Shown here: positions 1 through 64,000 of the stretch, one piece after another | How the letters are laid out: every line of letters starts with the position of its first letter | Numbering within the stretch: the stretch's first letter is position 1 | Source of the DNA: Magnetococcus sp. DMHC-6 | GTDB lineage: Bacteria; Pseudomonadota; Magnetococcia; Magnetococcales; JADFZT01 | Direction: 5' to 3' | Length of the DNA: 64,000 bases | Assembly (NCBI GenBank): GCA_039908535.1 | Contig: JAMOAW010000001.1 | Span: 50,259 to 114,258, forward strand | The notes under the pieces: model-generated | What the model saw: only the letters and a program-made list of their open reading frames with translations | Database searches by the model: none | What the model was told of the DNA's origin: nothing | Program-made: the position numbers and the translations under genes

Positions 1-2
1 AA

Positions 3-530
3 AAGCAATGGTACCAAATCATGGGCGGTTCTCCTCCCAGTAGCCTAACCGCCGAACACCCCATTGGCCATATAACTTGGAATCAAATCGCCCTCTTTAT
101 AGATAGACTCAATCAACGCGCGCCTCAGGGCTACCGCTTACCCTCGGAAGCCGAATGGGAATATGCCTGCCGCGGTGGGAGTCAGGAGCAAAGCTATTGT
201 GGGGGGGAGAATTATGCTGATTTGGCTTGGTTTAAGGAAAACAGTGACTCCTCCAGCCATCCAGTCGGTGAAAAAAAGCCCAATAATTTTGGCCTATATG
301 ACATGACTGGCAATGTCTGGGAATGGGTTGCGGACCGTTATGATCCAACCTACTACCAACAGGCTCCTGAAAAAAATCCGCCAGGGGCAAGCATGGGCTC
401 GACACATGTTTTCCGAGGCGGTGCCTGGCTGAGTACACCCGATCAACTACGAGCGACAGCCAGACACCATTTATCCCCAGACAGAGGGTATGGACTCCTA
501 GGTTTCCGTTTACGACGCAACGGTGATTGA
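3..530 (+). CDS. Formylglycine-generating enzyme / SUMF1-family domain protein, C-terminal part (5' end outside the window)
   Basis: The reading frame is open from base 3. Motifs: RLPSEAEWEYACRGG, NVWEWVADRY, RGGAW, GFRL. Confidence 0.8.
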   Translation, partial: KQWYQIMGGSPPSSLTAEHPIGHITWNQIALFIDRLNQRAPQGYRLPSEAEWEYACRGGSQEQSYCGGENYADLAWFKENSDSSSHPVGEKKPNNFGLYDMTGNVWEWVADRYDPTYYQQAPEKNPPGASMGSTHVFRGGAWLSTPDQLRATARHHLSPDRGYGLLGFRLRRNGD

Positions 531-540
531 TTCCTAGGAT

Positions 541-679
541 TTTTTAAAATCAAAACCCTGGGGGATGAATCCCCCAGACCCCCTCTTTTTTTTTAAAGAA
601 TTAAAAAAAAAGAGGGGGGGGGTATTGGAGGGCGGTTCTCCGCCCCCCAAGGTCTTGATTTTTTATTTTTCCGATACAT
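541..679 (-). repeat. Modular hairpin repeat (MITE/REP-like), lacks the GCCCGCAGGGC arm
   Basis: CCCTGGGGGATGAATCCCCCAG...GGGCGGTTCTCCGCCCCCCAAGGTCTTGATTTT..TCCGATACAT. Confidence 0.85.
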
Positions 680-947
680 GAAACACCTCTTTGACCAATT
701 TATCTATGGCTTGGCCTACCGCTTCTGGTATGGGTAACGGTTCTTCTGTTGCCAACATTTCAATCGCCTTTTTGACCGAATCCATGCCAAAAAGAGTGAT
801 TGAATCCCCTTTTCCCACGGACGAATCCTTTCCCGCACCGGGTGACATACCAATATTATTGGAATGTACCAAGCTATCATACCCAATCCATTGGGTCTGT
901 GCGTTACCGGACGTCCGAACGGGTTGATAAGCCGTTTGAATGCTCAT
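663..947 (-). CDS. Small hypothetical protein (94 aa)
   Basis: An internal ATG at 947 is preceded by AGGAGG at 6 nt spacing. I recognise no family. The stop codon lies inside the repeat element at 541-679. Confidence 0.45.
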   Translation of the reverse strand: MSIQTAYQPVRTSGNAQTQWIGYDSLVHSNNIGMSPGAGKDSSVGKGDSITLFGMDSVKKAIEMLATEEPLPIPEAVGQAIDKLVKEVFHVSEK

Positions 948-1200
948 GACAAGCCTCCTATCAACTTTTTTTTGTAATTCGACGATCCTTAAATGAATAG
1001 ATCGGCATCCTAGTACAAAAGCTTGAGAGAATTTTTCAGATCGGTATTTTTTTACGGAGTTCTCGTCCAAGCCATTAACAGAGCAAAAAAATCGGAAGTC
1101 ACCTCCAATGAATCTTTTTTTTCTTTACACAGGGATATCTTATAAACTAATATTGAAATCATAAAAACTACACAAAAAAAATACCTTAAAGGATAAATTT

Positions 1201-2385
1201 ATGCAAATTGAAGCTATTCGACTCAAAAATTTTAAATGTTTTAAAGAAATTGAAATTAAAAGCATACCACGTTTTTGCGTCCTAGTAGGGGCCAATGGTA
1301 CTGGAAAATCCACCCTATTTCATCTGTTCGGCTTCTTACGCGAAGCCTTTACCAGCAATATCCACATGGCTCTCATAAAAATGGGCGGGAGTCGAGGCTT
1401 CCATGAGGTACGCAGTCGAGGCGCGGATGGGGATATTGAAATCGAATTAAAATTTCGAACCAAGCCTACCGAACCTCTCGCCACCTATTTTCTATGCATT
1501 GGTGAAGAAAATGGTCATCCAATTGTCCGCCGTGAAATCTTAAAATATCGTCGTGGCAGCCATGGACAGCCGTGGCATTTTTTAGATTTTAAAAATGGCG
1601 TTGGAGAAGCTGTCACCAACGAGTTAGAAAATATCAAAGATGTCCAACATCTCCATCGCGAGGAACAAAAGCTTAAATCCTCAGACATTCTTGCCATTAA
1701 GGGACTCGCTCAATTTGAACGTTTTCCAGCCGTCATGGCCCTGGGAAACCTGATTGAAAACTGGCATATCTCCGATTTTCACATCAACCGCGCGCGCCCT
1801 GAGCAAGAAGCCGGTTACGCCGAACATCTCTCTTCAGAAGGGGAAAACCTCTCTCTGGTCATACAATTTCTGCATTCAAAACACCCAAAAATTTTTAAAA
1901 AAATCCTCGACAAACTGGCCGAACGGGTGCCAGGTATCCGCAAAGTAGAAGCCAAAACAACGGAAGAGGGCAGAATTTTGTTACGCTTTCAAGATGAGTC
2001 CTTCAAAGATCCCTTTTTAGCGCGCTATGTTTCCGATGGCACCATCAAAATGCTGGCCTATCTCACCCTGCTGTTTGATCCCTCGCCCCATTCGCTCCTA
2101 TGCGTTGAAGAGCCAGAAAATCAACTCTACCCGACTTTATTAGAGGAACTGGCCGAAGAGTTTCGTAATTACGCCGAAAAAGGAGGACAAGTGTTTGTCT
2201 CTACCCACTCGCCAGACTTTTTAAATGCGATGAAAATTGACGAGGTGTTCTGGTTGGTCAAAGAGCGTGGCTATACCCAAGTGCGCCGAGCTTCAGAGAA
2301 TGATCAATTGCAAGCCTATATGCAAGATGGGGATAAAATGGGCTATCTATGGAAACAAGATCTTTTCCCAGGGGCACAACCGTAA
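1201..2385 (+). CDS. ABC/SMC-like AAA ATPase (AAA_15/AAA_21 type)
   Basis: The N-terminus IRLKNFKCF is followed by Walker A GANGTGKST. Walker B/D-loop is LLCVEEPENQLYP and the H-loop is VFVSTHSP. Confidence 0.85.
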   Translation: MQIEAIRLKNFKCFKEIEIKSIPRFCVLVGANGTGKSTLFHLFGFLREAFTSNIHMALIKMGGSRGFHEVRSRGADGDIEIELKFRTKPTEPLATYFLCIGEENGHPIVRREILKYRRGSHGQPWHFLDFKNGVGEAVTNELENIKDVQHLHREEQKLKSSDILAIKGLAQFERFPAVMALGNLIENWHISDFHINRARPEQEAGYAEHLSSEGENLSLVIQFLHSKHPKIFKKILDKLAERVPGIRKVEAKTTEEGRILLRFQDESFKDPFLARYVSDGTIKMLAYLTLLFDPSPHSLLCVEEPENQLYPTLLEELAEEFRNYAEKGGQVFVSTHSPDFLNAMKIDEVFWLVKERGYTQVRRASENDQLQAYMQDGDKMGYLWKQDLFPGAQP

Positions 2386-2939
2386 TGGCTCAACTCGTTT
2401 TTTTACTTGAGGAACTCTCTGCCAAGGCCCTTCTGCAGGGGTTACTCCCACGGTTACTCCCGCAAGAAACTCAAGTACAATACATTGTTTTTGAAGGGAA
2501 ACATTATTTAGAAAAACAGTTACCGAAGAAACTTCATGGTTGGCAAAATCGAGAGAGTAAATTTATCGTCCTGAGGGACAAGGATGCTGCAGATTGCCGG
2601 ATGGTCAAAACCAGATTGCAAAAACTTTGTCAAAGGATACCAGCGGAAAAAATTCTAATACGGATTGCCTGCCGGGAGCTGGAATCCTGGTATTTAGGAG
2701 ATTTGACCGCTGTCGAATCCGCATTTAATGTCCGAGGAATCGCTAAACTCCAAAACAAAGAAAAATTTCATACCCCCGATCTTCTCAATTCTTTCGAAGA
2801 ATTAAAAAGCTTAGTTCCAAATTATCAAAAAATTTCTGGATCCCGTGCCATGGGTCAAGCGATGGATTTACAAAACAATTCGTCACAAAGCTATCAAGCG
2901 TTTATCAAAGGCATCCATAAATTAATAACCTCCATCTAA
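2385..2939 (+). CDS. DUF4276-like small protein with a TOPRIM-like E...DxD pattern (putative nuclease partner)
   Basis: TAATG overlap with the upstream ATPase. LVFLLEE (acidic residues after strand 1) and FIVLRDKDAAD (DxD) resemble the TOPRIM/OLD-type layout. The family assignment is from memory and not searched. Confidence 0.65.
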   Translation: MAQLVFLLEELSAKALLQGLLPRLLPQETQVQYIVFEGKHYLEKQLPKKLHGWQNRESKFIVLRDKDAADCRMVKTRLQKLCQRIPAEKILIRIACRELESWYLGDLTAVESAFNVRGIAKLQNKEKFHTPDLLNSFEELKSLVPNYQKISGSRAMGQAMDLQNNSSQSYQAFIKGIHKLITSI

Positions 2940-3020
2940 CTCGAAAGAGTCGCTGTCCAACACCGCATTTAGGACCTCTTTGTTAATAAATCCCTGGATA
3001 ATTTCGCCCCCCTTATGTTA

Positions 3021-3158
3021 ATAAGACCTTGGGGGGGCGAAGAACCGTCCCCCCCCAGACCCCCTCTTTTTTTTTAAGTCTTAAAAAAAAGAGGGGGTCT
3101 GGGGGATTCATCCCCCAGGGTTTTGATTTTAATCCCTTGCCCGTAGGGCATCATGTTC
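3021..3158 (+). repeat. Modular hairpin repeat, lacks the ATGTATCGG arm
   Basis: The centre is a perfect palindrome, CCCCCAGACCCCCTCTTTTTTTTTAAGTCTTAAAAAAAAGAGGGGGTCTGGGGG. The copy ends GCCCGTAGGGCATCATGTTC. Confidence 0.85.
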
Positions 3159-3362
3159 TCAAAAATAGTCATTTTTTTTTACACATGTAAAAAAATAAAA
3201 AATTTAGTCTCCTTTATAAATGACACAAACCAAATCAATTTATTTAAAAATATATAACAAACAATATATTACATTATTGGCATAAAAAGTGCTTTATACT
3301 TTAAATATAGGGATATGAATCCCTGAAGCAATGTCACCTTTCATTCTTAACTGGAGGATATC

Positions 3363-4133
3363 ATGTCCCATTCACATACCCAGATTCATCTAGAAAAAAA
3401 ATCCCGGTGTTCGGGCAAAGTTCTTGCTCTGACCCTTCTATCCAGCCTATTTTACGGAATATCCGCAGCCAACGCGGAAGATCTCGTGGTCTTAAAACAG
3501 AATGGTACAGAGTTAAAATTGGGCCAAACCGTGGACGGCTCAAAACCTTTAACCCTCCAAGCCGGACAAAGCGTCACCCTTATTGAAAGCAGCGGCAAAC
3601 TCCATGATCTGACCGGTCCCTATAATCAAGCCCCAATCTCAGGCGCTGACCAGCAAAAAGAAGGGGTGTTGGATACCGTCGATAAATTATGGAAAGCCCC
3701 AAAAACCGATAGCGGTAACTTTGGAGTTACCCGTTCAGTTGGCGACCTCATGGAAAATAAAGGTCAAGGATGGGTTCCTGCCCCGTGGCTCATCAACGTC
3801 TCCTACTCCGGGAACCATTGTACCCGCGCGGGCCAGACGACCGTCTTTTGGCGTCCAGATGGAGAAAAACAAGCCGAAATTCGCCTCCAAGTGGGTCAAG
3901 ACCGTTGGGTAGCCACCACCACTTGGCCAGCCGGATGGGAAAAACTCTCCATGCCCGATTCCATGCCCATCTTTGACGGTGAAAAATACCACGTCAAAAT
4001 GGATAACCAAGAAAACGTGCTGACATTGCACGTAATCCCGGAAAATATCACAGACGACAAAGAGTTATCTAATATTATGGAAAAAAATGGCTGCCAAGCA
4101 CAAAAAATGGCCTTGCTGAATACCAAACCATAA
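3363..4133 (+). CDS. Secreted hypothetical protein (256 aa)
   Basis: Signal-peptide-like N-terminus (KVLALTLLSSLFYGISAANA) and a long clean ORF. I recognise no family. Confidence 0.6.
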   Translation: MSHSHTQIHLEKKSRCSGKVLALTLLSSLFYGISAANAEDLVVLKQNGTELKLGQTVDGSKPLTLQAGQSVTLIESSGKLHDLTGPYNQAPISGADQQKEGVLDTVDKLWKAPKTDSGNFGVTRSVGDLMENKGQGWVPAPWLINVSYSGNHCTRAGQTTVFWRPDGEKQAEIRLQVGQDRWVATTTWPAGWEKLSMPDSMPIFDGEKYHVKMDNQENVLTLHVIPENITDDKELSNIMEKNGCQAQKMALLNTKP

Positions 4134-4146
4134 GTCAAACTATAGA

Positions 4147-4180
4147 TCAAGCAGGGGGCCCAATCAGGCCCCCTGCTTGA
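4147..4180 (+). terminator. Perfect 14 bp stem / 6 nt loop hairpin downstream of the 3363-4133 gene
   Basis: TCAAGCAGGGGGCC-caatca-GGCCCCCTGCTTGA. No T-tract follows, so termination is not certain. Confidence 0.45.
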
Positions 4181-4232
4181 ACCAAACGTGAACCGCAACC
4201 AGCCACATCCAATAAATTCAATAGGAAAAAAA

Positions 4233-4661
4233 ATGCGCATCCTGATCGCCGATGACGAAGAGATAAATTGCGATTTGTTGGCATCTATTTTAATGCCCTA
4301 TGGCACCTGTGTCTTCGCCAGCAATGGTGCTGAAGCCGCTGGATTGTTCGCCGAATCCGTGGCCAACAACAACCCTTTTGAGTTGGTTATGTTGGATATA
4401 AAAATGCCCATAATGGATGGCCAAAGTGCCTTAAAAGCCATCCGCCGTATAGAAAAACATGATCCCGCACTCCGCCATCCAACGGTCGTCATCATTGTCA
4501 CTTCATTGGATTCCCAAGAAGAGATTACCCGAGCTTTTTTGGAAGGTCAATGCACCGATTATCTTACAAAACCAATTGAAAAAGAGTTGCTTTTAAAAAA
4601 ACTCCGGCAATTCCATTGGCATCAAGAGGCCCCTTTTGGGCGCCCCAACCTCTATGGATAA
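4233..4661 (+). CDS. Single-domain response regulator (CheY-like receiver)
   Basis: MRILIADDEE, the phospho-acceptor context LVMLDIKMPIMDG, and TSL...KP motifs. The ATG at 4233 is chosen over the upstream in-frame start. Confidence 0.85.
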   Translation: MRILIADDEEINCDLLASILMPYGTCVFASNGAEAAGLFAESVANNNPFELVMLDIKMPIMDGQSALKAIRRIEKHDPALRHPTVVIIVTSLDSQEEITRAFLEGQCTDYLTKPIEKELLLKKLRQFHWHQEAPFGRPNLYG

Positions 4662-4665
4662 GTGC

Positions 4666-4811
4666 ATGTATCGGAAGAATAAAAATCAAGACCTTGGGAG
4701 GCAGAAAACCGCCCCCCTATCCCCCCACCCTTTTCTTTTAGGGATTCCGGGGGATGCATTCTCCAGAATTTGGCCTTTAATTTTTTCTTTTGCCCGCAGG
4801 GCATCATATTC
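4666..4811 (+). repeat. Modular hairpin repeat, full-length but diverged
   Basis: Starts ATGTATCGGAAGAATAAAAATCAAGACC and ends TTGCCCGCAGGGCATCATATTC. Confidence 0.85.
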
Positions 4812-4836
4812 GGCATAGATCACCTAAACTTTTTTC

Positions 4837-7611
<2,775 letters not shown>

Positions 7612-7708
7612 CCGATTAATCATAGAATTTTTTTTCAAAATTGCGCATAGTCTATTAAGCTTTTTATCTGTTCAACACCATATCCAACCAAATATTTCTA
7701 TAAAACAA

Positions 7709-9943
7709 ATGAATAAACCAAATTTTTTCAATTTACTCTGCTGCCCAAACTGTCGGGACGATCTTCTCTTAGAGAAGCCCGCAAACAATTTACGTTGCCT
7801 CTCCTGCCAGCAGGTTTACCCGATTATAGACGGAATTCCAGTTTTGTTTCCCATCAAGAATGATGAAAATCAAGTGGGCAACACCATACAACGTTACTGG
7901 GATCCTGTAGAAAAGGCCGACCTCTATGATCGAAAAGTGGAAGGAGACGGTACCATTTTTGGAACGTATAACCATGAGTCCGAGATCAGGGGATTAACCA
8001 CCCTCTATCGAACTGAAAATCTCGATCTTATTTTAGATGCGGGTTGTGGCAATGGTCGTTTTATGGAGACATTTCCAAAAGAGAGCATCGCGGTGGGAGT
8101 AGATGCTTCTCTCAATCTTCTACGCATTGCCCGTGCCCGTCAACGCGGCCATTTTCATGTCTGCTGCGAACTTGAACATTTACCATTTAAAAGCAATGTA
8201 TTTGGTTCGGTTGTTAGTTGTCGGGTATTGCAACACATTCATGCTCAACAGGCCGCCATCCAAGAGTTGGGGCGCGTGGTCCGCGAAAATGGGGATGTTT
8301 TGCTGCAAATTTATAACAGCTGGAATCCAAAAAACCTCTACAAAGCCATTCGCATGTCCAGGATCCGCAAGGTATTTAATTTTCCCTTCCGTTTACTGTT
8401 TAAATCTATGTCCCCTTTTGACGACTGGGGAATCTCTTACGACCGTTATAATAGTTGGTGGGAGTTGAAAAACTGGATGCGGCAATCTGGACTGAGTCAA
8501 TTACAGGGGCGTGGTGTTGGCTTTGGTTATCATAAATATCTATTTCAGCCCTTCTATATAGATGCTATTTTGTCCAAAAAGCTCCCCGAATTATTAAAAG
8601 CCTATTATAATCGCTGCCTTGAGTGGGAAAATCGTCTCGGACATCGCCTTTTTTTTCGCCATTCTATGGAAAAAATCGCCCTGCGCGGTACCAAAAATTC
8701 CGCCATTGTCGAAAGGAGCTTTGTTGAGAAAATAATAAAAAATTTGGATTATTATCTACATTCTAGCCTTTTTTTTAACCATGCGGCGCGCCAAGAGTGC
8801 AAACGCGAACGGAACCGATCGGCATGGATTGAACAGGAGAATCACTGGCATATTGTCAAAGCGGTTGAATGGTTAAAAAATGCCCAAGATGTTCCCCCTG
8901 ATGCGGGTGTTGCCCGTGGCTACAGTCTGGGCTGGAATTTTTCGTTTAACGGTCAAGGCTGGCAGCCCTCCTACCCCGAAACCACGGGTTATATCATTCC
9001 AACTTTTTTTGATTGCGCTGCTTACTTACAAGATCCAGACCTAAAAAAACGGGCCTTACAAATGGCCGATTGGGAAATCCAGGTGCAATTGGCCAATGGG
9101 GCGGTGATGGGTGGCACAATTGTGCATCAACAAACCTTAAATCGTCGCCATGTCCCTTCCCCAGCGGTTTTTAACACCGGTCAGGTTATTTTTGGCTGGC
9201 TACGCGCCTTTCAAGAAACAGGCAAAATTGAGTATCTACAGGCGTGCAATCGGGCTGGGGCCTTTCTGCTCAAAAATCAACACCCAGATGGCCATTGGAA
9301 CCAAGGCAACTCCCAATTTGCCGATCCCAAAGCCACGACTTATAACGCCCGCGTCGGATGGGCATTGATGCTTTTGGGTAAAGTATCCAAAAATAATCTA
9401 TTTATTCAATCTGGCGAGCGCAATATGCGCTATACATTAGATCAACAGACGGAAAATGGCTGGTTTATAAACAACTGTTTATCCGATCCCAACGCCCCAC
9501 TTCTCCATACCATTTGTTACACCTTAGAGGGCCTTTTGGGGGCAGCCATGCTCCTGGCAAATAATGATTATCTTCAAGCGGTGCGCAAGACCGCCGACCG
9601 CCTTTTAGAGCTTGTGGACGATCAAGGTCTGCTGCCAGGACGACTGGATGCTCAATGGCAAGGAACCGTTTCTTGGAGTTGTTTGACAGGCAATGCGCAA
9701 CTGGCTGGTATTTTTCTAAATTTGGCACAGTTGACACATGAGCCATCTTATAGGCAAGGAGCTAGAAAATTGCTCTCTTTTCTAAAGAAAAATCAAAATT
9801 GCCAATCCGAAAACCCCGGTTTACGGGGCGGCATCAAAGGTTCTTATCCCTTTGATGGGGCGTATGGGCGTTATGAATTGTTAAATTGGGCAACCAAATT
9901 TTTTATTGATGCGTTGCTTTTGGATGAAAAAGAGAGAATATAA
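7709..9943 (+). CDS. Tri-domain protein: Trm112-like zinc ribbon + class I SAM methyltransferase + alpha/alpha-toroid (prenyltransferase/terpene-cyclase-like) domain
   Basis: CPNC...CLSC...YPIIDGIPVL; the LDAGCGNGRF SAM motif; a C-terminal repeat-like helical region rich in W/G/N (GHWNQG, ENGWF). Confidence 0.75.
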   Translation: MNKPNFFNLLCCPNCRDDLLLEKPANNLRCLSCQQVYPIIDGIPVLFPIKNDENQVGNTIQRYWDPVEKADLYDRKVEGDGTIFGTYNHESEIRGLTTLYRTENLDLILDAGCGNGRFMETFPKESIAVGVDASLNLLRIARARQRGHFHVCCELEHLPFKSNVFGSVVSCRVLQHIHAQQAAIQELGRVVRENGDVLLQIYNSWNPKNLYKAIRMSRIRKVFNFPFRLLFKSMSPFDDWGISYDRYNSWWELKNWMRQSGLSQLQGRGVGFGYHKYLFQPFYIDAILSKKLPELLKAYYNRCLEWENRLGHRLFFRHSMEKIALRGTKNSAIVERSFVEKIIKNLDYYLHSSLFFNHAARQECKRERNRSAWIEQENHWHIVKAVEWLKNAQDVPPDAGVARGYSLGWNFSFNGQGWQPSYPETTGYIIPTFFDCAAYLQDPDLKKRALQMADWEIQVQLANGAVMGGTIVHQQTLNRRHVPSPAVFNTGQVIFGWLRAFQETGKIEYLQACNRAGAFLLKNQHPDGHWNQGNSQFADPKATTYNARVGWALMLLGKVSKNNLFIQSGERNMRYTLDQQTENGWFINNCLSDPNAPLLHTICYTLEGLLGAAMLLANNDYLQAVRKTADRLLELVDDQGLLPGRLDAQWQGTVSWSCLTGNAQLAGIFLNLAQLTHEPSYRQGARKLLSFLKKNQNCQSENPGLRGGIKGSYPFDGAYGRYELLNWATKFFIDALLLDEKERI

Positions 9944-9945
9944 TA

Positions 9946-10037
9946 TTGTCCCTATCGAAAACCTCATCCGCCCAAAATTTGGCTCAATTTCCAGCATTTT
10001 TGAAGATGGAGAATTAGATTTTGCTGGACTCCGAGGC
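9946..10037 (+). repeat. 92 bp imperfect direct repeat, copy A (partner at 15369-15460)
   Basis: Hand alignment gives roughly 80 percent identity, e.g. CATCCGCCC..AAATTT.GCTC.ATT.CCAGCATTTTTG.AGAT...GAATT.GATTTTGCTGGAC. Confidence 0.7.
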
Positions 10038-10341
10038 AGATTTCCGAGAGAATCAAAAACAATATTGAGGTTTCATTGCTCCAAATAGCCCAAATTTTTC
10101 TAAAGCGGGCAAGGGATATTGGAGCCTCACCTTCTAGATGTGCTCTTTGACAAACTGAAACAGGCCTTGAATCAGGCGGCTTTCCACAGATACGGAATTT
10201 CCACTTCCAGAACAGCCGAAAAGCTTCTCGGTGCCAATGTATCACCATTTCTGGCTTGACGATAACCAAAGATTCACGCCATTCTTTCCAAATGCGGGAT
10301 AGCCAGACCCAAAGTAGACGGTCCAATGAAGGGATGTTCAT
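9964..10341 (-). pseudogene. Transposase/integrase N-terminal fragment (decayed IS remnant)
   Basis: LWVWLSRIWKEWRESLVIVKPEMVIHWHREAFRLFWKWK resembles the N-terminal region of IS-encoded integrase-type transposases. No DDE catalytic domain follows. Confidence 0.5.
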
Positions 10342-10479
10342 GTATCGGAAAAATAAAAAGCAAGACCTTGGGGGGCGGAGAACCGCCCCCCAATACCCCC
10401 CACCCTTCTTTTTTAATTCTTAAAAAAAAGAGGGGGTTTGGGGGATTCATTCCCCAAGGTTTTGATTTTAATTTTTTGC
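10336..10479 (+). repeat. Modular hairpin repeat, 3' arm truncated
   Basis: GTTCATGTATCGGAAAAATAAAAAGCAAGACCTTGGGGGGCGGAGAACCGCCCCCC... Confidence 0.85.
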
Positions 10480-10651
10480 TCAAAGATTTCCATTTGGAGA
10501 GCGAATCGGCTGCGGAACAGGTTGACGCTGAAGAAGTTGATGATGAAAAATGATTTCATGAATGAAATGCCCCTGTGGGTTGATCCTGATCGTTTATTAC
10601 AGACCTTGCTCTCTAATCCAAAGGCCAAGCATTCTATTCGAGGACGTTTAC

Positions 10652-11674
10652 ATGACTCATAATACTCAGAGTCAACCGACAGAGTACGATTCGCCGTGGA
10701 AGGAAATTTTAAAGGCGTATTTTAAGGATTTTTTAGCATTTTTTCTTTCAGAAGCTCATGACGGTATTGATTGGAAGCGTGCCCCTGAGTTCCTGGACAA
10801 GGAGTTGGACCGGATCACGCGGGAGGCAGAGTCCGGTAATCGTCGTGTTGATCTGTTAGTTAAAGTCTGGTTACTCGACGGTGATGAACTTTGGGTGCTG
10901 ATCCATGTTGAAGTCCAAGGGAACAGGGAACCGCATTTTGAAGAGAGGATGTTTACCTGTCAGTATCGGGCATTCGATCTTTACAAGAAGCCTGTGGTCA
11001 GCTTGGCCATCCTCGCTGACGAAGAAGGTACTTGGCGGCCATCGGCATTTGGCTACCAGAAGTGGGGATCAAAGGTTAGTTTCCAGTTCAATGCCTTAAA
11101 ATTGCTGGATTACCTGCCTCAGTTGGATGCTTTGGAGTCATCCACCAATCCGTTTGCCATCGTCACTTTGGTGCATCTGACCGGCAAACAGACCAAAAAC
11201 CAACCGGCAGAACGATTTCAGCAAAAAATGCGCATCACGCGCATGCTGTATGAGCGTGGTTTCAGCCGCCAACAGATCGTTGATCTCTTTCGATTTATCG
11301 ACTGGGTGCTGAGCCTACCGGAAGAGTTAGACAATCAATTCTGGGTAAATCTATCCAACTTCGAGGAGAATAAGAAAATGCCTTATATTACAAGCGTGGA
11401 GCGAATTGGTCATAAGAGAGGTGTAGAAGAAGGAATGCTGGCTGGTATCCAGATCGGCGAACAAAAAGGCATCCAGATTGGCGAACAGAAAGGTCGCCAA
11501 GAAGGTCGCCAGGAAGAAGCCGCTTCCATGCTTCTAAAACAGATACGTCGTAAATTTGGCCAAACACCAGACTGGGTGACGACCAAGGTGACATCGGCAA
11601 ATTTAGAACTTATTGAAGTCTGGAGCGATAACTTTGTGTTCGCTCATTCTGTGGACGAGGTTTTTGCGTCGTGA
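10652..11674 (+). CDS. Rpn-family recombination-promoting nuclease / putative transposase (PD-(D/E)XK) with DUF4351-like C-terminus
   Basis: N-terminus YDSPWKEILKAYFKDFLAFF, then RRVDLLVKV...LIHVEVQ (PD-(D/E)XK-like core). The C-terminal 60 aa are about 85 percent identical to the ORF at 58230-59180. Confidence 0.75.
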   Translation: MTHNTQSQPTEYDSPWKEILKAYFKDFLAFFLSEAHDGIDWKRAPEFLDKELDRITREAESGNRRVDLLVKVWLLDGDELWVLIHVEVQGNREPHFEERMFTCQYRAFDLYKKPVVSLAILADEEGTWRPSAFGYQKWGSKVSFQFNALKLLDYLPQLDALESSTNPFAIVTLVHLTGKQTKNQPAERFQQKMRITRMLYERGFSRQQIVDLFRFIDWVLSLPEELDNQFWVNLSNFEENKKMPYITSVERIGHKRGVEEGMLAGIQIGEQKGIQIGEQKGRQEGRQEEAASMLLKQIRRKFGQTPDWVTTKVTSANLELIEVWSDNFVFAHSVDEVFAS

Positions 11675-11764
11675 ATGACCAACTATGTTGGAGGATGGAT
11701 GAAGTCGTTTTCGATGGATGGGGTGGTGCCCCAACAGCCAATTCGATCTACATTTTTAGAGATG
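11488..11764 (+). repeat. Shared 3' module of the Rpn-like genes (partner 58145-58404, inverted)
   Basis: About 85 percent nucleotide identity across the last 60 or so codons. Patchy identity continues for about 90 bp past the stop (TGAATGACCAACTAT..GATGGATGGGGTGGT..GCCAATTCG..ATTTTTAGAGATG). Confidence 0.7.
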
Positions 11765-12198
11765 ACACCAGAGATTATTTACCACAATTTTTCGGTAACC
11801 GAGTGTACCAAAATTCGAACTTTCTATAAATCAGCCATACCGAGACTTTGCCGAAATTATAATTTTATATTTATTTACAATTATATAAGTTTTTTGCTAT
11901 TTTTTTCGGTTGGTGGAATTTTTAGAGTCGGTCTCGCAAATTTTCGCCAAATGATTCTTTTAAATGGTTTTTTTGGTTTTGTATTTGATTTTTTATTCCA
12001 ACTGTGCGTACAATTTAAAATCTTTTGAAACTAAAAATTTTGCTGTCGGTGAAGTCGAAATAAGAAATGACCTATAGACGACCTATAGACCTGTACGAAA
12101 GTAAGGGGAATTAAGTATGGTATCCCCAGAATTCTCAGTCCAAAATCTGGAAAAAGCGATTAGGTATCGTGTCCCCGGAATTCCCTAGGGGTGTTATT

Positions 12199-12618
12199 AT
12201 GTGTCTGCAATCTGATTTTTTGGATGCTCACGAGCGACACAGGCGTGATGCGGAATTTCTAAACCAAGCCCATCGCTGGGCGAATGCGGACCATCTCTAT
12301 GGCATTGCGGCTGAGTGCGGACTGAAGCACTTAATGATGGTTTTTGGCATGGAGGTCGATTCGTTGGGAAAACCGATAATCAGAGAAGATAGGATGCACG
12401 CTGACGGCATTTGGAAACGCTTCGAGAGTTATCGCTCCGGTTATCGTCAGGGAACAGGATATGCATTGCCTGCCGAGAATCCGTTCCATGATTGGAATAT
12501 TTCCGACCGCTATGCCCATCAATCCAACTTCAATCAGTCACGAACACAATCCCATCAAGCAGGTGTACAGATGGTTTGCGGACTGATCAAGAAAGCGCAG
12601 AAGGATGGGCTGATATGA
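12199..12618 (+). CDS. Small helical hypothetical protein, first gene of the three-gene operon (possibly HEPN-like)
   Basis: The ATG at 12199 lies inside the GTG-started ORF. The stop overlaps the next start (ATGA). The helix pattern FLDAHERHRRDAEFLNQA...YGIAAECGLKHLM recalls HEPN-type four-helix proteins, but I see no clear Rx4-6H motif. Confidence 0.55.
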   Translation: MCLQSDFLDAHERHRRDAEFLNQAHRWANADHLYGIAAECGLKHLMMVFGMEVDSLGKPIIREDRMHADGIWKRFESYRSGYRQGTGYALPAENPFHDWNISDRYAHQSNFNQSRTQSHQAGVQMVCGLIKKAQKDGLI

Positions 12619-13910
12619 CCACCTTCGACCAAATCGTGCCTATAGCCATTGAGGAGCTGAATGCCCATTCCGAACTGGTCGCTCAACTGGAATGGTTGCT
12701 GATCAACCGCGACCTCAACGGACGGGTGCGCTTCATCGTGTCGGACAGCATTCCCGCAAATAATGTGCAACACAAACAAATCAAGGATCTCTACCGATCC
12801 TTGGCTGAACGCATAGCACCTCATGCTTATCCGGTGGATACAGGCATTCTATTTGAGGCAGTGCGCGAGCATGCATACCAAAGTACTGCGGTTTTTGGTT
12901 TGGAGGGATTCGATAACGTATGGGTCATCGACCGTTTGGCAAGCGAATCGCGATGGGAGGCAATTAAAGAGGTTTCTCCCGATGCCCCCCGCATCGTGTT
13001 TTTTTCCATCAAAGGTGGAGTGGGACGATCGACAGCTTTGGCAGCCAGTGCCTGGGCGTTGGCCAAGCAGGGAAAGCGCGTGTTGGTTTTGGATCTGGAT
13101 CTGGAATCGCCGGGACTTTCAAGTGCCTTGTTACCATCTGAACGGCAGCCAAAGTACGGCATCACCGACTGGCTGGTGGAAGACTTGGTCGACAACGGCA
13201 ATGCGCTGATTGAGGATCTCTTTGCGACCAGCGATCTGCCGACGATTGCGGGTCAGATTTATCTCGTACCGGCACACGGCAGTGATCCTGGTGAATATGT
13301 GTCCAAGCTGGGTCGGGTGTGGATGCCGAGAACAAATGGTAGGACACCTCCAGAAGCGTGGTCGTTGCGCCTGAATCGTTTGGTAAATCACCTTGAATTG
13401 CGGATTCGCCCGGACGTGATTCTGATCGATTCTCGCGCAGGCATTGACGAGGTGGCAGCCGCATGCGTGACCGATTTGGGTGCGCACACAGTTTTGATGT
13501 TTGCAATTCAGGGCCAGCAAACCTGGACAGGGTACCGTGCGCTGTTTTCACATTGGCAGCAGCGTGGAGTCATCACTGAAATACGCAATCGCCTGCAGTT
13601 GGTTGCCGGACTCGTTCCGGATGACGAACGCAGGTTAGAATACTTAGCAGCGATTCGAGCAGATTCCTACCAGTTATTCGAGGATACCTACGACGCAGTT
13701 GAGCCGGGCGCAATCAGCGACTGGAGCTTTGAAGAAGTAGATGATAACGCCCCGCACTCTCCTTTGCCGATCCGCTGGAACCGTGGTTGGTATGGTTTGC
13801 TGAGCCTTCAACAACGTATGGTGTCGGTGGATGAGAACGAAGTGAGGGCGGTTTATGGGGGGCTTCTTGATTTTCTGGACCGCGCCCTGGTACAGGAGAA
13901 CCGGACATGA
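12615..13910 (+). CDS. ParA/MinD-superfamily ATPase with variant KGGVGR P-loop and a unique N-terminal domain
   Basis: The deviant Walker A is FFSIKGGVGRST, with Arg in place of the usual P-loop Lys. A' box VLVLDLDLESPG; Walker B DVILIDSRAGID. ATGA overlaps at both ends. Confidence 0.8.
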   Translation: MTTFDQIVPIAIEELNAHSELVAQLEWLLINRDLNGRVRFIVSDSIPANNVQHKQIKDLYRSLAERIAPHAYPVDTGILFEAVREHAYQSTAVFGLEGFDNVWVIDRLASESRWEAIKEVSPDAPRIVFFSIKGGVGRSTALAASAWALAKQGKRVLVLDLDLESPGLSSALLPSERQPKYGITDWLVEDLVDNGNALIEDLFATSDLPTIAGQIYLVPAHGSDPGEYVSKLGRVWMPRTNGRTPPEAWSLRLNRLVNHLELRIRPDVILIDSRAGIDEVAAACVTDLGAHTVLMFAIQGQQTWTGYRALFSHWQQRGVITEIRNRLQLVAGLVPDDERRLEYLAAIRADSYQLFEDTYDAVEPGAISDWSFEEVDDNAPHSPLPIRWNRGWYGLLSLQQRMVSVDENEVRAVYGGLLDFLDRALVQENRT

Positions 13911-15346
13911 CGAATCAGCAGTCTATTCGACAGGCCATTCTGGAGGCACCGTTTGAGTTGGACAACATGGGCGAAATCCCTCACTCTGGCACGCTCTGCA
14001 TTCCTCTTGCTCATCGCAAAGCACTCACTCGTGAAGCTGTACTCGTGATGGGCGCACGCGGAGTCGGCAAGTCGTTCTGGACGGCAGCTTTAAGCGATGA
14101 CGTGCTACGCCGTCAGATTGGTGAATCTGTACAAGAACTGGCTCACACAACAATTTATGTCGGACATGCTGCTAAATCGAGCATTAAGACCTATCCCGAC
14201 CGGGAGACACTCAAGACCCTTCTTGACAGTGGGCACGAACCCTATGTCGTTTGGCGTGCAGTGATGCTGCGGTGGTTGGCAGGAATCACAGGAAAAGAGG
14301 TTCCAACAGACTCCTGGAGTGCCACCGTGCAGTGGGTGACGCAGAATCCTGAGCCATTCGCGCAGATTGCCGAGACTGCCAATGCGCGGATGGCTAACGA
14401 TAATCAGTTTGGTCTCATCATTTTCGATGCCCTTGATCGCACGAGTCAAGACTGGAACACGATGAATCATATCGTGCGTGATTTGTTACGAATAACCTTG
14501 TGGTTGCGTGATTTTTCTCGACTACGTGCCAAAATCTTCTTGCGTCCAGATCAAATGGAGCGGACGGTCACTTCGTTTGTTGATGCGTCGAAAATCTTGG
14601 CTACACGCGCCGAGCTTACCTGGGAGCGACATGATTTGCACGCCATGCTGTGGAAGCGCCTCATCAATGCTACTGATCCGCATGGGAACTGCCTGCGTTC
14701 GGTAATGACGTCCATTCTGCCTTCCAGTGACGCATTACGTTCTGAAAACTCTATTTGGTTTTTGCCATCAGCATTAACTTCAGAGGCACCATACCAGCGC
14801 CGTTTATTTGAGGCACTCGCCGGGGATAAGATGGGCAAAGATGCTCGCCGAGGTGTGCCCTATGTGTGGAGTGTCAGTCATCTGGCAGATGGTCATGGTT
14901 GGACTTCGCCACGTTCTTTCCTTGCGGCTATCTCTGGTGCTGCGGAAGACAGCGTTCAGCGCTACGTTGATTATCCTTTGGCGCTGCATTATGAAAGTCT
15001 CAAACGTGGTATCCAGAAGGCGTCCAAAATCCGCGTTGCCCAAGTGGCGGAAGATGATCCTTGGGTGCCACAGGTCATGCAAGCACTAAGAGGGATAAAC
15101 GTCCCTTGTGATTACAAAGCGGTTAATTCCGCTTGGGAAAGCACATTTCCTGATGGGCCAAGCAGTATTCGATCAGATCACTTGCCCCCTCAGCATGTTG
15201 AAAGCTGGGACGGTGTGCGAAAAGATCTGGAACGCCTCGGAATTTTTGTGACCCGCAAAGACGGTCGCATTGACATGCCCGACCTCTATCGCGTTGGGTT
15301 TGGTTTGGGTCGCAGGGGAGGTGTGGCACCCAGGAAGTCAACATGA
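13907..15346 (+). CDS. P-loop NTPase (479 aa) with a long uncharacterised C-terminal region
   Basis: Walker A VLVMGARGVGKSFW, Walker B LIIFDALDR, followed by KIFLRPD. It is translationally coupled to the upstream gene. Confidence 0.8.
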   Translation: MTNQQSIRQAILEAPFELDNMGEIPHSGTLCIPLAHRKALTREAVLVMGARGVGKSFWTAALSDDVLRRQIGESVQELAHTTIYVGHAAKSSIKTYPDRETLKTLLDSGHEPYVVWRAVMLRWLAGITGKEVPTDSWSATVQWVTQNPEPFAQIAETANARMANDNQFGLIIFDALDRTSQDWNTMNHIVRDLLRITLWLRDFSRLRAKIFLRPDQMERTVTSFVDASKILATRAELTWERHDLHAMLWKRLINATDPHGNCLRSVMTSILPSSDALRSENSIWFLPSALTSEAPYQRRLFEALAGDKMGKDARRGVPYVWSVSHLADGHGWTSPRSFLAAISGAAEDSVQRYVDYPLALHYESLKRGIQKASKIRVAQVAEDDPWVPQVMQALRGINVPCDYKAVNSAWESTFPDGPSSIRSDHLPPQHVESWDGVRKDLERLGIFVTRKDGRIDMPDLYRVGFGLGRRGGVAPRKST

Positions 15347-15368
15347 TGAATATTCAAAAGGCCATTGG

Positions 15369-15460
15369 TTGTCCATACTGAAAATTCCATCCGCCCCAAA
15401 TTTAGCTCGATTCCCAGCATTTTTGGAGATAGGGAATTCGATTTTGCTGGACACCGAAGA
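15369..15460 (+). repeat. 92 bp imperfect direct repeat, copy B (partner at 9946-10037)
   Basis: See copy A. It lies 23 bp after the operon stop and directly abuts the repeat element at 15467. Confidence 0.7.
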
Positions 15461-15466
15461 ATATTT

Positions 15467-15625
15467 ATGTATCGGAAAAATAAAAATCAAGACCTTGGGG
15501 GGGGGGAGAACCGCCCCCCAATCCCCCCACCCTTTTCTTTTAATACTTAAAAAAAAGAGGGGGTCTGGGGGATTCATCCCCCAGGGTTTTGATTTTAACT
15601 TTTTTGCCCGCAGGGCACCATGTTC
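15467..15625 (+). repeat. Modular hairpin repeat, full-length
   Basis: Differs at about three positions from the copy at 47972-48129. Confidence 0.9.
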
Positions 15626-16439
15626 AAATTTTCTTTACCTGAGCCATTTTGTGCCTTTGCCAAAATCAAAAATTCTTATTTATTTACAATAATATACAAT
15701 TTTCATCGAGTATTACCGAAAACGAACTGTCGACATTGGAAAGAGAAAACAAGATATTCGTCGTAGTATATTGAAATAATTGTTAAAATTTATGGATACA
15801 GAAATATTAAAATGCAGAATTGGCGGCAAAACAGGGCCAATTGAGCGTGGGACGGCGATTCTCCTTATTTTTCGGTTGACCGAGAAATCATGTATCAATT
15901 CTTAAAAAAACGCATTCATGTTCATAGAAATTGTGTCTGCATTGAATCTGGAAATCTATTTCTTGCACAAGAAGGCTTCTTTGCATACCTTGTCAGTCAG
16001 AATGGTCCCCATTGGCCACCAGTCGTGGTACGTTTGCGTTTTGTGGTTCGGGTTATTAGCCTTGTACTGGAATTTTGCACGAGGAACGGAATTGGCTTGA
16101 TTTTTTTTGTTTGGACTGAGCGGCTTGGCGGATGGAGCTGAATGGTCGTAGAAGAGGAAAAAATCAGGAAGCTTGCAAGATAACTTGAAAAAAATCGGGG
16201 ACGAATTCATTATGAAACCGACTGTGAGGATGGTTATCCGATTTAGATTTGTCTGTCACACTTGGATGAAACGATCTGGGACGTGGTGGGTGAAAGAGTC
16301 CGGCACCAGTATGCTCAGGGTTTGATACACAGTGGCCAATGGGGGCTAAAAGCGGGTTTTCAACCATTATGTAGCGCAGTCACGCCAGCCTTGTTTAAGG
16401 CTCGTTGGCAAATAGGAAATGCTCCTAGCGGAGGTATTT

Positions 16440-17462
16440 ATGCTTGGATTTCGTTTTATCAAGACTCAGCCTACTCAGTATGTCATAGAATTTCATCGTG
16501 GAAAACCACGTCGTGAGGGAGCAGGACTCTCCCTGTTTTATTTCGCCCCTTTTGTCTCTGTTGTTGTAGTTCCCACTGGAAGTGTCAATTTTCCCTTTAT
16601 ATTCGAGCAGACAACTTCTGATTTTCAAGAAGTTACCCTTCAGGGGCAAATTACCTACCGCATCACTGATCCTAAAAAAATTGCCGTCCTTTTAGATTTT
16701 TCCATTAATCACCAAGGTCGTCATATCTCTGATGACCCTCAAAAACTTTCTCAGCGTCTGATTGATCAAGCGCGAGTGGCCTTGATCTCTGAAGTGGGGG
16801 CTATGACTCTGAAAGAGGCATTGGCCCAGAGCAACCGTTTGGTTACCCGGGTTGTAGAGACGTTGCGGAACGAATCATCTGTCGTTGCTTTAGGAGTCGA
16901 GATTCTCGGTTTTTTTATCCTAGCGATCAAACCGAATCCAGAAACGGCTCGAGCTTTGGAAGCAGAAATGCGGGAAGATCTGCTGCGTTGCGCTGATGAA
17001 GCGATCTATACCCGACGCAACGCTGCCGTTGAACAGGAACGAATCATTCGTCAAAACGAACTGGATACCGAAATTGCTGTGGAAAACAAGCGTCGCCAAG
17101 TTCGAGAGGTTCAAATGGAGGCCGACCGTTCGATTCGTGAAAAACAGCGGGTAATTGCTCATGAGGAAATGAAAGGTAATATTTTTTTAGAGGAATTGCG
17201 TCACCAATGGATGGAACTCTCATCTGTGAATGCAAGACAAAAATCTGATGACCATGCCTATGCCATTGACGTCGTGTTGAAGGCTTTTAAGGGGAGTGAT
17301 TCAAAGGTGTTGCAGGCCCTCGCTAGCGTTGGAATGAATCCTGGTCAGTTGATGGCCGTGGCATTTCGTGAAATGGCTGAAAATGCTTCAAAAATTGGTC
17401 AACTTAATATTTCTTCTGAATTGCTTAGTGAGATTATGGGATCTCTGGAGATCAAAAAATAG
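16440..17462 (+). CDS. SPFH/band-7 (prohibitin/flotillin-like) domain protein
   Basis: GGAGG sits 5 nt before the ATG at 16440. SPFH-like core (QEVTLQGQITYRITDP...), then a coiled-coil EA-rich segment (ARALEAEMRE...ERIIRQNELDTEIAVENKRR). Confidence 0.8.
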   Translation: MLGFRFIKTQPTQYVIEFHRGKPRREGAGLSLFYFAPFVSVVVVPTGSVNFPFIFEQTTSDFQEVTLQGQITYRITDPKKIAVLLDFSINHQGRHISDDPQKLSQRLIDQARVALISEVGAMTLKEALAQSNRLVTRVVETLRNESSVVALGVEILGFFILAIKPNPETARALEAEMREDLLRCADEAIYTRRNAAVEQERIIRQNELDTEIAVENKRRQVREVQMEADRSIREKQRVIAHEEMKGNIFLEELRHQWMELSSVNARQKSDDHAYAIDVVLKAFKGSDSKVLQALASVGMNPGQLMAVAFREMAENASKIGQLNISSELLSEIMGSLEIKK

Positions 17463-17463
17463 C

Positions 17464-18417
17464 ATGGTCGACCCATACTTTAGAAAGATTGTCCTGGTGG
17501 TCCGTACTACTCGTTTGGATGAGTTGATTGCACGTTTTAATACCTTGGATCAAGCACGTTTCTATGTTGAGCATTTAGGAGCTGATTTTTCAGATTATTT
17601 GGCTGAACATCGGAATTACCAGGAGGCAGTTGTAAAAATAAGTGCGTTTTTAAAAGAATTTGGCATTTTGCAATATTTAGATCGTCGTTTTTTGCCAAAT
17701 TTTATTTTTGGTTCTGACGATAGAGTGGTTGTTTTAGGGCAGGATGGACTTGTAGCAAATACTTTAAAATACCTCGAAGGACAAAGAGTAATAGGGGTGA
17801 ATCCAGATCCTTCTCGTTGGGATGGAGCTCTACTTCCGTTCACAATTGGCGATATTTTGCGCATTTTTCCAGAGGAAATGGCTAACAAAAGACCAGTTAA
17901 GGAGGTCAGTATGGCCTGGGCTAAACTAAACACCGGACAGGAGTTGTTGGCGGTTAATGATTTTTTTATTGGGAAAAAGTCTCATACATCGGCTCGTTAT
18001 TTATTGGATACTGGAGAGCAGCAGGAGTCACAATCTTCTAGTGGGGTGATCATTTCCACCGGACTTGGCTCGACAGGTTGGCTGAAGAGTATTTATGCAG
18101 GATGGAAGGCAACGACTCAGGTTTTATTAGGGGACAATGCCGAGGAACTTCTTCTTGAACCTGTTGATAAAGGAGCTTTTCCATGGGAGTCTGAACACTT
18201 GCATTGGTATGTGCGAGAACCTTTCCCCAGCCAAACGACGGGAACCGGGTTAGTGATTGGACGGATCGAAAAAGGCAAAAATTTACGTTTGATTTCGCAG
18301 ATGGCGGAAGATGGAGTCATTTTCAGCGATGGCATCGAAGAAGATTACATTTCCTTTAATAGCGGCACGGAGGTAATCATCTCTTTGGCTAGAAAACGAG
18401 GATATTTGGTGGTTTAA
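17464..18417 (+). CDS. NAD kinase-family (ATP-NAD/diacylglycerol-kinase fold) protein, divergent
   Basis: VVVLGQDGLVAN corresponds to the GGDGT motif, VIGVNPDP to the GIN motif, and SSGVIISTGLGSTGW to the DG-STPTGSTAY motif. The start is 1 nt after the SPFH stop. Confidence 0.75.
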   Translation: MVDPYFRKIVLVVRTTRLDELIARFNTLDQARFYVEHLGADFSDYLAEHRNYQEAVVKISAFLKEFGILQYLDRRFLPNFIFGSDDRVVVLGQDGLVANTLKYLEGQRVIGVNPDPSRWDGALLPFTIGDILRIFPEEMANKRPVKEVSMAWAKLNTGQELLAVNDFFIGKKSHTSARYLLDTGEQQESQSSSGVIISTGLGSTGWLKSIYAGWKATTQVLLGDNAEELLLEPVDKGAFPWESEHLHWYVREPFPSQTTGTGLVIGRIEKGKNLRLISQMAEDGVIFSDGIEEDYISFNSGTEVIISLARKRGYLVV

Positions 18418-18633
18418 ATTTTGATTTTTTTTTGGTGATCAATCTGAATAGAATGAATTGTAACTGCATTCAGCATGAGATGTGGGGTTTGTCATTCCCG
18501 CGAAAATGGCAATCTACTTTTTGAAGGGAGCTATCAGGATTACCAATTTTGCGGGAATAATGCTTGGAAAAGAGTCTCAAATTGGTTTCTGTTCAATATA
18601 TTATTATGTATTATTTTATTATCTTCTGAGCAT

Positions 18634-19698
18634 ATGACAATAAATAATCAAAAAGCCATTCGGGGAGCCTTGTTGGGTACGGCTTTGGGGGATGCGGTCG
18701 GACTTGTCACAGAGGGTTTATCTCGTCGTCGATTGGCGCGTCTTTACCCTGGTCCATTGGGACCAGCATTATGGTTTCGATTTGGGATGATGTCAGATGA
18801 TGGTGAACATGCATGTATGACAGCGCAGGCACTAATTGTGGCATCTGGAGACACACAGCGTTTTATCCATAGTCTGGCTTGGCGGTTACGGTTTTGGCTG
18901 TTGGGGTTCCCTGCTGGAGTTGGATTGGCAACAGGTCGTGCCATATTAAAGCTCTGGATTGGATTTTCGCCTCATAAAAGCGGTGTTTTTTCTGCTGGTA
19001 ATGGTCCAGCAATGCGAGCTCCAATCATTGGTGCTGCTTGGAGCGATCATTTGGCAACTATGAAAAAAATGGTCGTTGCTTCCACCCGTTTGACCCATAC
19101 AGATCCCAAGGCAGAGTGGGGAGCCTTGGCTGTTGCATTGGCTGCAGCGTTTTCTGCTCGGGGTGAGAGGGTAACTCCACAACAATTTGTGCAAGAATTG
19201 ACATCTCTATTGGATAAATCAGCAGTTGAATTTGTGAGTCTCATAGAACAAACCGTTGCGAGTCTCCTTAAGGGTGAAACGGCCTTTCAATTTGCCGACA
19301 ACCTTGGACTTTCTACAGGAATTGGTGGATATGTATTTCATACGGTTCCTATTGTGCTGCATATTTGGATGCGTTCTCCAGCTTCCTTTGAGGATGCTTT
19401 AAATGAAGTGATTCGTTTAGGAGGGGATACCGATACAACAGCAGCGATATTGGGTGGTATTTTGGGAGCCGGAATGGACTTGGAAGAGTTTCCAAAACAT
19501 TGGGTATTACGTTTAGTAGATTGGCCTCGTTCTAGACACTGGATGATTTCTTTAGCGGATCGCTTGGCGCGAGTTCATCAAACGGGAATTCCTATGAATG
19601 CGCTTCCTTTGTTTTGGCCCTTATTGCCTTTACGCAATTTGGTATTTTTGACTGTGGTACTTTTACATGGTGTCCGTCGTCTATTCCCGCCTTGGTAG
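18634..19698 (+). CDS. ADP-ribosylglycohydrolase family protein with a hydrophobic C-terminal tail
   Basis: N-terminal GALLGTALGDAVG and C-terminal GGDTDTTAAILGGILGA metal-site motifs. The tail is PLFWPLLPLRNLVFLTVVLLHG. Confidence 0.8.
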   Translation: MTINNQKAIRGALLGTALGDAVGLVTEGLSRRRLARLYPGPLGPALWFRFGMMSDDGEHACMTAQALIVASGDTQRFIHSLAWRLRFWLLGFPAGVGLATGRAILKLWIGFSPHKSGVFSAGNGPAMRAPIIGAAWSDHLATMKKMVVASTRLTHTDPKAEWGALAVALAAAFSARGERVTPQQFVQELTSLLDKSAVEFVSLIEQTVASLLKGETAFQFADNLGLSTGIGGYVFHTVPIVLHIWMRSPASFEDALNEVIRLGGDTDTTAAILGGILGAGMDLEEFPKHWVLRLVDWPRSRHWMISLADRLARVHQTGIPMNALPLFWPLLPLRNLVFLTVVLLHGVRRLFPPW

Positions 19699-19980
19699 AT
19701 TTTTTGTAAGCGATCACGGGGTGTGAATGCAATTTACCCGCCTTGACACGATTAATGCAACAATGATAATGACTTTCCGGAAAAGCAACCCTTTTTTTCA
19801 CAACGGATCGTCATGGTAATCCATTCATCCTCTGACGCAACCAAATGGCTCGACAAGTTTCCCTTTTCGAAAGATGACTGGGAGAGATCCTCAACGCCTT
19901 GTTGAAGTGGACCCCGTTGTCAAGACAATTTTTAAACATCCATAAGCTCTTATACCCAAGTTCTTTCTATTCATGGCATC

Positions 19981-20949
19981 TCATGTCCGCCACTTACCAT
20001 CCACAAATCCTCCTCGTCCCCCCTCCTGATAACCACTGGAACCATGATGAACAAGTTTGCGACCCTGTTTCTTAACCCGATCAAAGTTAATCTTTTCGGC
20101 ATAACCAAGAAAAGAGAGTTCGCTCCCAGGGAAAAAAGGCACCCCTTGCCCAGAACCATGAAAACCCGGCGGGGAGTCTCCCAATACCGATGTCCACCAT
20201 GATTTATCATAAAACAGAGAGACCACATGAATAGACCACGGTTCATGTGAATAAAAACGCGCCCCTTCGTGAAGTTTTGGCCACAAATATTGCAAACAAT
20301 CACGCACCGAACTGGCTAAATCGGCATCTTCAAAGACCATGACCACATCTTCAGTGGGAATGGTCGGCAAACTATCCTGAAAATACCCCGCCACAAAATG
20401 ACAAACCTCTATCTCCCCCAAAGTTTGTATCACCTGCCGAACGCCCTGCTGACCACCTACGCTGGTAAACTCTCCTTTTTCCCAAATATAGTAAAAATCT
20501 TGATCATGGGAATAGATTTCGTGGCTTTCACCCTCTTCTGGTTCAGGCAACCCGGCAAAAGAGTCACAGATAAACAAACGTCGACCCACCAAAGCACAAA
20601 CAATAGAAAGGCTGGCAGAACTGGCCCCTTGATAACAACCACACTCCACCACATCACCTATCCAATCTTTTGGAATACCAAGAATGGTATCAACAAGTTT
20701 TAAATGTTGTTTCCAATGGGAACCAGAACGAACCCGATAGGAATTATTGATGATACGACGCGCCAAACGCCATTTTTGCCAATACCCAACCCCATACTCT
20801 TTGCCACTCGATCTACCCACAAAACGCAAAACAAAAGGGAGATCCGGCAACTCCCGTATCCGTCGAATCACAGGACGCAAGAGCGGTTTAATCCATTTTA
20901 AAAAGAAATTTTGCATAAATTCCACCAAATCAAAAAACGATATCGCCAA
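19981..20949 (-). CDS. TylF/macrocin-O-methyltransferase-like class I SAM methyltransferase
   Basis: VVECGCYQGASSASL...LFICDSFAGLPEP matches the TylF-family layout. Confidence 0.7.
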   Translation of the reverse strand: MAISFFDLVEFMQNFFLKWIKPLLRPVIRRIRELPDLPFVLRFVGRSSGKEYGVGYWQKWRLARRIINNSYRVRSGSHWKQHLKLVDTILGIPKDWIGDVVECGCYQGASSASLSIVCALVGRRLFICDSFAGLPEPEEGESHEIYSHDQDFYYIWEKGEFTSVGGQQGVRQVIQTLGEIEVCHFVAGYFQDSLPTIPTEDVVMVFEDADLASSVRDCLQYLWPKLHEGARFYSHEPWSIHVVSLFYDKSWWTSVLGDSPPGFHGSGQGVPFFPGSELSFLGYAEKINFDRVKKQGRKLVHHGSSGYQEGGRGGFVDGKWRT

Positions 20950-22015
20950 AATAGCCGCTTAAACAACTCTCCCCACTCCCCATAACAAAAGTGATCCCTT
21001 TTGGAAATCGACAATAAATGGCAGATGGTCGGGTTCTTTGGATAGACCATCCGCTCAAAAGAGCAGCCTGTTTAAACAAAGCGTTATATTCAGGAACAAT
21101 AACCATGGCAAACCGATTTTGTTCACTATAATCAATAGCTGCCTGAATAAGGGCGACAAAAGTCCAAGGCGTGCGCTCCAGGCTCCAGATATCCAAACAA
21201 ACAAAATGAATGGTATCAAAAGGCAAACTCACCGGAAACTGCGCAAAAAGAGCATATCCCGTCAAAATATTTTTGGCATCATAACACCCAAACAAAACCA
21301 AGTTACGGATCGGATTGGCATAAACGAGCCATTGCAGATCCAAGGAAGTACGCCGCTGACTGAAGGTAAAATAATCCGCTGTCCTTTGCCATAAACGGTC
21401 GAATTCCTCTCCCACATGATCCAGCAGTTGAACCTGTAAACCGTTTTTATTGCGACGGGTACCGCTAAATCCCATTCTTACGACTTTGTGCCACCATCGG
21501 ATCGTCCAAGAGAGTCCATACGCCAAAAATTTAGGAATTTTTTTCTTTCGCAACTGCCAAGCCAAAAACTCTGTATTTGTAACAAAAAGATATTCGCATA
21601 ACGTGTCGGCTAAATTACAAAAACGAAAACTTCGTAGGATAGCCGCCACATCCAAAGTAGGCGTGGTATTGAAGACAAGCCGATCTTTTGCATGGGTAAG
21701 CGCCTTTGAGAGAAGTCGCAAACTCTCCCCCTGATACGCCTCTTGAACCCGCCAAGTAGAAAAATTACTCACCAAAACCTGCTGACCAAAAAGCTGAACA
21801 GAACTGGGAATATCAGCCAGCATTCCAACAATCGTTGTCTCCTCCAAAAGCATCCAACCCCGAATCCAATGCGCCGAAAAAACGGGATTCTTTTCCCACC
21901 AAAAAAGAAAACGCTCTTCCCACAAGGATGCCTGGTAAATATCTCCAGGAAAGTTGGCACAAAACACCGCCAAGGCCGGATAATCCGCAGCCTGGATGGG
22001 AAGCAACTGAATCAT
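20930..22015 (-). CDS. Hypothetical protein, possibly a GNAT-fold acyltransferase
   Basis: A long ORF in an operon with the ACP, ligase and SDR genes. The N-terminal region is weakly GNAT-like. The call is tentative. Confidence 0.45.
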   Translation of the reverse strand: MIQLLPIQAADYPALAVFCANFPGDIYQASLWEERFLFWWEKNPVFSAHWIRGWMLLEETTIVGMLADIPSSVQLFGQQVLVSNFSTWRVQEAYQGESLRLLSKALTHAKDRLVFNTTPTLDVAAILRSFRFCNLADTLCEYLFVTNTEFLAWQLRKKKIPKFLAYGLSWTIRWWHKVVRMGFSGTRRNKNGLQVQLLDHVGEEFDRLWQRTADYFTFSQRRTSLDLQWLVYANPIRNLVLFGCYDAKNILTGYALFAQFPVSLPFDTIHFVCLDIWSLERTPWTFVALIQAAIDYSEQNRFAMVIVPEYNALFKQAALLSGWSIQRTRPSAIYCRFPKGITFVMGSGESCLSGYFGDIVF

Positions 22016-22020
22016 TTGCT

Positions 22021-23325
22021 TCAGCTTTGTTTAAAACGATGATTAAAAGGAACAGAACCAATGCAAAAACGATGCGGCCTCTTTTCTTCAGGAAGACGTT
22101 CAGCCAAAAAGGCGCGTAATTGCTCCCGTGTCAAGGTTATGTTGGGCCGAGGTTCGCAAGTTATTTCAATAAATTGACCCGTGATCGGATTGTTCACCCC
22201 TTTGACCTTGGCCCGCAATACCCCAGGATGGGTCAGAGCGACCTCTTCCAACTCAGCCGGAAGAACTTTTATGCCACCCATGTTGATCACATCCCCTGTC
22301 CGTCCAAGGATACGCAAATAGGAACCCTTTTGCTCCACAAGGTCTCCAGTATGATACCACCCTTCGCCATCAAAAGGAGAAGGAGCATTCAGATAACCCA
22401 ACATTCTGTTTTCAGCCTTAATCTTCAGAATACCCTCTTCTACCTTGACCAAAACCCCTTCCCCACCAATCTGCATCCATAGACTCTCCCGACTTTCTGA
22501 TTTAACACGCAAAATGCTCAACTCTGACATCCCATAGGTTTGCCGAAAATCCACTTGCGGCAGGAGTTTGCCCAAGCTTTGCAGGGTATATGGATCCATC
22601 CGTTCGGTGCCATACGTAATGACTTTTAAAGAAGGGGGCGGAGGAGAGTGTTCCAACAAACCACTCAAAAAAAGCAGACGCAAAAAGGTGGGACTGGTAG
22701 GGAGAAGTTCCGCATCAAACGCCTTAATGGTGTCCAATACCTGATCGGGACGACGTCCTGAGGGAATGATCAAACAGCCACGATTAAAAAGGGTATGAAA
22801 TAAGGTATTGATACCACCAATATGATCAAACATTAAAAAAGAAATGGTGCGTAAAGTGGGACGTTTGGTTCGATAACGTTCCAAAAAAAAGTTAAAATCG
22901 TGCAAAATGGCCTTTGGACGACCGGTGGTCCCCGTGGAAAAAAGAATTAACCCGGGATGATGTCTAGCCCGCAGAGTCTCTAAAAAAGGGTGCTCTTTTT
23001 GTTGAAGACGTAGCCTCTGGGCCTGATCTTTCTCCACAACCCAATCCACACCAGCCGCTTCAAAAAAATAGTCGTGCTGCTGACGTGTCTCCGGTGTGAG
23101 AGGAACCACGACCCCACCCCTATCGACCACCTCAATCAATTGTTTAATGGCTTGAGGAGAAAAATCACCGATGACAGCCACCACATCTCCAGGAGAAATC
23201 TCTGCCACTGCGGGCAATCCAGGTGCGGCTTCCAAGTTTGTAAATCGAAGCTCAAACTCTGGACCGATCAAAAAAGGATCGGTAAATCCACGATAACGGT
23301 CCGCCAATTCTGTTAGCAGATGCAT
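22021..23325 (-). CDS. AMP-dependent synthetase/ligase (acyl-CoA or acyl-ACP ligase)
   Basis: AMP-binding motif ILFSTGTTGRPKAILH, YGMSE, TGDL and GGIKV motifs. Confidence 0.85.
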   Translation of the reverse strand: MHLLTELADRYRGFTDPFLIGPEFELRFTNLEAAPGLPAVAEISPGDVVAVIGDFSPQAIKQLIEVVDRGGVVVPLTPETRQQHDYFFEAAGVDWVVEKDQAQRLRLQQKEHPFLETLRARHHPGLILFSTGTTGRPKAILHDFNFFLERYRTKRPTLRTISFLMFDHIGGINTLFHTLFNRGCLIIPSGRRPDQVLDTIKAFDAELLPTSPTFLRLLFLSGLLEHSPPPPSLKVITYGTERMDPYTLQSLGKLLPQVDFRQTYGMSELSILRVKSESRESLWMQIGGEGVLVKVEEGILKIKAENRMLGYLNAPSPFDGEGWYHTGDLVEQKGSYLRILGRTGDVINMGGIKVLPAELEEVALTHPGVLRAKVKGVNNPITGQFIEITCEPRPNITLTREQLRAFLAERLPEEKRPHRFCIGSVPFNHRFKQS

Positions 23326-23379
23326 CTGTTCACCTCCCTTACAATTTGTATGAGGAGCATATCGATCAGAGGCAAAGGG

Positions 23380-24066
23380 TTACACCCCTCCTAAATGAAT
23401 AATTTCACCGCTGATCATGGCGGCCTCTTCGGAAAGAAGCCATTTTACCGTTTGATACACATCTTCTGGAATCGCTTTACGAGAGATCACCTGTTGATTG
23501 ACCACCTCTTGGATACGTTCACTGGAAACCTTGGCAATAAGATCGGTATCAATAGGACCGGGGGCAAGGACATTAACCGTTGTGCCATGCTCAGCCATCT
23601 CGCGGGCAAAGGTACGGGAAAAGCTCTCCACACCCGCTTTAGAGGCGGCATAAACCGCCTCTCCTTTAAGTGCCAAATGAACAGCAATGGTGGAAAAATT
23701 AATAATCCGTCCCTGTTTCTGGCGAGCCAACAACCAACCGACCATTTGCGAACAATAAATCGTCCCCAAAAGATTAACAGCCACAAGGCGTTCAATGGTT
23801 TGTGTCGGCATGAGAAGCGTTAAATTCATAGAGGCGATTCCCGCCGCATTAATCAGTCCATAAAGAGTTTTCTCTCTCTTAAATGAACTCATCACCTGCT
23901 TGACCGCAGCGGGATCAGACACATCACAAAGACGAATTTCAAACGACGCCTCAGGAAGAGTATGACGGGCCAAACCAATGACCCGATAACCATCTTCGGT
24001 AGCCCGTTGCGCTAAATGGTATCCCAGACCACGTGAGGCCCCTGTAATCAGAAGGGTTTTGTTCAT
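23380..24066 (-). CDS. Short-chain dehydrogenase/reductase (FabG-like)
   Basis: TGASRGLG cofactor motif, NAAG, and the YAASKAG catalytic motif. Confidence 0.9.
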   Translation of the reverse strand: MNKTLLITGASRGLGYHLAQRATEDGYRVIGLARHTLPEASFEIRLCDVSDPAAVKQVMSSFKREKTLYGLINAAGIASMNLTLLMPTQTIERLVAVNLLGTIYCSQMVGWLLARQKQGRIINFSTIAVHLALKGEAVYAASKAGVESFSRTFAREMAEHGTTVNVLAPGPIDTDLIAKVSSERIQEVVNQQVISRKAIPEDVYQTVKWLLSEEAAMISGEIIHLGGV

Positions 24067-24353
24067 CTGCCTTCAGTCAATTGAACAATATACGCCACAA
24101 GCGTCTCTAATGTTCTGTATACACTACGATTTTCAGATAAGGCACTATCCGAGGTCCAATCAAAAGTCACCGACAAAGTTTCATCACAAAATTCTTCAAC
24201 AGCGACCAATAACTCAACCAGTTGCCTGGATTTAAATGGGGAATCACGACCAATGAGAGGGGTATCTAAAGTGACAATCAATGGAGATGCCAATAATCCC
24301 TGCGCAATGGACAAAATATGTTGTTCGCACTGCTCTCTGATAGGGGTACCCAT
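24063..24353 (-). CDS. Acyl carrier protein-like
   Basis: LIGRDSPFKSRQLVELLVAVEEF resembles the phosphopantetheine attachment Ser context. 4 nt overlap with the SDR gene. Confidence 0.65.
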   Translation of the reverse strand: MGTPIREQCEQHILSIAQGLLASPLIVTLDTPLIGRDSPFKSRQLVELLVAVEEFCDETLSVTFDWTSDSALSENRSVYRTLETLVAYIVQLTEGR

Positions 24354-24393
24354 AAAAAGACCTCTTAAGTTGCTGTATGAGAATATCTATGGC

Positions 24394-25758
24394 TCAATAG
24401 TCAAATTGCGGCAAAGAAGGAAATGCCGCATTTTTACGCTGTGTGAACCGAATACCACTGGCCCGATAGGTGCCATTACGGCCTGGTAAAACTTCAAATT
24501 CAATGGTATCACCAGGCAATGGGGTGATCTCTGGCTCAATAAATTCAGAGACATGCAGATAAATATTATTGCGCCGACACTTGGCAAACCCATACCCTTT
24601 TTCGGAAAAATAGGCGGTAATCACGGCATTTTCTAGGCTACCAATCACCAAATTATCCCCAGAACCCACATGACTGCTGGGCGTCTCTCCTTCAAAAGGG
24701 ATCACCTGCGAGGCGGTAAGACCTTCCATGTCTGAACCTGAGTTGACCGTAAATTCAACGATATCGTTGATACTGATATATTTTCCATGAATCTCTTGAG
24801 GAATCATATAAAATTTTAACAGTTCGGAATCGTTGTTACGAATCGAAATAAATCCCCCAATGAAAGGATCTATGGATTCCACTTGACCTTGCAATCGACC
24901 TCCCATCACCAAAACGGAACAGGCTTGTGGACGTCCACCCTTGCCGGGTTTAATCACAAACTGGACATCGTCATGTTCATGGATGGGAGGTTGCGTCAAG
25001 ACGTAGGTCATATGAAAATAAATTTCTTTGTATTCATTATTTTCATTATAATATTGGATAAACCCAAATCCCCTCTCCTCTTTAAAGGCCGATACCTTAC
25101 CAAAATAGACCATTTTTTCGGACTGCCCATCCTGGTCACTCTCACCTGGGGCTTCCATACTGGTGCGCGCCAAATATTCTGGACAGTGAGCTTGCCAAAA
25201 AATGGAATATATTTCAATTGGTTTGGCGATAGCTTCCAGTCGGCGCGGCGGTTCTTCCAAAAAATAATCACGCGTCGAACGACGACATTTTTTCCCAGCG
25301 ACCGATTGAATATCCGCCTCTGTGATATACTCAATCCCATCCCGTTGCACAATGATCGCATTCCCACGGGCCAAATCACACAGTTGCCGGGCAACCTCGA
25401 CAGTGAAGCCAAACAAATCCGTAAGACCTTGACCAAGATCGGATTCGTACACAACTCCAGTGGCAATACCAACTTTACAGCTCACGACACCCTGCTCTGA
25501 AGAGGCCTCCTTTTCCGCCTGGATTCGGTCTTGCAAAGTGATAGCGGCTTGAATCGCGGATTCCGGCAAGGCAAACGAAGCCATGATTTGCCAACCAAAG
25601 GGACGAACAAATTGAACCCCATGCCCCTGAAAACTCTCTATCGCCAAGAGGATAAAATGTCTGAATATTTCAATCCACTCAATCTCAGGGTGATTTTTTT
25701 GATATTGAGTGACATTAAAAATTTTCGCAAAAAGGATGGTCTTCTCTGTTTTTTTCAT
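24394..25758 (-). CDS. Cyclase-homology-like N-terminal domain fused to three cold-shock/OB-like domains
   Basis: N-terminal ILFAKIFNVT, where class III cyclases have ILFADI.GFT. Then YFGKVSAFKEERGFGFIQY, LQGQVESIDPFIGGFISI and ITAYFSEKGYGFAKC, which are CSD-like. Confidence 0.6.
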   Translation of the reverse strand: MKKTEKTILFAKIFNVTQYQKNHPEIEWIEIFRHFILLAIESFQGHGVQFVRPFGWQIMASFALPESAIQAAITLQDRIQAEKEASSEQGVVSCKVGIATGVVYESDLGQGLTDLFGFTVEVARQLCDLARGNAIIVQRDGIEYITEADIQSVAGKKCRRSTRDYFLEEPPRRLEAIAKPIEIYSIFWQAHCPEYLARTSMEAPGESDQDGQSEKMVYFGKVSAFKEERGFGFIQYYNENNEYKEIYFHMTYVLTQPPIHEHDDVQFVIKPGKGGRPQACSVLVMGGRLQGQVESIDPFIGGFISIRNNDSELLKFYMIPQEIHGKYISINDIVEFTVNSGSDMEGLTASQVIPFEGETPSSHVGSGDNLVIGSLENAVITAYFSEKGYGFAKCRRNNIYLHVSEFIEPEITPLPGDTIEFEVLPGRNGTYRASGIRFTQRKNAAFPSLPQFDY

Positions 25759-25777
25759 AAGGAACTGACCGTTAAAA

Positions 25778-26374
25778 TCACTTTCTTTGCGCTTTTAAAA
25801 TAAAAATTGGCTCCAAGGGAACATTTTGATGACCCTGTTTGTTTCCAGTTTTAACCTCAGCCATTTTGTCAACAATGTCCATCCCTTCGATAACCTTGCC
25901 AAAAACGGCATAACCGAAATCCCGTCCACTATGATCCAAAAAGGCATTATCGACAAGATTGATGAAAAATTGCGCCGTGGCACTATTGATTTCATTGGTA
26001 CGCGCCATGGCCAGGGTGCCGCGTTGATTACGAACACCGTTGTCCGCTTCATTTTTAATGGGATCCAAGGTTGGCTTGCTGGACAAAGAGAGCGTTAAAC
26101 CACCCCCTTGAACCATAAAACCTGGGATGATCCGATGAAAAATAGTATCATTATAAAAGCCTGAATCCACATAAGCTAAAAAATTTTTTACGCTAATGGG
26201 TGCCTTGTCTGCAAACAGTTCGATGGTGATATCACCAAGCGATGTCGAAAGAATAACCATAGGAGATTCCTTGCCAATAGGGTTGGAGGCCGGTTCTTGA
26301 GCGAATACCGTCCCGATGATGGAGATCAAAAAAAACACACCAAACAAAATAACTGAAAATAAACGTGTCCTCAT
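25778..26374 (-). CDS. Periplasmic cyclophilin-type peptidyl-prolyl cis-trans isomerase
   Basis: FHRIIPGFMVQGG, GTLAMAR, SATAQFFINL; signal peptide from the internal ATG at 26374. Confidence 0.9.
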   Translation of the reverse strand: MRTRLFSVILFGVFFLISIIGTVFAQEPASNPIGKESPMVILSTSLGDITIELFADKAPISVKNFLAYVDSGFYNDTIFHRIIPGFMVQGGGLTLSLSSKPTLDPIKNEADNGVRNQRGTLAMARTNEINSATAQFFINLVDNAFLDHSGRDFGYAVFGKVIEGMDIVDKMAEVKTGNKQGHQNVPLEPIFILKAQRK

Positions 26375-26444
26375 CTCAAAATGGATCCTTTCATTTTCAT
26401 CTGTTCTGACGATTAGGAGTCGAATACAATCCACTGCTTCTTGC

Positions 26445-26602
26445 GAACATGATGCCCTACGGGCAAAAAATTAAAATCAAAAACAAAACCTTGGGGGATG
26501 AATCCCCCAAACCCCCTCTTTTTTTTAAGTATTAAAAAAAAGAGGGGATTGGGGGGCGGTTCTGGGCCCCCCAAGGTCTTGATTTTTATTTTTCCGATAC
26601 AT
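26445..26602 (-). repeat. Modular hairpin repeat, full-length, inverted
   Basis: Starts GAACATGATGCCCTACGGGCAAAAAA and ends TTTTTCCGATACAT. Confidence 0.9.
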
Positions 26603-26688
26603 TCAAATGGTCCAAAAGATTACCAGTCTTATCGCTATATGGAAAGAGTTGATAGAAATCACGCCAATTTTTATAAACAATAAAATAT

Positions 26689-29610
26689 TTATAGCAGATT
26701 CAGCTTAAAAAAATCAACGAACTGATCGGCAGGCAAGGGGCGACCGAATAAAAATCCTTGTATTTCATCACATTTTAATTCAGTTAAAATTTTAAGCTGC
26801 TCTTTTGTTTCCACCCCTTCAGCGGTGACCGTCAGATTCAGAATATGGGCCATATCAATAATGGCTTTGGTAATGGCCGCATCTTCGCTGTTTTGGCTGA
26901 TTTCACAAATGAAGGAGCGGTCAATTTTAAGAACATGCACGGGTAGGCGACGCAAATGCGCAAAGGAAGAGTAACCCGTGCCAAAATCATCCACCGCCAA
27001 GTGAATCCACATCTCCCGCAATGTTTTTAAGGTATAAATCGCGTTGCTCATTTCATCCATCACAATGGCCTCGGTCAATTCCAATTCCAAAGCACTCGGA
27101 CTCAATTTAACCCGATCCAAAGCTTGGTTAACCTGTTGAATCAAATCCGGGCGACGAAACAATCGATCAGAAACATTGACCGAAATACGCAAAGGAGGAT
27201 ATCCCGCATCCAACCAGGATCGAGCCTGCCGACAAGATTCATTTAAAATCCAAATATCCAGTTCGTCAATCAAACCGGTCTCCTCGGCCAAAGGCAGAAA
27301 ATCCCCAGGAGAGACCAAACCAATGTCTGGTCGCCGCCAACGAATCAGAGCCTCCGCCCCCCCAATGCGACCAGTCGCCAGATGAAGACGGGGTTGATAG
27401 TGAGCCTCCATTTCACCCCGCTCAATGGCTCGCCGCAAGGCACTTTCAAGAGAAAGACGCGGACCAGCTTTTTTATTGAGATCATCGGAATAAAAACTAT
27501 AGCGATTTTTACCCATGGCCTTGGCATGATGCATCGCCAACGTGGCATTTTTAAGCAAAATCTCCGCCACCGATCCATTATCTGGAAAAAGAGAAATCCC
27601 TGTACTAAAGGTCGCGTAAATCTCTTCTCCCTTTTCCAGTAAAACCGGCTTACTGGAGGTGTGCAAAACTTTTTCTGCGACAAAAATGGCATCATCGGAT
27701 TTAGCAATATCCAGCAGAAGGATCACAAACTCATCGGCCCCCAATCTGGCCACACTATCCCCTTCCCGCACGCAGGCTTGCAAACGGCTGGCCGTCTCTT
27801 GTAGCAATTGATCTCCAGCCCGATGACCTAATGTATCGTTGATCACCTTAAAACGATCCAAATTGCACACCATAATCCCAAGCTTTTTCTTGCGCCAAGG
27901 AGCCCTGGTCATGGCCTGATTCAACCGCTCTATCACCAAATTACGATTGGGTAGTTTGGTCAGCAGGTCAAAATTGGCCATAAAATGCAAACGCATTTCA
28001 TCCGCTTTGCGTTGGCGAATATCCACCACCAAAATGACCATACCGACAATCTGATTGGCAACCCGATAAAGCAGATTACAAGATATTGAAACAGGAATGA
28101 TGCGGTTATCGTGGGTAATAAACTCCGTCTCCCGGGCACGAATCGTCCCCTTGGTCAATAAATCACGATAAAGTTCCGCCGAAAAGGCATGATCTGGTAA
28201 CAATTGATCAAATGGACGTCCCACAAGATCCTTGGCATCTTCTCCCAAAATAATCAAAATGGCGGGGTTGACCCGTTGAATACGATTTTCCACATCCAAA
28301 ACCAATAACCCATCCACCATCGCCTCCAAAACATTATCGGTGAAAAGTTTGGATTCAGTGGTTTGCGATAAATTAAGAACCATTTGATTAAAGGCTTTGG
28401 TAAGAATTCCAAGTTCATCTACTCGAGTCTCTTTGACATGTAACAACGTATTCAAGTGACCATTTGAAATTTTTTGTGCTGATTGCGTCAAGGCTTGCAA
28501 AGGCTCTATCATGCGACCAACCCATACCCAAACGATAAAAACCGCACCCATTAAAGTGATCACGACAATCATGGCAAAGGAAAGAGCCAATTTGGTAAGC
28601 GTCGTCTTCCCTTCCAACAGAGAATGATAAGGACGAATATGGACAACGGACCAACCAAAGGTGTGCAAAGGACGATAGGCGATATAATGGGTCTCTCCTG
28701 CCATTGAAAATTGACCCGTTCCAATCTGTTCTTGAGCAATCTTTATTAAAATATTCCGAAACTCTTTGGTGTTCGAAATAGACAGCGCGGATGGTAAATA
28801 ATCAACCAAATTCGGCGTATGGATTCCTGACGTTTTTTCAGGTTTTAAATCCAAAGAAATCTCTTGTTGAGAATCAGCCACAATTAAACCAGAATCGTCC
28901 AAAATCAAAAAACGACTGTCACCTTTTTGTGTAGCCAACGACTCCTCTTCTCTGATAAATTTCTGAAACAAGGAGAGAGGCAGTTCATAATGAAAAAGAG
29001 CTGGTTTGCTGCCATCCTCTAAAAAAATAGGGGCAGTATAAGAAAAAACCCATTGATTGACATCGGGGGACATATAAGGAGACTGCACATAAACCTCTCC
29101 CGATTTTATCATCGCCATGGTCGGTTTAAAAAAAGGCGCAGTGGATTCAGAGTTGGAATAATCGACATCTGAGGCAATACGACCTTGAGTGATGCGGGTA
29201 TGTTCCTGACCGGTCTTGTCAATCAAACAGGTCTCCACGATGGGCAGACGTTTTTGCAAAGAGAGCACCCAATTATCCATCGTTTGTTTGAGGAGCCGTT
29301 GTCTCGGGGAAAATTGAATAACACCCTGCGCATCCAATTGAAGAGCAGAACGCGACTCTGGAATTGAAAAATATTCTTTAAAAACAGGGTGCTCTATCGC
29401 CATTATCAGGTCACTTTTGGCCTTGGCGTGAAATAAATCGGAACGCTGGCGAATCTCTATATTTTTATTATCCATCACCAAAATGGCACTCTCCACCAAG
29501 GCCTGCTCGGTCATGTAAAAAGAGACCACTCCACTCCCTCCGAGTCCGAGGAGAAGAAGAAAAATAAAAATCAAAATAAATTTTAACTTAAGAGATTTTA
29601 TCGTCAACAT
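26689..29610 (-). CDS. Sensor diguanylate cyclase/phosphodiesterase (periplasmic Cache-like-HAMP-PAS-GGDEF-EAL)
   Basis: Two TM segments; LGADEF (GGDEF variant) with RxGDQLL upstream; EAL region GGEALIRW...DDFGTGYSS...KIDRSF. Confidence 0.9.
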   Translation of the reverse strand: MLTIKSLKLKFILIFIFLLLLGLGGSGVVSFYMTEQALVESAILVMDNKNIEIRQRSDLFHAKAKSDLIMAIEHPVFKEYFSIPESRSALQLDAQGVIQFSPRQRLLKQTMDNWVLSLQKRLPIVETCLIDKTGQEHTRITQGRIASDVDYSNSESTAPFFKPTMAMIKSGEVYVQSPYMSPDVNQWVFSYTAPIFLEDGSKPALFHYELPLSLFQKFIREEESLATQKGDSRFLILDDSGLIVADSQQEISLDLKPEKTSGIHTPNLVDYLPSALSISNTKEFRNILIKIAQEQIGTGQFSMAGETHYIAYRPLHTFGWSVVHIRPYHSLLEGKTTLTKLALSFAMIVVITLMGAVFIVWVWVGRMIEPLQALTQSAQKISNGHLNTLLHVKETRVDELGILTKAFNQMVLNLSQTTESKLFTDNVLEAMVDGLLVLDVENRIQRVNPAILIILGEDAKDLVGRPFDQLLPDHAFSAELYRDLLTKGTIRARETEFITHDNRIIPVSISCNLLYRVANQIVGMVILVVDIRQRKADEMRLHFMANFDLLTKLPNRNLVIERLNQAMTRAPWRKKKLGIMVCNLDRFKVINDTLGHRAGDQLLQETASRLQACVREGDSVARLGADEFVILLLDIAKSDDAIFVAEKVLHTSSKPVLLEKGEEIYATFSTGISLFPDNGSVAEILLKNATLAMHHAKAMGKNRYSFYSDDLNKKAGPRLSLESALRRAIERGEMEAHYQPRLHLATGRIGGAEALIRWRRPDIGLVSPGDFLPLAEETGLIDELDIWILNESCRQARSWLDAGYPPLRISVNVSDRLFRRPDLIQQVNQALDRVKLSPSALELELTEAIVMDEMSNAIYTLKTLREMWIHLAVDDFGTGYSSFAHLRRLPVHVLKIDRSFICEISQNSEDAAITKAIIDMAHILNLTVTAEGVETKEQLKILTELKCDEIQGFLFGRPLPADQFVDFFKLNLL

Positions 29611-29835
29611 TTCATTTGGGCTTGATGGAAGGGATCGAAAACTACGTTCAACAGAGTATGCAACTATTTTTGCAATTCGACTATGTAAAAAAAACTAACA
29701 AAGATTTTTTTCACTCCCTTCAAATGACGATGGGAACCCTTATCTCCATATAAAAAGCTTGGATTCCCACAATCACTTGACAAAATATTTTCTACAAATC
29801 CCGCATGGATAGACAAAGCAGCCCAAAAAAGCGCG

Positions 29836-30315
29836 TTAACGCACTTCTATAGTGCCATTATGAAGGCGACAGGCTCTACGGATATCAGAATGCAAAACGC
29901 CATCCTCCCACCATTCGATTTGAACCCGACGACAATGCGCATGACGATCATGATCACGATTTTTAAGCAGTGTAAAGCGGCGTCCTGATCTTTCATCTTT
30001 CCATGAGGCGGATTGATCGGGGGGGGTATTCACCATGGTATTTTGCAGTTGTTCTTGATCGGCTTTATCCAATTCATTGCCAACCGCATATCCCAATATT
30101 GTCCCGGCAGCCGCGCCGATAAGGGCATTTTCTTGTCTATTTTTTGATGGACCAGACAAACTGCCAATCAGACCGCCACCCAGAGCACCCAATCCAGCCC
30201 CAGACTGTGCCCTGTTGGCACATCCGCCAACAGAAAGAGCCACCAGCAGCAGCGTCAGTGTAAAAAGGTGCGTCGACTTGAAGAAGATACAACGAGAAAA
30301 AGTGTTCATGATCAT
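29836..30315 (-). CDS. Glycine-zipper lipoprotein (17 kDa surface-antigen-like)
   Basis: Lipobox LSVGGC; glycine-zipper GAGLGALGGGLIGSLSG...GAAAGTILGYAVG. Confidence 0.65.
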   Translation of the reverse strand: MIMNTFSRCIFFKSTHLFTLTLLLVALSVGGCANRAQSGAGLGALGGGLIGSLSGPSKNRQENALIGAAAGTILGYAVGNELDKADQEQLQNTMVNTPPDQSASWKDERSGRRFTLLKNRDHDRHAHCRRVQIEWWEDGVLHSDIRRACRLHNGTIEVR

Positions 30316-30579
30316 TTCCTTAAAATTTGCGAATGGGGAACAATTCCTCTATTCTAACACTTAGAAATCGAATCTGGCAATTATTCTATTTGTCAAACAG
30401 ACATATTACCCACTCTTTCGATTAAAATCATCGAAAGACAAGCCTTGAACAATCAATCTACGGTTTTTCCTTTCCATTGTGATGCCTTTTTGAGATAATT
30501 TTAAAAGAGTGTAAACATAACAAGCAAAACCCTGGTGGGGGGTTAGAAAAACCGTATCCAAACTCTCCAAGGTTTGACC

Positions 30580-30898
30580 GTTGATTTTTCTTTGCCCACA
30601 TGGCATGATGTTCATATATCGAAAAAATAAAAATCAAGACCTTGGGGGGCGGAGAACCGCCCCCCAATACCCCCCACCCTTCTTTTTTAATTCTTAAAAA
30701 AAGAGGGGGTTTGGGGGATTCATCCCCCAAGGTTTTGTCTTTAAATTTATGTATCGGAAAAATAAAATTTAAGACCTTGGGGGGTGGAGAACCGCCCCCC
30801 AAGGTCTTGATTGTCAGTTCTTAAAAAAAAGAGGGGGTCTGGGGGATTCATCCCCCAGGGTTTGGCCTTTGATTTTTTGCCCGCAGGGCATCATATTC
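30580..30898 (+). repeat. Cluster of a right-arm fragment plus two tandem copies of the modular hairpin repeat
   Basis: TTGCCCACATGGCATGATGTTC, then a copy starting ATATATCGAAAAAATAAAAATC (30611-30748), then a copy starting ATGTATCGGAAAAATAAAATTT (30749-30898). Confidence 0.85.
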
Positions 30899-30902
30899 TT
30901 TT

Positions 30903-32264
30903 ATGGTGACATTCAATTGTCCATACGAACAAAAAATCATCCTATTATGGAATTTTGCGTCAATGCTAGATAATATCAAAATCGATCGCATTCTTATTCA
31001 ATATGATAAATCCCGAAACCTCTTAGAAGATTTTCGACAAGGTCAACTCGCCTTGCTGCGTGAACTCCTTAAACGAACCACCATCCATATCCACTCCTTA
31101 ACTGGAACAATTAAAGATAGAGAAAATATTAAAGAAATTTTAATGCATCCCAATGCCTCCTATGATGATCTCCACGATATCATTGATCTTATTGAATTAC
31201 ATATTATCACTCACTTCGAATGCGATGTCGTCAAAGTCAGTGACATCATCCTGCGCGAATTTAATGTTGTTCATGCCCATATTTTAGACAGTGGACCCAA
31301 TTTCGATCCAGACCGTTTTGGCTATTTTTCACGCCAATATACGGTTGGAATGCTGGAAAGTCGGATGGAATTAATCGAATATCAGCGTTTTAGAGGTGTT
31401 CGAGCAGAAATCCATATCCGCTCTATTTTGCAAAATGCCTGGGTGGAAATTCGAAATAAAATCGGCTACCTCACAATAGAAGAGTATCCCAAAGAAAAAA
31501 AACGCCAAATTAACCAAATGGTCTATTTATTAGAAATGGCCGATAGGGAACTCAATGAGATTTGGGCCTTTATTGAAGCACTCAAATCAAATAAAGAAAA
31601 ATCAAAAAATACCAAAAAAAGACATCCGCCATCTTTTGGTTTGGATACGTCAACAACAAAGATCGTCGATCATCCAGAAACCTTCTTTGAAGATGACGTA
31701 ACCGCCGCAGACGAGAAGTTCAATGCGGAGGATACCGATTTATTCGCACCCCACTCAGATACAGAACCGAGTGAGATGCTCAACGCCGATAACCCCACAG
31801 AGTTAGTAAAATTTTCAACATTATCAAGGATAGAAATTGAACAGTTTATCCTAAATAACGAAAATATTCGTGAATGGGATCGAAAAATCTCTTTGTATTA
31901 TGACACCAGATTAAAATTTAGCGATTCGTTCGTCGAAAAATTAAGCGAAATGATGGCCTTTTTAAAAATCAATAATCTATTAATTTTTAGCAAAGAATTT
32001 GAATCTCAAAAGTCAATTGTCTTTCTGTTTGGCAAAAATATATTGGGTGATCCCTCGACTAATAAATATGAATTTATTTACAAAGGAGTCTCGTTATATT
32101 TAGCCATCTGCGTTTATGCGGTAAAAAACAATAAGGGCCAAATTGTTGAAGATTTAATGGATAAATATGCCCTTTTGAAAGAAGACTCAAACAAAGAACT
32201 TGCCGTAAATATGCAAAATTGGTTCAGAAAAAATTATCGTGATAAAAACATTGGAAAATTTTAA
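30903..32264 (+). CDS. Divergent RelA/SpoT-fold (small alarmone synthetase-like) nucleotidyltransferase with about 240 aa of unknown C-terminal extension
   Basis: GTIKDRENIKEIL compares with GRVKsxxSIxxK, FGYFSRQY with GYRSLH, and AEIHIRSILQNAWVEIRNKIGY with EIQIRTxLQHAWAExEHxxxYK. The start could be the ATG at 30963. Confidence 0.6.
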   Translation: MVTFNCPYEQKIILLWNFASMLDNIKIDRILIQYDKSRNLLEDFRQGQLALLRELLKRTTIHIHSLTGTIKDRENIKEILMHPNASYDDLHDIIDLIELHIITHFECDVVKVSDIILREFNVVHAHILDSGPNFDPDRFGYFSRQYTVGMLESRMELIEYQRFRGVRAEIHIRSILQNAWVEIRNKIGYLTIEEYPKEKKRQINQMVYLLEMADRELNEIWAFIEALKSNKEKSKNTKKRHPPSFGLDTSTTKIVDHPETFFEDDVTAADEKFNAEDTDLFAPHSDTEPSEMLNADNPTELVKFSTLSRIEIEQFILNNENIREWDRKISLYYDTRLKFSDSFVEKLSEMMAFLKINNLLIFSKEFESQKSIVFLFGKNILGDPSTNKYEFIYKGVSLYLAICVYAVKNNKGQIVEDLMDKYALLKEDSNKELAVNMQNWFRKNYRDKNIGKF

Positions 32265-32395
32265 TTATCTTTACCGATCCGCCCATTTATAATGATGCCT
32301 TTATAAGCGTTTAATGACTTTTCGTCAATTTTCAAACAAAACTGTTAAAGCCTTCTATACCAAGTTAGAGGCTTATATTATAAATTCACAAATTC

Positions 32396-32497
32396 ATGTA
32401 TCAAAAAATTAAAAATTTAGGCCTTGGAGGGCGTAAAATCGCTTCCCAATTCCCTGAGGCTTTGCTTGTGATTTTCTGCCCGAAGGGCATCATATTC
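32396..32497 (+). repeat. Modular hairpin repeat, short and degenerate
   Basis: ATGTATCAAAAAATTAAAAATTTAGGCCTTGGAGGGCG...CTGCCCGAAGGGCATCATATTC. Confidence 0.65.
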
Positions 32498-32528
32498 CCC
32501 TATTAAGCTGGCTTTCTGGATTAACTTT

Positions 32529-33722
32529 ATGAAAATTTTGACTTTTACCAGCTTATATCCCAATAAAGAACAACCTCATCACGGAATTTTTGTGGAACAG
32601 CGGTTGCGGCATTTATTGGCAATGGGTGGGGTGGAATCGCAGGTAGTGGCTCCTGTTCCGTGGTTTCCGATACGGCATTCTCTTTTTAACAATTGGTCAC
32701 AAGCCGCACGGGTGCCTTTATGGGAGGAACGCCATGGCACAACCATCCATCACCCCAGATACCCATTAATACCCAAGGTGAACATGACGGTCGCCCCCTT
32801 ATTCATGGCATTCAGTGTCCGGGGCATGATAAAAGAGCTCTTTCAAAATGAATTCCCCTTTGACCTCATTGATGCCCACTATTTTTATCCCGATGGGGTA
32901 GCGGCCATTCTCCTGGGACAGCAGCTGGGGGTGCCCGTCGTGATTACCGCGCGAGGCAGCGACCTCAACCAAATTCCCAACTACTACCTCCCCAGAAAGT
33001 GGATCCAATGGGCGGCAAGTCGAGCCTCTGGCTTGATCACCGTTTGTCAGGCCCTCAAAGATACCTTAATCGACATGGGGATAGTCCCAAACCACATTAC
33101 GGTTTTGCGCAATGGCGTCGATCTAAAAAAATTTCACCTGCCCCCCACACCAACCACCACGATACCCCATAAAAAAATGCGCTGGACCCTTTTATCGGTG
33201 GGACACCTCATTGAACGGAAAGGCCATGATTTAATCATCCGAGCCATTCGCGAAATTCCCCAGGCCGATTTACTGATCGTGGGCGAAGGCGAGAAAAAAA
33301 ATGAACTCATCACCTTGGCCCAATCTCTGGGCGTAGGGGATCGGGTTAAAATGGTGGGGGGCGTTCCCCAAGAGGAGTTAAAACGGTTCTACTGGAGCGC
33401 AGACGCCTTGATTCTGGCCTCCAGTCGGGAAGGATGGGCCAACGTATTACTGGAATCCATGGCTTGCGGAACACCCGTAATCGCCACCCCCATTTGGGGC
33501 ACCCCAGAGGTCGTCAATAGCCCTGATGCCGGGATTTTGACCCAAGATCGTTCCGTAAAATCTTTGATTGAAGCCATTCACCAATTGATGAACCACTACC
33601 CAGATCCATCCGCTACACGGCGTCATGCCGAGCTCTTTTCCTGGCAAGAGACCTCCTTGGGACAGTTGAACCTTTTTAAACAAATTCTTACAGAACATGA
33701 TGCCCTGCGGGCAAAAAATTAA
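32529..33722 (+). CDS. Family 4 glycosyltransferase
   Basis: GT4 C-terminal motifs: LLIVGEGE, LILASSREGWANVLLESMACGTPVIAT. Confidence 0.85.
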   Translation: MKILTFTSLYPNKEQPHHGIFVEQRLRHLLAMGGVESQVVAPVPWFPIRHSLFNNWSQAARVPLWEERHGTTIHHPRYPLIPKVNMTVAPLFMAFSVRGMIKELFQNEFPFDLIDAHYFYPDGVAAILLGQQLGVPVVITARGSDLNQIPNYYLPRKWIQWAASRASGLITVCQALKDTLIDMGIVPNHITVLRNGVDLKKFHLPPTPTTTIPHKKMRWTLLSVGHLIERKGHDLIIRAIREIPQADLLIVGEGEKKNELITLAQSLGVGDRVKMVGGVPQEELKRFYWSADALILASSREGWANVLLESMACGTPVIATPIWGTPEVVNSPDAGILTQDRSVKSLIEAIHQLMNHYPDPSATRRHAELFSWQETSLGQLNLFKQILTEHDALRAKN

Positions 33723-33826
33723 AATCTAAAGACAAAACCTTGGGGGATGAATCCCCCAAACCCCCTCTTTTTTTTTGGGGGGGGTCTGGGCCCCCAAAGG
33801 TCTTGATGTTTATTTTTCTGATACTT
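33693..33826 (-). repeat. Modular hairpin repeat, inverted; overlaps the 3' ends of both flanking genes
   Basis: GAACATGATGCCCTGCGGGCAAAAAATTAA encodes the last 9 codons and the stop of the GT4 gene. The other end encodes the last 5 codons and the stop of the cytochrome gene. Confidence 0.85.
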
Positions 33827-34157
33827 TAAAATGGTAAAACGTTTGATTCAAATAAGCGACCACATCGGCAACATCTTCTGGAAACCAATCAGAAGACAAA
33901 ACTTGCTGATTGCAAAATTCTACTTGAGATTTTAACTTTTCCAGGGAATCCTTATGATTTGGTCGGGTATACAGGTTATTGGCGTTGCCATTTGCCCGTT
34001 GGGCATGACAATCGGTCAGGCAACTGGCATCGTGCAGTTTTTGACCTCTTTGGACATCCCCCCCCGAAGCCCCCTGGGCAGATAAAGCGGATTGGGCAAT
34101 GGCCAACAATGAACTTAATCCAATCATAACGCTCAAAACAAACACTCTTTTTTTCAT
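33810..34157 (-). CDS. Small periplasmic c-type cytochrome with an atypical CX3CH site
   Basis: Signal peptide MKKRVFVLSVMIGLSSLLAIAQSALSA; GDVQRGQKLHDASCLTDCHA; class-I-like C-terminal helix EDVADVVAYLNQ. Confidence 0.6.
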   Translation of the reverse strand: MKKRVFVLSVMIGLSSLLAIAQSALSAQGASGGDVQRGQKLHDASCLTDCHAQRANGNANNLYTRPNHKDSLEKLKSQVEFCNQQVLSSDWFPEDVADVVAYLNQTFYHFKVSEK

Positions 34158-34192
34158 GGCATCCACTCCTAGATGGCTAAAATCGCACAAAC

Positions 34193-35131
34193 ATGTCCAC
34201 CAACACCCTATTCTCACCCACCCCCCACATTTTAACGATTGGAACCGGAGCTGTAGGAGGTTTCTACTCGGCCAAATTGGCCCAGGCGGGAGCCCGCGTA
34301 ACCTGCGTCTGCCGAACCGATTATGAATCTGTCAAAACCCATGGACTCTTCATTGACAGCCCGCATGGAAACTTCCATTTTAAACCATACCAGGTCTTAC
34401 AAAAAGTCGAGGAACAAACCGAGCCAGTGGATTATATCCTAGTTGGACTCAAAGTGCTCCCGGAAATATCCACCGCCCAGCTTATCCGACCCGCCGTTGG
34501 TGAAGGCACCGTGATTCTCCTCTTGCAAAACGGACTGGATATCGAAGAACCCGTGGCCAAGGTTTTTCCGAACAATGAAATCATCAGTGGCCTGGCCTTT
34601 ATATGCGTCTATCGCAACGCACCGAACCAAATCCACCACCTTGATTTTGGCCGTCTAACCCTGGGTCGCTACCCCTGCGGTCATTCCATTCATGCTGAAA
34701 ATTTAGCACATTTATTTCAATCCGTCAAAATTTCCTGCCAAACATCCCCCAATATTGTGACAGAAAGATGGCGCAAACTGGTATGGAACGCCCCATTCAA
34801 TCCCATTTCGGTCCTAGCCGGAGCGGTGACAACCCGCGATATTTTGAGCAAACCAGAGGGTACCACACTCGTAAGAAAGGTCATGGAAGAGATTTGTCAA
34901 ATTGCACACGCCAGTGGACATACCCTGCCCACAACGGTCATAGAGGATAATTTAAAAGCAACAAAAATCATGAAACCCTATCAAACCAGCATGCAACGAG
35001 ACTATCAGGCTGGTCGAACCATGGAAATAGAGGCTATTTTAGGCAACGCCACCCGCGCGGCACAACGATTACATATCCCCGTTCCGCACCTGGAGACGCT
35101 TTACGCGCTTTTACAACTCAAAACTTTTTGA
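34193..35131 (+). CDS. panE: 2-dehydropantoate 2-reductase (ketopantoate reductase)
   Basis: ILTIGTGAVGGFY Rossmann motif, LQNG, and the conserved SMQRD/E-type region (TSMQRDYQAGRTMEIEAI). Confidence 0.8.
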   Translation: MSTNTLFSPTPHILTIGTGAVGGFYSAKLAQAGARVTCVCRTDYESVKTHGLFIDSPHGNFHFKPYQVLQKVEEQTEPVDYILVGLKVLPEISTAQLIRPAVGEGTVILLLQNGLDIEEPVAKVFPNNEIISGLAFICVYRNAPNQIHHLDFGRLTLGRYPCGHSIHAENLAHLFQSVKISCQTSPNIVTERWRKLVWNAPFNPISVLAGAVTTRDILSKPEGTTLVRKVMEEICQIAHASGHTLPTTVIEDNLKATKIMKPYQTSMQRDYQAGRTMEIEAILGNATRAAQRLHIPVPHLETLYALLQLKTF

Positions 35132-35215
35132 ACATCATACCCTGCGGGCAAAAAATTAAAATCAAAGACAAAACCTTGGGGGATGAATCCCCCAAACCCC
35201 CTCTTTTTTTTAAGT
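35130..35215 (-). repeat. Modular hairpin repeat, half copy
   Basis: GAACATCATACCCTGCGGGCAAAAAATTAAAATCAAAGACAAAACCTTGGGGGATGAATCCCCCAAACCCCCTC. The panE TGA overlaps the first bases. Confidence 0.8.
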
Positions 35216-35683
35216 ATGATAAGGTAAAAACGCCATTCCCGCGAAAGCAGAAATGACGAAGCTTTGCAATTTTCTCAAACACATAAATCTATACAAAAAC
35301 GGACATCTATCACACGAAAGGATACGTCAACTCCCCTGCAAAAAAATTCAAATCAACATGCCAACCGATGATCAATTTTTGACAAAGGAGTTGAGTACAC
35401 ATGAAGAGATCAATGCCGCAACCAAGAGACCAAGATCACCGCCTGAACCAAAGAGACGAGGATTAATCCATATGCTCCCCCAACATATACAGCCGCCAAT
35501 ATTTTTGCTGCAACACTTTTTGTCTGTTCTACTTTATACCCAGTTTGATGCCGAACCATACTTTCAACTCCCTTATATCGATATTTTTCAATAAAATAAA
35601 ATGGCAGAACACATATCCACCTCCTGCCATATTTAGCAAAAAACGAACCAAATTTTTCTATTGTGTGTGGACAAAAAAAAGAA

Positions 35684-36940
35684 TCAGGCACGCACCATAC
35701 CATGCAAACTGGGGAGAACCTCCTCAAGCCGTTCCTGCATATAATGTTTAATCAACGCCCGTTCATGCTTAGTAAGTGGGAAGAAGACAATGCGCACCAC
35801 CCGCACGCCCATACTCTCTTGGATTTCTAAAATATTGCCTTTTATCTCCAATAACTGATGACCAAGCTCAACGGTGTCCCCAACTTCCATCCATTTGATA
35901 GGCAAGGAGAAAGAGACAATCACATGACAAAAAAGCAGTGCCTCTTTTAACCGCGATCCCCGGGTCAAAGAGACCGATACCCCCCCACATGAAAGGTTCA
36001 ACATATGCCCCTTATAATGTTTCCCCTCCACCACCATCTCCACAGATAATTTACCCTGTGGAACCACCCGACTATAACCTCTTTGACCGACGGCCCCATT
36101 CGCCAAAGAGAGATGATGCAAACAGGCGGTCCCCTGCTTTAAATTAACACTCTTGACCAAGGCCTCCAGCCCCACTGGAAGATGTGGAACGGCCAAATAG
36201 GTCCGCTCTTCCAAACTCATCGCGGCCAATTGGTCGCGATGGGTCTGCACCATAACCTCTTTTTTGTCATATTTGAGAACCAAACCCGAATTTATAATCG
36301 GCACCCCATTAAACTGATTAAAAAAATTTATCTCTAAAATCCGACTATGAACATATTCAAATTCCCGAAAAATATCCACATAGCGAGACAAAAGCGGGTC
36401 ATCCAAAACCACACTCATACGACACAAAGGGGCCTCTTTCTGACAACAAATCAGCTCTTGAACAACAAGCGGCTCTTTAAAAAGTTCCCCCAAGCCAACA
36501 ATCATACCGCGAAGAAAAGCGCACAACTTTCGATCCGAATAATAGGCGATGGCCAACTCACCATGGCGAATGCGCAAGGTACGTATATCAGGGCTATGGA
36601 TCTTTGGATTGTTATGGCTAAATTGGGTATGAATTTTAGGCAGATATTCCAAAATATCCAAAGATTTCCATGTACTATGAATGATATCCATAGAACGCCC
36701 TAAATCGATCAACCCAGGGATGATGTGGCGACCAAATTCAACCAACATCTCCTCTTTGGAACAGCCCAACATGTGAGCTGTAGCAGCGAAAAGAGCCGAT
36801 CCCTCCTGATCAGGATAAGAAAGATCGGATTCATAAATATGATCTTGCATGCCAACCCTTTTCAGCAAAGTCTCCCAGGCATCTTCACCCTTTTTGGTAA
36901 GAAGAAAATCTTCCAAAGCTAAAAAAATTATTCCGTGCAT
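35684..36940 (-). CDS. H-NOX (heme NO/O2-binding) domain fused to PilZ c-di-GMP-binding domain(s)
   Basis: N-terminal MHGIIFLALEDF; candidate proximal His in LEYLPKIHTQF; YxSxR motif as YYSDR. The C-terminal PilZ has RGYSR (RxxxR) and NLSCGG (NxSxxG). Confidence 0.7.
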   Translation of the reverse strand: MHGIIFLALEDFLLTKKGEDAWETLLKRVGMQDHIYESDLSYPDQEGSALFAATAHMLGCSKEEMLVEFGRHIIPGLIDLGRSMDIIHSTWKSLDILEYLPKIHTQFSHNNPKIHSPDIRTLRIRHGELAIAYYSDRKLCAFLRGMIVGLGELFKEPLVVQELICCQKEAPLCRMSVVLDDPLLSRYVDIFREFEYVHSRILEINFFNQFNGVPIINSGLVLKYDKKEVMVQTHRDQLAAMSLEERTYLAVPHLPVGLEALVKSVNLKQGTACLHHLSLANGAVGQRGYSRVVPQGKLSVEMVVEGKHYKGHMLNLSCGGVSVSLTRGSRLKEALLFCHVIVSFSLPIKWMEVGDTVELGHQLLEIKGNILEIQESMGVRVVRIVFFPLTKHERALIKHYMQERLEEVLPSLHGMVRA

Positions 36941-37047
36941 GAAACAACCTCAGACACAACAGGTTTCATAAAACCAGATCTCCCACCCCTTTTGCAAACG
37001 ATGCACCAGATGCCCCATAAAAGACCAAAATAATAGAGACCAAAGTT

Positions 37048-38004
37048 TTATTCCCTCTGCAAAACAGCTTCAAAATAGGCAATGGTCCTTTTTAACCCTT
37101 CTGTCAAAGAGATCTTTGGCTCCCAATTTAAATGCTCCTTTGCCAACGTGATATCTGGTTTGCGCTGTTTTGGATCGTCCTGAGGTAATTTTTTCTCCAC
37201 CAACTGCGACTTGGAACCGGTCATCTCCATAATCAGCACAGCCAGCTCCCTAATGGTAAACTCGCTGGGATTTCCCAAATTTAATGGACCGGTAAAACCA
37301 TCTGGGGAGTTCATAAACCGCAAGAAACCTTCAATAAGATCATCCACATAACAAAAAGAGCGTGTCTGCAACCCATCGCCATAGATGGTAATGGGTTCAC
37401 CGCGCAAAGCCTGTATAATAAAATTGGAGACAACCCGACCATCCCTTGGATGCATATTGGGTCCATACGTATTAAAAATACGCGCCACTTTTATTTCTAG
37501 ACCATATTGACGCCTATAATCAAAAAAAAGGGTCTCAGCACACCTTTTCCCCTCATCATAACAAGAGCGAGGACCGATGGGATTGACATTTCCCCAGTAA
37601 CTCTCCTTTTGCGGATGCATGTCTGGATCCCCATATACCTCGCTGGTCGATGCCTGAAAAATTTTAGCTTTGACCCTTTTTGCCAATCCCAGCATATTAA
37701 TAGCCCCATGAACGCTGGTTTTCGTCGTCTGCACCGGATTTAACTGATAATGTATAGGCGAAGCTGGACAAGCGAGGTTATATATTTGGTCCACTTCCAC
37801 ATAAAGTGGAAAAGTCACATCATGACGCAACAGTTCAAAACGAGGATGGTTGAGCAAATGTTGAATATTCCTTTTCGATCCGGTAAAAAAATTTTCCACG
37901 CACAACACTTCGTGCCCTTCACGAATCAACCTCTCACACAAATGGGATCCCAAAAATCCAGCTCCTCCTGTGACCGCCACCCGATTATAAATAGATTCAC
38001 GCAT
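37048..38004 (-). CDS. UDP-glucuronate decarboxylase (UDP-xylose synthase-type NAD-dependent epimerase/dehydratase)
   Basis: [20 protein letters not shown], and YDEGKRCAE catalytic YxxxK. Confidence 0.9.
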
Positions 38005-38048
38005 GATTTTATCCTTGGTAAAGTTAAGAAATCCGTTATTTTTTTTCT

Positions 38049-38187
38049 ATATCAAAAAAATAAAAATCAAGACTTTGAGGGATTTAAAACTGCTCTCCAA
38101 TCCTCCCACCTTCCTTTTTAGAGAGCCTGGGGTTGCATCCCCCTGGGTTTGGCCTTGGATTTTTTTTGTCCACAGGGCATTATGTTC
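38049..38187 (+). repeat. Modular hairpin repeat, diverged
   Basis: ATATCAAAAAAATAAAAATCAAGAC...GTCCACAGGGCATTATGTTC. Confidence 0.7.
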
Positions 38188-38236
38188 TCAATGAAACACC
38201 CAAAAAACGACTATTCACTCTCATGGAGATACCGGA

Positions 38237-39199
38237 ATGACCACAAAAAATCACCATAAAATCATCATCATTGGTTCTGGACCTGCGGGTTATACCGCTG
38301 CTATTTATACTGGACGCGCCAATCTGGCCCCCCTTTTAATCCAAGGGATGCAACCAGGAGGACAATTGACCATCACCACAGAGGTAGACAATTTTCCCGG
38401 TTTTGCCAATGGTATTCAAGGTCCTGAACTCATGCAAATCATGCAGGCTCAGGCAGAGCGGTTTAATACCCAGATTGTCAGTGATACCGTTATTGGGGTT
38501 GAATTAAATGTCCGCCCCTTTGTCATTCGATGCGACTCTGAAACCGAATACACCTGCGATGCCCTGATTATCACAACGGGTGCTTCGGCCCGTTGGCTGG
38601 GATTGGAATCGGAAAAACGGCTGCATGGCTATGGTGTCTCCGCTTGTGCCACCTGTGACGGTTTCTTTTTCCGAAATCAGGAGATCGCCGTCATTGGTGG
38701 TGGCGATGCCGCCGTAGAAGAGGCTCTATTTCTAACCAATTTTGCCTCCAAAGTCTATTTAATTCATCGTCGGGATCAATTGCGGGCCGAAAAGGTCATG
38801 CAAGAGAGAATGTTGGCCAATCCCAAAATCGAACCGATCTGGAACTGTATCGTCGAAGAGATTCTAGGGGATACAGGCATGGGAGGGGTGAATGGTCTTC
38901 TATTGAAAGATGTCAAAACCAACGAAACGCGCCAACTGGCGGTCACAGGTGTTTTTGTCGCCATCGGCCACACCCCCAATACTGCTCTCTTTAAAGGGCA
39001 ACTGGATATGGACAAAGAGGGGTATCTTCTCACCCGTCCCGACTCCACCGCCACCAACATTGAAGGCGTTTTTGCTGCTGGAGATGTTCAAGATAGAACC
39101 TTCCGCCAGGCAATTACCGCCGCTGGCACGGGCTGCATGGCCGCACTGGAGGCCGAGCGTTATCTAAGTGCGCTGGAAGGAACCAGCAGCCGAAAATAG
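38237..39199 (+). CDS. trxB: Thioredoxin-disulfide reductase
   Basis: IIGSGPAGYTAA, the redox-active CATCDG, and the GGGDAAVEEA NADPH motif. Confidence 0.95.
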   Translation: MTTKNHHKIIIIGSGPAGYTAAIYTGRANLAPLLIQGMQPGGQLTITTEVDNFPGFANGIQGPELMQIMQAQAERFNTQIVSDTVIGVELNVRPFVIRCDSETEYTCDALIITTGASARWLGLESEKRLHGYGVSACATCDGFFFRNQEIAVIGGGDAAVEEALFLTNFASKVYLIHRRDQLRAEKVMQERMLANPKIEPIWNCIVEEILGDTGMGGVNGLLLKDVKTNETRQLAVTGVFVAIGHTPNTALFKGQLDMDKEGYLLTRPDSTATNIEGVFAAGDVQDRTFRQAITAAGTGCMAALEAERYLSALEGTSSRK

Positions 39200-39212
39200 T
39201 TTTTAGCGTTTT

Positions 39213-39293
39213 ATAATGCCCTACGGGCAAAAAAAGGGTGGGGGGATTGGGGGCGGTTCTCCGCCCCCCAAGGTTTTGATGTCTATTTTCCGT
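39213..39293 (-). repeat. Modular hairpin repeat, short variant (central hairpin missing)
   Basis: ATAATGCCCTACGGGCAAAAAAAGGGTGGGGGGATTGGGGGCGGTTCTCCGCCCCCCAAGGTTTTGATG. Confidence 0.75.
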
Positions 39294-39403
39294 AACTGTT
39301 CACCGAAGTAAAATTTTACGTTAATTGAAACTCAATGATTTATTGCTTTGGCGTAACCGTTCATAATAAAAAAAAGGGGTCTGGGGGATTGCCCCCAGGG
39401 TTT

Positions 39404-39487
39404 TGCTTTTGACTTTGCTTTTGACTTTGCTTTTGACTTTGCTTTTGACTTTGCTTTTGATTTTGCTTTTGCTTTTGCTTTTGCTTT
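39404..39487. repeat. Hexanucleotide microsatellite, 14 units (TGCTTT/TGACTT/TGATTT)
   Basis: (TGCTTT TGACTT)x4, then TGCTTT TGATTT, then TGCTTT x4, then TGAATT. Confidence 0.9.
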
Positions 39488-39626
39488 TGAATTCGGTTTT
39501 GCTTTCTTCAAATAGCAGGGGGGTTGGGGGATGCAATCCCCCAAGGTCTTGTTTTTTATTTTTTATTGCTTTGGCGTAACCGTTCATAATAAAAAAAAGG
39601 GGTCTGGGGGATTGCCCCCAGGGTTT

Positions 39627-39722
39627 TGCTTTTGACTTTGCTTTTGATTTTGCTTTTGCTTTTGCTTTTGCTTTTGATTTTGCTTTTGCTTTTGCTTTTG
39701 CTTTTGATTTTGCTTTTGCTTT
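39627..39722. repeat. Hexanucleotide microsatellite, 16 units (different unit order from the first array)
   Basis: TGCTTT TGACTT TGCTTT TGATTT (TGCTTT)x4 TGATTT (TGCTTT)x4 TGATTT (TGCTTT)x2, then TGAATT. Confidence 0.9.
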
Positions 39723-39838
39723 TGAATTCGGTTTTGCTTTCTTCAAATAGCAGGGGGGTTGGGGGATGCAATCCCCCAAGGTCTTATTTTTTATTTTTTT
39801 ATCTGAACGGTTACTATTTTCCAATACATAAATACGAC

Positions 39839-40720
39839 CTATTGTTGACCAGAGTTCTTTAAAATAAGCAGCAAACGGATCAAATCTTCCCAAGCTGCCC
39901 GTTTCCGTCCCCCGGCATGAAAATAATATTTGGGATGATAGGTCGGAATAACCGGAATACCCTGCCAATGGACCACTCGACCACGCACACGACCCACGGC
40001 CTCTGTCCCACCCAATAGAGTTTGAATAGCCACTTGACCCATGGCCATGATCACGCGAGGCTGCAAAATATGCAGTTGATTAAACAAATACCCCTGACAC
40101 ATCGCAATCTCTCCTGGCTGTGGATTGCGATCCAAGGGGGGTCGACATTTGACCACCAAAACAAGATAGACCTCCTCGCGCTTTAAATCGACCGCACGCA
40201 ACATAAGATCAAAAAACTTCTCCATTGGCCCCACAAATGGCAGGCCCACCGCCTCCTCCTGCTCTCCTGGACTCTCTCCGACAAACACGACACGAGCCTG
40301 AGGTGAACCATAGCCAAAAACCATCTGCTTACGTAAATGCGACAATCCACACCGTTGGCACACTGCTACCTCATGAGCCATCTTTTGCAAAGCACCCGCT
40401 CTCTCGGCACCCGTCAAAACGGAAAAATGAATTCGTTCAAGCTCCGAAAGAGGTGGCAAAGAGGGCTTTTCAACAAGTTGCAATGGCACAGGATAAACGG
40501 GCTCTTTAGGCGACACGGACGGAACATCGCCCTTAAAGACGATCCCTGGTTGACTCTGGGGTAAAAATTTTTTTTCTCGCCCCCTTTCCTGAACCGAATG
40601 AACAGACTCTTTCCACACAGCAGGGTGATCACCCGCCAAAAAGGCGACTCCACACTCCCGCCAATAGGAGATCGTGTGACAAATCTCTCCCAAAGATGGT
40701 TCCGATTCGTACATCCTCAC
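39839..40720 (-). CDS. Family 4 uracil-DNA glycosylase with an N-terminal extension
   Basis: CQRCGL, VVFVGESPGEQEEAVGLPFVG, and HPKYY near the C-terminus. Confidence 0.8.
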   Translation of the reverse strand: MRMYESEPSLGEICHTISYWRECGVAFLAGDHPAVWKESVHSVQERGREKKFLPQSQPGIVFKGDVPSVSPKEPVYPVPLQLVEKPSLPPLSELERIHFSVLTGAERAGALQKMAHEVAVCQRCGLSHLRKQMVFGYGSPQARVVFVGESPGEQEEAVGLPFVGPMEKFFDLMLRAVDLKREEVYLVLVVKCRPPLDRNPQPGEIAMCQGYLFNQLHILQPRVIMAMGQVAIQTLLGGTEAVGRVRGRVVHWQGIPVIPTYHPKYYFHAGGRKRAAWEDLIRLLLILKNSGQQ

Positions 40721-40790
40721 ACCCCTCTATTTTTTACGACCGAACTTACGCAAAGTTTTTCTATATTCAATATCTGGTTTGCGACAAAAA

Positions 40791-40944
40791 AACATAATGC
40801 CCTGCGGGCAAAAAAATCAAAACCCTGGGGGATGAATCCCCCAGACCCCCTCTTTTTTTTAAATATTAAAAGAAAAGGGTGGGAGATTGGGGGACGGTTC
40901 TCCGCCCCCCAAGGTCTTGATTTTTATTTTTCCGATATATGAAC
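40791..40944 (-). repeat. Modular hairpin repeat, full-length, inverted
   Basis: AACATAATGCCCTGCGGGCAAAAAAATCAAAACCCTGGGGGATGAATCCCCCAG...TTTTTCCGATATATGAAC. Confidence 0.9.
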
Positions 40945-41082
40945 GTGCATATTTTCTACGTTTTTGACCAGCAAAAGCATAATAGATTTAATTTTTCTTT
41001 GACTTTTATACATCGAAGAAACATTATATTTTACAAAATTTTAAATCAAACCTTTCTATATATCAAAAAGGAAAATTATATA

Positions 41083-41556
41083 ATGCACTCTATTCGATTA
41101 TTTCTTGAAAGTCGAGAAATTTTTCAAAATCTGCCCCCATCTGTCCTTGATCAAATTGCCACATTCACCGAAATTTTAGATTTTAATGATGGAGAAATGG
41201 CCATACCAAATGGGATAGAGGGAAAACATCAAGATCTTTACCTCCTAGTACGCGGCTCCACCAATATAAGTCTCAACTATGAGGGATTATTGACACAAAT
41301 GTATTGTCACTTTAAACCTATTGAAAACGAATTATACGGAGAAATCTCCTGGCTTCTATCCTGCGAACGAACGGTTCAGGTTTTCAGCAAAGGACCGAGT
41401 CGTTTTGTCAAAATCAATGGAGAACAATTTTTTAATTTTTTAGAACAAAATGTAGAGGTTGGTTTTCAAATCATGCGACGTATTGCGATTGTATTGGCCA
41501 AACGGGTGATCAGTCTAGACGAGCAGATACGCGATAAAACTATTATTAATTTTTAA
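41083..41556 (+). CDS. Stand-alone cyclic-nucleotide-binding (CAP effector-type) domain protein
   Basis: FQNLPPSVLDQIA...F..GE...LYLLVRGS...GEISWL...RTVQV layout. The ATG at 41083 follows an AAAGGAAAA purine tract. Confidence 0.6.
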   Translation: MHSIRLFLESREIFQNLPPSVLDQIATFTEILDFNDGEMAIPNGIEGKHQDLYLLVRGSTNISLNYEGLLTQMYCHFKPIENELYGEISWLLSCERTVQVFSKGPSRFVKINGEQFFNFLEQNVEVGFQIMRRIAIVLAKRVISLDEQIRDKTIINF

Positions 41557-41584
41557 ATATCATGCTCAAAAAAATCTGAACCAT

Positions 41585-41700
41585 GTTCATGTATCGGAAA
41601 AACAAAAATCGAGACCTTGGGGGGCGGAGAACCGCCCCCCAATTCCCCCACCCTTTTTAGGGTCTGAGGGATTCATCCCCCACGGTTGGGCCTTTCATTT
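41585..41700 (+). repeat. Modular hairpin repeat, 3' arm replaced
   Basis: GTTCATGTATCGGAAAAACAAAAATCGAGACCTTGGGGGGCGGAGAACCGCCCCCC... Confidence 0.8.
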
Positions 41701-41706
41701 TACGAC

Positions 41707-42519
41707 ATGGTTTATTTTATGATCTCTTTTTTATTCATAGCTTCCTTAATAACAGGCCTTTTGGCCGGGATTTTAGCGGGTTTGTTAGGAGTAGGTGGGG
41801 GAATTTTAATTGTTCCAGCGTTGCTGATGCTGTTTCATCTGGATGGCATCAACCCAGTAATCGCCATGCAATTGGCCACTGGAACGTCGCTGGCCACGAT
41901 TGTGGTGACCAACTGTTCGGCAATTTGGAACCACCACAAACGCCACGCCGTGGATTGGAAAATCGTACCGCAATATATTCCAGGTGTGATTCTTGGTGCG
42001 TGGTTAGGAGCACAAGGTGCCGCGTTGATCTCTGGAGAACTTTTACGCACCCTGTTTGGCTTGTTTGAAATCGCCATCGGTCTGCAAATGGTCCGTTCTC
42101 ATTCCCCCAACCCCCCCTCGCACTTTTCGGTGCCAGAATATCTGCACCCGGTATTGGGGATCGGAATCGGAATGCTCAGCAGCCTGTTTGGTATTGGGGG
42201 GGGCACCCTTTCGGTTCCTGTTTTAAATTTAATCGTCGGCCTACCCATTTTGCAAGCGGTTGGCTCGGCTTCGGCCATTGGTTTGGCCATTGCCGTGGCT
42301 GGAGCCAGCGGCTATATCCATGCCGGCTGGGGGTTGACGACCTTACCACATGATGCTTTGGGCTTTGTCGTCCCCACCGCCTTTTATGGAATTATCTGCG
42401 GTACCTTACTGACCACCCATCTTGGGGTGCGTTTAGCCCATACCCTCCCCGCCAATCAACTCAAACGAGGATTTGGACTCTTCCTGTTGCTGGTTGGATT
42501 TAAATTACTCTGGCATTGA
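41707..42519 (+). CDS. TauE/SafE-family sulfite/anion exporter
   Basis: Polytopic membrane protein with duplicated GxLGVGGGxLxVPxL motifs (LLGVGGGILIVPAL, LFGIGGGTLSVPVL). The start is uncertain because the upstream TTG at 41686 lies in a repeat. Confidence 0.8.
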   Translation: MVYFMISFLFIASLITGLLAGILAGLLGVGGGILIVPALLMLFHLDGINPVIAMQLATGTSLATIVVTNCSAIWNHHKRHAVDWKIVPQYIPGVILGAWLGAQGAALISGELLRTLFGLFEIAIGLQMVRSHSPNPPSHFSVPEYLHPVLGIGIGMLSSLFGIGGGTLSVPVLNLIVGLPILQAVGSASAIGLAIAVAGASGYIHAGWGLTTLPHDALGFVVPTAFYGIICGTLLTTHLGVRLAHTLPANQLKRGFGLFLLLVGFKLLWH

Positions 42520-42540
42520 TTTTTGACCATAAGAGACCAT

Positions 42541-42602
42541 GGCACAAAAAAACAAAAAGCTAAGGGGCGAAGAACCGCTCCCCACCCCCAAGCATGATAT
42601 TC
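42541..42602 (+). repeat. Mini variant of the hairpin repeat (one hairpin plus terminal arm)
   Basis: AAGGGGCGAAGAACCGCTCCCCACCCCCAAGCATGATATTC. It abuts the tyrS stop codon. Confidence 0.6.
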
Positions 42603-43833
42603 ATGATTCCAAAGTAATATAAGCAAATTGACGTTTGCCAACTTGGAGCAATACCCGCTGACCAGCGACCAATACCATTTTTTCATCTTGAACCAATTGT
42701 TGATCCAAATGGACGGCGTTTTGACGGATAAGACGCATCCCTTCACTACTAGATTTGACCAACCCAGCTTGTTTGAGCAAGGTCGCCAACCCCACGCTCT
42801 CCCCTCCCACAGAGTAACTGATTTCATTGATCTCCTCTGGTAACTCCCCTTTATTTTTTTTGCGATTAAAATCTTTTTTAGCCCACAATGCGGCCTCTAA
42901 GCCATGGAAACGTGCCGTGAGTTCTTGGGCCAACTCTTCCTTAACCGCCATGGGATGGAGACGCTCACTCAAAACCCCCGCACGCAACTCCTCCACCTGC
43001 GCCAAACTTTTATCGGATAATAGTTCAAAATAACGCCACATCAAGGGGTCAGAAATGGACATGGTTTTACCAAATATCTCCTCCGGGCTATCTTGGATGG
43101 CGATGGTGTTGCCAAGAGATTTGGACATTTTATTCACCCCATCCAACCCCTCCAAAAGAGGAAGGGTGACGATACATTGCGGTTTTTGACCATATTCTCT
43201 TTGCAATTCCCGTCCGACCAATAAATTAAAAGTTTGATCCGTCCCACCCAACTCGACATCGGCCCGCAAGGCGACGGAATCATATCCTTGCACCAGTGGA
43301 TATAAAAATTCATGGATGGCGATGGGTCTCCCGCTCTGATAACGTTTGGCAAAATCGTCCCGTTCCAACATTCTGGCCACGGTATGCCGGGCGGCCAGTT
43401 GAATTAAATCAACAGCAGACATGGGATTCATCCAGGAACTGTTAAAGACCACTTCAGTAGCCTCTGGATCCAAAATGCGAAACACCTGCTCCTTATAAGT
43501 TTGCGCGTTGGCAACTACCTGCTCGACAGTCAACGGCTTGCGGGTTTCACTTTTACCGGTGGGATCGCCAATCAATCCCGTAAAATCACCGATTAAAAAA
43601 AGAATATGGTGACCCAACTCTTGAAATTGGCGTAATTTTTGAATTAATACCGTATGGCCCAAATGTAAATCTGGGGCAGTTGGATCAAAACCTGCTTTTA
43701 TACGCAAGGGCGTTTGGGTGGCGATAGAGAGCTCCAAACGGCTTTTAAGCTCTTCTTCAGAGATAATCTGTACCACCCCGCGACGAATCACTTCCATTTG
43801 TTCCGCAACCGATTTTGTTTTCACGATTCTCAT
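42601..43833 (-). CDS. tyrS: Tyrosine--tRNA ligase
   Basis: HIGH motif (PDLHLGH), KMSKS motif, and a C-terminal S4-like domain. Confidence 0.95.
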
Positions 43834-43865
43834 GTTAAACTCTCTTTAATGTATTATACCCTATT

Positions 43866-44013
43866 GAAAAAATAAGACCTTGAGGGGGCGGAGAACCGCC
43901 CCCCCAATCCTCCCCACCCTTCTTTTCTAATTCTTTAAAAAAAAGAGGGGGGGCTGGGGGATTCATCCCCCAGGGTTTTGATTTTAATTTTTTGCCCGCA
44001 GGGCACTATGTTC
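43866..44013 (+). repeat. Modular hairpin repeat, near full-length
   Basis: AAGACCTTGAGGGGGCGGAGAACCGCCCCCCC...TTGCCCGCAGGGCACTATGTTC. Confidence 0.9.
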
Positions 44014-44060
44014 TTTTATCATTCTGCGACTAAAACATTTTTTTTTAAAGGTTAAGAATC

Positions 44061-45203
44061 ATGTCTGAAGAGATATATGCCATTGGACTGCTTTCTGGCA
44101 CCTCCGCCGATGCCATTGATGCTGTTTTAGTACAAACCGACGGTCTCTCGCCTCCCAAGGTACGGATAGCCACCACAACTCCTTTAGAAGAACAGATTCG
44201 GCAAGAGATTTTTAACCTTTATGAACCCGCACCAGGAGAGTTGGATCGTTTAGGGGCGTTGGACCGTCATCTAGGGGAACTCTTTGCCCAAGCGGCATTA
44301 CATCTCTGTCATCAGGCCAACCTGCGCCCAGACCAAGTGCACGTCATTGGTAGCCATGGCCAAACCGTGCGCCACCGACCACCAATTTTTACCCTCCAAA
44401 TAGGCAATCCCTTTATTATTTCAGCACGGACAGGCATTCCCACCGTCGCCAATTTTCGTTTGGCCGATATGGCACGTGGCGGGGATGGTGCCCCCCTCAC
44501 CCCTCTTTTTCATCACTGTTTATTTGCTCGCCCAGGACAACGAGTGGGGGTGCTCAATTTGGGTGGCATTGCCAATTTAACAATCTTACCAGATGATCAA
44601 AAAGGATTATTACTAGGCGGCGATACCGGACCTGCCAATACCTTGCTTGATCTATTGGCACAACAGGTGAGCCATGGAGAACAACAGTGTGATATGAATG
44701 GCGCAGAAGCGGCGCGTGGCAAGGTTCATAAAGCGGCTTTGGATTGGTTGATGGACCACCCCTTTATAAAACAACCTCTGCCCAAATCTACAGGACGCGA
44801 GGTGTTTGGAGCCTCTTATTTAGCGCAATTTTTGACCCATTTTGCCTGGCTGTCGGTTGCCGATTTATTTGCAACATTGACGCAATTTACCGTCTCTTCC
44901 GTGCTTTCAGCTCTAAAAGATCAAGTAGTTTTGGATCAATTAATCCTCTGTGGAGGAGGCGCAAAAAATGCACATATGGTGACGCTCTTGCAGCAAGGAT
45001 TACCTTCAACACAGGTCATCCCAAGCAATGTCATAGGAATTGATTCGGATAGCTTAGAGAGTCAAGCCTTCGCTTGGTTTGCCGTGCGCACGTTGCGAGG
45101 CTTGACCTCCTCGTTGCCCCGCGCCACTGGGGCAACAATGGAGGCGGTCTTAGGGGCGATTCATCCAGTCACAAAGATCCCCCAAACCACCTCTTTTTTA
45201 TAA
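44061..45203 (+). CDS. anmK: Anhydro-N-acetylmuramic acid kinase
   Basis: IGLLSGTSADAIDAVL, HGQTVRH, NLGGIANL, DTGPAN. Confidence 0.9.
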   Translation: MSEEIYAIGLLSGTSADAIDAVLVQTDGLSPPKVRIATTTPLEEQIRQEIFNLYEPAPGELDRLGALDRHLGELFAQAALHLCHQANLRPDQVHVIGSHGQTVRHRPPIFTLQIGNPFIISARTGIPTVANFRLADMARGGDGAPLTPLFHHCLFARPGQRVGVLNLGGIANLTILPDDQKGLLLGGDTGPANTLLDLLAQQVSHGEQQCDMNGAEAARGKVHKAALDWLMDHPFIKQPLPKSTGREVFGASYLAQFLTHFAWLSVADLFATLTQFTVSSVLSALKDQVVLDQLILCGGGAKNAHMVTLLQQGLPSTQVIPSNVIGIDSDSLESQAFAWFAVRTLRGLTSSLPRATGATMEAVLGAIHPVTKIPQTTSFL

Positions 45204-45908
45204 ACGTTTTCCAGACCATACCGCTCTGCCAACGATTTGCAATTTTCCCGCCAGCGTATCGGCAGGCACAACGAGTTTTTCATAAACAGGATTATCGCTT
45301 TTGATATGAATGGTTCCATCAAAGCCGCGCTGCATCCGTTTGGCAATCAAAAAATCATCACGCCGAATGACATAAATGGCATCGTTGCGCACATCCCGTT
45401 CCCGCAGATCAAGCAACAACAAATTGCCCTCTTGCAGGGTTGGTTCCATGCTATCTCCTTTAACCTCCACCAAGGCCAATTGGTTGGGATCCAATCCCAT
45501 CACCCCTTTAATCCAATCGGCTTTAAAAGCCAAAGGCTCTTTTAAATTTTCCGAATCAAGCATAAGCCCTGTTTTGACCGTTGATTCGAGTCTAGGCACC
45601 AGAATATAGCCCTTATGAATCAAATAGGGACTTCCAACCTCTTCGATGGACATGACAAAGCTAGCATGGTCGCCCTCCTCGTAGACACGCGGCGGTCCGC
45701 GTCCTGTCAAAAGCCAATTCACAGAGACATTTGTGTGACTGGCGATTTTGATCAACGTACTGGTTTGCGGTATGGCCCCCTTATTTAAAATGCCACTGAA
45801 AGTGGATTTCTGAATACCCGCTTTTTGCGCCCAGACATAAGGGAGTTCCATACCGATCACACGAAGAAGCCGTTCCCTCAAGCCGGGAGATGCTGATTCG
45901 GTTTTCAT
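45198..45908 (-). CDS. Phage CI/LexA-like repressor (HTH + S24 peptidase domain)
   Basis: The N-terminal HTH is GIQKSTFSGILNKGAIPQTSTLIKIA. The C-terminal S24 domain has VKGDSMEPTL and FLIAKRM (Ser/Lys dyad context). Confidence 0.8.
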   Translation of the reverse strand: MKTESASPGLRERLLRVIGMELPYVWAQKAGIQKSTFSGILNKGAIPQTSTLIKIASHTNVSVNWLLTGRGPPRVYEEGDHASFVMSIEEVGSPYLIHKGYILVPRLESTVKTGLMLDSENLKEPLAFKADWIKGVMGLDPNQLALVEVKGDSMEPTLQEGNLLLLDLRERDVRNDAIYVIRRDDFLIAKRMQRGFDGTIHIKSDNPVYEKLVVPADTLAGKLQIVGRAVWSGKRL

Positions 45909-45929
45909 AACTTTCCTTTGATAAAATAA

Positions 45930-46080
45930 TTTTTACGAACCATAAATAGACAAATTTACGAATTAGTTTGGTTATTAATGAACAAATCGACAAAATAAAC
46001 GTCTTAATATGAAAAATTTCTTGACATTTACGAACTAAAAACCGAACATATTTAATAAAACCGAACTAAGCAACCGAACC
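45930..46080. promoter_or_regulatory. Divergent control region with reiterated TTTACGAA (x3) and ACCGAAC (x3) motifs and a TTGACA hexamer
   Basis: TTTACGAA at 45932, 45955 and 46027. ACCGAAC at 46041, 46060 and 46073. TTGACA at 46021. Confidence 0.35.
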
Positions 46081-46152
46081 AATAAAAACATCCTAACCGG
46101 GAAAAGAAGACAGTGTCAAAATTAATCCTTATCAGAAGGGAATGAGCAGGAG

Positions 46153-46704
46153 ATGAAAACCATGATAAAACGTAACCAAGTCAATCCAGAACATCTCATC
46201 ATCGTTCGAGATTTAAATCATGCCAATGCCATACTCGGAGAAATTGCCGGGCTAAAAAGAAAAATCAGCGCCATCGAAGCAGACATGAACACCAGTATCG
46301 AACGAATAAAAACGGCCGCAGAAGCCTTCGCCTCCCCACGTCGCATCCGCCTGGAAGCTCTCGCAAATGGACTCGCCGCTTTTGCCGAATATCACAAAAC
46401 AGAAATGTTTACCCATCGCCGAAGCATTCCGCTTAATTTTGGGGTTATCGGTTTTCGACGTGCCAATGAAATAAAACCCAAACCCAGCATCAAATGGTTA
46501 GATGTTTTACAAAAATTAAAAGAACTCGGTTTGTTCTCAGCCATTCGCCAACGCGAAGAGATCAATAAAGACGCATTGCGCCATTGGTCTGAAGAACAGT
46601 TGGATCAAATCGGTGCCCAAAGATTGGAAAAAGATCAGTTCTGGTACGAAATAAAAGAAGAAATTCTCATCAATGAAACATCTCTTAACCGCATGATAGG
46701 ATAA
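46153..46704 (+). CDS. gam: Mu Gam-like host-nuclease inhibitor (Ku-like DNA-end-binding) protein
   Basis: It aligns by eye with Mu Gam: IAGLKRKISAIEADMNTSIERIK against IGDLQREASRLETEMNDAIAEIT, and LKELGLFSAIRQREEINKDAL against LERLGLQRFIRTKQEINKEAI. Confidence 0.8.
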   Translation: MKTMIKRNQVNPEHLIIVRDLNHANAILGEIAGLKRKISAIEADMNTSIERIKTAAEAFASPRRIRLEALANGLAAFAEYHKTEMFTHRRSIPLNFGVIGFRRANEIKPKPSIKWLDVLQKLKELGLFSAIRQREEINKDALRHWSEEQLDQIGAQRLEKDQFWYEIKEEILINETSLNRMIG

Positions 46705-46708
46705 CATT

Positions 46709-47077
46709 ATGAACACACAGTTTGAAATTAAAGAAAACGATCTACCCGATTCCCTCCAAGAGATCAAAGAGATTATCGGCATGGAGGGGGCCTTGACTTT
46801 AGTCCAACGTTGCGGAGGAACAAGATTATTTGTCCCTAAAAAAATTAATGCGCAACATAAATTAGTCGAACTCTTAGGTTTTGAGCGCGCCAGAAGACTC
46901 TGCTTGCATTTTGGCGGAGAGACTTTATTAATTGTACGCGCAGCCAAAGCCAAAAGATTGGCACGCAACCGCGAAATTATTCGCCTTTATGATGATGGCG
47001 GCTCAGTTCGCAATTTGGCCAAAGAATTTAATTTAACCGAACGGGCCATCTATTCCGTACTCTCATGCACCTGTTAA
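46709..47077 (+). CDS. Mor-family (Mu middle operon regulator-like) transcription activator
   Basis: C-terminal HTH RNREIIRLYDDGGSVRNLAKEFNLTERAIYSVL; the size and position after gam fit. Confidence 0.7.
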   Translation: MNTQFEIKENDLPDSLQEIKEIIGMEGALTLVQRCGGTRLFVPKKINAQHKLVELLGFERARRLCLHFGGETLLIVRAAKAKRLARNREIIRLYDDGGSVRNLAKEFNLTERAIYSVLSCTC

Positions 47078-47117
47078 CAGACAAATCAAAAGACAAAAAA
47101 CGATCAACAATGTCGGC

Positions 47118-47146
47118 ATGGGCTTGAACCACGCGTTCAGGCCCAT
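47118..47146. terminator. 12 bp hairpin between convergent genes
   Basis: ATGGGCTTGAAC-cacgc-GTTCAGGCCCAT (one G-U pair). No T-tract. Confidence 0.35.
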
Positions 47147-47172
47147 CCTGAATGATTCAACAAAATTTAAAT

Positions 47173-47832
47173 TCACTGGGCCTTGCGAAGGGATTGCTCG
47201 ATTTTATCGGACATCGAAGAAATTTCACTGATCACGCGATCAATGTCCCCGGCCAAATCACGTGCCACCCGCGCCGTGCTTTTCACCTCACCGGCCACTA
47301 CCGCAAATCCTTTGCCAAACTCACCAGCCCGCGACGCTTGAATACCGGCATTAATAGCCAACACTTCCAGTTCATTGGAGATTTTTTCAATCACATGTAA
47401 GGTTTTTGAAACATCACGCGTATTGCGATCAATCTCACGCCGAACCTCGGAAAGATCCTCGAACACCTGGGTATTGGTTACCCCTTGCTGTTCACTCAAC
47501 ACTTTATAGGTCAACAAAGCCGCTTCGCTCGGCATGATCTGGGTAGGTGCTGACACCCCAGACAAAATCTCCCGCACCTGCGCCGAGCCTACTGCATCAA
47601 TAATAAGATCCACATGATGATTTTTTAAAGCCGCTTCCAGGTTAGTAAGCGTTTTGACCCCCATTTTTTTGGCTTTTTTAATGCCAACAGCCTCAGAGTC
47701 ATTATCGACCATAAAGACCAGTTCAACGTAAGAGCTCTTGGCAAAAAACTGCAACAATTCACCTCCCCGCTCTCCACCGCCGACAATGCCGACTTTTTTT
47801 CTTTCCGCTTTGGTATCTTTACTTGCGACCAT
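47173..47832 (-). CDS. Rossmann-like N-terminal domain fused to a short MCP signalling-domain tip segment
   Basis: KKVGIVGGGERGGELL, then the conserved MCP hairpin tip LAINAGIQASRAGEFGKGFAVVAGEVKSTA. GGGAGA precedes the ATG at 47832. Confidence 0.6.
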   Translation of the reverse strand: MVASKDTKAERKKVGIVGGGERGGELLQFFAKSSYVELVFMVDNDSEAVGIKKAKKMGVKTLTNLEAALKNHHVDLIIDAVGSAQVREILSGVSAPTQIMPSEAALLTYKVLSEQQGVTNTQVFEDLSEVRREIDRNTRDVSKTLHVIEKISNELEVLAINAGIQASRAGEFGKGFAVVAGEVKSTARVARDLAGDIDRVISEISSMSDKIEQSLRKAQ

Positions 47833-47971
47833 TCTTATTTTCTCCCGGCTTGACCTTATTGGCCCAGTGGATAAACATGCCTTCATACTCTCGGCGGTTA
47901 TCCTCGTTAACAAACGGCTTGATAAAAATTTTTTATGACCACCTTTTAATCATAAAATTGGAGATACATCT

Positions 47972-48129
47972 ATGTATCGGAAAAATAAAAATCAAGACCT
48001 TGGGGGGCGGAGAACCGCCCCCCAATCCCCCCACCCTTTTCTTTTAATACTTAAAAAAAAGAGGGGGTCTTGGGGATTCATCCCCCAGGGTTTTGATTTT
48101 GACTTTTTTGCCCGCAGGGCACCATGTTC
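47972..48129 (+). repeat. Modular hairpin repeat, full-length (used here as the reference copy)
   Basis: ATGTATCGGAAAAATAAAAATCAAGACCTTGGGGGGCGGAGAACCGCCCCCCAATCCCCCCACCCTTTTCTTTTAATACTTAAAAAAAAGAGGGGGTCTTGGGGATTCATCCCCCAGGGTTTTGATTTTGACTTTTTTGCCCGCAGGGCACCATGTTC. Confidence 0.9.
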
Positions 48130-48426
48130 AAAAAAAAGCACCATGTCACAATTGCGCCATCTTCATATTTACTGCAATGCAGGATAACACAAGAACAGCC
48201 AAATTTTCACCGAAAAAAATTTGACTAATGAGCAATCTTTCGAGCATCGCCACCCAGTTAATTCGCTTTTTTTTCTCCTTGCACTTTCATGAAAAATAAT
48301 ACACTTTTTATGCAATTGATATATTTGATTCATCACAAGTTTATTGATCTTCTTGGTGTGTTTTTTGCATAGAAATCTCAAATATATCTTCTTCAAATTA
48401 AATCTCCCCCCTATGGAGAAGAGAGC

Positions 48427-48999
48427 ATGACCGAAACATCTTATATGCAAGAAACATTACAAAATTTAAAAAAATTAGTTCACCCCACATCAGATATAAA
48501 CGATTGTAATAGTATACTAAATAATTTCGTAAAAGAACTACCAGATCTCATAAATTCTGAACGCGCAAGCATTTTTATTCATGATCCATTTAATCAACGC
48601 GCTTGGCTACAATCTGGGACAGGCCTTATTGAAAAAGAGTTAGATATTCCCTTACGCGGTTCTATAACTGGTGAGGTTATATTTTCCAAAAAATATTTAA
48701 TTATTAACGACATGTCTACAAGAGAAGGAATACACAAAGCCGTTGACTTAATGACCGGATTTTCCACCAAAAGCGTGCTCTGTGTGCCTATTTTAAGTCA
48801 ATCAGGATCGGTTCGAGGAACATTGCAAGCTCTAAATAAAAAAAATGGTGATATTTTTATTGAAAAAGACCGTATTTTACTTGAACAAATCGCCGCTATG
48901 CTTCATGGACCAGTTCGTGTTATTTTTAATGCGCAAAGAGAAAAAACAGTCCGATCAAAAGGATGGCGAGAACGAATTCAAAATTTCTTGCCTTTCTAA
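48427..48999 (+). CDS. Stand-alone GAF domain protein
   Basis: GAF-like pattern: ERASIFIHD..., GSITGEVIFSKKYLIINDM..., SVLCVPIL...GTLQALNK. Confidence 0.7.
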   Translation: MTETSYMQETLQNLKKLVHPTSDINDCNSILNNFVKELPDLINSERASIFIHDPFNQRAWLQSGTGLIEKELDIPLRGSITGEVIFSKKYLIINDMSTREGIHKAVDLMTGFSTKSVLCVPILSQSGSVRGTLQALNKKNGDIFIEKDRILLEQIAAMLHGPVRVIFNAQREKTVRSKGWRERIQNFLPF

Positions 49000-49013
49000 A
49001 TAAAATTATTCAT

Positions 49014-49045
49014 AAAACGGATATTTAAACAAACCGTTTTTTTTA
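49014..49045 (+). terminator. Weak intrinsic-terminator-like hairpin after the GAF gene
   Basis: AAAACGG-12 nt-CCGTTTT followed by TTTTT. Confidence 0.35.
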
Positions 49046-49076
49046 TTTATATCGGCATTCAAACAGGAAACAACGT

Positions 49077-50033
49077 ATGAACGATTTACAACACAATGGC
49101 CGAAAAATACTCTTTTGTCTGACACAATCTGATTTCGATCTCCTCCATGAGTTAACACCGCTCCTACAAAACAAGATAGGACAACTCATGACACGCTTAC
49201 AACAACGCCTCCTCTCCCATCCACAGACAATACCAATTGCCAAAAATCTCCCGGCTATGCAAACATGGGAAGCTTGGCTGCAAGACCATTTAGCACATCT
49301 CATAACAGGACAAACCTCCCTGGAGGCTCATCTCCAAATGGTCGACCTATTGCAACGTCTTCACATTCCCCTTTGGTGTCATTTGGTTGCCCTGGATACG
49401 CTGCGCACCCTACTAAAAGAGGAATTAGCAAACATTGATCACAAAGAGACCGCGCAACTCGCCCTTGAAAAAATATGGTTATTCGAGGCCCATCTTTTAT
49501 ACGAAGTTGGAATACACTCTTCACACGCCGAAGAGGTTCAACAAGATCTCCATTCCAGCAATCATTGTGAAATCACCTCAGAATCAACCTACCAAGAATT
49601 ACTCAAAAAAATGCTCTCTCAAGCAAAAAGATATGCCGAACCTCTCACCAGTGCCGCCCTGGCCCTGCACAAAAATGCCGATCAAAGCTCCCCATTTGAA
49701 GAACATCTATGGGCTCTCACCCAGCAATCTCTACAAGAAACCCTGCGCAACGAGGATGTCATCAGCAACATTACCCAAGATACATTTTTGCTGTTTTTAC
49801 CAAAAACAGCTGAAGAACAAGCCTTGAAACTCATTCGCCGATTGATCAAAACTTTCAAAGCCAAAACAGAAAATAGACATTTCTTTTGCATGAGCTTGGT
49901 TCAAACAGGCCCAAAATTATTCTTACCCCAAGAAGAGTTATTGATAAACTTACACTCTGGCTTAAAAACCGCTCAAACCCATGCTCAACGCTCCCCTGGC
50001 TTTTATATACAACGCCATGAACAATCCATATAA
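49077..50033 (+). CDS. Hypothetical signalling protein (globin-coupled-sensor-like N-terminus, degenerate GGDEF-like C-terminus)
   Basis: N-terminal LTQSDFDLLHEL...; the C-terminal RNEDVISNITQDTFLLFLPKTAEEQA has QDTF where GGDEF/GDEF would sit. The call is tentative. Confidence 0.4.
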   Translation: MNDLQHNGRKILFCLTQSDFDLLHELTPLLQNKIGQLMTRLQQRLLSHPQTIPIAKNLPAMQTWEAWLQDHLAHLITGQTSLEAHLQMVDLLQRLHIPLWCHLVALDTLRTLLKEELANIDHKETAQLALEKIWLFEAHLLYEVGIHSSHAEEVQQDLHSSNHCEITSESTYQELLKKMLSQAKRYAEPLTSAALALHKNADQSSPFEEHLWALTQQSLQETLRNEDVISNITQDTFLLFLPKTAEEQALKLIRRLIKTFKAKTENRHFFCMSLVQTGPKLFLPQEELLINLHSGLKTAQTHAQRSPGFYIQRHEQSI

Positions 50034-50102
50034 CTGAACAATACCCTGTGGACAAAAAAAATAGTACTACCACATTTAAATGTGGCGATTAACGAATGCC
50101 TG

Positions 50103-50184
50103 AACAAAAAGCAAAGTCAAGACCTTGGGGATTGCATCCCCAAGGGTTTGGCCTTTGATTTTTTGCCCGCAGGGCATGAGGGTC
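50103..50184 (+). repeat. Modular hairpin repeat, short variant
   Basis: AAGACCTTGGGGATTGCATCCCCAAGGGTTTGGCCTTTGATTTTTTGCCCGCAGGGCATGAGGGTC. It abuts the GT2 stop codon. Confidence 0.75.
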
Positions 50185-51118
50185 ATTCATGTGAATCCCG
50201 TTCTTTAGTTTCCACAATCAAATGGGCCAAAACGCCAAAAAATAGAGTCTGGATACCAAATAAAACCAATCCCAAAACCAAATTGGCATGTTGAATCGGT
50301 TTGGTATAGATGCCTTGATACCATTGCCAAATTTCCCAGATAAACAAAAACGAACCAACACCCAAAAAACTAAATCCAATAGGTGCAAACACCTTAAGGG
50401 GACGAACCGAGATCAAAACCATAAAAATTTGTGGCAATACCTTAAACGGATATTTAAATGAAATAAAAGAGCGCCCCGTCAACCGTTGCCGAAAGGTGAC
50501 GGAAACATGAGCAAAACGCATCCCCTTGCGATAGGCGTCGATCAAAATTTGTTGGGTATAGTTATAATCTCCAGGTAAATAAAAATTTTTCAAATAATAT
50601 CCATTCACGGCCAAAATTCCAGGCTGGCTATCGCGAATCGGCCACTTGGTCAACCAGCGCATCAGACCGGTAAACACCAAATTACCCAAACGCCGAATCG
50701 GCGGCATGCGGTATTCAATGCGATCAAACCGACTGCCATACACCACATCGGCTTCGTTATCCAAAATAGGTTGAATGAGTGGCAAAAGATCCTTAGGTTC
50801 GTGTTGCAAATCGGCATCGAATTTGATAACGATGTGCGCGCCATCCGCACGGGCGGATTTCAGCCCAGTTCGAATCGCAGCCCCCAACCCCTGATTGCGT
50901 CGATGGCTGATCACACGATCCGCGCCTGCCTCTTCGGCACTCTTTTGCGTTTGATCTTGGGAGCCATCGTTGATAACATAAACAAGCATGTTCATGCCCC
51001 GTATGGCAAAGGCCTCCTGCTGAGACTTTACAGCGGTCACGGTCCGACCAATAATCTCTCCCTCATTAAAAGCCGGTATAATCACAATGACGGTTTTAAT
51101 CATGCTATTTGTATCCAT
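50183..51118 (-). CDS. Family 2 glycosyltransferase (polyprenol-phosphate glycosyltransferase-like, with C-terminal TM helices)
   Basis: VIIPAFNE, VINDGSQDQT, and the FDADLQH (DxD) motif; two C-terminal hydrophobic helices. Confidence 0.9.
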   Translation of the reverse strand: MDTNSMIKTVIVIIPAFNEGEIIGRTVTAVKSQQEAFAIRGMNMLVYVINDGSQDQTQKSAEEAGADRVISHRRNQGLGAAIRTGLKSARADGAHIVIKFDADLQHEPKDLLPLIQPILDNEADVVYGSRFDRIEYRMPPIRRLGNLVFTGLMRWLTKWPIRDSQPGILAVNGYYLKNFYLPGDYNYTQQILIDAYRKGMRFAHVSVTFRQRLTGRSFISFKYPFKVLPQIFMVLISVRPLKVFAPIGFSFLGVGSFLFIWEIWQWYQGIYTKPIQHANLVLGLVLFGIQTLFFGVLAHLIVETKERDSHE

Positions 51119-51134
51119 TTAAAGCCCCCTCCAT

Positions 51135-52172
51135 TTAAAACAAAGCTGTTGATATCACCCTTGGGCCTTCCAAAAAGGCTTTAATCTCGAAAGGGGTCAT
51201 GACTTGACCACCAAGATGGTTACAAAAAAAATCTAAATAGCCTTCTAAGCGGTGCAAAAAATATTTTAAATCTATGGCATCCTGAACATATGGCGTACAA
51301 CCCGGTTTAAGAGAAGGAGAATGATAACTCAAGGTAAACACCCCTACCCCATCTTGCAAAAGGGCATACGTCAAACGTTGCATCTCCTCTAAAGTGTGCC
51401 CCTCTGGGGATAAACGCACCCTTTCCAGTGCACCCAAACGGGAGAGTATCCCTAAACCACGCATCCTTTGCATCCAAGGAGCACTGGCCATAGAGTAAAT
51501 CTTTTGCCCCTGCCAACGCAAGAAACCAACAAAACCACCGCTGGTCGGAAGGCACAAAAGCCGATTTTTCTCCCCACCCCTTCCAAACCAAAAGGGATGC
51601 GGCGTAAAAAAGGAAAAATCTGGACCACCAACAGAGCGAAAATCAAAAGGAGGCATAGGCGAAAGGTCTATACAATATCCAAGATATTCCAAAATATCTT
51701 CAGTATGCGGACCACGGCCATAACGACCAGCCTTGTAAATGAGAGGTCGCTGACCAAAAACCTGTTGAATTTTCCCGGTCAGATGGGCCAATTTGGCCAG
51801 TTCCAGATCGGCATCTAAATTCCCTGGAAAGGCGTTCTGAGACGACAGCTCTTCGTGAAAGGGTGGCGAAACCCAAGGATGCAGGTGGGTTCCGATCACC
51901 GCCCGATCACCAGTGACCAGCTTTAACAATGGCATAAATCCCATCTCTTGATGAACAATTGGGTAATCTACAACATAAACAGGTTTAATCCCAAAAGAGT
52001 CGCAAATCTCCTGACCACGTTCAATTTCTTGCATTGCGGTAACCGCAATCGCCTCCCGCGCAAAGGGTTTATTCCAATCAAACTCCTCTTCGGTATCCAC
52101 CACAACCATTAATATAGGCGGCGTATTGGAAGGATGGTGAATCGGAGCTGCGGATACGCATTTTTTTTCCAC
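51135..52172 (-). CDS. Polysaccharide deacetylase-like protein
   Basis: ILMVVVDTEEEFDW near the N-terminus, and THLHPW. It is adjacent to the GT2 gene. Confidence 0.55.
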   Translation of the reverse strand: MEKKCVSAAPIHHPSNTPPILMVVVDTEEEFDWNKPFAREAIAVTAMQEIERGQEICDSFGIKPVYVVDYPIVHQEMGFMPLLKLVTGDRAVIGTHLHPWVSPPFHEELSSQNAFPGNLDADLELAKLAHLTGKIQQVFGQRPLIYKAGRYGRGPHTEDILEYLGYCIDLSPMPPFDFRSVGGPDFSFFTPHPFWFGRGGEKNRLLCLPTSGGFVGFLRWQGQKIYSMASAPWMQRMRGLGILSRLGALERVRLSPEGHTLEEMQRLTYALLQDGVGVFTLSYHSPSLKPGCTPYVQDAIDLKYFLHRLEGYLDFFCNHLGGQVMTPFEIKAFLEGPRVISTALF

Positions 52173-52200
52173 GGGGATCTCAATAAAAAAGGGTAAAAAA

Positions 52201-52318
52201 GAACATGGTGCCCTGCGGGCAAAAAAGTCAAAATCAAAACCCTGGGGGATGAATCCCCCAGACCCCCTCTTTTTTTTAAGTATTAAAAGAAAAGGGTGGG
52301 GGGATTGGGGGGCGGTTC
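52201..52318 (-). repeat. Modular hairpin repeat, inverted, distal arm missing; runs into the yggS 5' end
   Basis: GAACATGGTGCCCTGCGGGCAAAAAAGTCAAAATCAAAACCCTGGGGGATGAATCCCCCAG...GGGTGGGGGGATTGGGGGGCGGTTC. Confidence 0.85.
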
Positions 52319-53003
52319 TATAAACGCAAAAATTGCCACCGCCTGTCGCGGTTGCGGTCGCGATCCCGCTTCAGTACGCTTAGTGGCAGTTTCCAAAACG
52401 AGGCCAGCCGCCGATATCAGCGCGGCACTTCAAGCTGGACAAACCATTTTTGGCGAAAATCGTGTCCAGGAGGCGCGAGAAAAAATTCCCCAAGTCAACG
52501 CCTCCCACACCTCACAGGCCCAATGGCATTTAATCGGTCCCCTGCAACGCAACAAAGTCAAAATCGCCGTCCGTTTGTTTCAAATGATTCACAGCATAGA
52601 CTCTCTCGCCTTGGCCCAAGAGATCCATCATGCCTGTTTATGGCCCATACCGGTCTTAATTCAAGTCAACCTGGGAAGAGAGTCACAAAAAATTGGTTTT
52701 TTACCAGAGCACCTCCCCGAAGCTCTGCGGACCATGCAACCTTTATCTAACATTCAAATTCAGGGTTTAATGGCCATTCCACCCTTCTTACCTGAACCAG
52801 AACAGACACGACATTATTTTCGCAAACTTGCCCAATTGGCACAACACATGAACGATCTCAACCTGGAGGGAATCTCCATGGCTGAACTTTCCATGGGAAT
52901 GAGCCATGACTTTGAAATAGCCATTGAGGAGGGGGCAACCTTCGTGCGAATAGGCAGTGCCCTTTTTGGCTCCCGAGAGATCCTACCCCCAGAGCGACAT
53001 TAA
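52296..53003 (+). CDS. yggS: YggS-family pyridoxal-phosphate homeostasis protein
   Basis: VRLVAVSKT (PLP Lys), FGENRVQE, WHLIGPLQRNK, SMGMSHDFE. The only in-frame starts (GTG 52296, TTG 52305) lie inside a repeat element. Confidence 0.85.
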   Translation: MGGLGGGSINAKIATACRGCGRDPASVRLVAVSKTRPAADISAALQAGQTIFGENRVQEAREKIPQVNASHTSQAQWHLIGPLQRNKVKIAVRLFQMIHSIDSLALAQEIHHACLWPIPVLIQVNLGRESQKIGFLPEHLPEALRTMQPLSNIQIQGLMAIPPFLPEPEQTRHYFRKLAQLAQHMNDLNLEGISMAELSMGMSHDFEIAIEEGATFVRIGSALFGSREILPPERH

Positions 53004-53056
53004 AAAAAATGGCTTATTTAATGAAAGCAATGTAAAATACACTGCTTTCTTTTTCA

Positions 53057-53216
53057 ATGTATCAAAAAAATAAAAATCAAGACCTTGGGGGGCCCAGAAC
53101 CGCCCCCCAATTTCCCCCCCTCTTTTTTTTAAGTCTTAAAAAAAAGAGGGGGTCTGGGGGATTCATCCCCCAGGGTTTGGCCTTTGATTTTTTTTTGCCC
53201 GCAGGGCATTATGTTC
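53057..53216 (+). repeat. Modular hairpin repeat, full-length
   Basis: ATGTATCAAAAAAATAAAAATCAAGACCTTGGGGGGCCCAGAACCGCCCCCC...TTGCCCGCAGGGCATTATGTTC. Confidence 0.9.
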
Positions 53217-53313
53217 TGAGACCTAATCACTGTCACTTTTTTTTCCTAGATAAAAATGTATGTCAAAAAACTGTCTTTTATATAGATGTAACCGCGTGGA
53301 TTTGAGGAATTGG

Positions 53314-54960
53314 ATGATAAACCCTTTTAAAACAGGAATCCGAAAATTATTTTTCCGAACTCTTTTCCTGTTGACCCTATGGATACCCTGCCCACTCCAC
53401 GCGGGTAGTGAAATCGACGAAAATCTGCAAGCCGCCACCAACGCGCTGAAACAAAACGCCTATGAAACAGCCATCGCCCTCTTTAACAAGGTTTTGGAAA
53501 AATCCGATCTCTCTAAAAAACAACTCGAAGAGGCCTGGATTGGTCAATGCACCTCCCACTATCGACTCGGTCTCTCCAGCAACAGTCGCCAGGAGTTGCA
53601 ATCCGCAACCGAAGCCTGTACCAACGCCATCCAAAAGGGAATCACCTCTTCTTGGATCTATTTAACACGGGGCAATGCCTTTTTGGCTATAGGCGACCTC
53701 CATCGCGCCGTCGAAGATCTCACAACCCTCGTCGCCCAGGATCCCAAAAATGCCCTCGCCTTCCAAAGCCGAGGCTTGGCCCGCGCTCAGCAGGGACGAC
53801 AAGACTTGGCCTTGGAAGATTTTACCTCCGCCATTCGTATTCAACCCGATAACCCCTGGACCTATTTTAGTCGCGGCAAACTATATGCCTCGGATAGCCT
53901 TTTCGATAAGGCCATCGACGACTACAGTGCCTTTATACGCTTTAAATCCGATTATGAACCCATCTACCTGGAACGCGGAAAAACCCGTATGTTGGTCGGA
54001 CAATACCAGCAGGCCATTGGCGATTTTTACCAATCTTTGGACCTTAAACCAGAAAACAATGCCATCTCTTATGGCTTTCGCGGTATGTCTCTGTTTTTAA
54101 TGAGCCGCTACAGCGAAGCAGTAACCGATTTTAAAAAGGTTCTCGATACCCATCCCCAAGATATCGAAATGCATTTATGGCTCTATACCGCACAAAGGCG
54201 GGCTGGAGAATCGGATCAAGGAATGTTAAAAAAAGTCTCAGCAGAGAACGCCTCCTCTGGATGGCCAGGGGTTCTATTACGCTATATGCAGGGCAAAGCC
54301 AAACGCGAAGAGGTGTTGTCTGCCATCAGTCAAACTCAAGATCGAAAAAAACGCCAACTACTCGAAAATCAAGCCGTCTATTTTATGGGACAGGAGGCTT
54401 TAATTCGTGGTCAACAACAGGAGGCCGATGAACTCTTTAAAAAATTATTGCGCGATGACAATCGACAATTTATCTATTATGCCGCTGGACTCCAAGAGCT
54501 AAAACATTTGGACACCGCCAATATGGCCCCTTTCCCACGTAAAGAGGCCTCTTCCGATACCCCCCTTTTGGTGCCCAATCAACCCTCCGATCCATCCGCC
54601 GAGAACATCGAAAAACAGGAAGAGCTCCTCTCCACCCCCTTTGAAGCGGGGGAAATCATGCCCTCTCCTGTTGCGAACAACAAAGAGATCCCGTCCATTA
54701 AAATCGCCAATCAAGGTCAATCTGGATTTGTCTTTAAAGTCGCCTCGTTCCAAGACCGCACCAACGCCCATCTCACCTTTAAAGAGATTGAAAACCTAAA
54801 TCTGCCGGTTTTTATCGAAGAGACCCAAATTCAAGGCAAAACCTATCAACGGGTCTGGGTCGGTCCCTTTCCAGATGAAGCCACTGCGGACAAAGCACGC
54901 CTAAAGGTGATCGCTGCCATACCCAATCGAACCCCAACGCGAGTGATCCATCATCCATGA
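53314..54960 (+). CDS. TPR-repeat protein with a C-terminal SPOR (peptidoglycan-binding) domain
   Basis: Signal peptide from the ATG at 53314 (GAGGA upstream) and multiple TPR units. SPOR-like FVFKVASFQDRTNA...YQRVWVGPFPDEATADKA. Confidence 0.8.
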   Translation: MINPFKTGIRKLFFRTLFLLTLWIPCPLHAGSEIDENLQAATNALKQNAYETAIALFNKVLEKSDLSKKQLEEAWIGQCTSHYRLGLSSNSRQELQSATEACTNAIQKGITSSWIYLTRGNAFLAIGDLHRAVEDLTTLVAQDPKNALAFQSRGLARAQQGRQDLALEDFTSAIRIQPDNPWTYFSRGKLYASDSLFDKAIDDYSAFIRFKSDYEPIYLERGKTRMLVGQYQQAIGDFYQSLDLKPENNAISYGFRGMSLFLMSRYSEAVTDFKKVLDTHPQDIEMHLWLYTAQRRAGESDQGMLKKVSAENASSGWPGVLLRYMQGKAKREEVLSAISQTQDRKKRQLLENQAVYFMGQEALIRGQQQEADELFKKLLRDDNRQFIYYAAGLQELKHLDTANMAPFPRKEASSDTPLLVPNQPSDPSAENIEKQEELLSTPFEAGEIMPSPVANNKEIPSIKIANQGQSGFVFKVASFQDRTNAHLTFKEIENLNLPVFIEETQIQGKTYQRVWVGPFPDEATADKARLKVIAAIPNRTPTRVIHHP

Positions 54961-54978
54961 TCAACGAATCTCCTCCCC

Positions 54979-55458
54979 TTATCGATGATAGGGAAAACCA
55001 TGAATCAAGGTGAGACCACGATAGAGTTGTTCAAGTAACAACACCCGCGCCAACATATGCGGCCAAGTCATCGCCCCCAAAGAGAGAGAAACAGAAGAGA
55101 GGGCGTGGAGGGCCGGGTGCAGACCGTCTGGACCACCAATCACAAAACAAATATGCCCCGGGCCTTGCTGACGCCAATGGTCGATGGTCTTGGCAAATTC
55201 CAACGATGTCAAAACTTGCCCCGCACTCTCCAACAAAACCACCAACGCCCCACTTGGAATATGTTTAACCAGACGCTCATGCTCACGCAAAAGCGTCTCA
55301 CCCGGTTTGCCCTGCTGGGCCTGGGAACGCCGTTTCTCCTCGGTGATTTCAATCAACTCCACGGGCAAAAAACGACCCAGACGCTTTAAATAATCGTTCA
55401 CCAACACACGTATGGGCGGCGGCATATCCCGACCCACAACCAATACGGTCCATTTCAA
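54979..55458 (-). CDS. rlmH: 23S rRNA (pseudouridine1915-N3)-methyltransferase
   Basis: SPOUT-family RlmH pattern: FVIGGPDG, LSLGAMTWPH, LLEQLYR. Confidence 0.9.
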   Translation of the reverse strand: MKWTVLVVGRDMPPPIRVLVNDYLKRLGRFLPVELIEITEEKRRSQAQQGKPGETLLREHERLVKHIPSGALVVLLESAGQVLTSLEFAKTIDHWRQQGPGHICFVIGGPDGLHPALHALSSVSLSLGAMTWPHMLARVLLLEQLYRGLTLIHGFPYHR

Positions 55459-55913
55459 TCGGAAGGGCTTTCATCGTCATTGGATGGGGAATCCTCTGTA
55501 TCCTGGATGTCGCCCCCACTCTGGCGATTCTCCTGGATCCAGCGTTCGGCATCCCAAATCTTTTCCAGATTATAAAAATCCCGCACCTCACGCAAAAACA
55601 GATGGACAATCACATCCCCCAAATCCATCAAAACCCAACCACTCCCTTCGGGAAGCCCCTCCACGCCACGGACGCTGACTTGATGCTCATGGGCAAAAAA
55701 ATCGATGTCTGCGGCCAAAGAGGTGGCATGACGAAGAGAGGTGGTGGTAGCGATCAGCATAAAATCGGCAATGGATGAACGTCCATTGAGATCAAAAAGT
55801 CGAATATCCTCCGCCTTTTTTTGATCCATCAACTGTTGAATTCCTTCGGCCAGTTCTTGGCTTGTAAAACTTTTTTTCTTTTTGGCGGCTAAATTTTTTT
55901 TTGGATTGCTCAT
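55455..55913 (-). CDS. rsfS: Ribosome silencing factor
   Basis: DFMLIATTTSLRHATSLA and WVLMDLGDVIVHLF; 4 nt overlap with rlmH; an acidic C-terminal tail. Confidence 0.85.
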   Translation of the reverse strand: MSNPKKNLAAKKKKSFTSQELAEGIQQLMDQKKAEDIRLFDLNGRSSIADFMLIATTTSLRHATSLAADIDFFAHEHQVSVRGVEGLPEGSGWVLMDLGDVIVHLFLREVRDFYNLEKIWDAERWIQENRQSGGDIQDTEDSPSNDDESPSD

Positions 55914-55917
55914 AAGG

Positions 55918-56574
55918 TTATTCGTCTCTTTTTAGATAAAGTTTATGTTGATGGATATATTGAATGACAGGATCTGGGGTTAAAAAACGAATGCTGCGTT
56001 CTTGAGCCACCAAGGCCCGAATGTCCCGGGAACGAATAGCGAAACCGGTAACAGGTTGTAAAAAGCACCCCTTGCGTCCCTGCTCAGGAGGCCTTTGTAA
56101 CGCGCCCTCCACGGTAACGGGAGAATAAAATTCCGCAGCTGGCGTAGTGTGTAAAAACGCCTCACAACCGGGACGGGTCAAGACACACAAAGCGGCCAGC
56201 CGATCCAATTCTTGCCATTGTTTCCATTTGTGCAACTCTTCAAATAAATCCGCCCCCAAGATAAACACCAAATCCGCTAAAGGAAAACGGCGGGTAAGTT
56301 CAGTCAAGGTATCCACCGTATAGGCGATGCCCGGCTTTTCGGCCTCAATGGGGCAGATGGCAAAACTTGGTTCTGTGGTAATGGCCAATTGGGTCATCTG
56401 CAGCCGATGGGCGGTCGCCGCCAATTGCCAAGTCGGTTTAAAAGGATGCCCCCCCGATGGAATCCAAAGAAGATGATCCAGTTGCCAGAGTTCTTTAACC
56501 TCCAGGGCCGTGCGCAAATGGCCATAATGGGGTGGATTAAAAGCCCCGCCAAAGATACCCATACGCACACTCAT
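55918..56574 (-). CDS. nadD: Nicotinate-nucleotide adenylyltransferase
   Basis: GIFGGAFNPPHYGH motif; ATGA overlap with proA. Confidence 0.9.
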   Translation of the reverse strand: MSVRMGIFGGAFNPPHYGHLRTALEVKELWQLDHLLWIPSGGHPFKPTWQLAATAHRLQMTQLAITTEPSFAICPIEAEKPGIAYTVDTLTELTRRFPLADLVFILGADLFEELHKWKQWQELDRLAALCVLTRPGCEAFLHTTPAAEFYSPVTVEGALQRPPEQGRKGCFLQPVTGFAIRSRDIRALVAQERSIRFLTPDPVIQYIHQHKLYLKRDE

Positions 56575-57851
56575 GAGCGTATCTGGCCATCCCCGAAGAC
56601 AACATATTTTTGACAGGTCAACCCTTCCAAACCAACCGGTCCACGCACATGTAATTTATCCGTAGAAATGCCGATTTCGGCCCCCAGACCAAATTGAAAA
56701 CCATCGTTGAGTCGACTGGAGGCGTTCACCAACACGGCCGCCGAGTCCACTTGACGCAAAAAGCGCATGGCCCGTTGATGATCCTGAGTGACGATCACCT
56801 CGGTATGCCGGGAGGAGTGGGCCTCAATGTGGTCCAGTGCCGCCTGGATAGACTCTACCACCCGAATCGCCAGAATAGGCCCCAAATATTCGCAATCCCA
56901 ATCTTCAGCGGTGGCGGTTTGCACAGGGATGGTTTTGCCGATCAACTTACGACTGAGTTCACACACCCGAAGTTCGCACCCGGCCTCATGGAGCAATTTG
57001 GCCATTTTGGGGAGAAATTTTTTGGCAATATCGGCATGGACCAAGAGGGTCTCGGTGGCGTTACACACCCCGGTGCGCTGCATTTTACCGTTTAAAGTCA
57101 AGGCAAAGGCCTGCTCCAAATCGGCGTGGCTGTCCACATAGGTGTGACAATTGCCATCTAAATGTTTAATCACTGGAATGTGCGATTCTGCCATAATGCG
57201 TTGGATGAGTTCTTTACCACCTCTGGGGATGATAACATCAATATATTGAGGCGTTTTCAATAACAGACCCACTGCATTGCGGTCGATGGTATCGATAAAT
57301 TGAATGGCATGTTTGGGCAATCCCGTTTCCACCAGGGCTTGTATCAAGCAGGTGGTAATGGCTCGATTAGAGTGAATGGCCTCCGAGCCGCCGCGCAAGA
57401 TCACCGCGTTGCCCGATTTAAGGCAGAGTCCAGCGGCATCGGCGGTGACGTTTGGGCGCGACTCGTAAATGATGCCGATCACCCCGAGGGGCACCCGCAT
57501 TTGCCCCACCTGCATCTGGTTGACCATCCGGCGCATATGGTCGATTGCACCAACGGGATCAGGCAGTTGAGCAATTTGGCTCAACCCCTCTGCCATCCCC
57601 TCTATGTGCGCCTCGGTCAGACGCAAACGATCCAACATAGCGGGCGTGAGATTTTGCTGTTCGGCCCGAATAAGGTCCAGTTGATTGGCCGCAATTAAAA
57701 TCCCTGCCTGATCCCGTAACGATTGCGCCATCAGGATCAAAGCTCGATTTTTTTTATCGCCACTGGCCCAAGCCAATTCACGCGCAGCCTGTTTGGCCTG
57801 CTGTCCGATCTGTTTGATCATGGCGGTGATATCAATCATATTTCTCCCCAA
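56571..57851 (-). CDS. proA: Glutamate-5-semialdehyde dehydrogenase (gamma-glutamyl phosphate reductase)
   Basis: GVIGIIYESRPNVT, the catalytic Cys context TGVCNATETLLVH, and HTEVIVT. The exact start (57851 or 57839) is uncertain. Confidence 0.95.
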   Translation of the reverse strand: MGRNMIDITAMIKQIGQQAKQAARELAWASGDKKNRALILMAQSLRDQAGILIAANQLDLIRAEQQNLTPAMLDRLRLTEAHIEGMAEGLSQIAQLPDPVGAIDHMRRMVNQMQVGQMRVPLGVIGIIYESRPNVTADAAGLCLKSGNAVILRGGSEAIHSNRAITTCLIQALVETGLPKHAIQFIDTIDRNAVGLLLKTPQYIDVIIPRGGKELIQRIMAESHIPVIKHLDGNCHTYVDSHADLEQAFALTLNGKMQRTGVCNATETLLVHADIAKKFLPKMAKLLHEAGCELRVCELSRKLIGKTIPVQTATAEDWDCEYLGPILAIRVVESIQAALDHIEAHSSRHTEVIVTQDHQRAMRFLRQVDSAAVLVNASSRLNDGFQFGLGAEIGISTDKLHVRGPVGLEGLTCQKYVVFGDGQIRS

Positions 57852-57957
57852 GTCAAAAAATTATGGATCACTATATACTGTGTCACAATAGAAGAAAACA
57901 ATCAAAAAGAAAATGAATTCCAAAAATCGACCATAGTCGGTTAAGCAATTTTTTTGC

Positions 57958-58041
57958 ATTCTTAAAAAAAAGAGGGGGTCTGGGGGATTCATCCCCCAGG
58001 GTTTTGTCTTTGTTTTTTTTTGCCCGCAGGGCATCATGTTC
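57958..58041 (+). repeat. Modular hairpin repeat, right half only
   Basis: TTCTTAAAAAAAAGAGGGGGTCTGGGGGATTCATCCCCCAGGGTTTTG...TTGCCCGCAGGGCATCATGTTC. Confidence 0.8.
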
Positions 58042-58144
58042 CGAAAAATAGGCCAAAAATACTGACTTTTGGTGACTGGATCAATCAAAAATGATCCTAT
58101 TCAGAGGAGTTCGTGGTTCGACCACGGTTCAATAGGGTGCTACC

Positions 58145-58404
58145 CATCTCTAAAAATAGGGAGCGAATTGGCAGTGGTTTGGGTACCACCCCATCCATCA
58201 AAACCTCCACTTTTCCAATAGTTGGTCATTCAGGAGGTAAAAACATCATCCACAGAATTGGCGAACACGAAGTTGTCACTCCATATTTCAATAAGTTCTA
58301 AATTTGCCGCCATCACCTTGGGTGCCACCCAGTCCGGTGTCTGGCCAAACTTGCGACGCATCTGTTTTAGGAGCATCGAAGCGGCCTCTTCCTGACGACC
58401 TTTC
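58145..58404 (-). repeat. Shared 3' module of the Rpn-like genes (partner 11488-11764)
   Basis: See the partner entry. It covers the last 60 or so codons of the 58230-59180 gene plus about 85 bp downstream. Confidence 0.7.
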
Positions 58405-59180
58405 AGTTCACCTATTTTCTCGCCTTCCTGGCGGCCTTCCAGTTTACCAATACCATATGTAGATTCCACCATACTGGCTTGATAGTGTAGGTCATCCTTA
58501 TAGCGTTCATAAGCCAGTCGTTCTGATTCTGAAAGTTTCAATATGTCGAGTTGTTCTTTGGCTTTGATAAGGCCTTTGGCTGTAAATTCTTTATGAATTT
58601 TTTCATTCTTGAGAAAAAAGATCCACTCATCCAAAGTGTCCCGGGCAATATCGTCAAAACGGTTTACTTTAATTAAATAATACTCGGGGAAAATTTCCGA
58701 CACCGAATTACGACGAAATAGGGCTTTTTGCCCATCGCTGAGATTCAACTCATCATTGGTATGTAATCCCCTGAAATGGGTGGTTCCTTGATAAATATAA
58801 TCGGATCCTTGGCCTAAGTCGAAGTACAGAATACTTACAAAAATTGTTTTTACCACACATGAGTAGGGTTGACCTTCAGTCATATGTTCGGTAATAACTT
58901 TGGCTGTGCCGTATAAAAGACGCTGTAGATAGTCATGTTCTCGTTCATACTGAAGCTCAATAATAATCACCTCACCACGATTATTCTTTACCTTAAGATC
59001 CACCCGGTTAGATTTGTCGTATCTGTCATTTTTGTTGCTCTCACTTTCTAAAACGTCAAGGATGCAAATGTCATCATGAAGAAGTTCGCTTAAGAAACCT
59101 TCCAAAATCTCAAAGTTAGCCTTACTACGTAACAGCCGTTTTAAGGCCCAATCAAAGCTGACTAATTGGCGTTGTTTCAT
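58230..59180 (-). CDS. Rpn/YhgA-like PD-(D/E)XK nuclease-family putative transposase with DUF4351-like C-terminus
   Basis: SFDWALKRLLRSKANFEILEGFLSELL, RVDLKVKN...IIIELQ core, and a C-terminus shared with the 10652-11674 gene. Confidence 0.8.
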   Translation of the reverse strand: MKQRQLVSFDWALKRLLRSKANFEILEGFLSELLHDDICILDVLESESNKNDRYDKSNRVDLKVKNNRGEVIIIELQYEREHDYLQRLLYGTAKVITEHMTEGQPYSCVVKTIFVSILYFDLGQGSDYIYQGTTHFRGLHTNDELNLSDGQKALFRRNSVSEIFPEYYLIKVNRFDDIARDTLDEWIFFLKNEKIHKEFTAKGLIKAKEQLDILKLSESERLAYERYKDDLHYQASMVESTYGIGKLEGRQEGEKIGELKGRQEEAASMLLKQMRRKFGQTPDWVAPKVMAANLELIEIWSDNFVFANSVDDVFTS

Positions 59181-59425
59181 ATCGGTATTCTCAACAAATC
59201 AATCGGTTATGGTTTAGAGTGACCATATTCCGAAATGTTGCAAAAGGCATTTCTACTTCATCTATGATAGATACCCCACCTTGCGAAAAGCAAACAAATT
59301 CTTAAATTTTTAAGAAAAATATTTTTTATTACAATCCAAATAAAGACAAAAATACGCAGGCAGATAAACTCGAACCCTATGATTCATCAAAAAATGGACA
59401 TCAGGCAGGTGGAAGTAAAACTTCC

Positions 59426-60643
59426 TTAGACAGACAACGGTTTAACCGTTTGAGTTAACAACACCATATCCTCACGATGAATAATCTCTTCCTCCCCCAT
59501 AAATCCCAAAATCGTCTCGAAGGCACTGCTTTGACAGCCGATGATCTGTTTTAAATGTTCCGCCGCATAATGGACCAACCCTTTGGCAATACACTCCCCG
59601 TCAGGTGCGCGACAATAGACCGCATCCCCACGATCAAACTGCCCCTCAACCGCGATAATGCCGGGAGCCAGAAGACTTTTGCCACGGCGCAGGGCAGTAA
59701 CGGCTCCAAAATCCAGATCGAGAAACCCTTTGCTGCTTAAGGCATTGGCAATCCAACGTTTACGATGACGAATGGGATCTGTGGCCTCAGCCAAAAAAAG
59801 GGTTCCCAGTTGTTCTCCTTGGGAAAGAAGAATTCGATGCAAGGGGGTCTTAAAAGAGCGACCTGGAGCCAAAACCGTTCGGCATCCATAACGGGCCGCC
59901 ATTCGAGCCGCTGCCAGTTTGGTCATCATCCCCCCCGATCCCACCTGCGAGCCGATGCCACCCGCCATGGCCTCAATATCTGGGGTGACTTGTGCCACCA
60001 GGGGAATCAAACGCACATCGGGATTTTGGCGTGGATCAACCGGGTACAACCCATCCACATCGGTGAGTAAAATAAGCAGATCCGCCCCAATCAACCCGGC
60101 CACCAGAGCAGCCAAGGTGTCGTTGTCACCAAACTTTAACTCTTCAACCATAACGGTATCGTTTTCGTTGACAATGGGAACCAACCCTAAACCAAGCAAG
60201 GTTTCCAGGGTGCCACGGGCATTCAGATAACGTCTGCGGTGCGAGACATCGTCGCGGGTTAATAAAATTTGTGCCACATAACGGCCATGACGATGAAAAG
60301 CCTCTTCATAGCAGCCCATCAAAACCCCCTGCCCTGCAGCCGCCGCCGCTTGTTTTTCAACGAGATTTTTCGGTTTTCCCGTCAGACCAAGCCTGGGAGC
60401 CCCAGCAGCCACGGCCCCAGAGGTGACCACCACAACCTGACGACCAGAGTGAAGAATATGGGATATCTCTTGACACCGAGCTCCAATCCACTCCCGATCC
60501 AAGGTGGCCCCCCCACCAGTCAATAAATTGGAGCCAATCTTAATAACAATGCGACGGGCCTTTTTAACCTCTGACCAGTTAGTTGCCAAATCGAGTATAG
60601 CGGGTTCTTGGTAAACCGAATCCGCATCCGAATACTCCCCCAT
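59426..60643 (-). CDS. proB: Glutamate 5-kinase (with PUA domain and a short N-terminal extension)
   Basis: IVIKIGSNLLT, VVVTSGAVAAG, NENDTV, GDNDTLAA, and a C-terminal PUA-like region. Confidence 0.95.
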   Translation of the reverse strand: MGEYSDADSVYQEPAILDLATNWSEVKKARRIVIKIGSNLLTGGGATLDREWIGARCQEISHILHSGRQVVVVTSGAVAAGAPRLGLTGKPKNLVEKQAAAAAGQGVLMGCYEEAFHRHGRYVAQILLTRDDVSHRRRYLNARGTLETLLGLGLVPIVNENDTVMVEELKFGDNDTLAALVAGLIGADLLILLTDVDGLYPVDPRQNPDVRLIPLVAQVTPDIEAMAGGIGSQVGSGGMMTKLAAARMAARYGCRTVLAPGRSFKTPLHRILLSQGEQLGTLFLAEATDPIRHRKRWIANALSSKGFLDLDFGAVTALRRGKSLLAPGIIAVEGQFDRGDAVYCRAPDGECIAKGLVHYAAEHLKQIIGCQSSAFETILGFMGEEEIIHREDMVLLTQTVKPLSV

Positions 60644-60645
60644 CG

Positions 60646-61950
<1,305 letters not shown>

Positions 61951-61954
61951 TAAA

Positions 61955-62209
61955 TCAGGCAGGAGAAACAATATTAACAAACTGCCGATTATACCGTTTG
62001 GTAAACAAAACCGTCCCTTCACGTAAGGCAAACAAGGTGTGATCTCGCCCCATATCCACCCCTTCCCCTGGATAAAAATTGGTTCCCCGTTGCCGAACCA
62101 AAATATTTCCTGGGACAACGGTTTGTCCGCCAAACCGTTTGACGCCCAGTCGACGTCCAGCGGAATCGCGTCCATTGCGCGTACTTCCGGCCGCTTTTTT
62201 ATGTGCCAT
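61955..62209 (-). CDS. rpmA: 50S ribosomal protein L27
   Basis: [16 protein letters not shown]...[10 protein letters not shown]. Confidence 0.95.
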
Positions 62210-62277
62210 GAGTAGTCTCCTTTAAATAAAGCCACCACGTACCTATGATTATGATAAGGGGTACGCGAGGCTGTCAG

Positions 62278-62586
62278 TTATGCCTCAATTGCAGTGATTC
62301 GCAATTCGGTTAAATTTTGCCGATGGCCCTTTTTACGGCGATAATTTTTGCGTTTTTGCTTTTTAAAAATCAACACCTTTTTAGCACGCAATTGCTCCAA
62401 AATAGTGGCGGTTACCCGAGAAGAGGCAATGCTCTCTCCTGTTTTTAAGCCATCCTCGCCACCGATGAGCAAGACATCGTTGAGTTCAACCGTTTCACCT
62501 TTTTCACCGGGCAGTCGCTCCACCCGAACTCGGTCATTAACGGCCACACTATATTGTTTTCCGCCGGAGCGCACTACCGCATACAT
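62278..62586 (-). CDS. rplU: 50S ribosomal protein L21
   Basis: MYAVVRSGGKQY from the internal ATG at 62586; RKKGHRQ near the C-terminus. Confidence 0.95.
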   Translation of the reverse strand: MYAVVRSGGKQYSVAVNDRVRVERLPGEKGETVELNDVLLIGGEDGLKTGESIASSRVTATILEQLRAKKVLIFKKQKRKNYRRKKGHRQNLTELRITAIEA

Positions 62587-62822
62587 GTTTCTAGTCCCTT
62601 CAAGAGTATTCAAACGATGAGAAAACGGATGCTACCTTATCTCGACTTTTCACTTTTTTTTTATAATCTTTTTTTATAAATGAAAAACAGATAAAAGTCG
62701 AGCAATTGATCATTCAAAAGTGGCTTAGGGGCGTGGTGGACGGTTTTCCATCCCTATGTCGCCTTTATCATCTCCTAAGCTTAAAGATCATAAAAGACCC
62801 GTGTCATTATCATGGCGGCGTA

Positions 62823-63440
62823 TTATTTGTCAAGGTTTATTGATCCTTTATCGAGTATGTTTTGAAAAAGCTCCAGGGTTTCAAAAAGAGGCAATCCCAC
62901 AACATTGGAATAAGAACCTTGTAGTTTGGCGACCAAAAAAGCTCCCAGCCCCTGAATGGCATAGGCCCCGGCTTTATCCATGGGTTCACCAGAGTCGATA
63001 TAGCTTTGAATCTCCTGAGAGGAGAGTTTTTTAATCCACACCTCTGTTTGTACCACTCTGGAAAAACAAAGCCCTGTGTCCGAGGCATGAATGGCCACCC
63101 CGGTGAGAACCTGGTGGAGATTCCCTGAGACTCTTTCGAGCATTGCGGTGGCGTGCTGCCGATCCAGTGGTTTACCCAAAATCAGATCGTCCAACACCAC
63201 AGCCGTATCGGCCCCTAACGTCAACACGGTTTGTTCCGTTTTTTGAATGGCGGCCATGGTTTTGGCTCTCGCCACCCTCTCCACATAAGCCAACGCCCCC
63301 TCCCCTAACCCTGGCCTTTCGTCTACATGGACGGGAAAAACGTCTGGAGTTAAACCCAACTGGCGCAATAATTCCAACCTGCGCGGCGATGCTGAAGCTA
63401 AACGAATCGGTATTTTTTTTAAATTTAGTATAATATTCAT
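62823..63440 (-). CDS. maf: Maf-like nucleoside-triphosphate pyrophosphatase
   Basis: LASASPRRLELL, GADTAVVLD, DKAGAYAIQG. The start is taken at the ATG at 63440 (MNIILN). Confidence 0.85.
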   Translation of the reverse strand: MNIILNLKKIPIRLASASPRRLELLRQLGLTPDVFPVHVDERPGLGEGALAYVERVARAKTMAAIQKTEQTVLTLGADTAVVLDDLILGKPLDRQHATAMLERVSGNLHQVLTGVAIHASDTGLCFSRVVQTEVWIKKLSSQEIQSYIDSGEPMDKAGAYAIQGLGAFLVAKLQGSYSNVVGLPLFETLELFQNILDKGSINLDK

Positions 63441-63733
63441 TCTATTACAATCAAGTTTAATGTTATCAGATGTACCTACAGATTTTTTTAATATTGAATA
63501 TTGCTGCGACCATTGGCAATGCGCCAAAAATAGAGTATCGTTTATAAAGTCTATTTGAAACTCTTGACGATATGAACGACAAGATGTTTTATATCCCAAA
63601 AAAAAATGATAGACCCTTTTTTTGCGTTTGTATTCAGTTTAAAATGGAGATATTGAATCGTTCACGCAAGAGGCTATGGGATCTTTCCTGTAACTGACGG
63701 CACCTAACCTAAGTTTGAGCCAGATCAACCCTT

Positions 63734-64000
63734 ATGTCCCAAAAAGATTCACGGGTTCTCGATATTTTAAAAGCTTTGATCGGGGACGACTTAAACCAAG
63801 CAAATCGGATTATTTTGCAGCAACTTGATGCCAAGGTCGAGCTTATCCCAACCCTTGGCTCCCACCTCATCGAAAGCGGTGGCAAACGGCTGCGACCTAT
63901 TTTGACATTAATATCTGCTCGATTGTTTGGCTATCGAGGGAATCAACACGCTCTGATGGCGGCAGTTGTGGAATTTATCCATACCGCAACCCTCCTCCAC
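63734..64000 (+). CDS. ispB: Octaprenyl-diphosphate synthase (polyprenyl synthetase), N-terminal part; continues beyond the window
   Basis: GGKRLRPILTLISARL...AAVVEFIHTATLLH (just before the first DDxxD motif). It is divergent from the maf/rplU block. Confidence 0.8.
   Translation, partial: MSQKDSRVLDILKALIGDDLNQANRIILQQLDAKVELIPTLGSHLIESGGKRLRPILTLISARLFGYRGNQHALMAAVVEFIHTATLLH

Follow-up and report, generated by a model that had tools for sequence, protein, structure and literature searches.

The locus described here carries a conserved two-gene operon, in which a gene for a soluble, cage-type SPFH protein is translationally coupled to one for a putative accessory NAD(H) kinase of NADK2/NADK3-like type, the substrate of which we infer. 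The best explanation of the whole, which we judge to be somewhat better than evenly balanced, is that an oligomer of the SPFH protein controls or scaffolds this kinase in NAD homeostasis.

Organisation of the locus and conservation of the SPFH-kinase pair

Within the window (the whole 64-kb stretch of DNA that was analysed), three genes follow one another on the forward strand: an SPFH gene (16440-17462; 340 aa; Pfam Band_7, E 2.9e-17), a gene for a protein with a NADK2/NADK3-like NAD-kinase fold (17464-18417; 317 aa; assigned by a fold match of the AF2 model in Foldseek) and an ADP-ribosylglycohydrolase gene (ARH, of the DraG/ARH3 superfamily; 18634-19698; 354 aa; Pfam PF03747 (ADP_ribosyl_GH), E 3.9e-54), the start of which agrees with its homologues. 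Open reading frames, Pfam matches and alignments confirmed the positions, strand and motifs that an earlier note on this DNA had given for the three genes. The sequence likewise bore out its one-nucleotide SPFH-kinase junction, which reads ...AAA TAG C ATG GTC, so that the SPFH stop codon is followed after a single nucleotide by the kinase start. The kinase-ARH spacer (18418..18633, + strand), previously put at about 216 bp, measures exactly 216 nt, and a consensus scan of its + strand found neither a promoter-like nor a terminator-like site inside it. Upstream of the SPFH gene, a stretch without a convincing open reading frame (15704..16439, + strand) forms a non-coding leader/promoter region, which shows low conservation relative to two Magnetococcales relatives and matched no Rfam family; across 9800-20200, Rfam matches were confined to 15493-15618 and scored far under the gathering score. 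The GC content of the SPFH, kinase and ARH genes (~0.44) is native, in contrast to that of the PDC-M28 cassette (0.52-0.545 at 13-15 kb). This cassette (12169-15346), described earlier as acquired, is the PADLOC candidate system PDC-M28 A/B/C, and HEC-01 lies in the same window at 1201-2939. The assignment of a housekeeping nadD to position 55918 is plausible, since 55918-56574 encodes a cytidylyltransferase-like protein within a proA-nadD-rsfS-rlmH cluster.

More than 534 matches were obtained, and conservation of the arrangement was assessed in the 80 best, mostly of 54-66% identity, so that all locus proportions given here describe that slice only. In this sample, an SPFH gene lay directly upstream of the kinase gene on the same strand in 72 of the 74 loci with enough upstream sequence, and the distance from SPFH stop to kinase start was within +/-20 nt in 57/67; gaps were typically -4 to +4 nt, with a mode of -4 corresponding to an ATGA overlap. 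This linkage, together with the translational coupling, supports treating the SPFH and kinase genes as one functional unit. The two proteins have also kept pace with each other in divergence (77/79%, 72/72% and 64/62% identity to the same three genomes), and the pair is 60-65% identical between Magnetococcales and Alphaproteobacteria, the groups in which the kinase clade is abundant. It occurs in Pseudomonadota (including Magnetococcales), Bacteroidota, Spirochaetota and Actinomycetota, both on Rhizobium chromids and on dispensable plasmids of Rhizobium, Acinetobacter and Treponema. A search of the literature found no description of the SPFH-kinase pair.

The ARH gene as a facultative neighbour

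Conserved linkage, put forward earlier as a test of the pair and of the trio, holds for the pair and not for all three genes: an ARH gene lay directly downstream of the pair in only 5/53 of the sampled loci (best 80 of more than 534), and in the two closest Magnetococcales relatives the pair is present without it, their ARH orthologues sitting elsewhere. The core unit is thus the SPFH-kinase pair, and ARH is a facultative accessory or neighbour. It lies within 7 kb of the pair in 6 of 35 loci of the same sample, and its membership of the module, in a minority of genomes, is weakly supported.

That ARH is a mere neighbour, placed here by rearrangement and acting independently (for example in reversing endogenous or foreign protein ADP-ribosylation), is a serious contender that we place a little short of an even chance. 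It would account for the orthologues (69% identity) that Magnetococcales MAGs and Magnetococcus YQC-5 carry in other contexts (Peptidase_M78 with ARH; a 184-aa gene with ARH and a UvrD helicase), for the relatives' pairs having katG next to them or no ARH within the 750 nt to the contig end, for the lack of common flanking synteny, and for a 216-nt gap beside a 1-nt junction. Weighing against it, genes of at least two ARH subfamilies turn up next to the pair in independent layouts: immediately downstream of it at loci L048, L050 and L065, beside nrtR at L004 and L055, and at L031, where an orthologue of the ARH in the window (E 2e-95) immediately precedes the SPFH gene. The 6/35 recurrence is also far over the <1% that we roughly estimate for 0-3 copies per genome.

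Both metal-site motifs of ARH are intact, as the earlier note had stated: GDAVG and GGDTDTTAA are present, G19/D20, G263, G264, D265 and D267 are invariant in the subfamily, and its alignment shows invariant GDAxG, SDD and GGDTD. The nearest structures are MJ1187 and DraG. Identity as a DraG equivalog was nevertheless rejected, as the match to TIGR02662 (E 4e-25, 88.6 bits) falls far under the cut-off of 337 and no ADP-ribosyltransferase was found among the scanned neighbouring genes. The hydrophobic-basic C-terminal extension had been read as a possible membrane anchor. It proved to be subfamily-wide, whatever the neighbourhood, with the motif RN..FL..VL.HG.RRL.PP(Y/W) in 12/12 aligned sequences; its conservation, in which Arg, Asn, His and Arg residues do not vary, makes it unlike a simple anchor and does not support that reading.

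The locus can also be compared with the ARG-centred systems under Nudix/WYL regulation, for which a role in countering viral ADP-ribosylation has been predicted (Aravind group 2022, PMC9503650). As in those systems, ARH stands without a partner ADP-ribosyltransferase, and the operons of L048, L050 and L065 include a Nudix-type transcription factor, whereas the window has none. The systems of PMC9503650 pair ARG with phosphatases, chaperones and nucleases, with an SPFH protein or NADK-like kinase unmentioned.

The kinase, its SPFH partner and their NAD context

The kinase had been described as a divergent member of the NAD kinase family, which holds for its fold and motifs, although the divergence is greater than was implied. 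A Pfam search returned no match even at E<=10 (including PF01513/PF20143), and NCBIfam NAD-kinase models gave only E~2e-3 (the best reaching 17.6 bits, where the cut-off is 211). In the PDB, phmmer found human NADK2 as the sole match (E 9e-7), and a profile of the kinase family found NADK2 at 1.8e-11, followed by POS5 at 0.054. The AF2 model (pLDDT 85.6, pTM 0.81) predicts a two-domain NAD-kinase fold that is nearest to human mitochondrial NADK2, the first match in Foldseek (E 4e-19, TM 0.68-0.71), where the top 50 matches were all NAD kinases.

The motifs GQDG, IGVNPDP and GVIISTGLGSTGW were all found. GQDG and STGLGSTGW are retained in 9/9 aligned Pseudomonadota homologues, while the one Bacteroidota sequence among the 10 aligned has GRDG and STGAGSSGW; NPD is invariant in 10/10. 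D94, N165, D166, S193 and W206 are invariant in the family alignment, as are T199, G200, G202, S203 and G205 within STGLGSTGW, T204 being nearly so, and both the NE/D motif and the C-terminal Gly-rich motif of NAD kinases are present. When residues were mapped onto NADK2 via the HMMER alignment, the catalytic Asp of the altered GGDG position (D94) aligned to NADK2 D161, R14 to K76 near the diphosphate, S193 to S306, and W206 to the nicotinamide-stacking W319, with N165/D166 forming the NE/D motif (residue roles from PMC9245612 and PMC3535332). S193, T204 and W206 fit the substitutions of the NADK2/C5orf33-NADK3 clade, in which Ser, Thr/Lys and Trp replace Ppnk Asp189, Thr200 and Tyr202 (PMC3535332). 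The GVNPDP segment resembles motif 1 of C5orf33 (PX-GXN(T/S)DP), except that Pro takes the Thr/Ser position; the N-terminal 'TTR' helix region aligns as well (PMC3535332).

The protein nonetheless differs from NADK2 in several respects. Identity is only ~18-20%, GQDG replaces GGDG, there is no mitochondrial targeting sequence, and the position of the adenine-stacking H191 is occupied by Ala/Val122, His not being conserved in the family, so that the substrate or phosphoryl donor could differ from NAD or ATP. Adjacency to an SPFH gene (above) further separates it from NADK2 and NADK3. Animal-type NADK2/C5orf33 carries a tetramer-disrupting insert (EMKA); the model of the present kinase has an extra predicted helix (205-229) immediately after the Gly-rich motif. 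This helix also sets it apart from housekeeping NadK/PpnK (PF01513 + PF20143), with which it has the fold and catalytic logic in common, but whose two Pfam models miss it and whose NCBIfam models score ~15 bits against cut-offs >200. Canonical nadK lies in the neighbourhood of the pair at three related loci (L050, L055 and L087), and this coexistence, together with carriage of the pair on dispensable plasmids, supports the view that the kinase is one NAD kinase among others.

The SPFH protein comprises an SPFH domain (~residues 1-165) and a helix of ~115 residues that the AF2 model (pLDDT 78) renders as a single helix across 167-282, followed by a small helical C-terminus that is predicted poorly; 6767 homologues were found. 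Foldseek matched the model to HflK/C, stomatin, erlin, prohibitin, flotillin, QmcA and also the soluble major vault protein (E 1e-10 to 1e-7), builders of cages or cups in which, as here (and in QmcA-YbbJ), an SPFH domain is joined to a very long helix. Unlike most SPFH proteins of membrane microdomains, the present one lacks an N-terminal anchor. A hydrophobicity scan and the AF2 model showed no N-terminal transmembrane helix or hairpin, the protein beginning directly with SPFH beta-strands, and hydrophobic windows were confined to 26-49 and 145-166, which are core beta-strands; the kinase, too, has no membrane segment. The membrane logic previously suggested for the SPFH protein is therefore not supported. 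The protein may belong with the SPFH8/9 subfamilies, described as 'soluble' by Hinderhofer et al. 2009 (PMC2636767). It also departs from the known cage formers in its partner, which is a soluble metabolic kinase and not of NfeD/FtsH type; NfeD-like families were absent from the recurrent neighbour clusters of pair loci.

The neighbourhood of the pair supports the NAD/ADP-ribose-centred character proposed for it. Among related loci of the sample (best 80 of more than 534), an nrtR gene (Nudix + NrtR_WHD) lay directly upstream in 19 of 44, and at least one NAD-related gene within 7 kb in 22 of 35, with pncA, pncB, nadV, NADAR (3/35), canonical nadK and ARH recurring; in Marinigracilibium, nrtR-(Nudix)-nadV-x-SPFH-kinase lie on a single strand. 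Eleven divergent nrtR/SPFH promoters have in common a conserved, operator-like double palindrome, CTTAGTGTAAA-N4-CAACTAACTTAGTTGACA-N4-ACACTAAGT. These loci resemble the NrtR regulons of Rodionov et al. 2008 (PMC2330246) in the adjacent nrtR with a palindromic operator in a common promoter and in the co-location of pncA/B, nadV, nadM and draG-like genes, whereas the targets in that study do not include an SPFH-kinase operon. The window itself contains no NrtR homologue, and the alphaproteobacterial palindrome CTTAGT-N-ACTAAG is absent from it at <=1 mismatch; the leader upstream of the SPFH gene matches only with 3 mismatches.

In the proposed mechanism, the kinase would transfer a phosphate to the 2'-OH of the adenosine moiety of NAD+ or NADH, supplementing the housekeeping NadK in making NADP(H), while the SPFH oligomer would bind, stabilise or gate it in roughly stoichiometric amounts. 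In many bacteria, NrtR would repress the operon and an accumulation of ADP-ribose, reflecting NAD consumption, would induce it together with NAD salvage genes. ARH, where present, could detach ADP-ribose from protein or small-molecule substrates and thereby supply this same recycling of ADP-ribose and NAD.

We think it unlikely, though worth weighing, that the kinase instead acts on an NAD-derived nucleotide (ADP-ribose to ADP-ribose-2'-phosphate, NaAD or a cyclic ADP-ribose isomer) and makes no NADP, forming with ARH, NADAR and NrtR an ADP-ribose processing or detoxification route scaffolded by SPFH. The altered GGDG motif and the missing adenine-stacking His would fit such a substrate, as would the nearby ADP-ribose-releasing enzymes (ARH and NADAR, at the frequencies given above), and the coexistence of other NAD genes, sometimes with canonical nadK close by, argues against simple redundancy; the ARG-centred systems with Nudix transcription factors are likewise predicted to process released ADP-ribose further (PMC9503650). 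By contrast, the invariant W206 and the NE/D motif fit a nicotinamide-carrying dinucleotide (PMC9245612), both of the characterised relatives considered, NADK2 of humans and NADK3 of plants, act as NAD(H) kinases (PMC3535332), and most loci have no ARH.

A bolder form of the NAD(H) kinase reading, to which we give rather less credence still, is that a soluble SPFH cage like that of the vault or of HflK/C surrounds or gates this second, NADK2-type kinase, creating an ADP-ribose-inducible, compartmentalised route to NADP(H), and that the bacterial clade gave rise to mitochondrial NADK2 and plant NADK3 or is their prokaryotic sister. If a cage does enclose or gate the kinase, SPFH proteins would have a new kind of client, an enzyme of cytosolic metabolism as opposed to a membrane protease or channel.

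Phage defence and lipid phosphorylation as improbable alternative roles

The earlier note had thought a conflict or stress system plausible; as a phage-defence or counter-defence module, the three genes would manipulate NAD or ADP-ribose signals at the membrane. The idea draws on the adjoining PDC-M28 cassette and the nearby HEC-01, on NAD and ADP-ribose being common currencies of defence systems, and on the anti-phage role proposed for ARG systems with Nudix transcription factors (PMC9503650), but our results leave it improbable. PADLOC matched none of the SPFH, kinase and ARH proteins, and no homologue of the kinase was found in 50,697 phage records. The pair lies near PDC-M28 and HEC-01 in this window only, the proximity to PDC-M28 being specific to this genome, and its neighbours at other loci are not defence-rich. 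Among 100 neighbours from 16 other loci, PADLOC at E<=1e-10 listed 25 families with one matching protein each, which is consistent with only a few proteins being involved; the matches were to DpdF/PsyrT-type helicase models and AbiEii. The suggested association with defence islands was accordingly not upheld. Usual neighbours are instead NAD salvage genes, the SPFH protein has no membrane anchor, the GC content is native, and the pair is highly conserved between Magnetococcales and Alphaproteobacteria and not fast-evolving.

That the enzyme is a lipid kinase akin to DAGK or sphingosine kinase, working in membrane microdomains organised by SPFH proteins, is very improbable: NAD, DAG and sphingosine kinases do belong to one GGDG superfamily and SPFH proteins usually organise membranes, but neither protein has a membrane segment, the top 50 Foldseek matches include zero lipid kinases, the C-terminal Gly-rich motif specific to NAD kinases is present, and the genomic context is that of NAD metabolism.

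Linkage of the SPFH and kinase genes

An ORF check in the window bore out the earlier note in placing three genes on the + strand: an SPFH gene (16440–17462; Pfam Band_7, E 2.9e-17), a gene whose product lacks a Pfam match and has a predicted NAD-kinase fold (17464–18417; AlphaFold2 and Foldseek), hereafter the kinase, and an ADP-ribosylglycohydrolase (ARH) gene (18634–19698; Pfam ADP_ribosyl_GH, E 3.9e-54). One base lies between the stop of SPFH and the start of the kinase (TAG C ATG), and the ARH start follows the kinase stop after 216 nt. Each of the three proteins is matched at 100% identity by database entries from the Magnetococcus sp. DMHC-6 MAG, and across their genes the GC content (0.42–0.46) is typical of the window.

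Homologous loci carrying the kinase were collected from metagenomes (80 loci from a family-alignment scan) and from genomes, plasmids and MAGs, and were annotated by our own ORF calling and phmmer. An SPFH gene lay immediately 5′ of the kinase gene, on the same strand, in 72 of the 74 loci with 300 nt or more of sequence 5′ of the kinase, and the SPFH stop fell within ±20 nt of the kinase start in 57 of the 67 loci where this could be measured. The most frequent junction was −4 (an ATGA overlap), with spacings of −1 to +4 also common; this pattern indicates that the two genes are translationally coupled. The pair was found in Magnetococcales, Alphaproteobacteria (Rhizobium chromids included; 42 plasmid records), Gammaproteobacteria, Bacteroidota (43% identity), Spirochaetota and Actinomycetota (33% identity), and its two members diverge in step, with SPFH and kinase identities to three common genomes of 77/79%, 72/72% and 64/62%.

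In Rhizobium, the pair is followed by a gene for a 194-aa P-loop kinase-like protein (R. etli pRetIE4771d, L093, 8031–8615) with weak Pfam matches only (AAA_18 and chloramphenicol-phosphotransferase-like), which might be a further small-molecule kinase of the locus. Acinetobacter lwoffii pALWED1.1 (L094, 4094–8841) carries an nrtR-like Nudix gene, a disrupted SPFH gene, the kinase gene and tetR(H)-tet(H), and A. pleuropneumoniae p405tetH (L097, 428–2797) carries a truncated 3′ kinase fragment beside tetR(H); on both plasmids the kinase borders at its 3′ end directly on the tetracycline-resistance module tetR(H)-tet(H). Partial kinase matches were also present on small Psychrobacter, Mannheimia and Wohlfahrtiimonas plasmids. 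The kinase fragment may be a relic of the tet(H) capture site.

ADP-ribosylglycohydrolase as a companion of the pair

SPFH, kinase and ARH had been proposed to form a unit. The conserved unit is the SPFH-kinase pair; the nearest relatives carry the pair without a linked ARH, and an ARH gene was the immediate 3′ neighbour of the kinase gene in 5 of 53 loci and lay no more than 7 kb away in 6 of 35. A Magnetococcales MAG has the order SPFH-kinase-katG, and in Magnetococcus YQC-5 the contig runs on for 750 nt past the pair, with no ARH in that stretch. The ARH orthologues found in these lineages (69% identical) either adjoin a gene for Peptidase_M78 or have a 184-aa gene on one side and a UvrD helicase gene on the other, and no flanking synteny with the nearest relatives was seen beyond the genes themselves. 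Elsewhere, three nrtR-SPFH-kinase-ARH operons (L048, L050, L065) have a downstream ARH from a different, tail-less subfamily, a window-ARH orthologue (E 2e-95) lies immediately 5′ of the SPFH gene in L031, and ARH adjoins nrtR in L004 and L055. These arrangements are independent of one another, and by our rough estimate ARH recurs near the pair above chance for a low-copy family. ARH is a facultative companion of the pair. For the window genome itself, it is a serious possibility, to which we give somewhat less than an even chance, that ARH is a mere neighbour; this question is independent of the other alternatives considered below.

The hydrophobic C-terminal tail of ARH, previously suggested as a possible membrane anchor, is conserved across the window-ARH subfamily, including members from cyanobacteria, Methylomirabilales and Desulfobacteraceae. 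In the subfamily alignment R334, N335, F338, H345 and R349 are invariant and PP(Y/W) stands at the end. Polar residues conserved to this degree are unlike a generic membrane anchor, and the tail is a feature of the subfamily independent of SPFH.

Fold and family of the kinase and the SPFH protein

The kinase had been described as a divergent NAD kinase. The fold was confirmed, and the divergence proved greater than that phrase implied: the protein has no Pfam match even at E ≤ 10, and it scores ~15 bits against NCBIfam NAD-kinase models with cut-offs above 200. When the single sequence was searched against all PDB sequences, human mitochondrial NADK2 was the sole match (E 9e-7). A 37-sequence family profile again found NADK2 (1.8e-11), followed by yeast POS5 (0.054), and no canonical bacterial NADK chain in the PDB at E ≤ 1. 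The AlphaFold2 model was confident (pLDDT 85.6, pTM 0.81), and in a Foldseek search of the PDB its best 50 matches were all NAD kinases, with NADK2 entries first (E ~4e-19, TM 0.66–0.71); that the protein is instead a lipid kinase is very improbable.

Residues were mapped onto those discussed for NADK2 (PMC9245612, PMC3535332) through HMMER alignments. The catalytic aspartate D161 corresponds to D94, the NE/D motif to N165-D166, S306 to S193, and W319, which stacks on nicotinamide, to W206; D94, N165, D166, S193 and W206 are invariant across the kinase family alignments. K76, near the diphosphate, corresponds to R14. K317 is replaced by T204, and the adenine-stacking H191, at the position of A/V122, is not conserved. 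In place of GGDG the first motif is GQDG, with GRDG in one member from Bacteroidota, and GVNPDP resembles ‘motif 1’, GxN(T/S)DP, of C5orf33 homologues. The kinase thus has an NAD-kinase fold and is nearer to the NADK2/NADK3 lineage than to housekeeping NadK, and we infer that its substrate is NAD(H). Action on a non-NAD, ADP-ribose-type substrate appears unlikely.

The family is large, with more than 8000 sequences in a word-indexed search and, among 50%-identity cluster representatives, 1969 matches at E ≤ 1e-3 and 263 at E ≤ 1e-30. It has been overlooked by Pfam and NCBIfam, and its members currently carry the labels ‘sugar kinase’ or ‘hypothetical’.

A hydrophobicity scan of the SPFH protein found no N-terminal transmembrane segment, the sole hydrophobic windows being core β-strands. 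In its model, an SPFH domain leads into a helix of ~115 residues; a sequence search against the PDB gave no match, and a fold search matched the model to cage-forming HflK/C, stomatin, erlin, prohibitin, flotillin and QmcA as well as to the soluble major vault protein. Among prokaryotic SPFH proteins, Hinderhofer et al. (PMC2636767) noted two small ‘soluble’ subfamilies for which no member was documented, and the SPFH protein of the pair may belong among them.

NAD metabolism, NrtR and the question of defence

All neighbouring ORFs were clustered and the families confirmed with Pfam. The recurrent neighbours comprised NrtR, the ADP-ribose-sensing repressor of NAD metabolism (Nudix plus NrtR winged helix), ADP-ribosylglycohydrolase, a PncA-like isochorismatase-family protein, nicotinate phosphoribosyltransferase (PncB), nicotinamide phosphoribosyltransferase (NadV), NADAR and canonical NAD kinase. 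At least one NAD-related family lay within 7 kb of the pair in 22 of 35 loci, and NrtR was immediately 5′ of the pair in 19 of the 44 loci with enough sequence, in line with the NAD-centred role suggested earlier; in Marinigracilibium, nrtR, a Nudix protein gene, nadV, a small ORF, SPFH and kinase follow on a single strand. The NAD connection of the pair is real, but metabolic and regulatory. Because canonical nadK occurs in the neighbourhood of the pair in L050, L055 and L087, and because the pair is carried on plasmids and chromids, the kinase family is distinct from housekeeping NadK, contrary to one outcome that the earlier note had envisaged. In the window, nadD is indeed remote, within a proA-nadD-rsfS-rlmH housekeeping cluster (54979–57851, −).

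In 11 loci in which nrtR and the pair are transcribed away from each other, the short stretch between them contains a double palindrome that is strongly conserved, CTTAGTGTAAA-N4-CAACTAACTTAGTTGACA-N4-ACACTAAGT. In R. etli, the kinase orthologue is WP_040141520.1, the Nudix protein is WP_010055653.1, and the intergenic double palindrome lies at ~35,580–35,709 of NZ_CP006990.1. Reported NrtR operators are palindromes of ~21 bp (PMC2330246), with which each unit agrees in size and symmetry, and the element is a putative NrtR-binding site. As ADP-ribose binding makes NrtR release DNA (PMC2330246), the pair operon would be expected to be induced during NAD breakdown. The double palindrome was found neither 5′ of the window SPFH gene nor across the whole window, no conserved motif emerged when three Magnetococcales loci were aligned over their upstream regions, and a six-frame search of the window for NrtR, canonical NadK, PncA/B, NadV and NADAR found none. 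An Rfam search of 9.8–20.2 kb gave no match above chance, and a promoter/terminator consensus scan gave counts no higher than in shuffles.

The best-supported reading is that of an accessory kinase with a soluble SPFH oligomer. An NADK2-like NAD(H) kinase would be produced in fixed proportion with the oligomer, which would bind or gate it; in many lineages the pair would be deployed under NrtR alongside NAD salvage, and would restore NAD(P)(H) or its balance once ADP-ribose signals that NAD is being consumed. The window ARH may add release of ADP-ribose from modified targets, or be unrelated.

Textbooks and recent papers (e.g. PMC9245612) assign NADP synthesis in bacteria to one NadK; a widespread, NrtR-linked second NAD-kinase paralogue would, if confirmed, change the view of NADP(H) supply under NAD-consuming stress. 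It would likewise provide an SPFH protein that lacks a membrane anchor and has a defined soluble enzyme partner, genetically tractable in Rhizobium etli / R. phaseoli, and a specific candidate among bacteria for the source of mitochondrial NADK2. Term look-ups in the NrtR paper by Rodionov (2008) and in a 2022 survey of NAD-ADPr systems did not return the pair, and a full-text literature search found no paper with both ‘NrtR’ and ‘SPFH’ and no description of the pair. The components are of known kinds; as far as the searchable literature shows, the SPFH + NADK2-like operon, its NrtR linkage and the putative operator are undescribed.

A protein of ~460–740 aa, in which an N-terminal ~230 aa without a Pfam match is fused to a SAM-dependent methyltransferase, occurs in 5 of 35 NAD-type neighbourhoods of the pair (L050:44–1723, −; L055:3181–4794, −; L012:520–2736, −; L002:2–1381, +; L078:8184–10256, +) and may be an uncharacterised NAD/nicotinamide-related enzyme.

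The three genes had also been proposed as a plausible conflict or stress system, with a view to phage defence. In the window the pair adjoins PDC-M28 and lies ~13 kb from a HEC-01 candidate, both PADLOC candidate defence systems. A PADLOC search with SPFH, kinase and ARH matched none of the three, and the kinase had no homologue in a phage collection. When 100 neighbour proteins of 16 long loci were compared with PADLOC (E ≤ 1e-10), 25 families were listed, each matching one protein, all of them DpdF/PsyrT-type helicase models and AbiEii; this is consistent with just a few proteins matching, probably including the RecQ-domain helicase of L003. The nearness to defence candidates does not generalise to other loci, a defence role is improbable, and as the evidence stands the pair should not be listed among defence systems.

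PDC-M28 A/B/C (12169–15346, +) is a complete three-gene system (E 6e-53, 5e-174 and 8e-198) that was probably acquired horizontally, because GC rises to 0.52–0.545 at 13–15 kb against ~0.44 around it. The second defence candidate of the same 16-kb stretch, HEC-01 (1201–2939, +), comprises an AAA_21/AAA_15 ATPase and a DUF4276 protein (PADLOC E 8e-201 and 5e-74). Direct repeats around PDC-M28 were considered as insertion scars and rejected, as they are members of a REP/MITE-like hairpin repeat family dispersed between genes throughout the window (14 arm copies, 0 expected). Its arms of ~25 nt (CCCCAAGGTYTTGATTTTWATTTTT) are often paired ~78 nt apart; examples are at 10349–10476, 15476–15603, 26472–26593 and 47981–48107, and larger copies (9946–10477 and 15369–15703) lie on both sides of the PDC-M28 region. 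Between repeat copies and PDC-M28, a 370-aa protein with a DUF4351 C-terminus (10562–11674, +) is suspected to be an Rpn-type recombination nuclease or transposase-like, and the short ORF beside it (9964–10341, −) resembles an integrase/transposase N-terminal fragment.

Directly downstream of ARH lies a convergent cluster (19981–24353, −). In window order it comprises genes for a TylF-type O-methyltransferase, a 361-aa protein that Pfam does not match, an AMP-binding enzyme and a short-chain dehydrogenase, and then a small ORF of 96 aa; the set resembles a cluster for modifying small molecules or lipids and seems unconnected with the pair. The adjoining 454-aa protein (24394–25758, −) has an unusual domain architecture, an N-terminal adenylate/guanylate-cyclase-like domain with cold-shock (CSD) domains, and a weak PADLOC CSD_V match.
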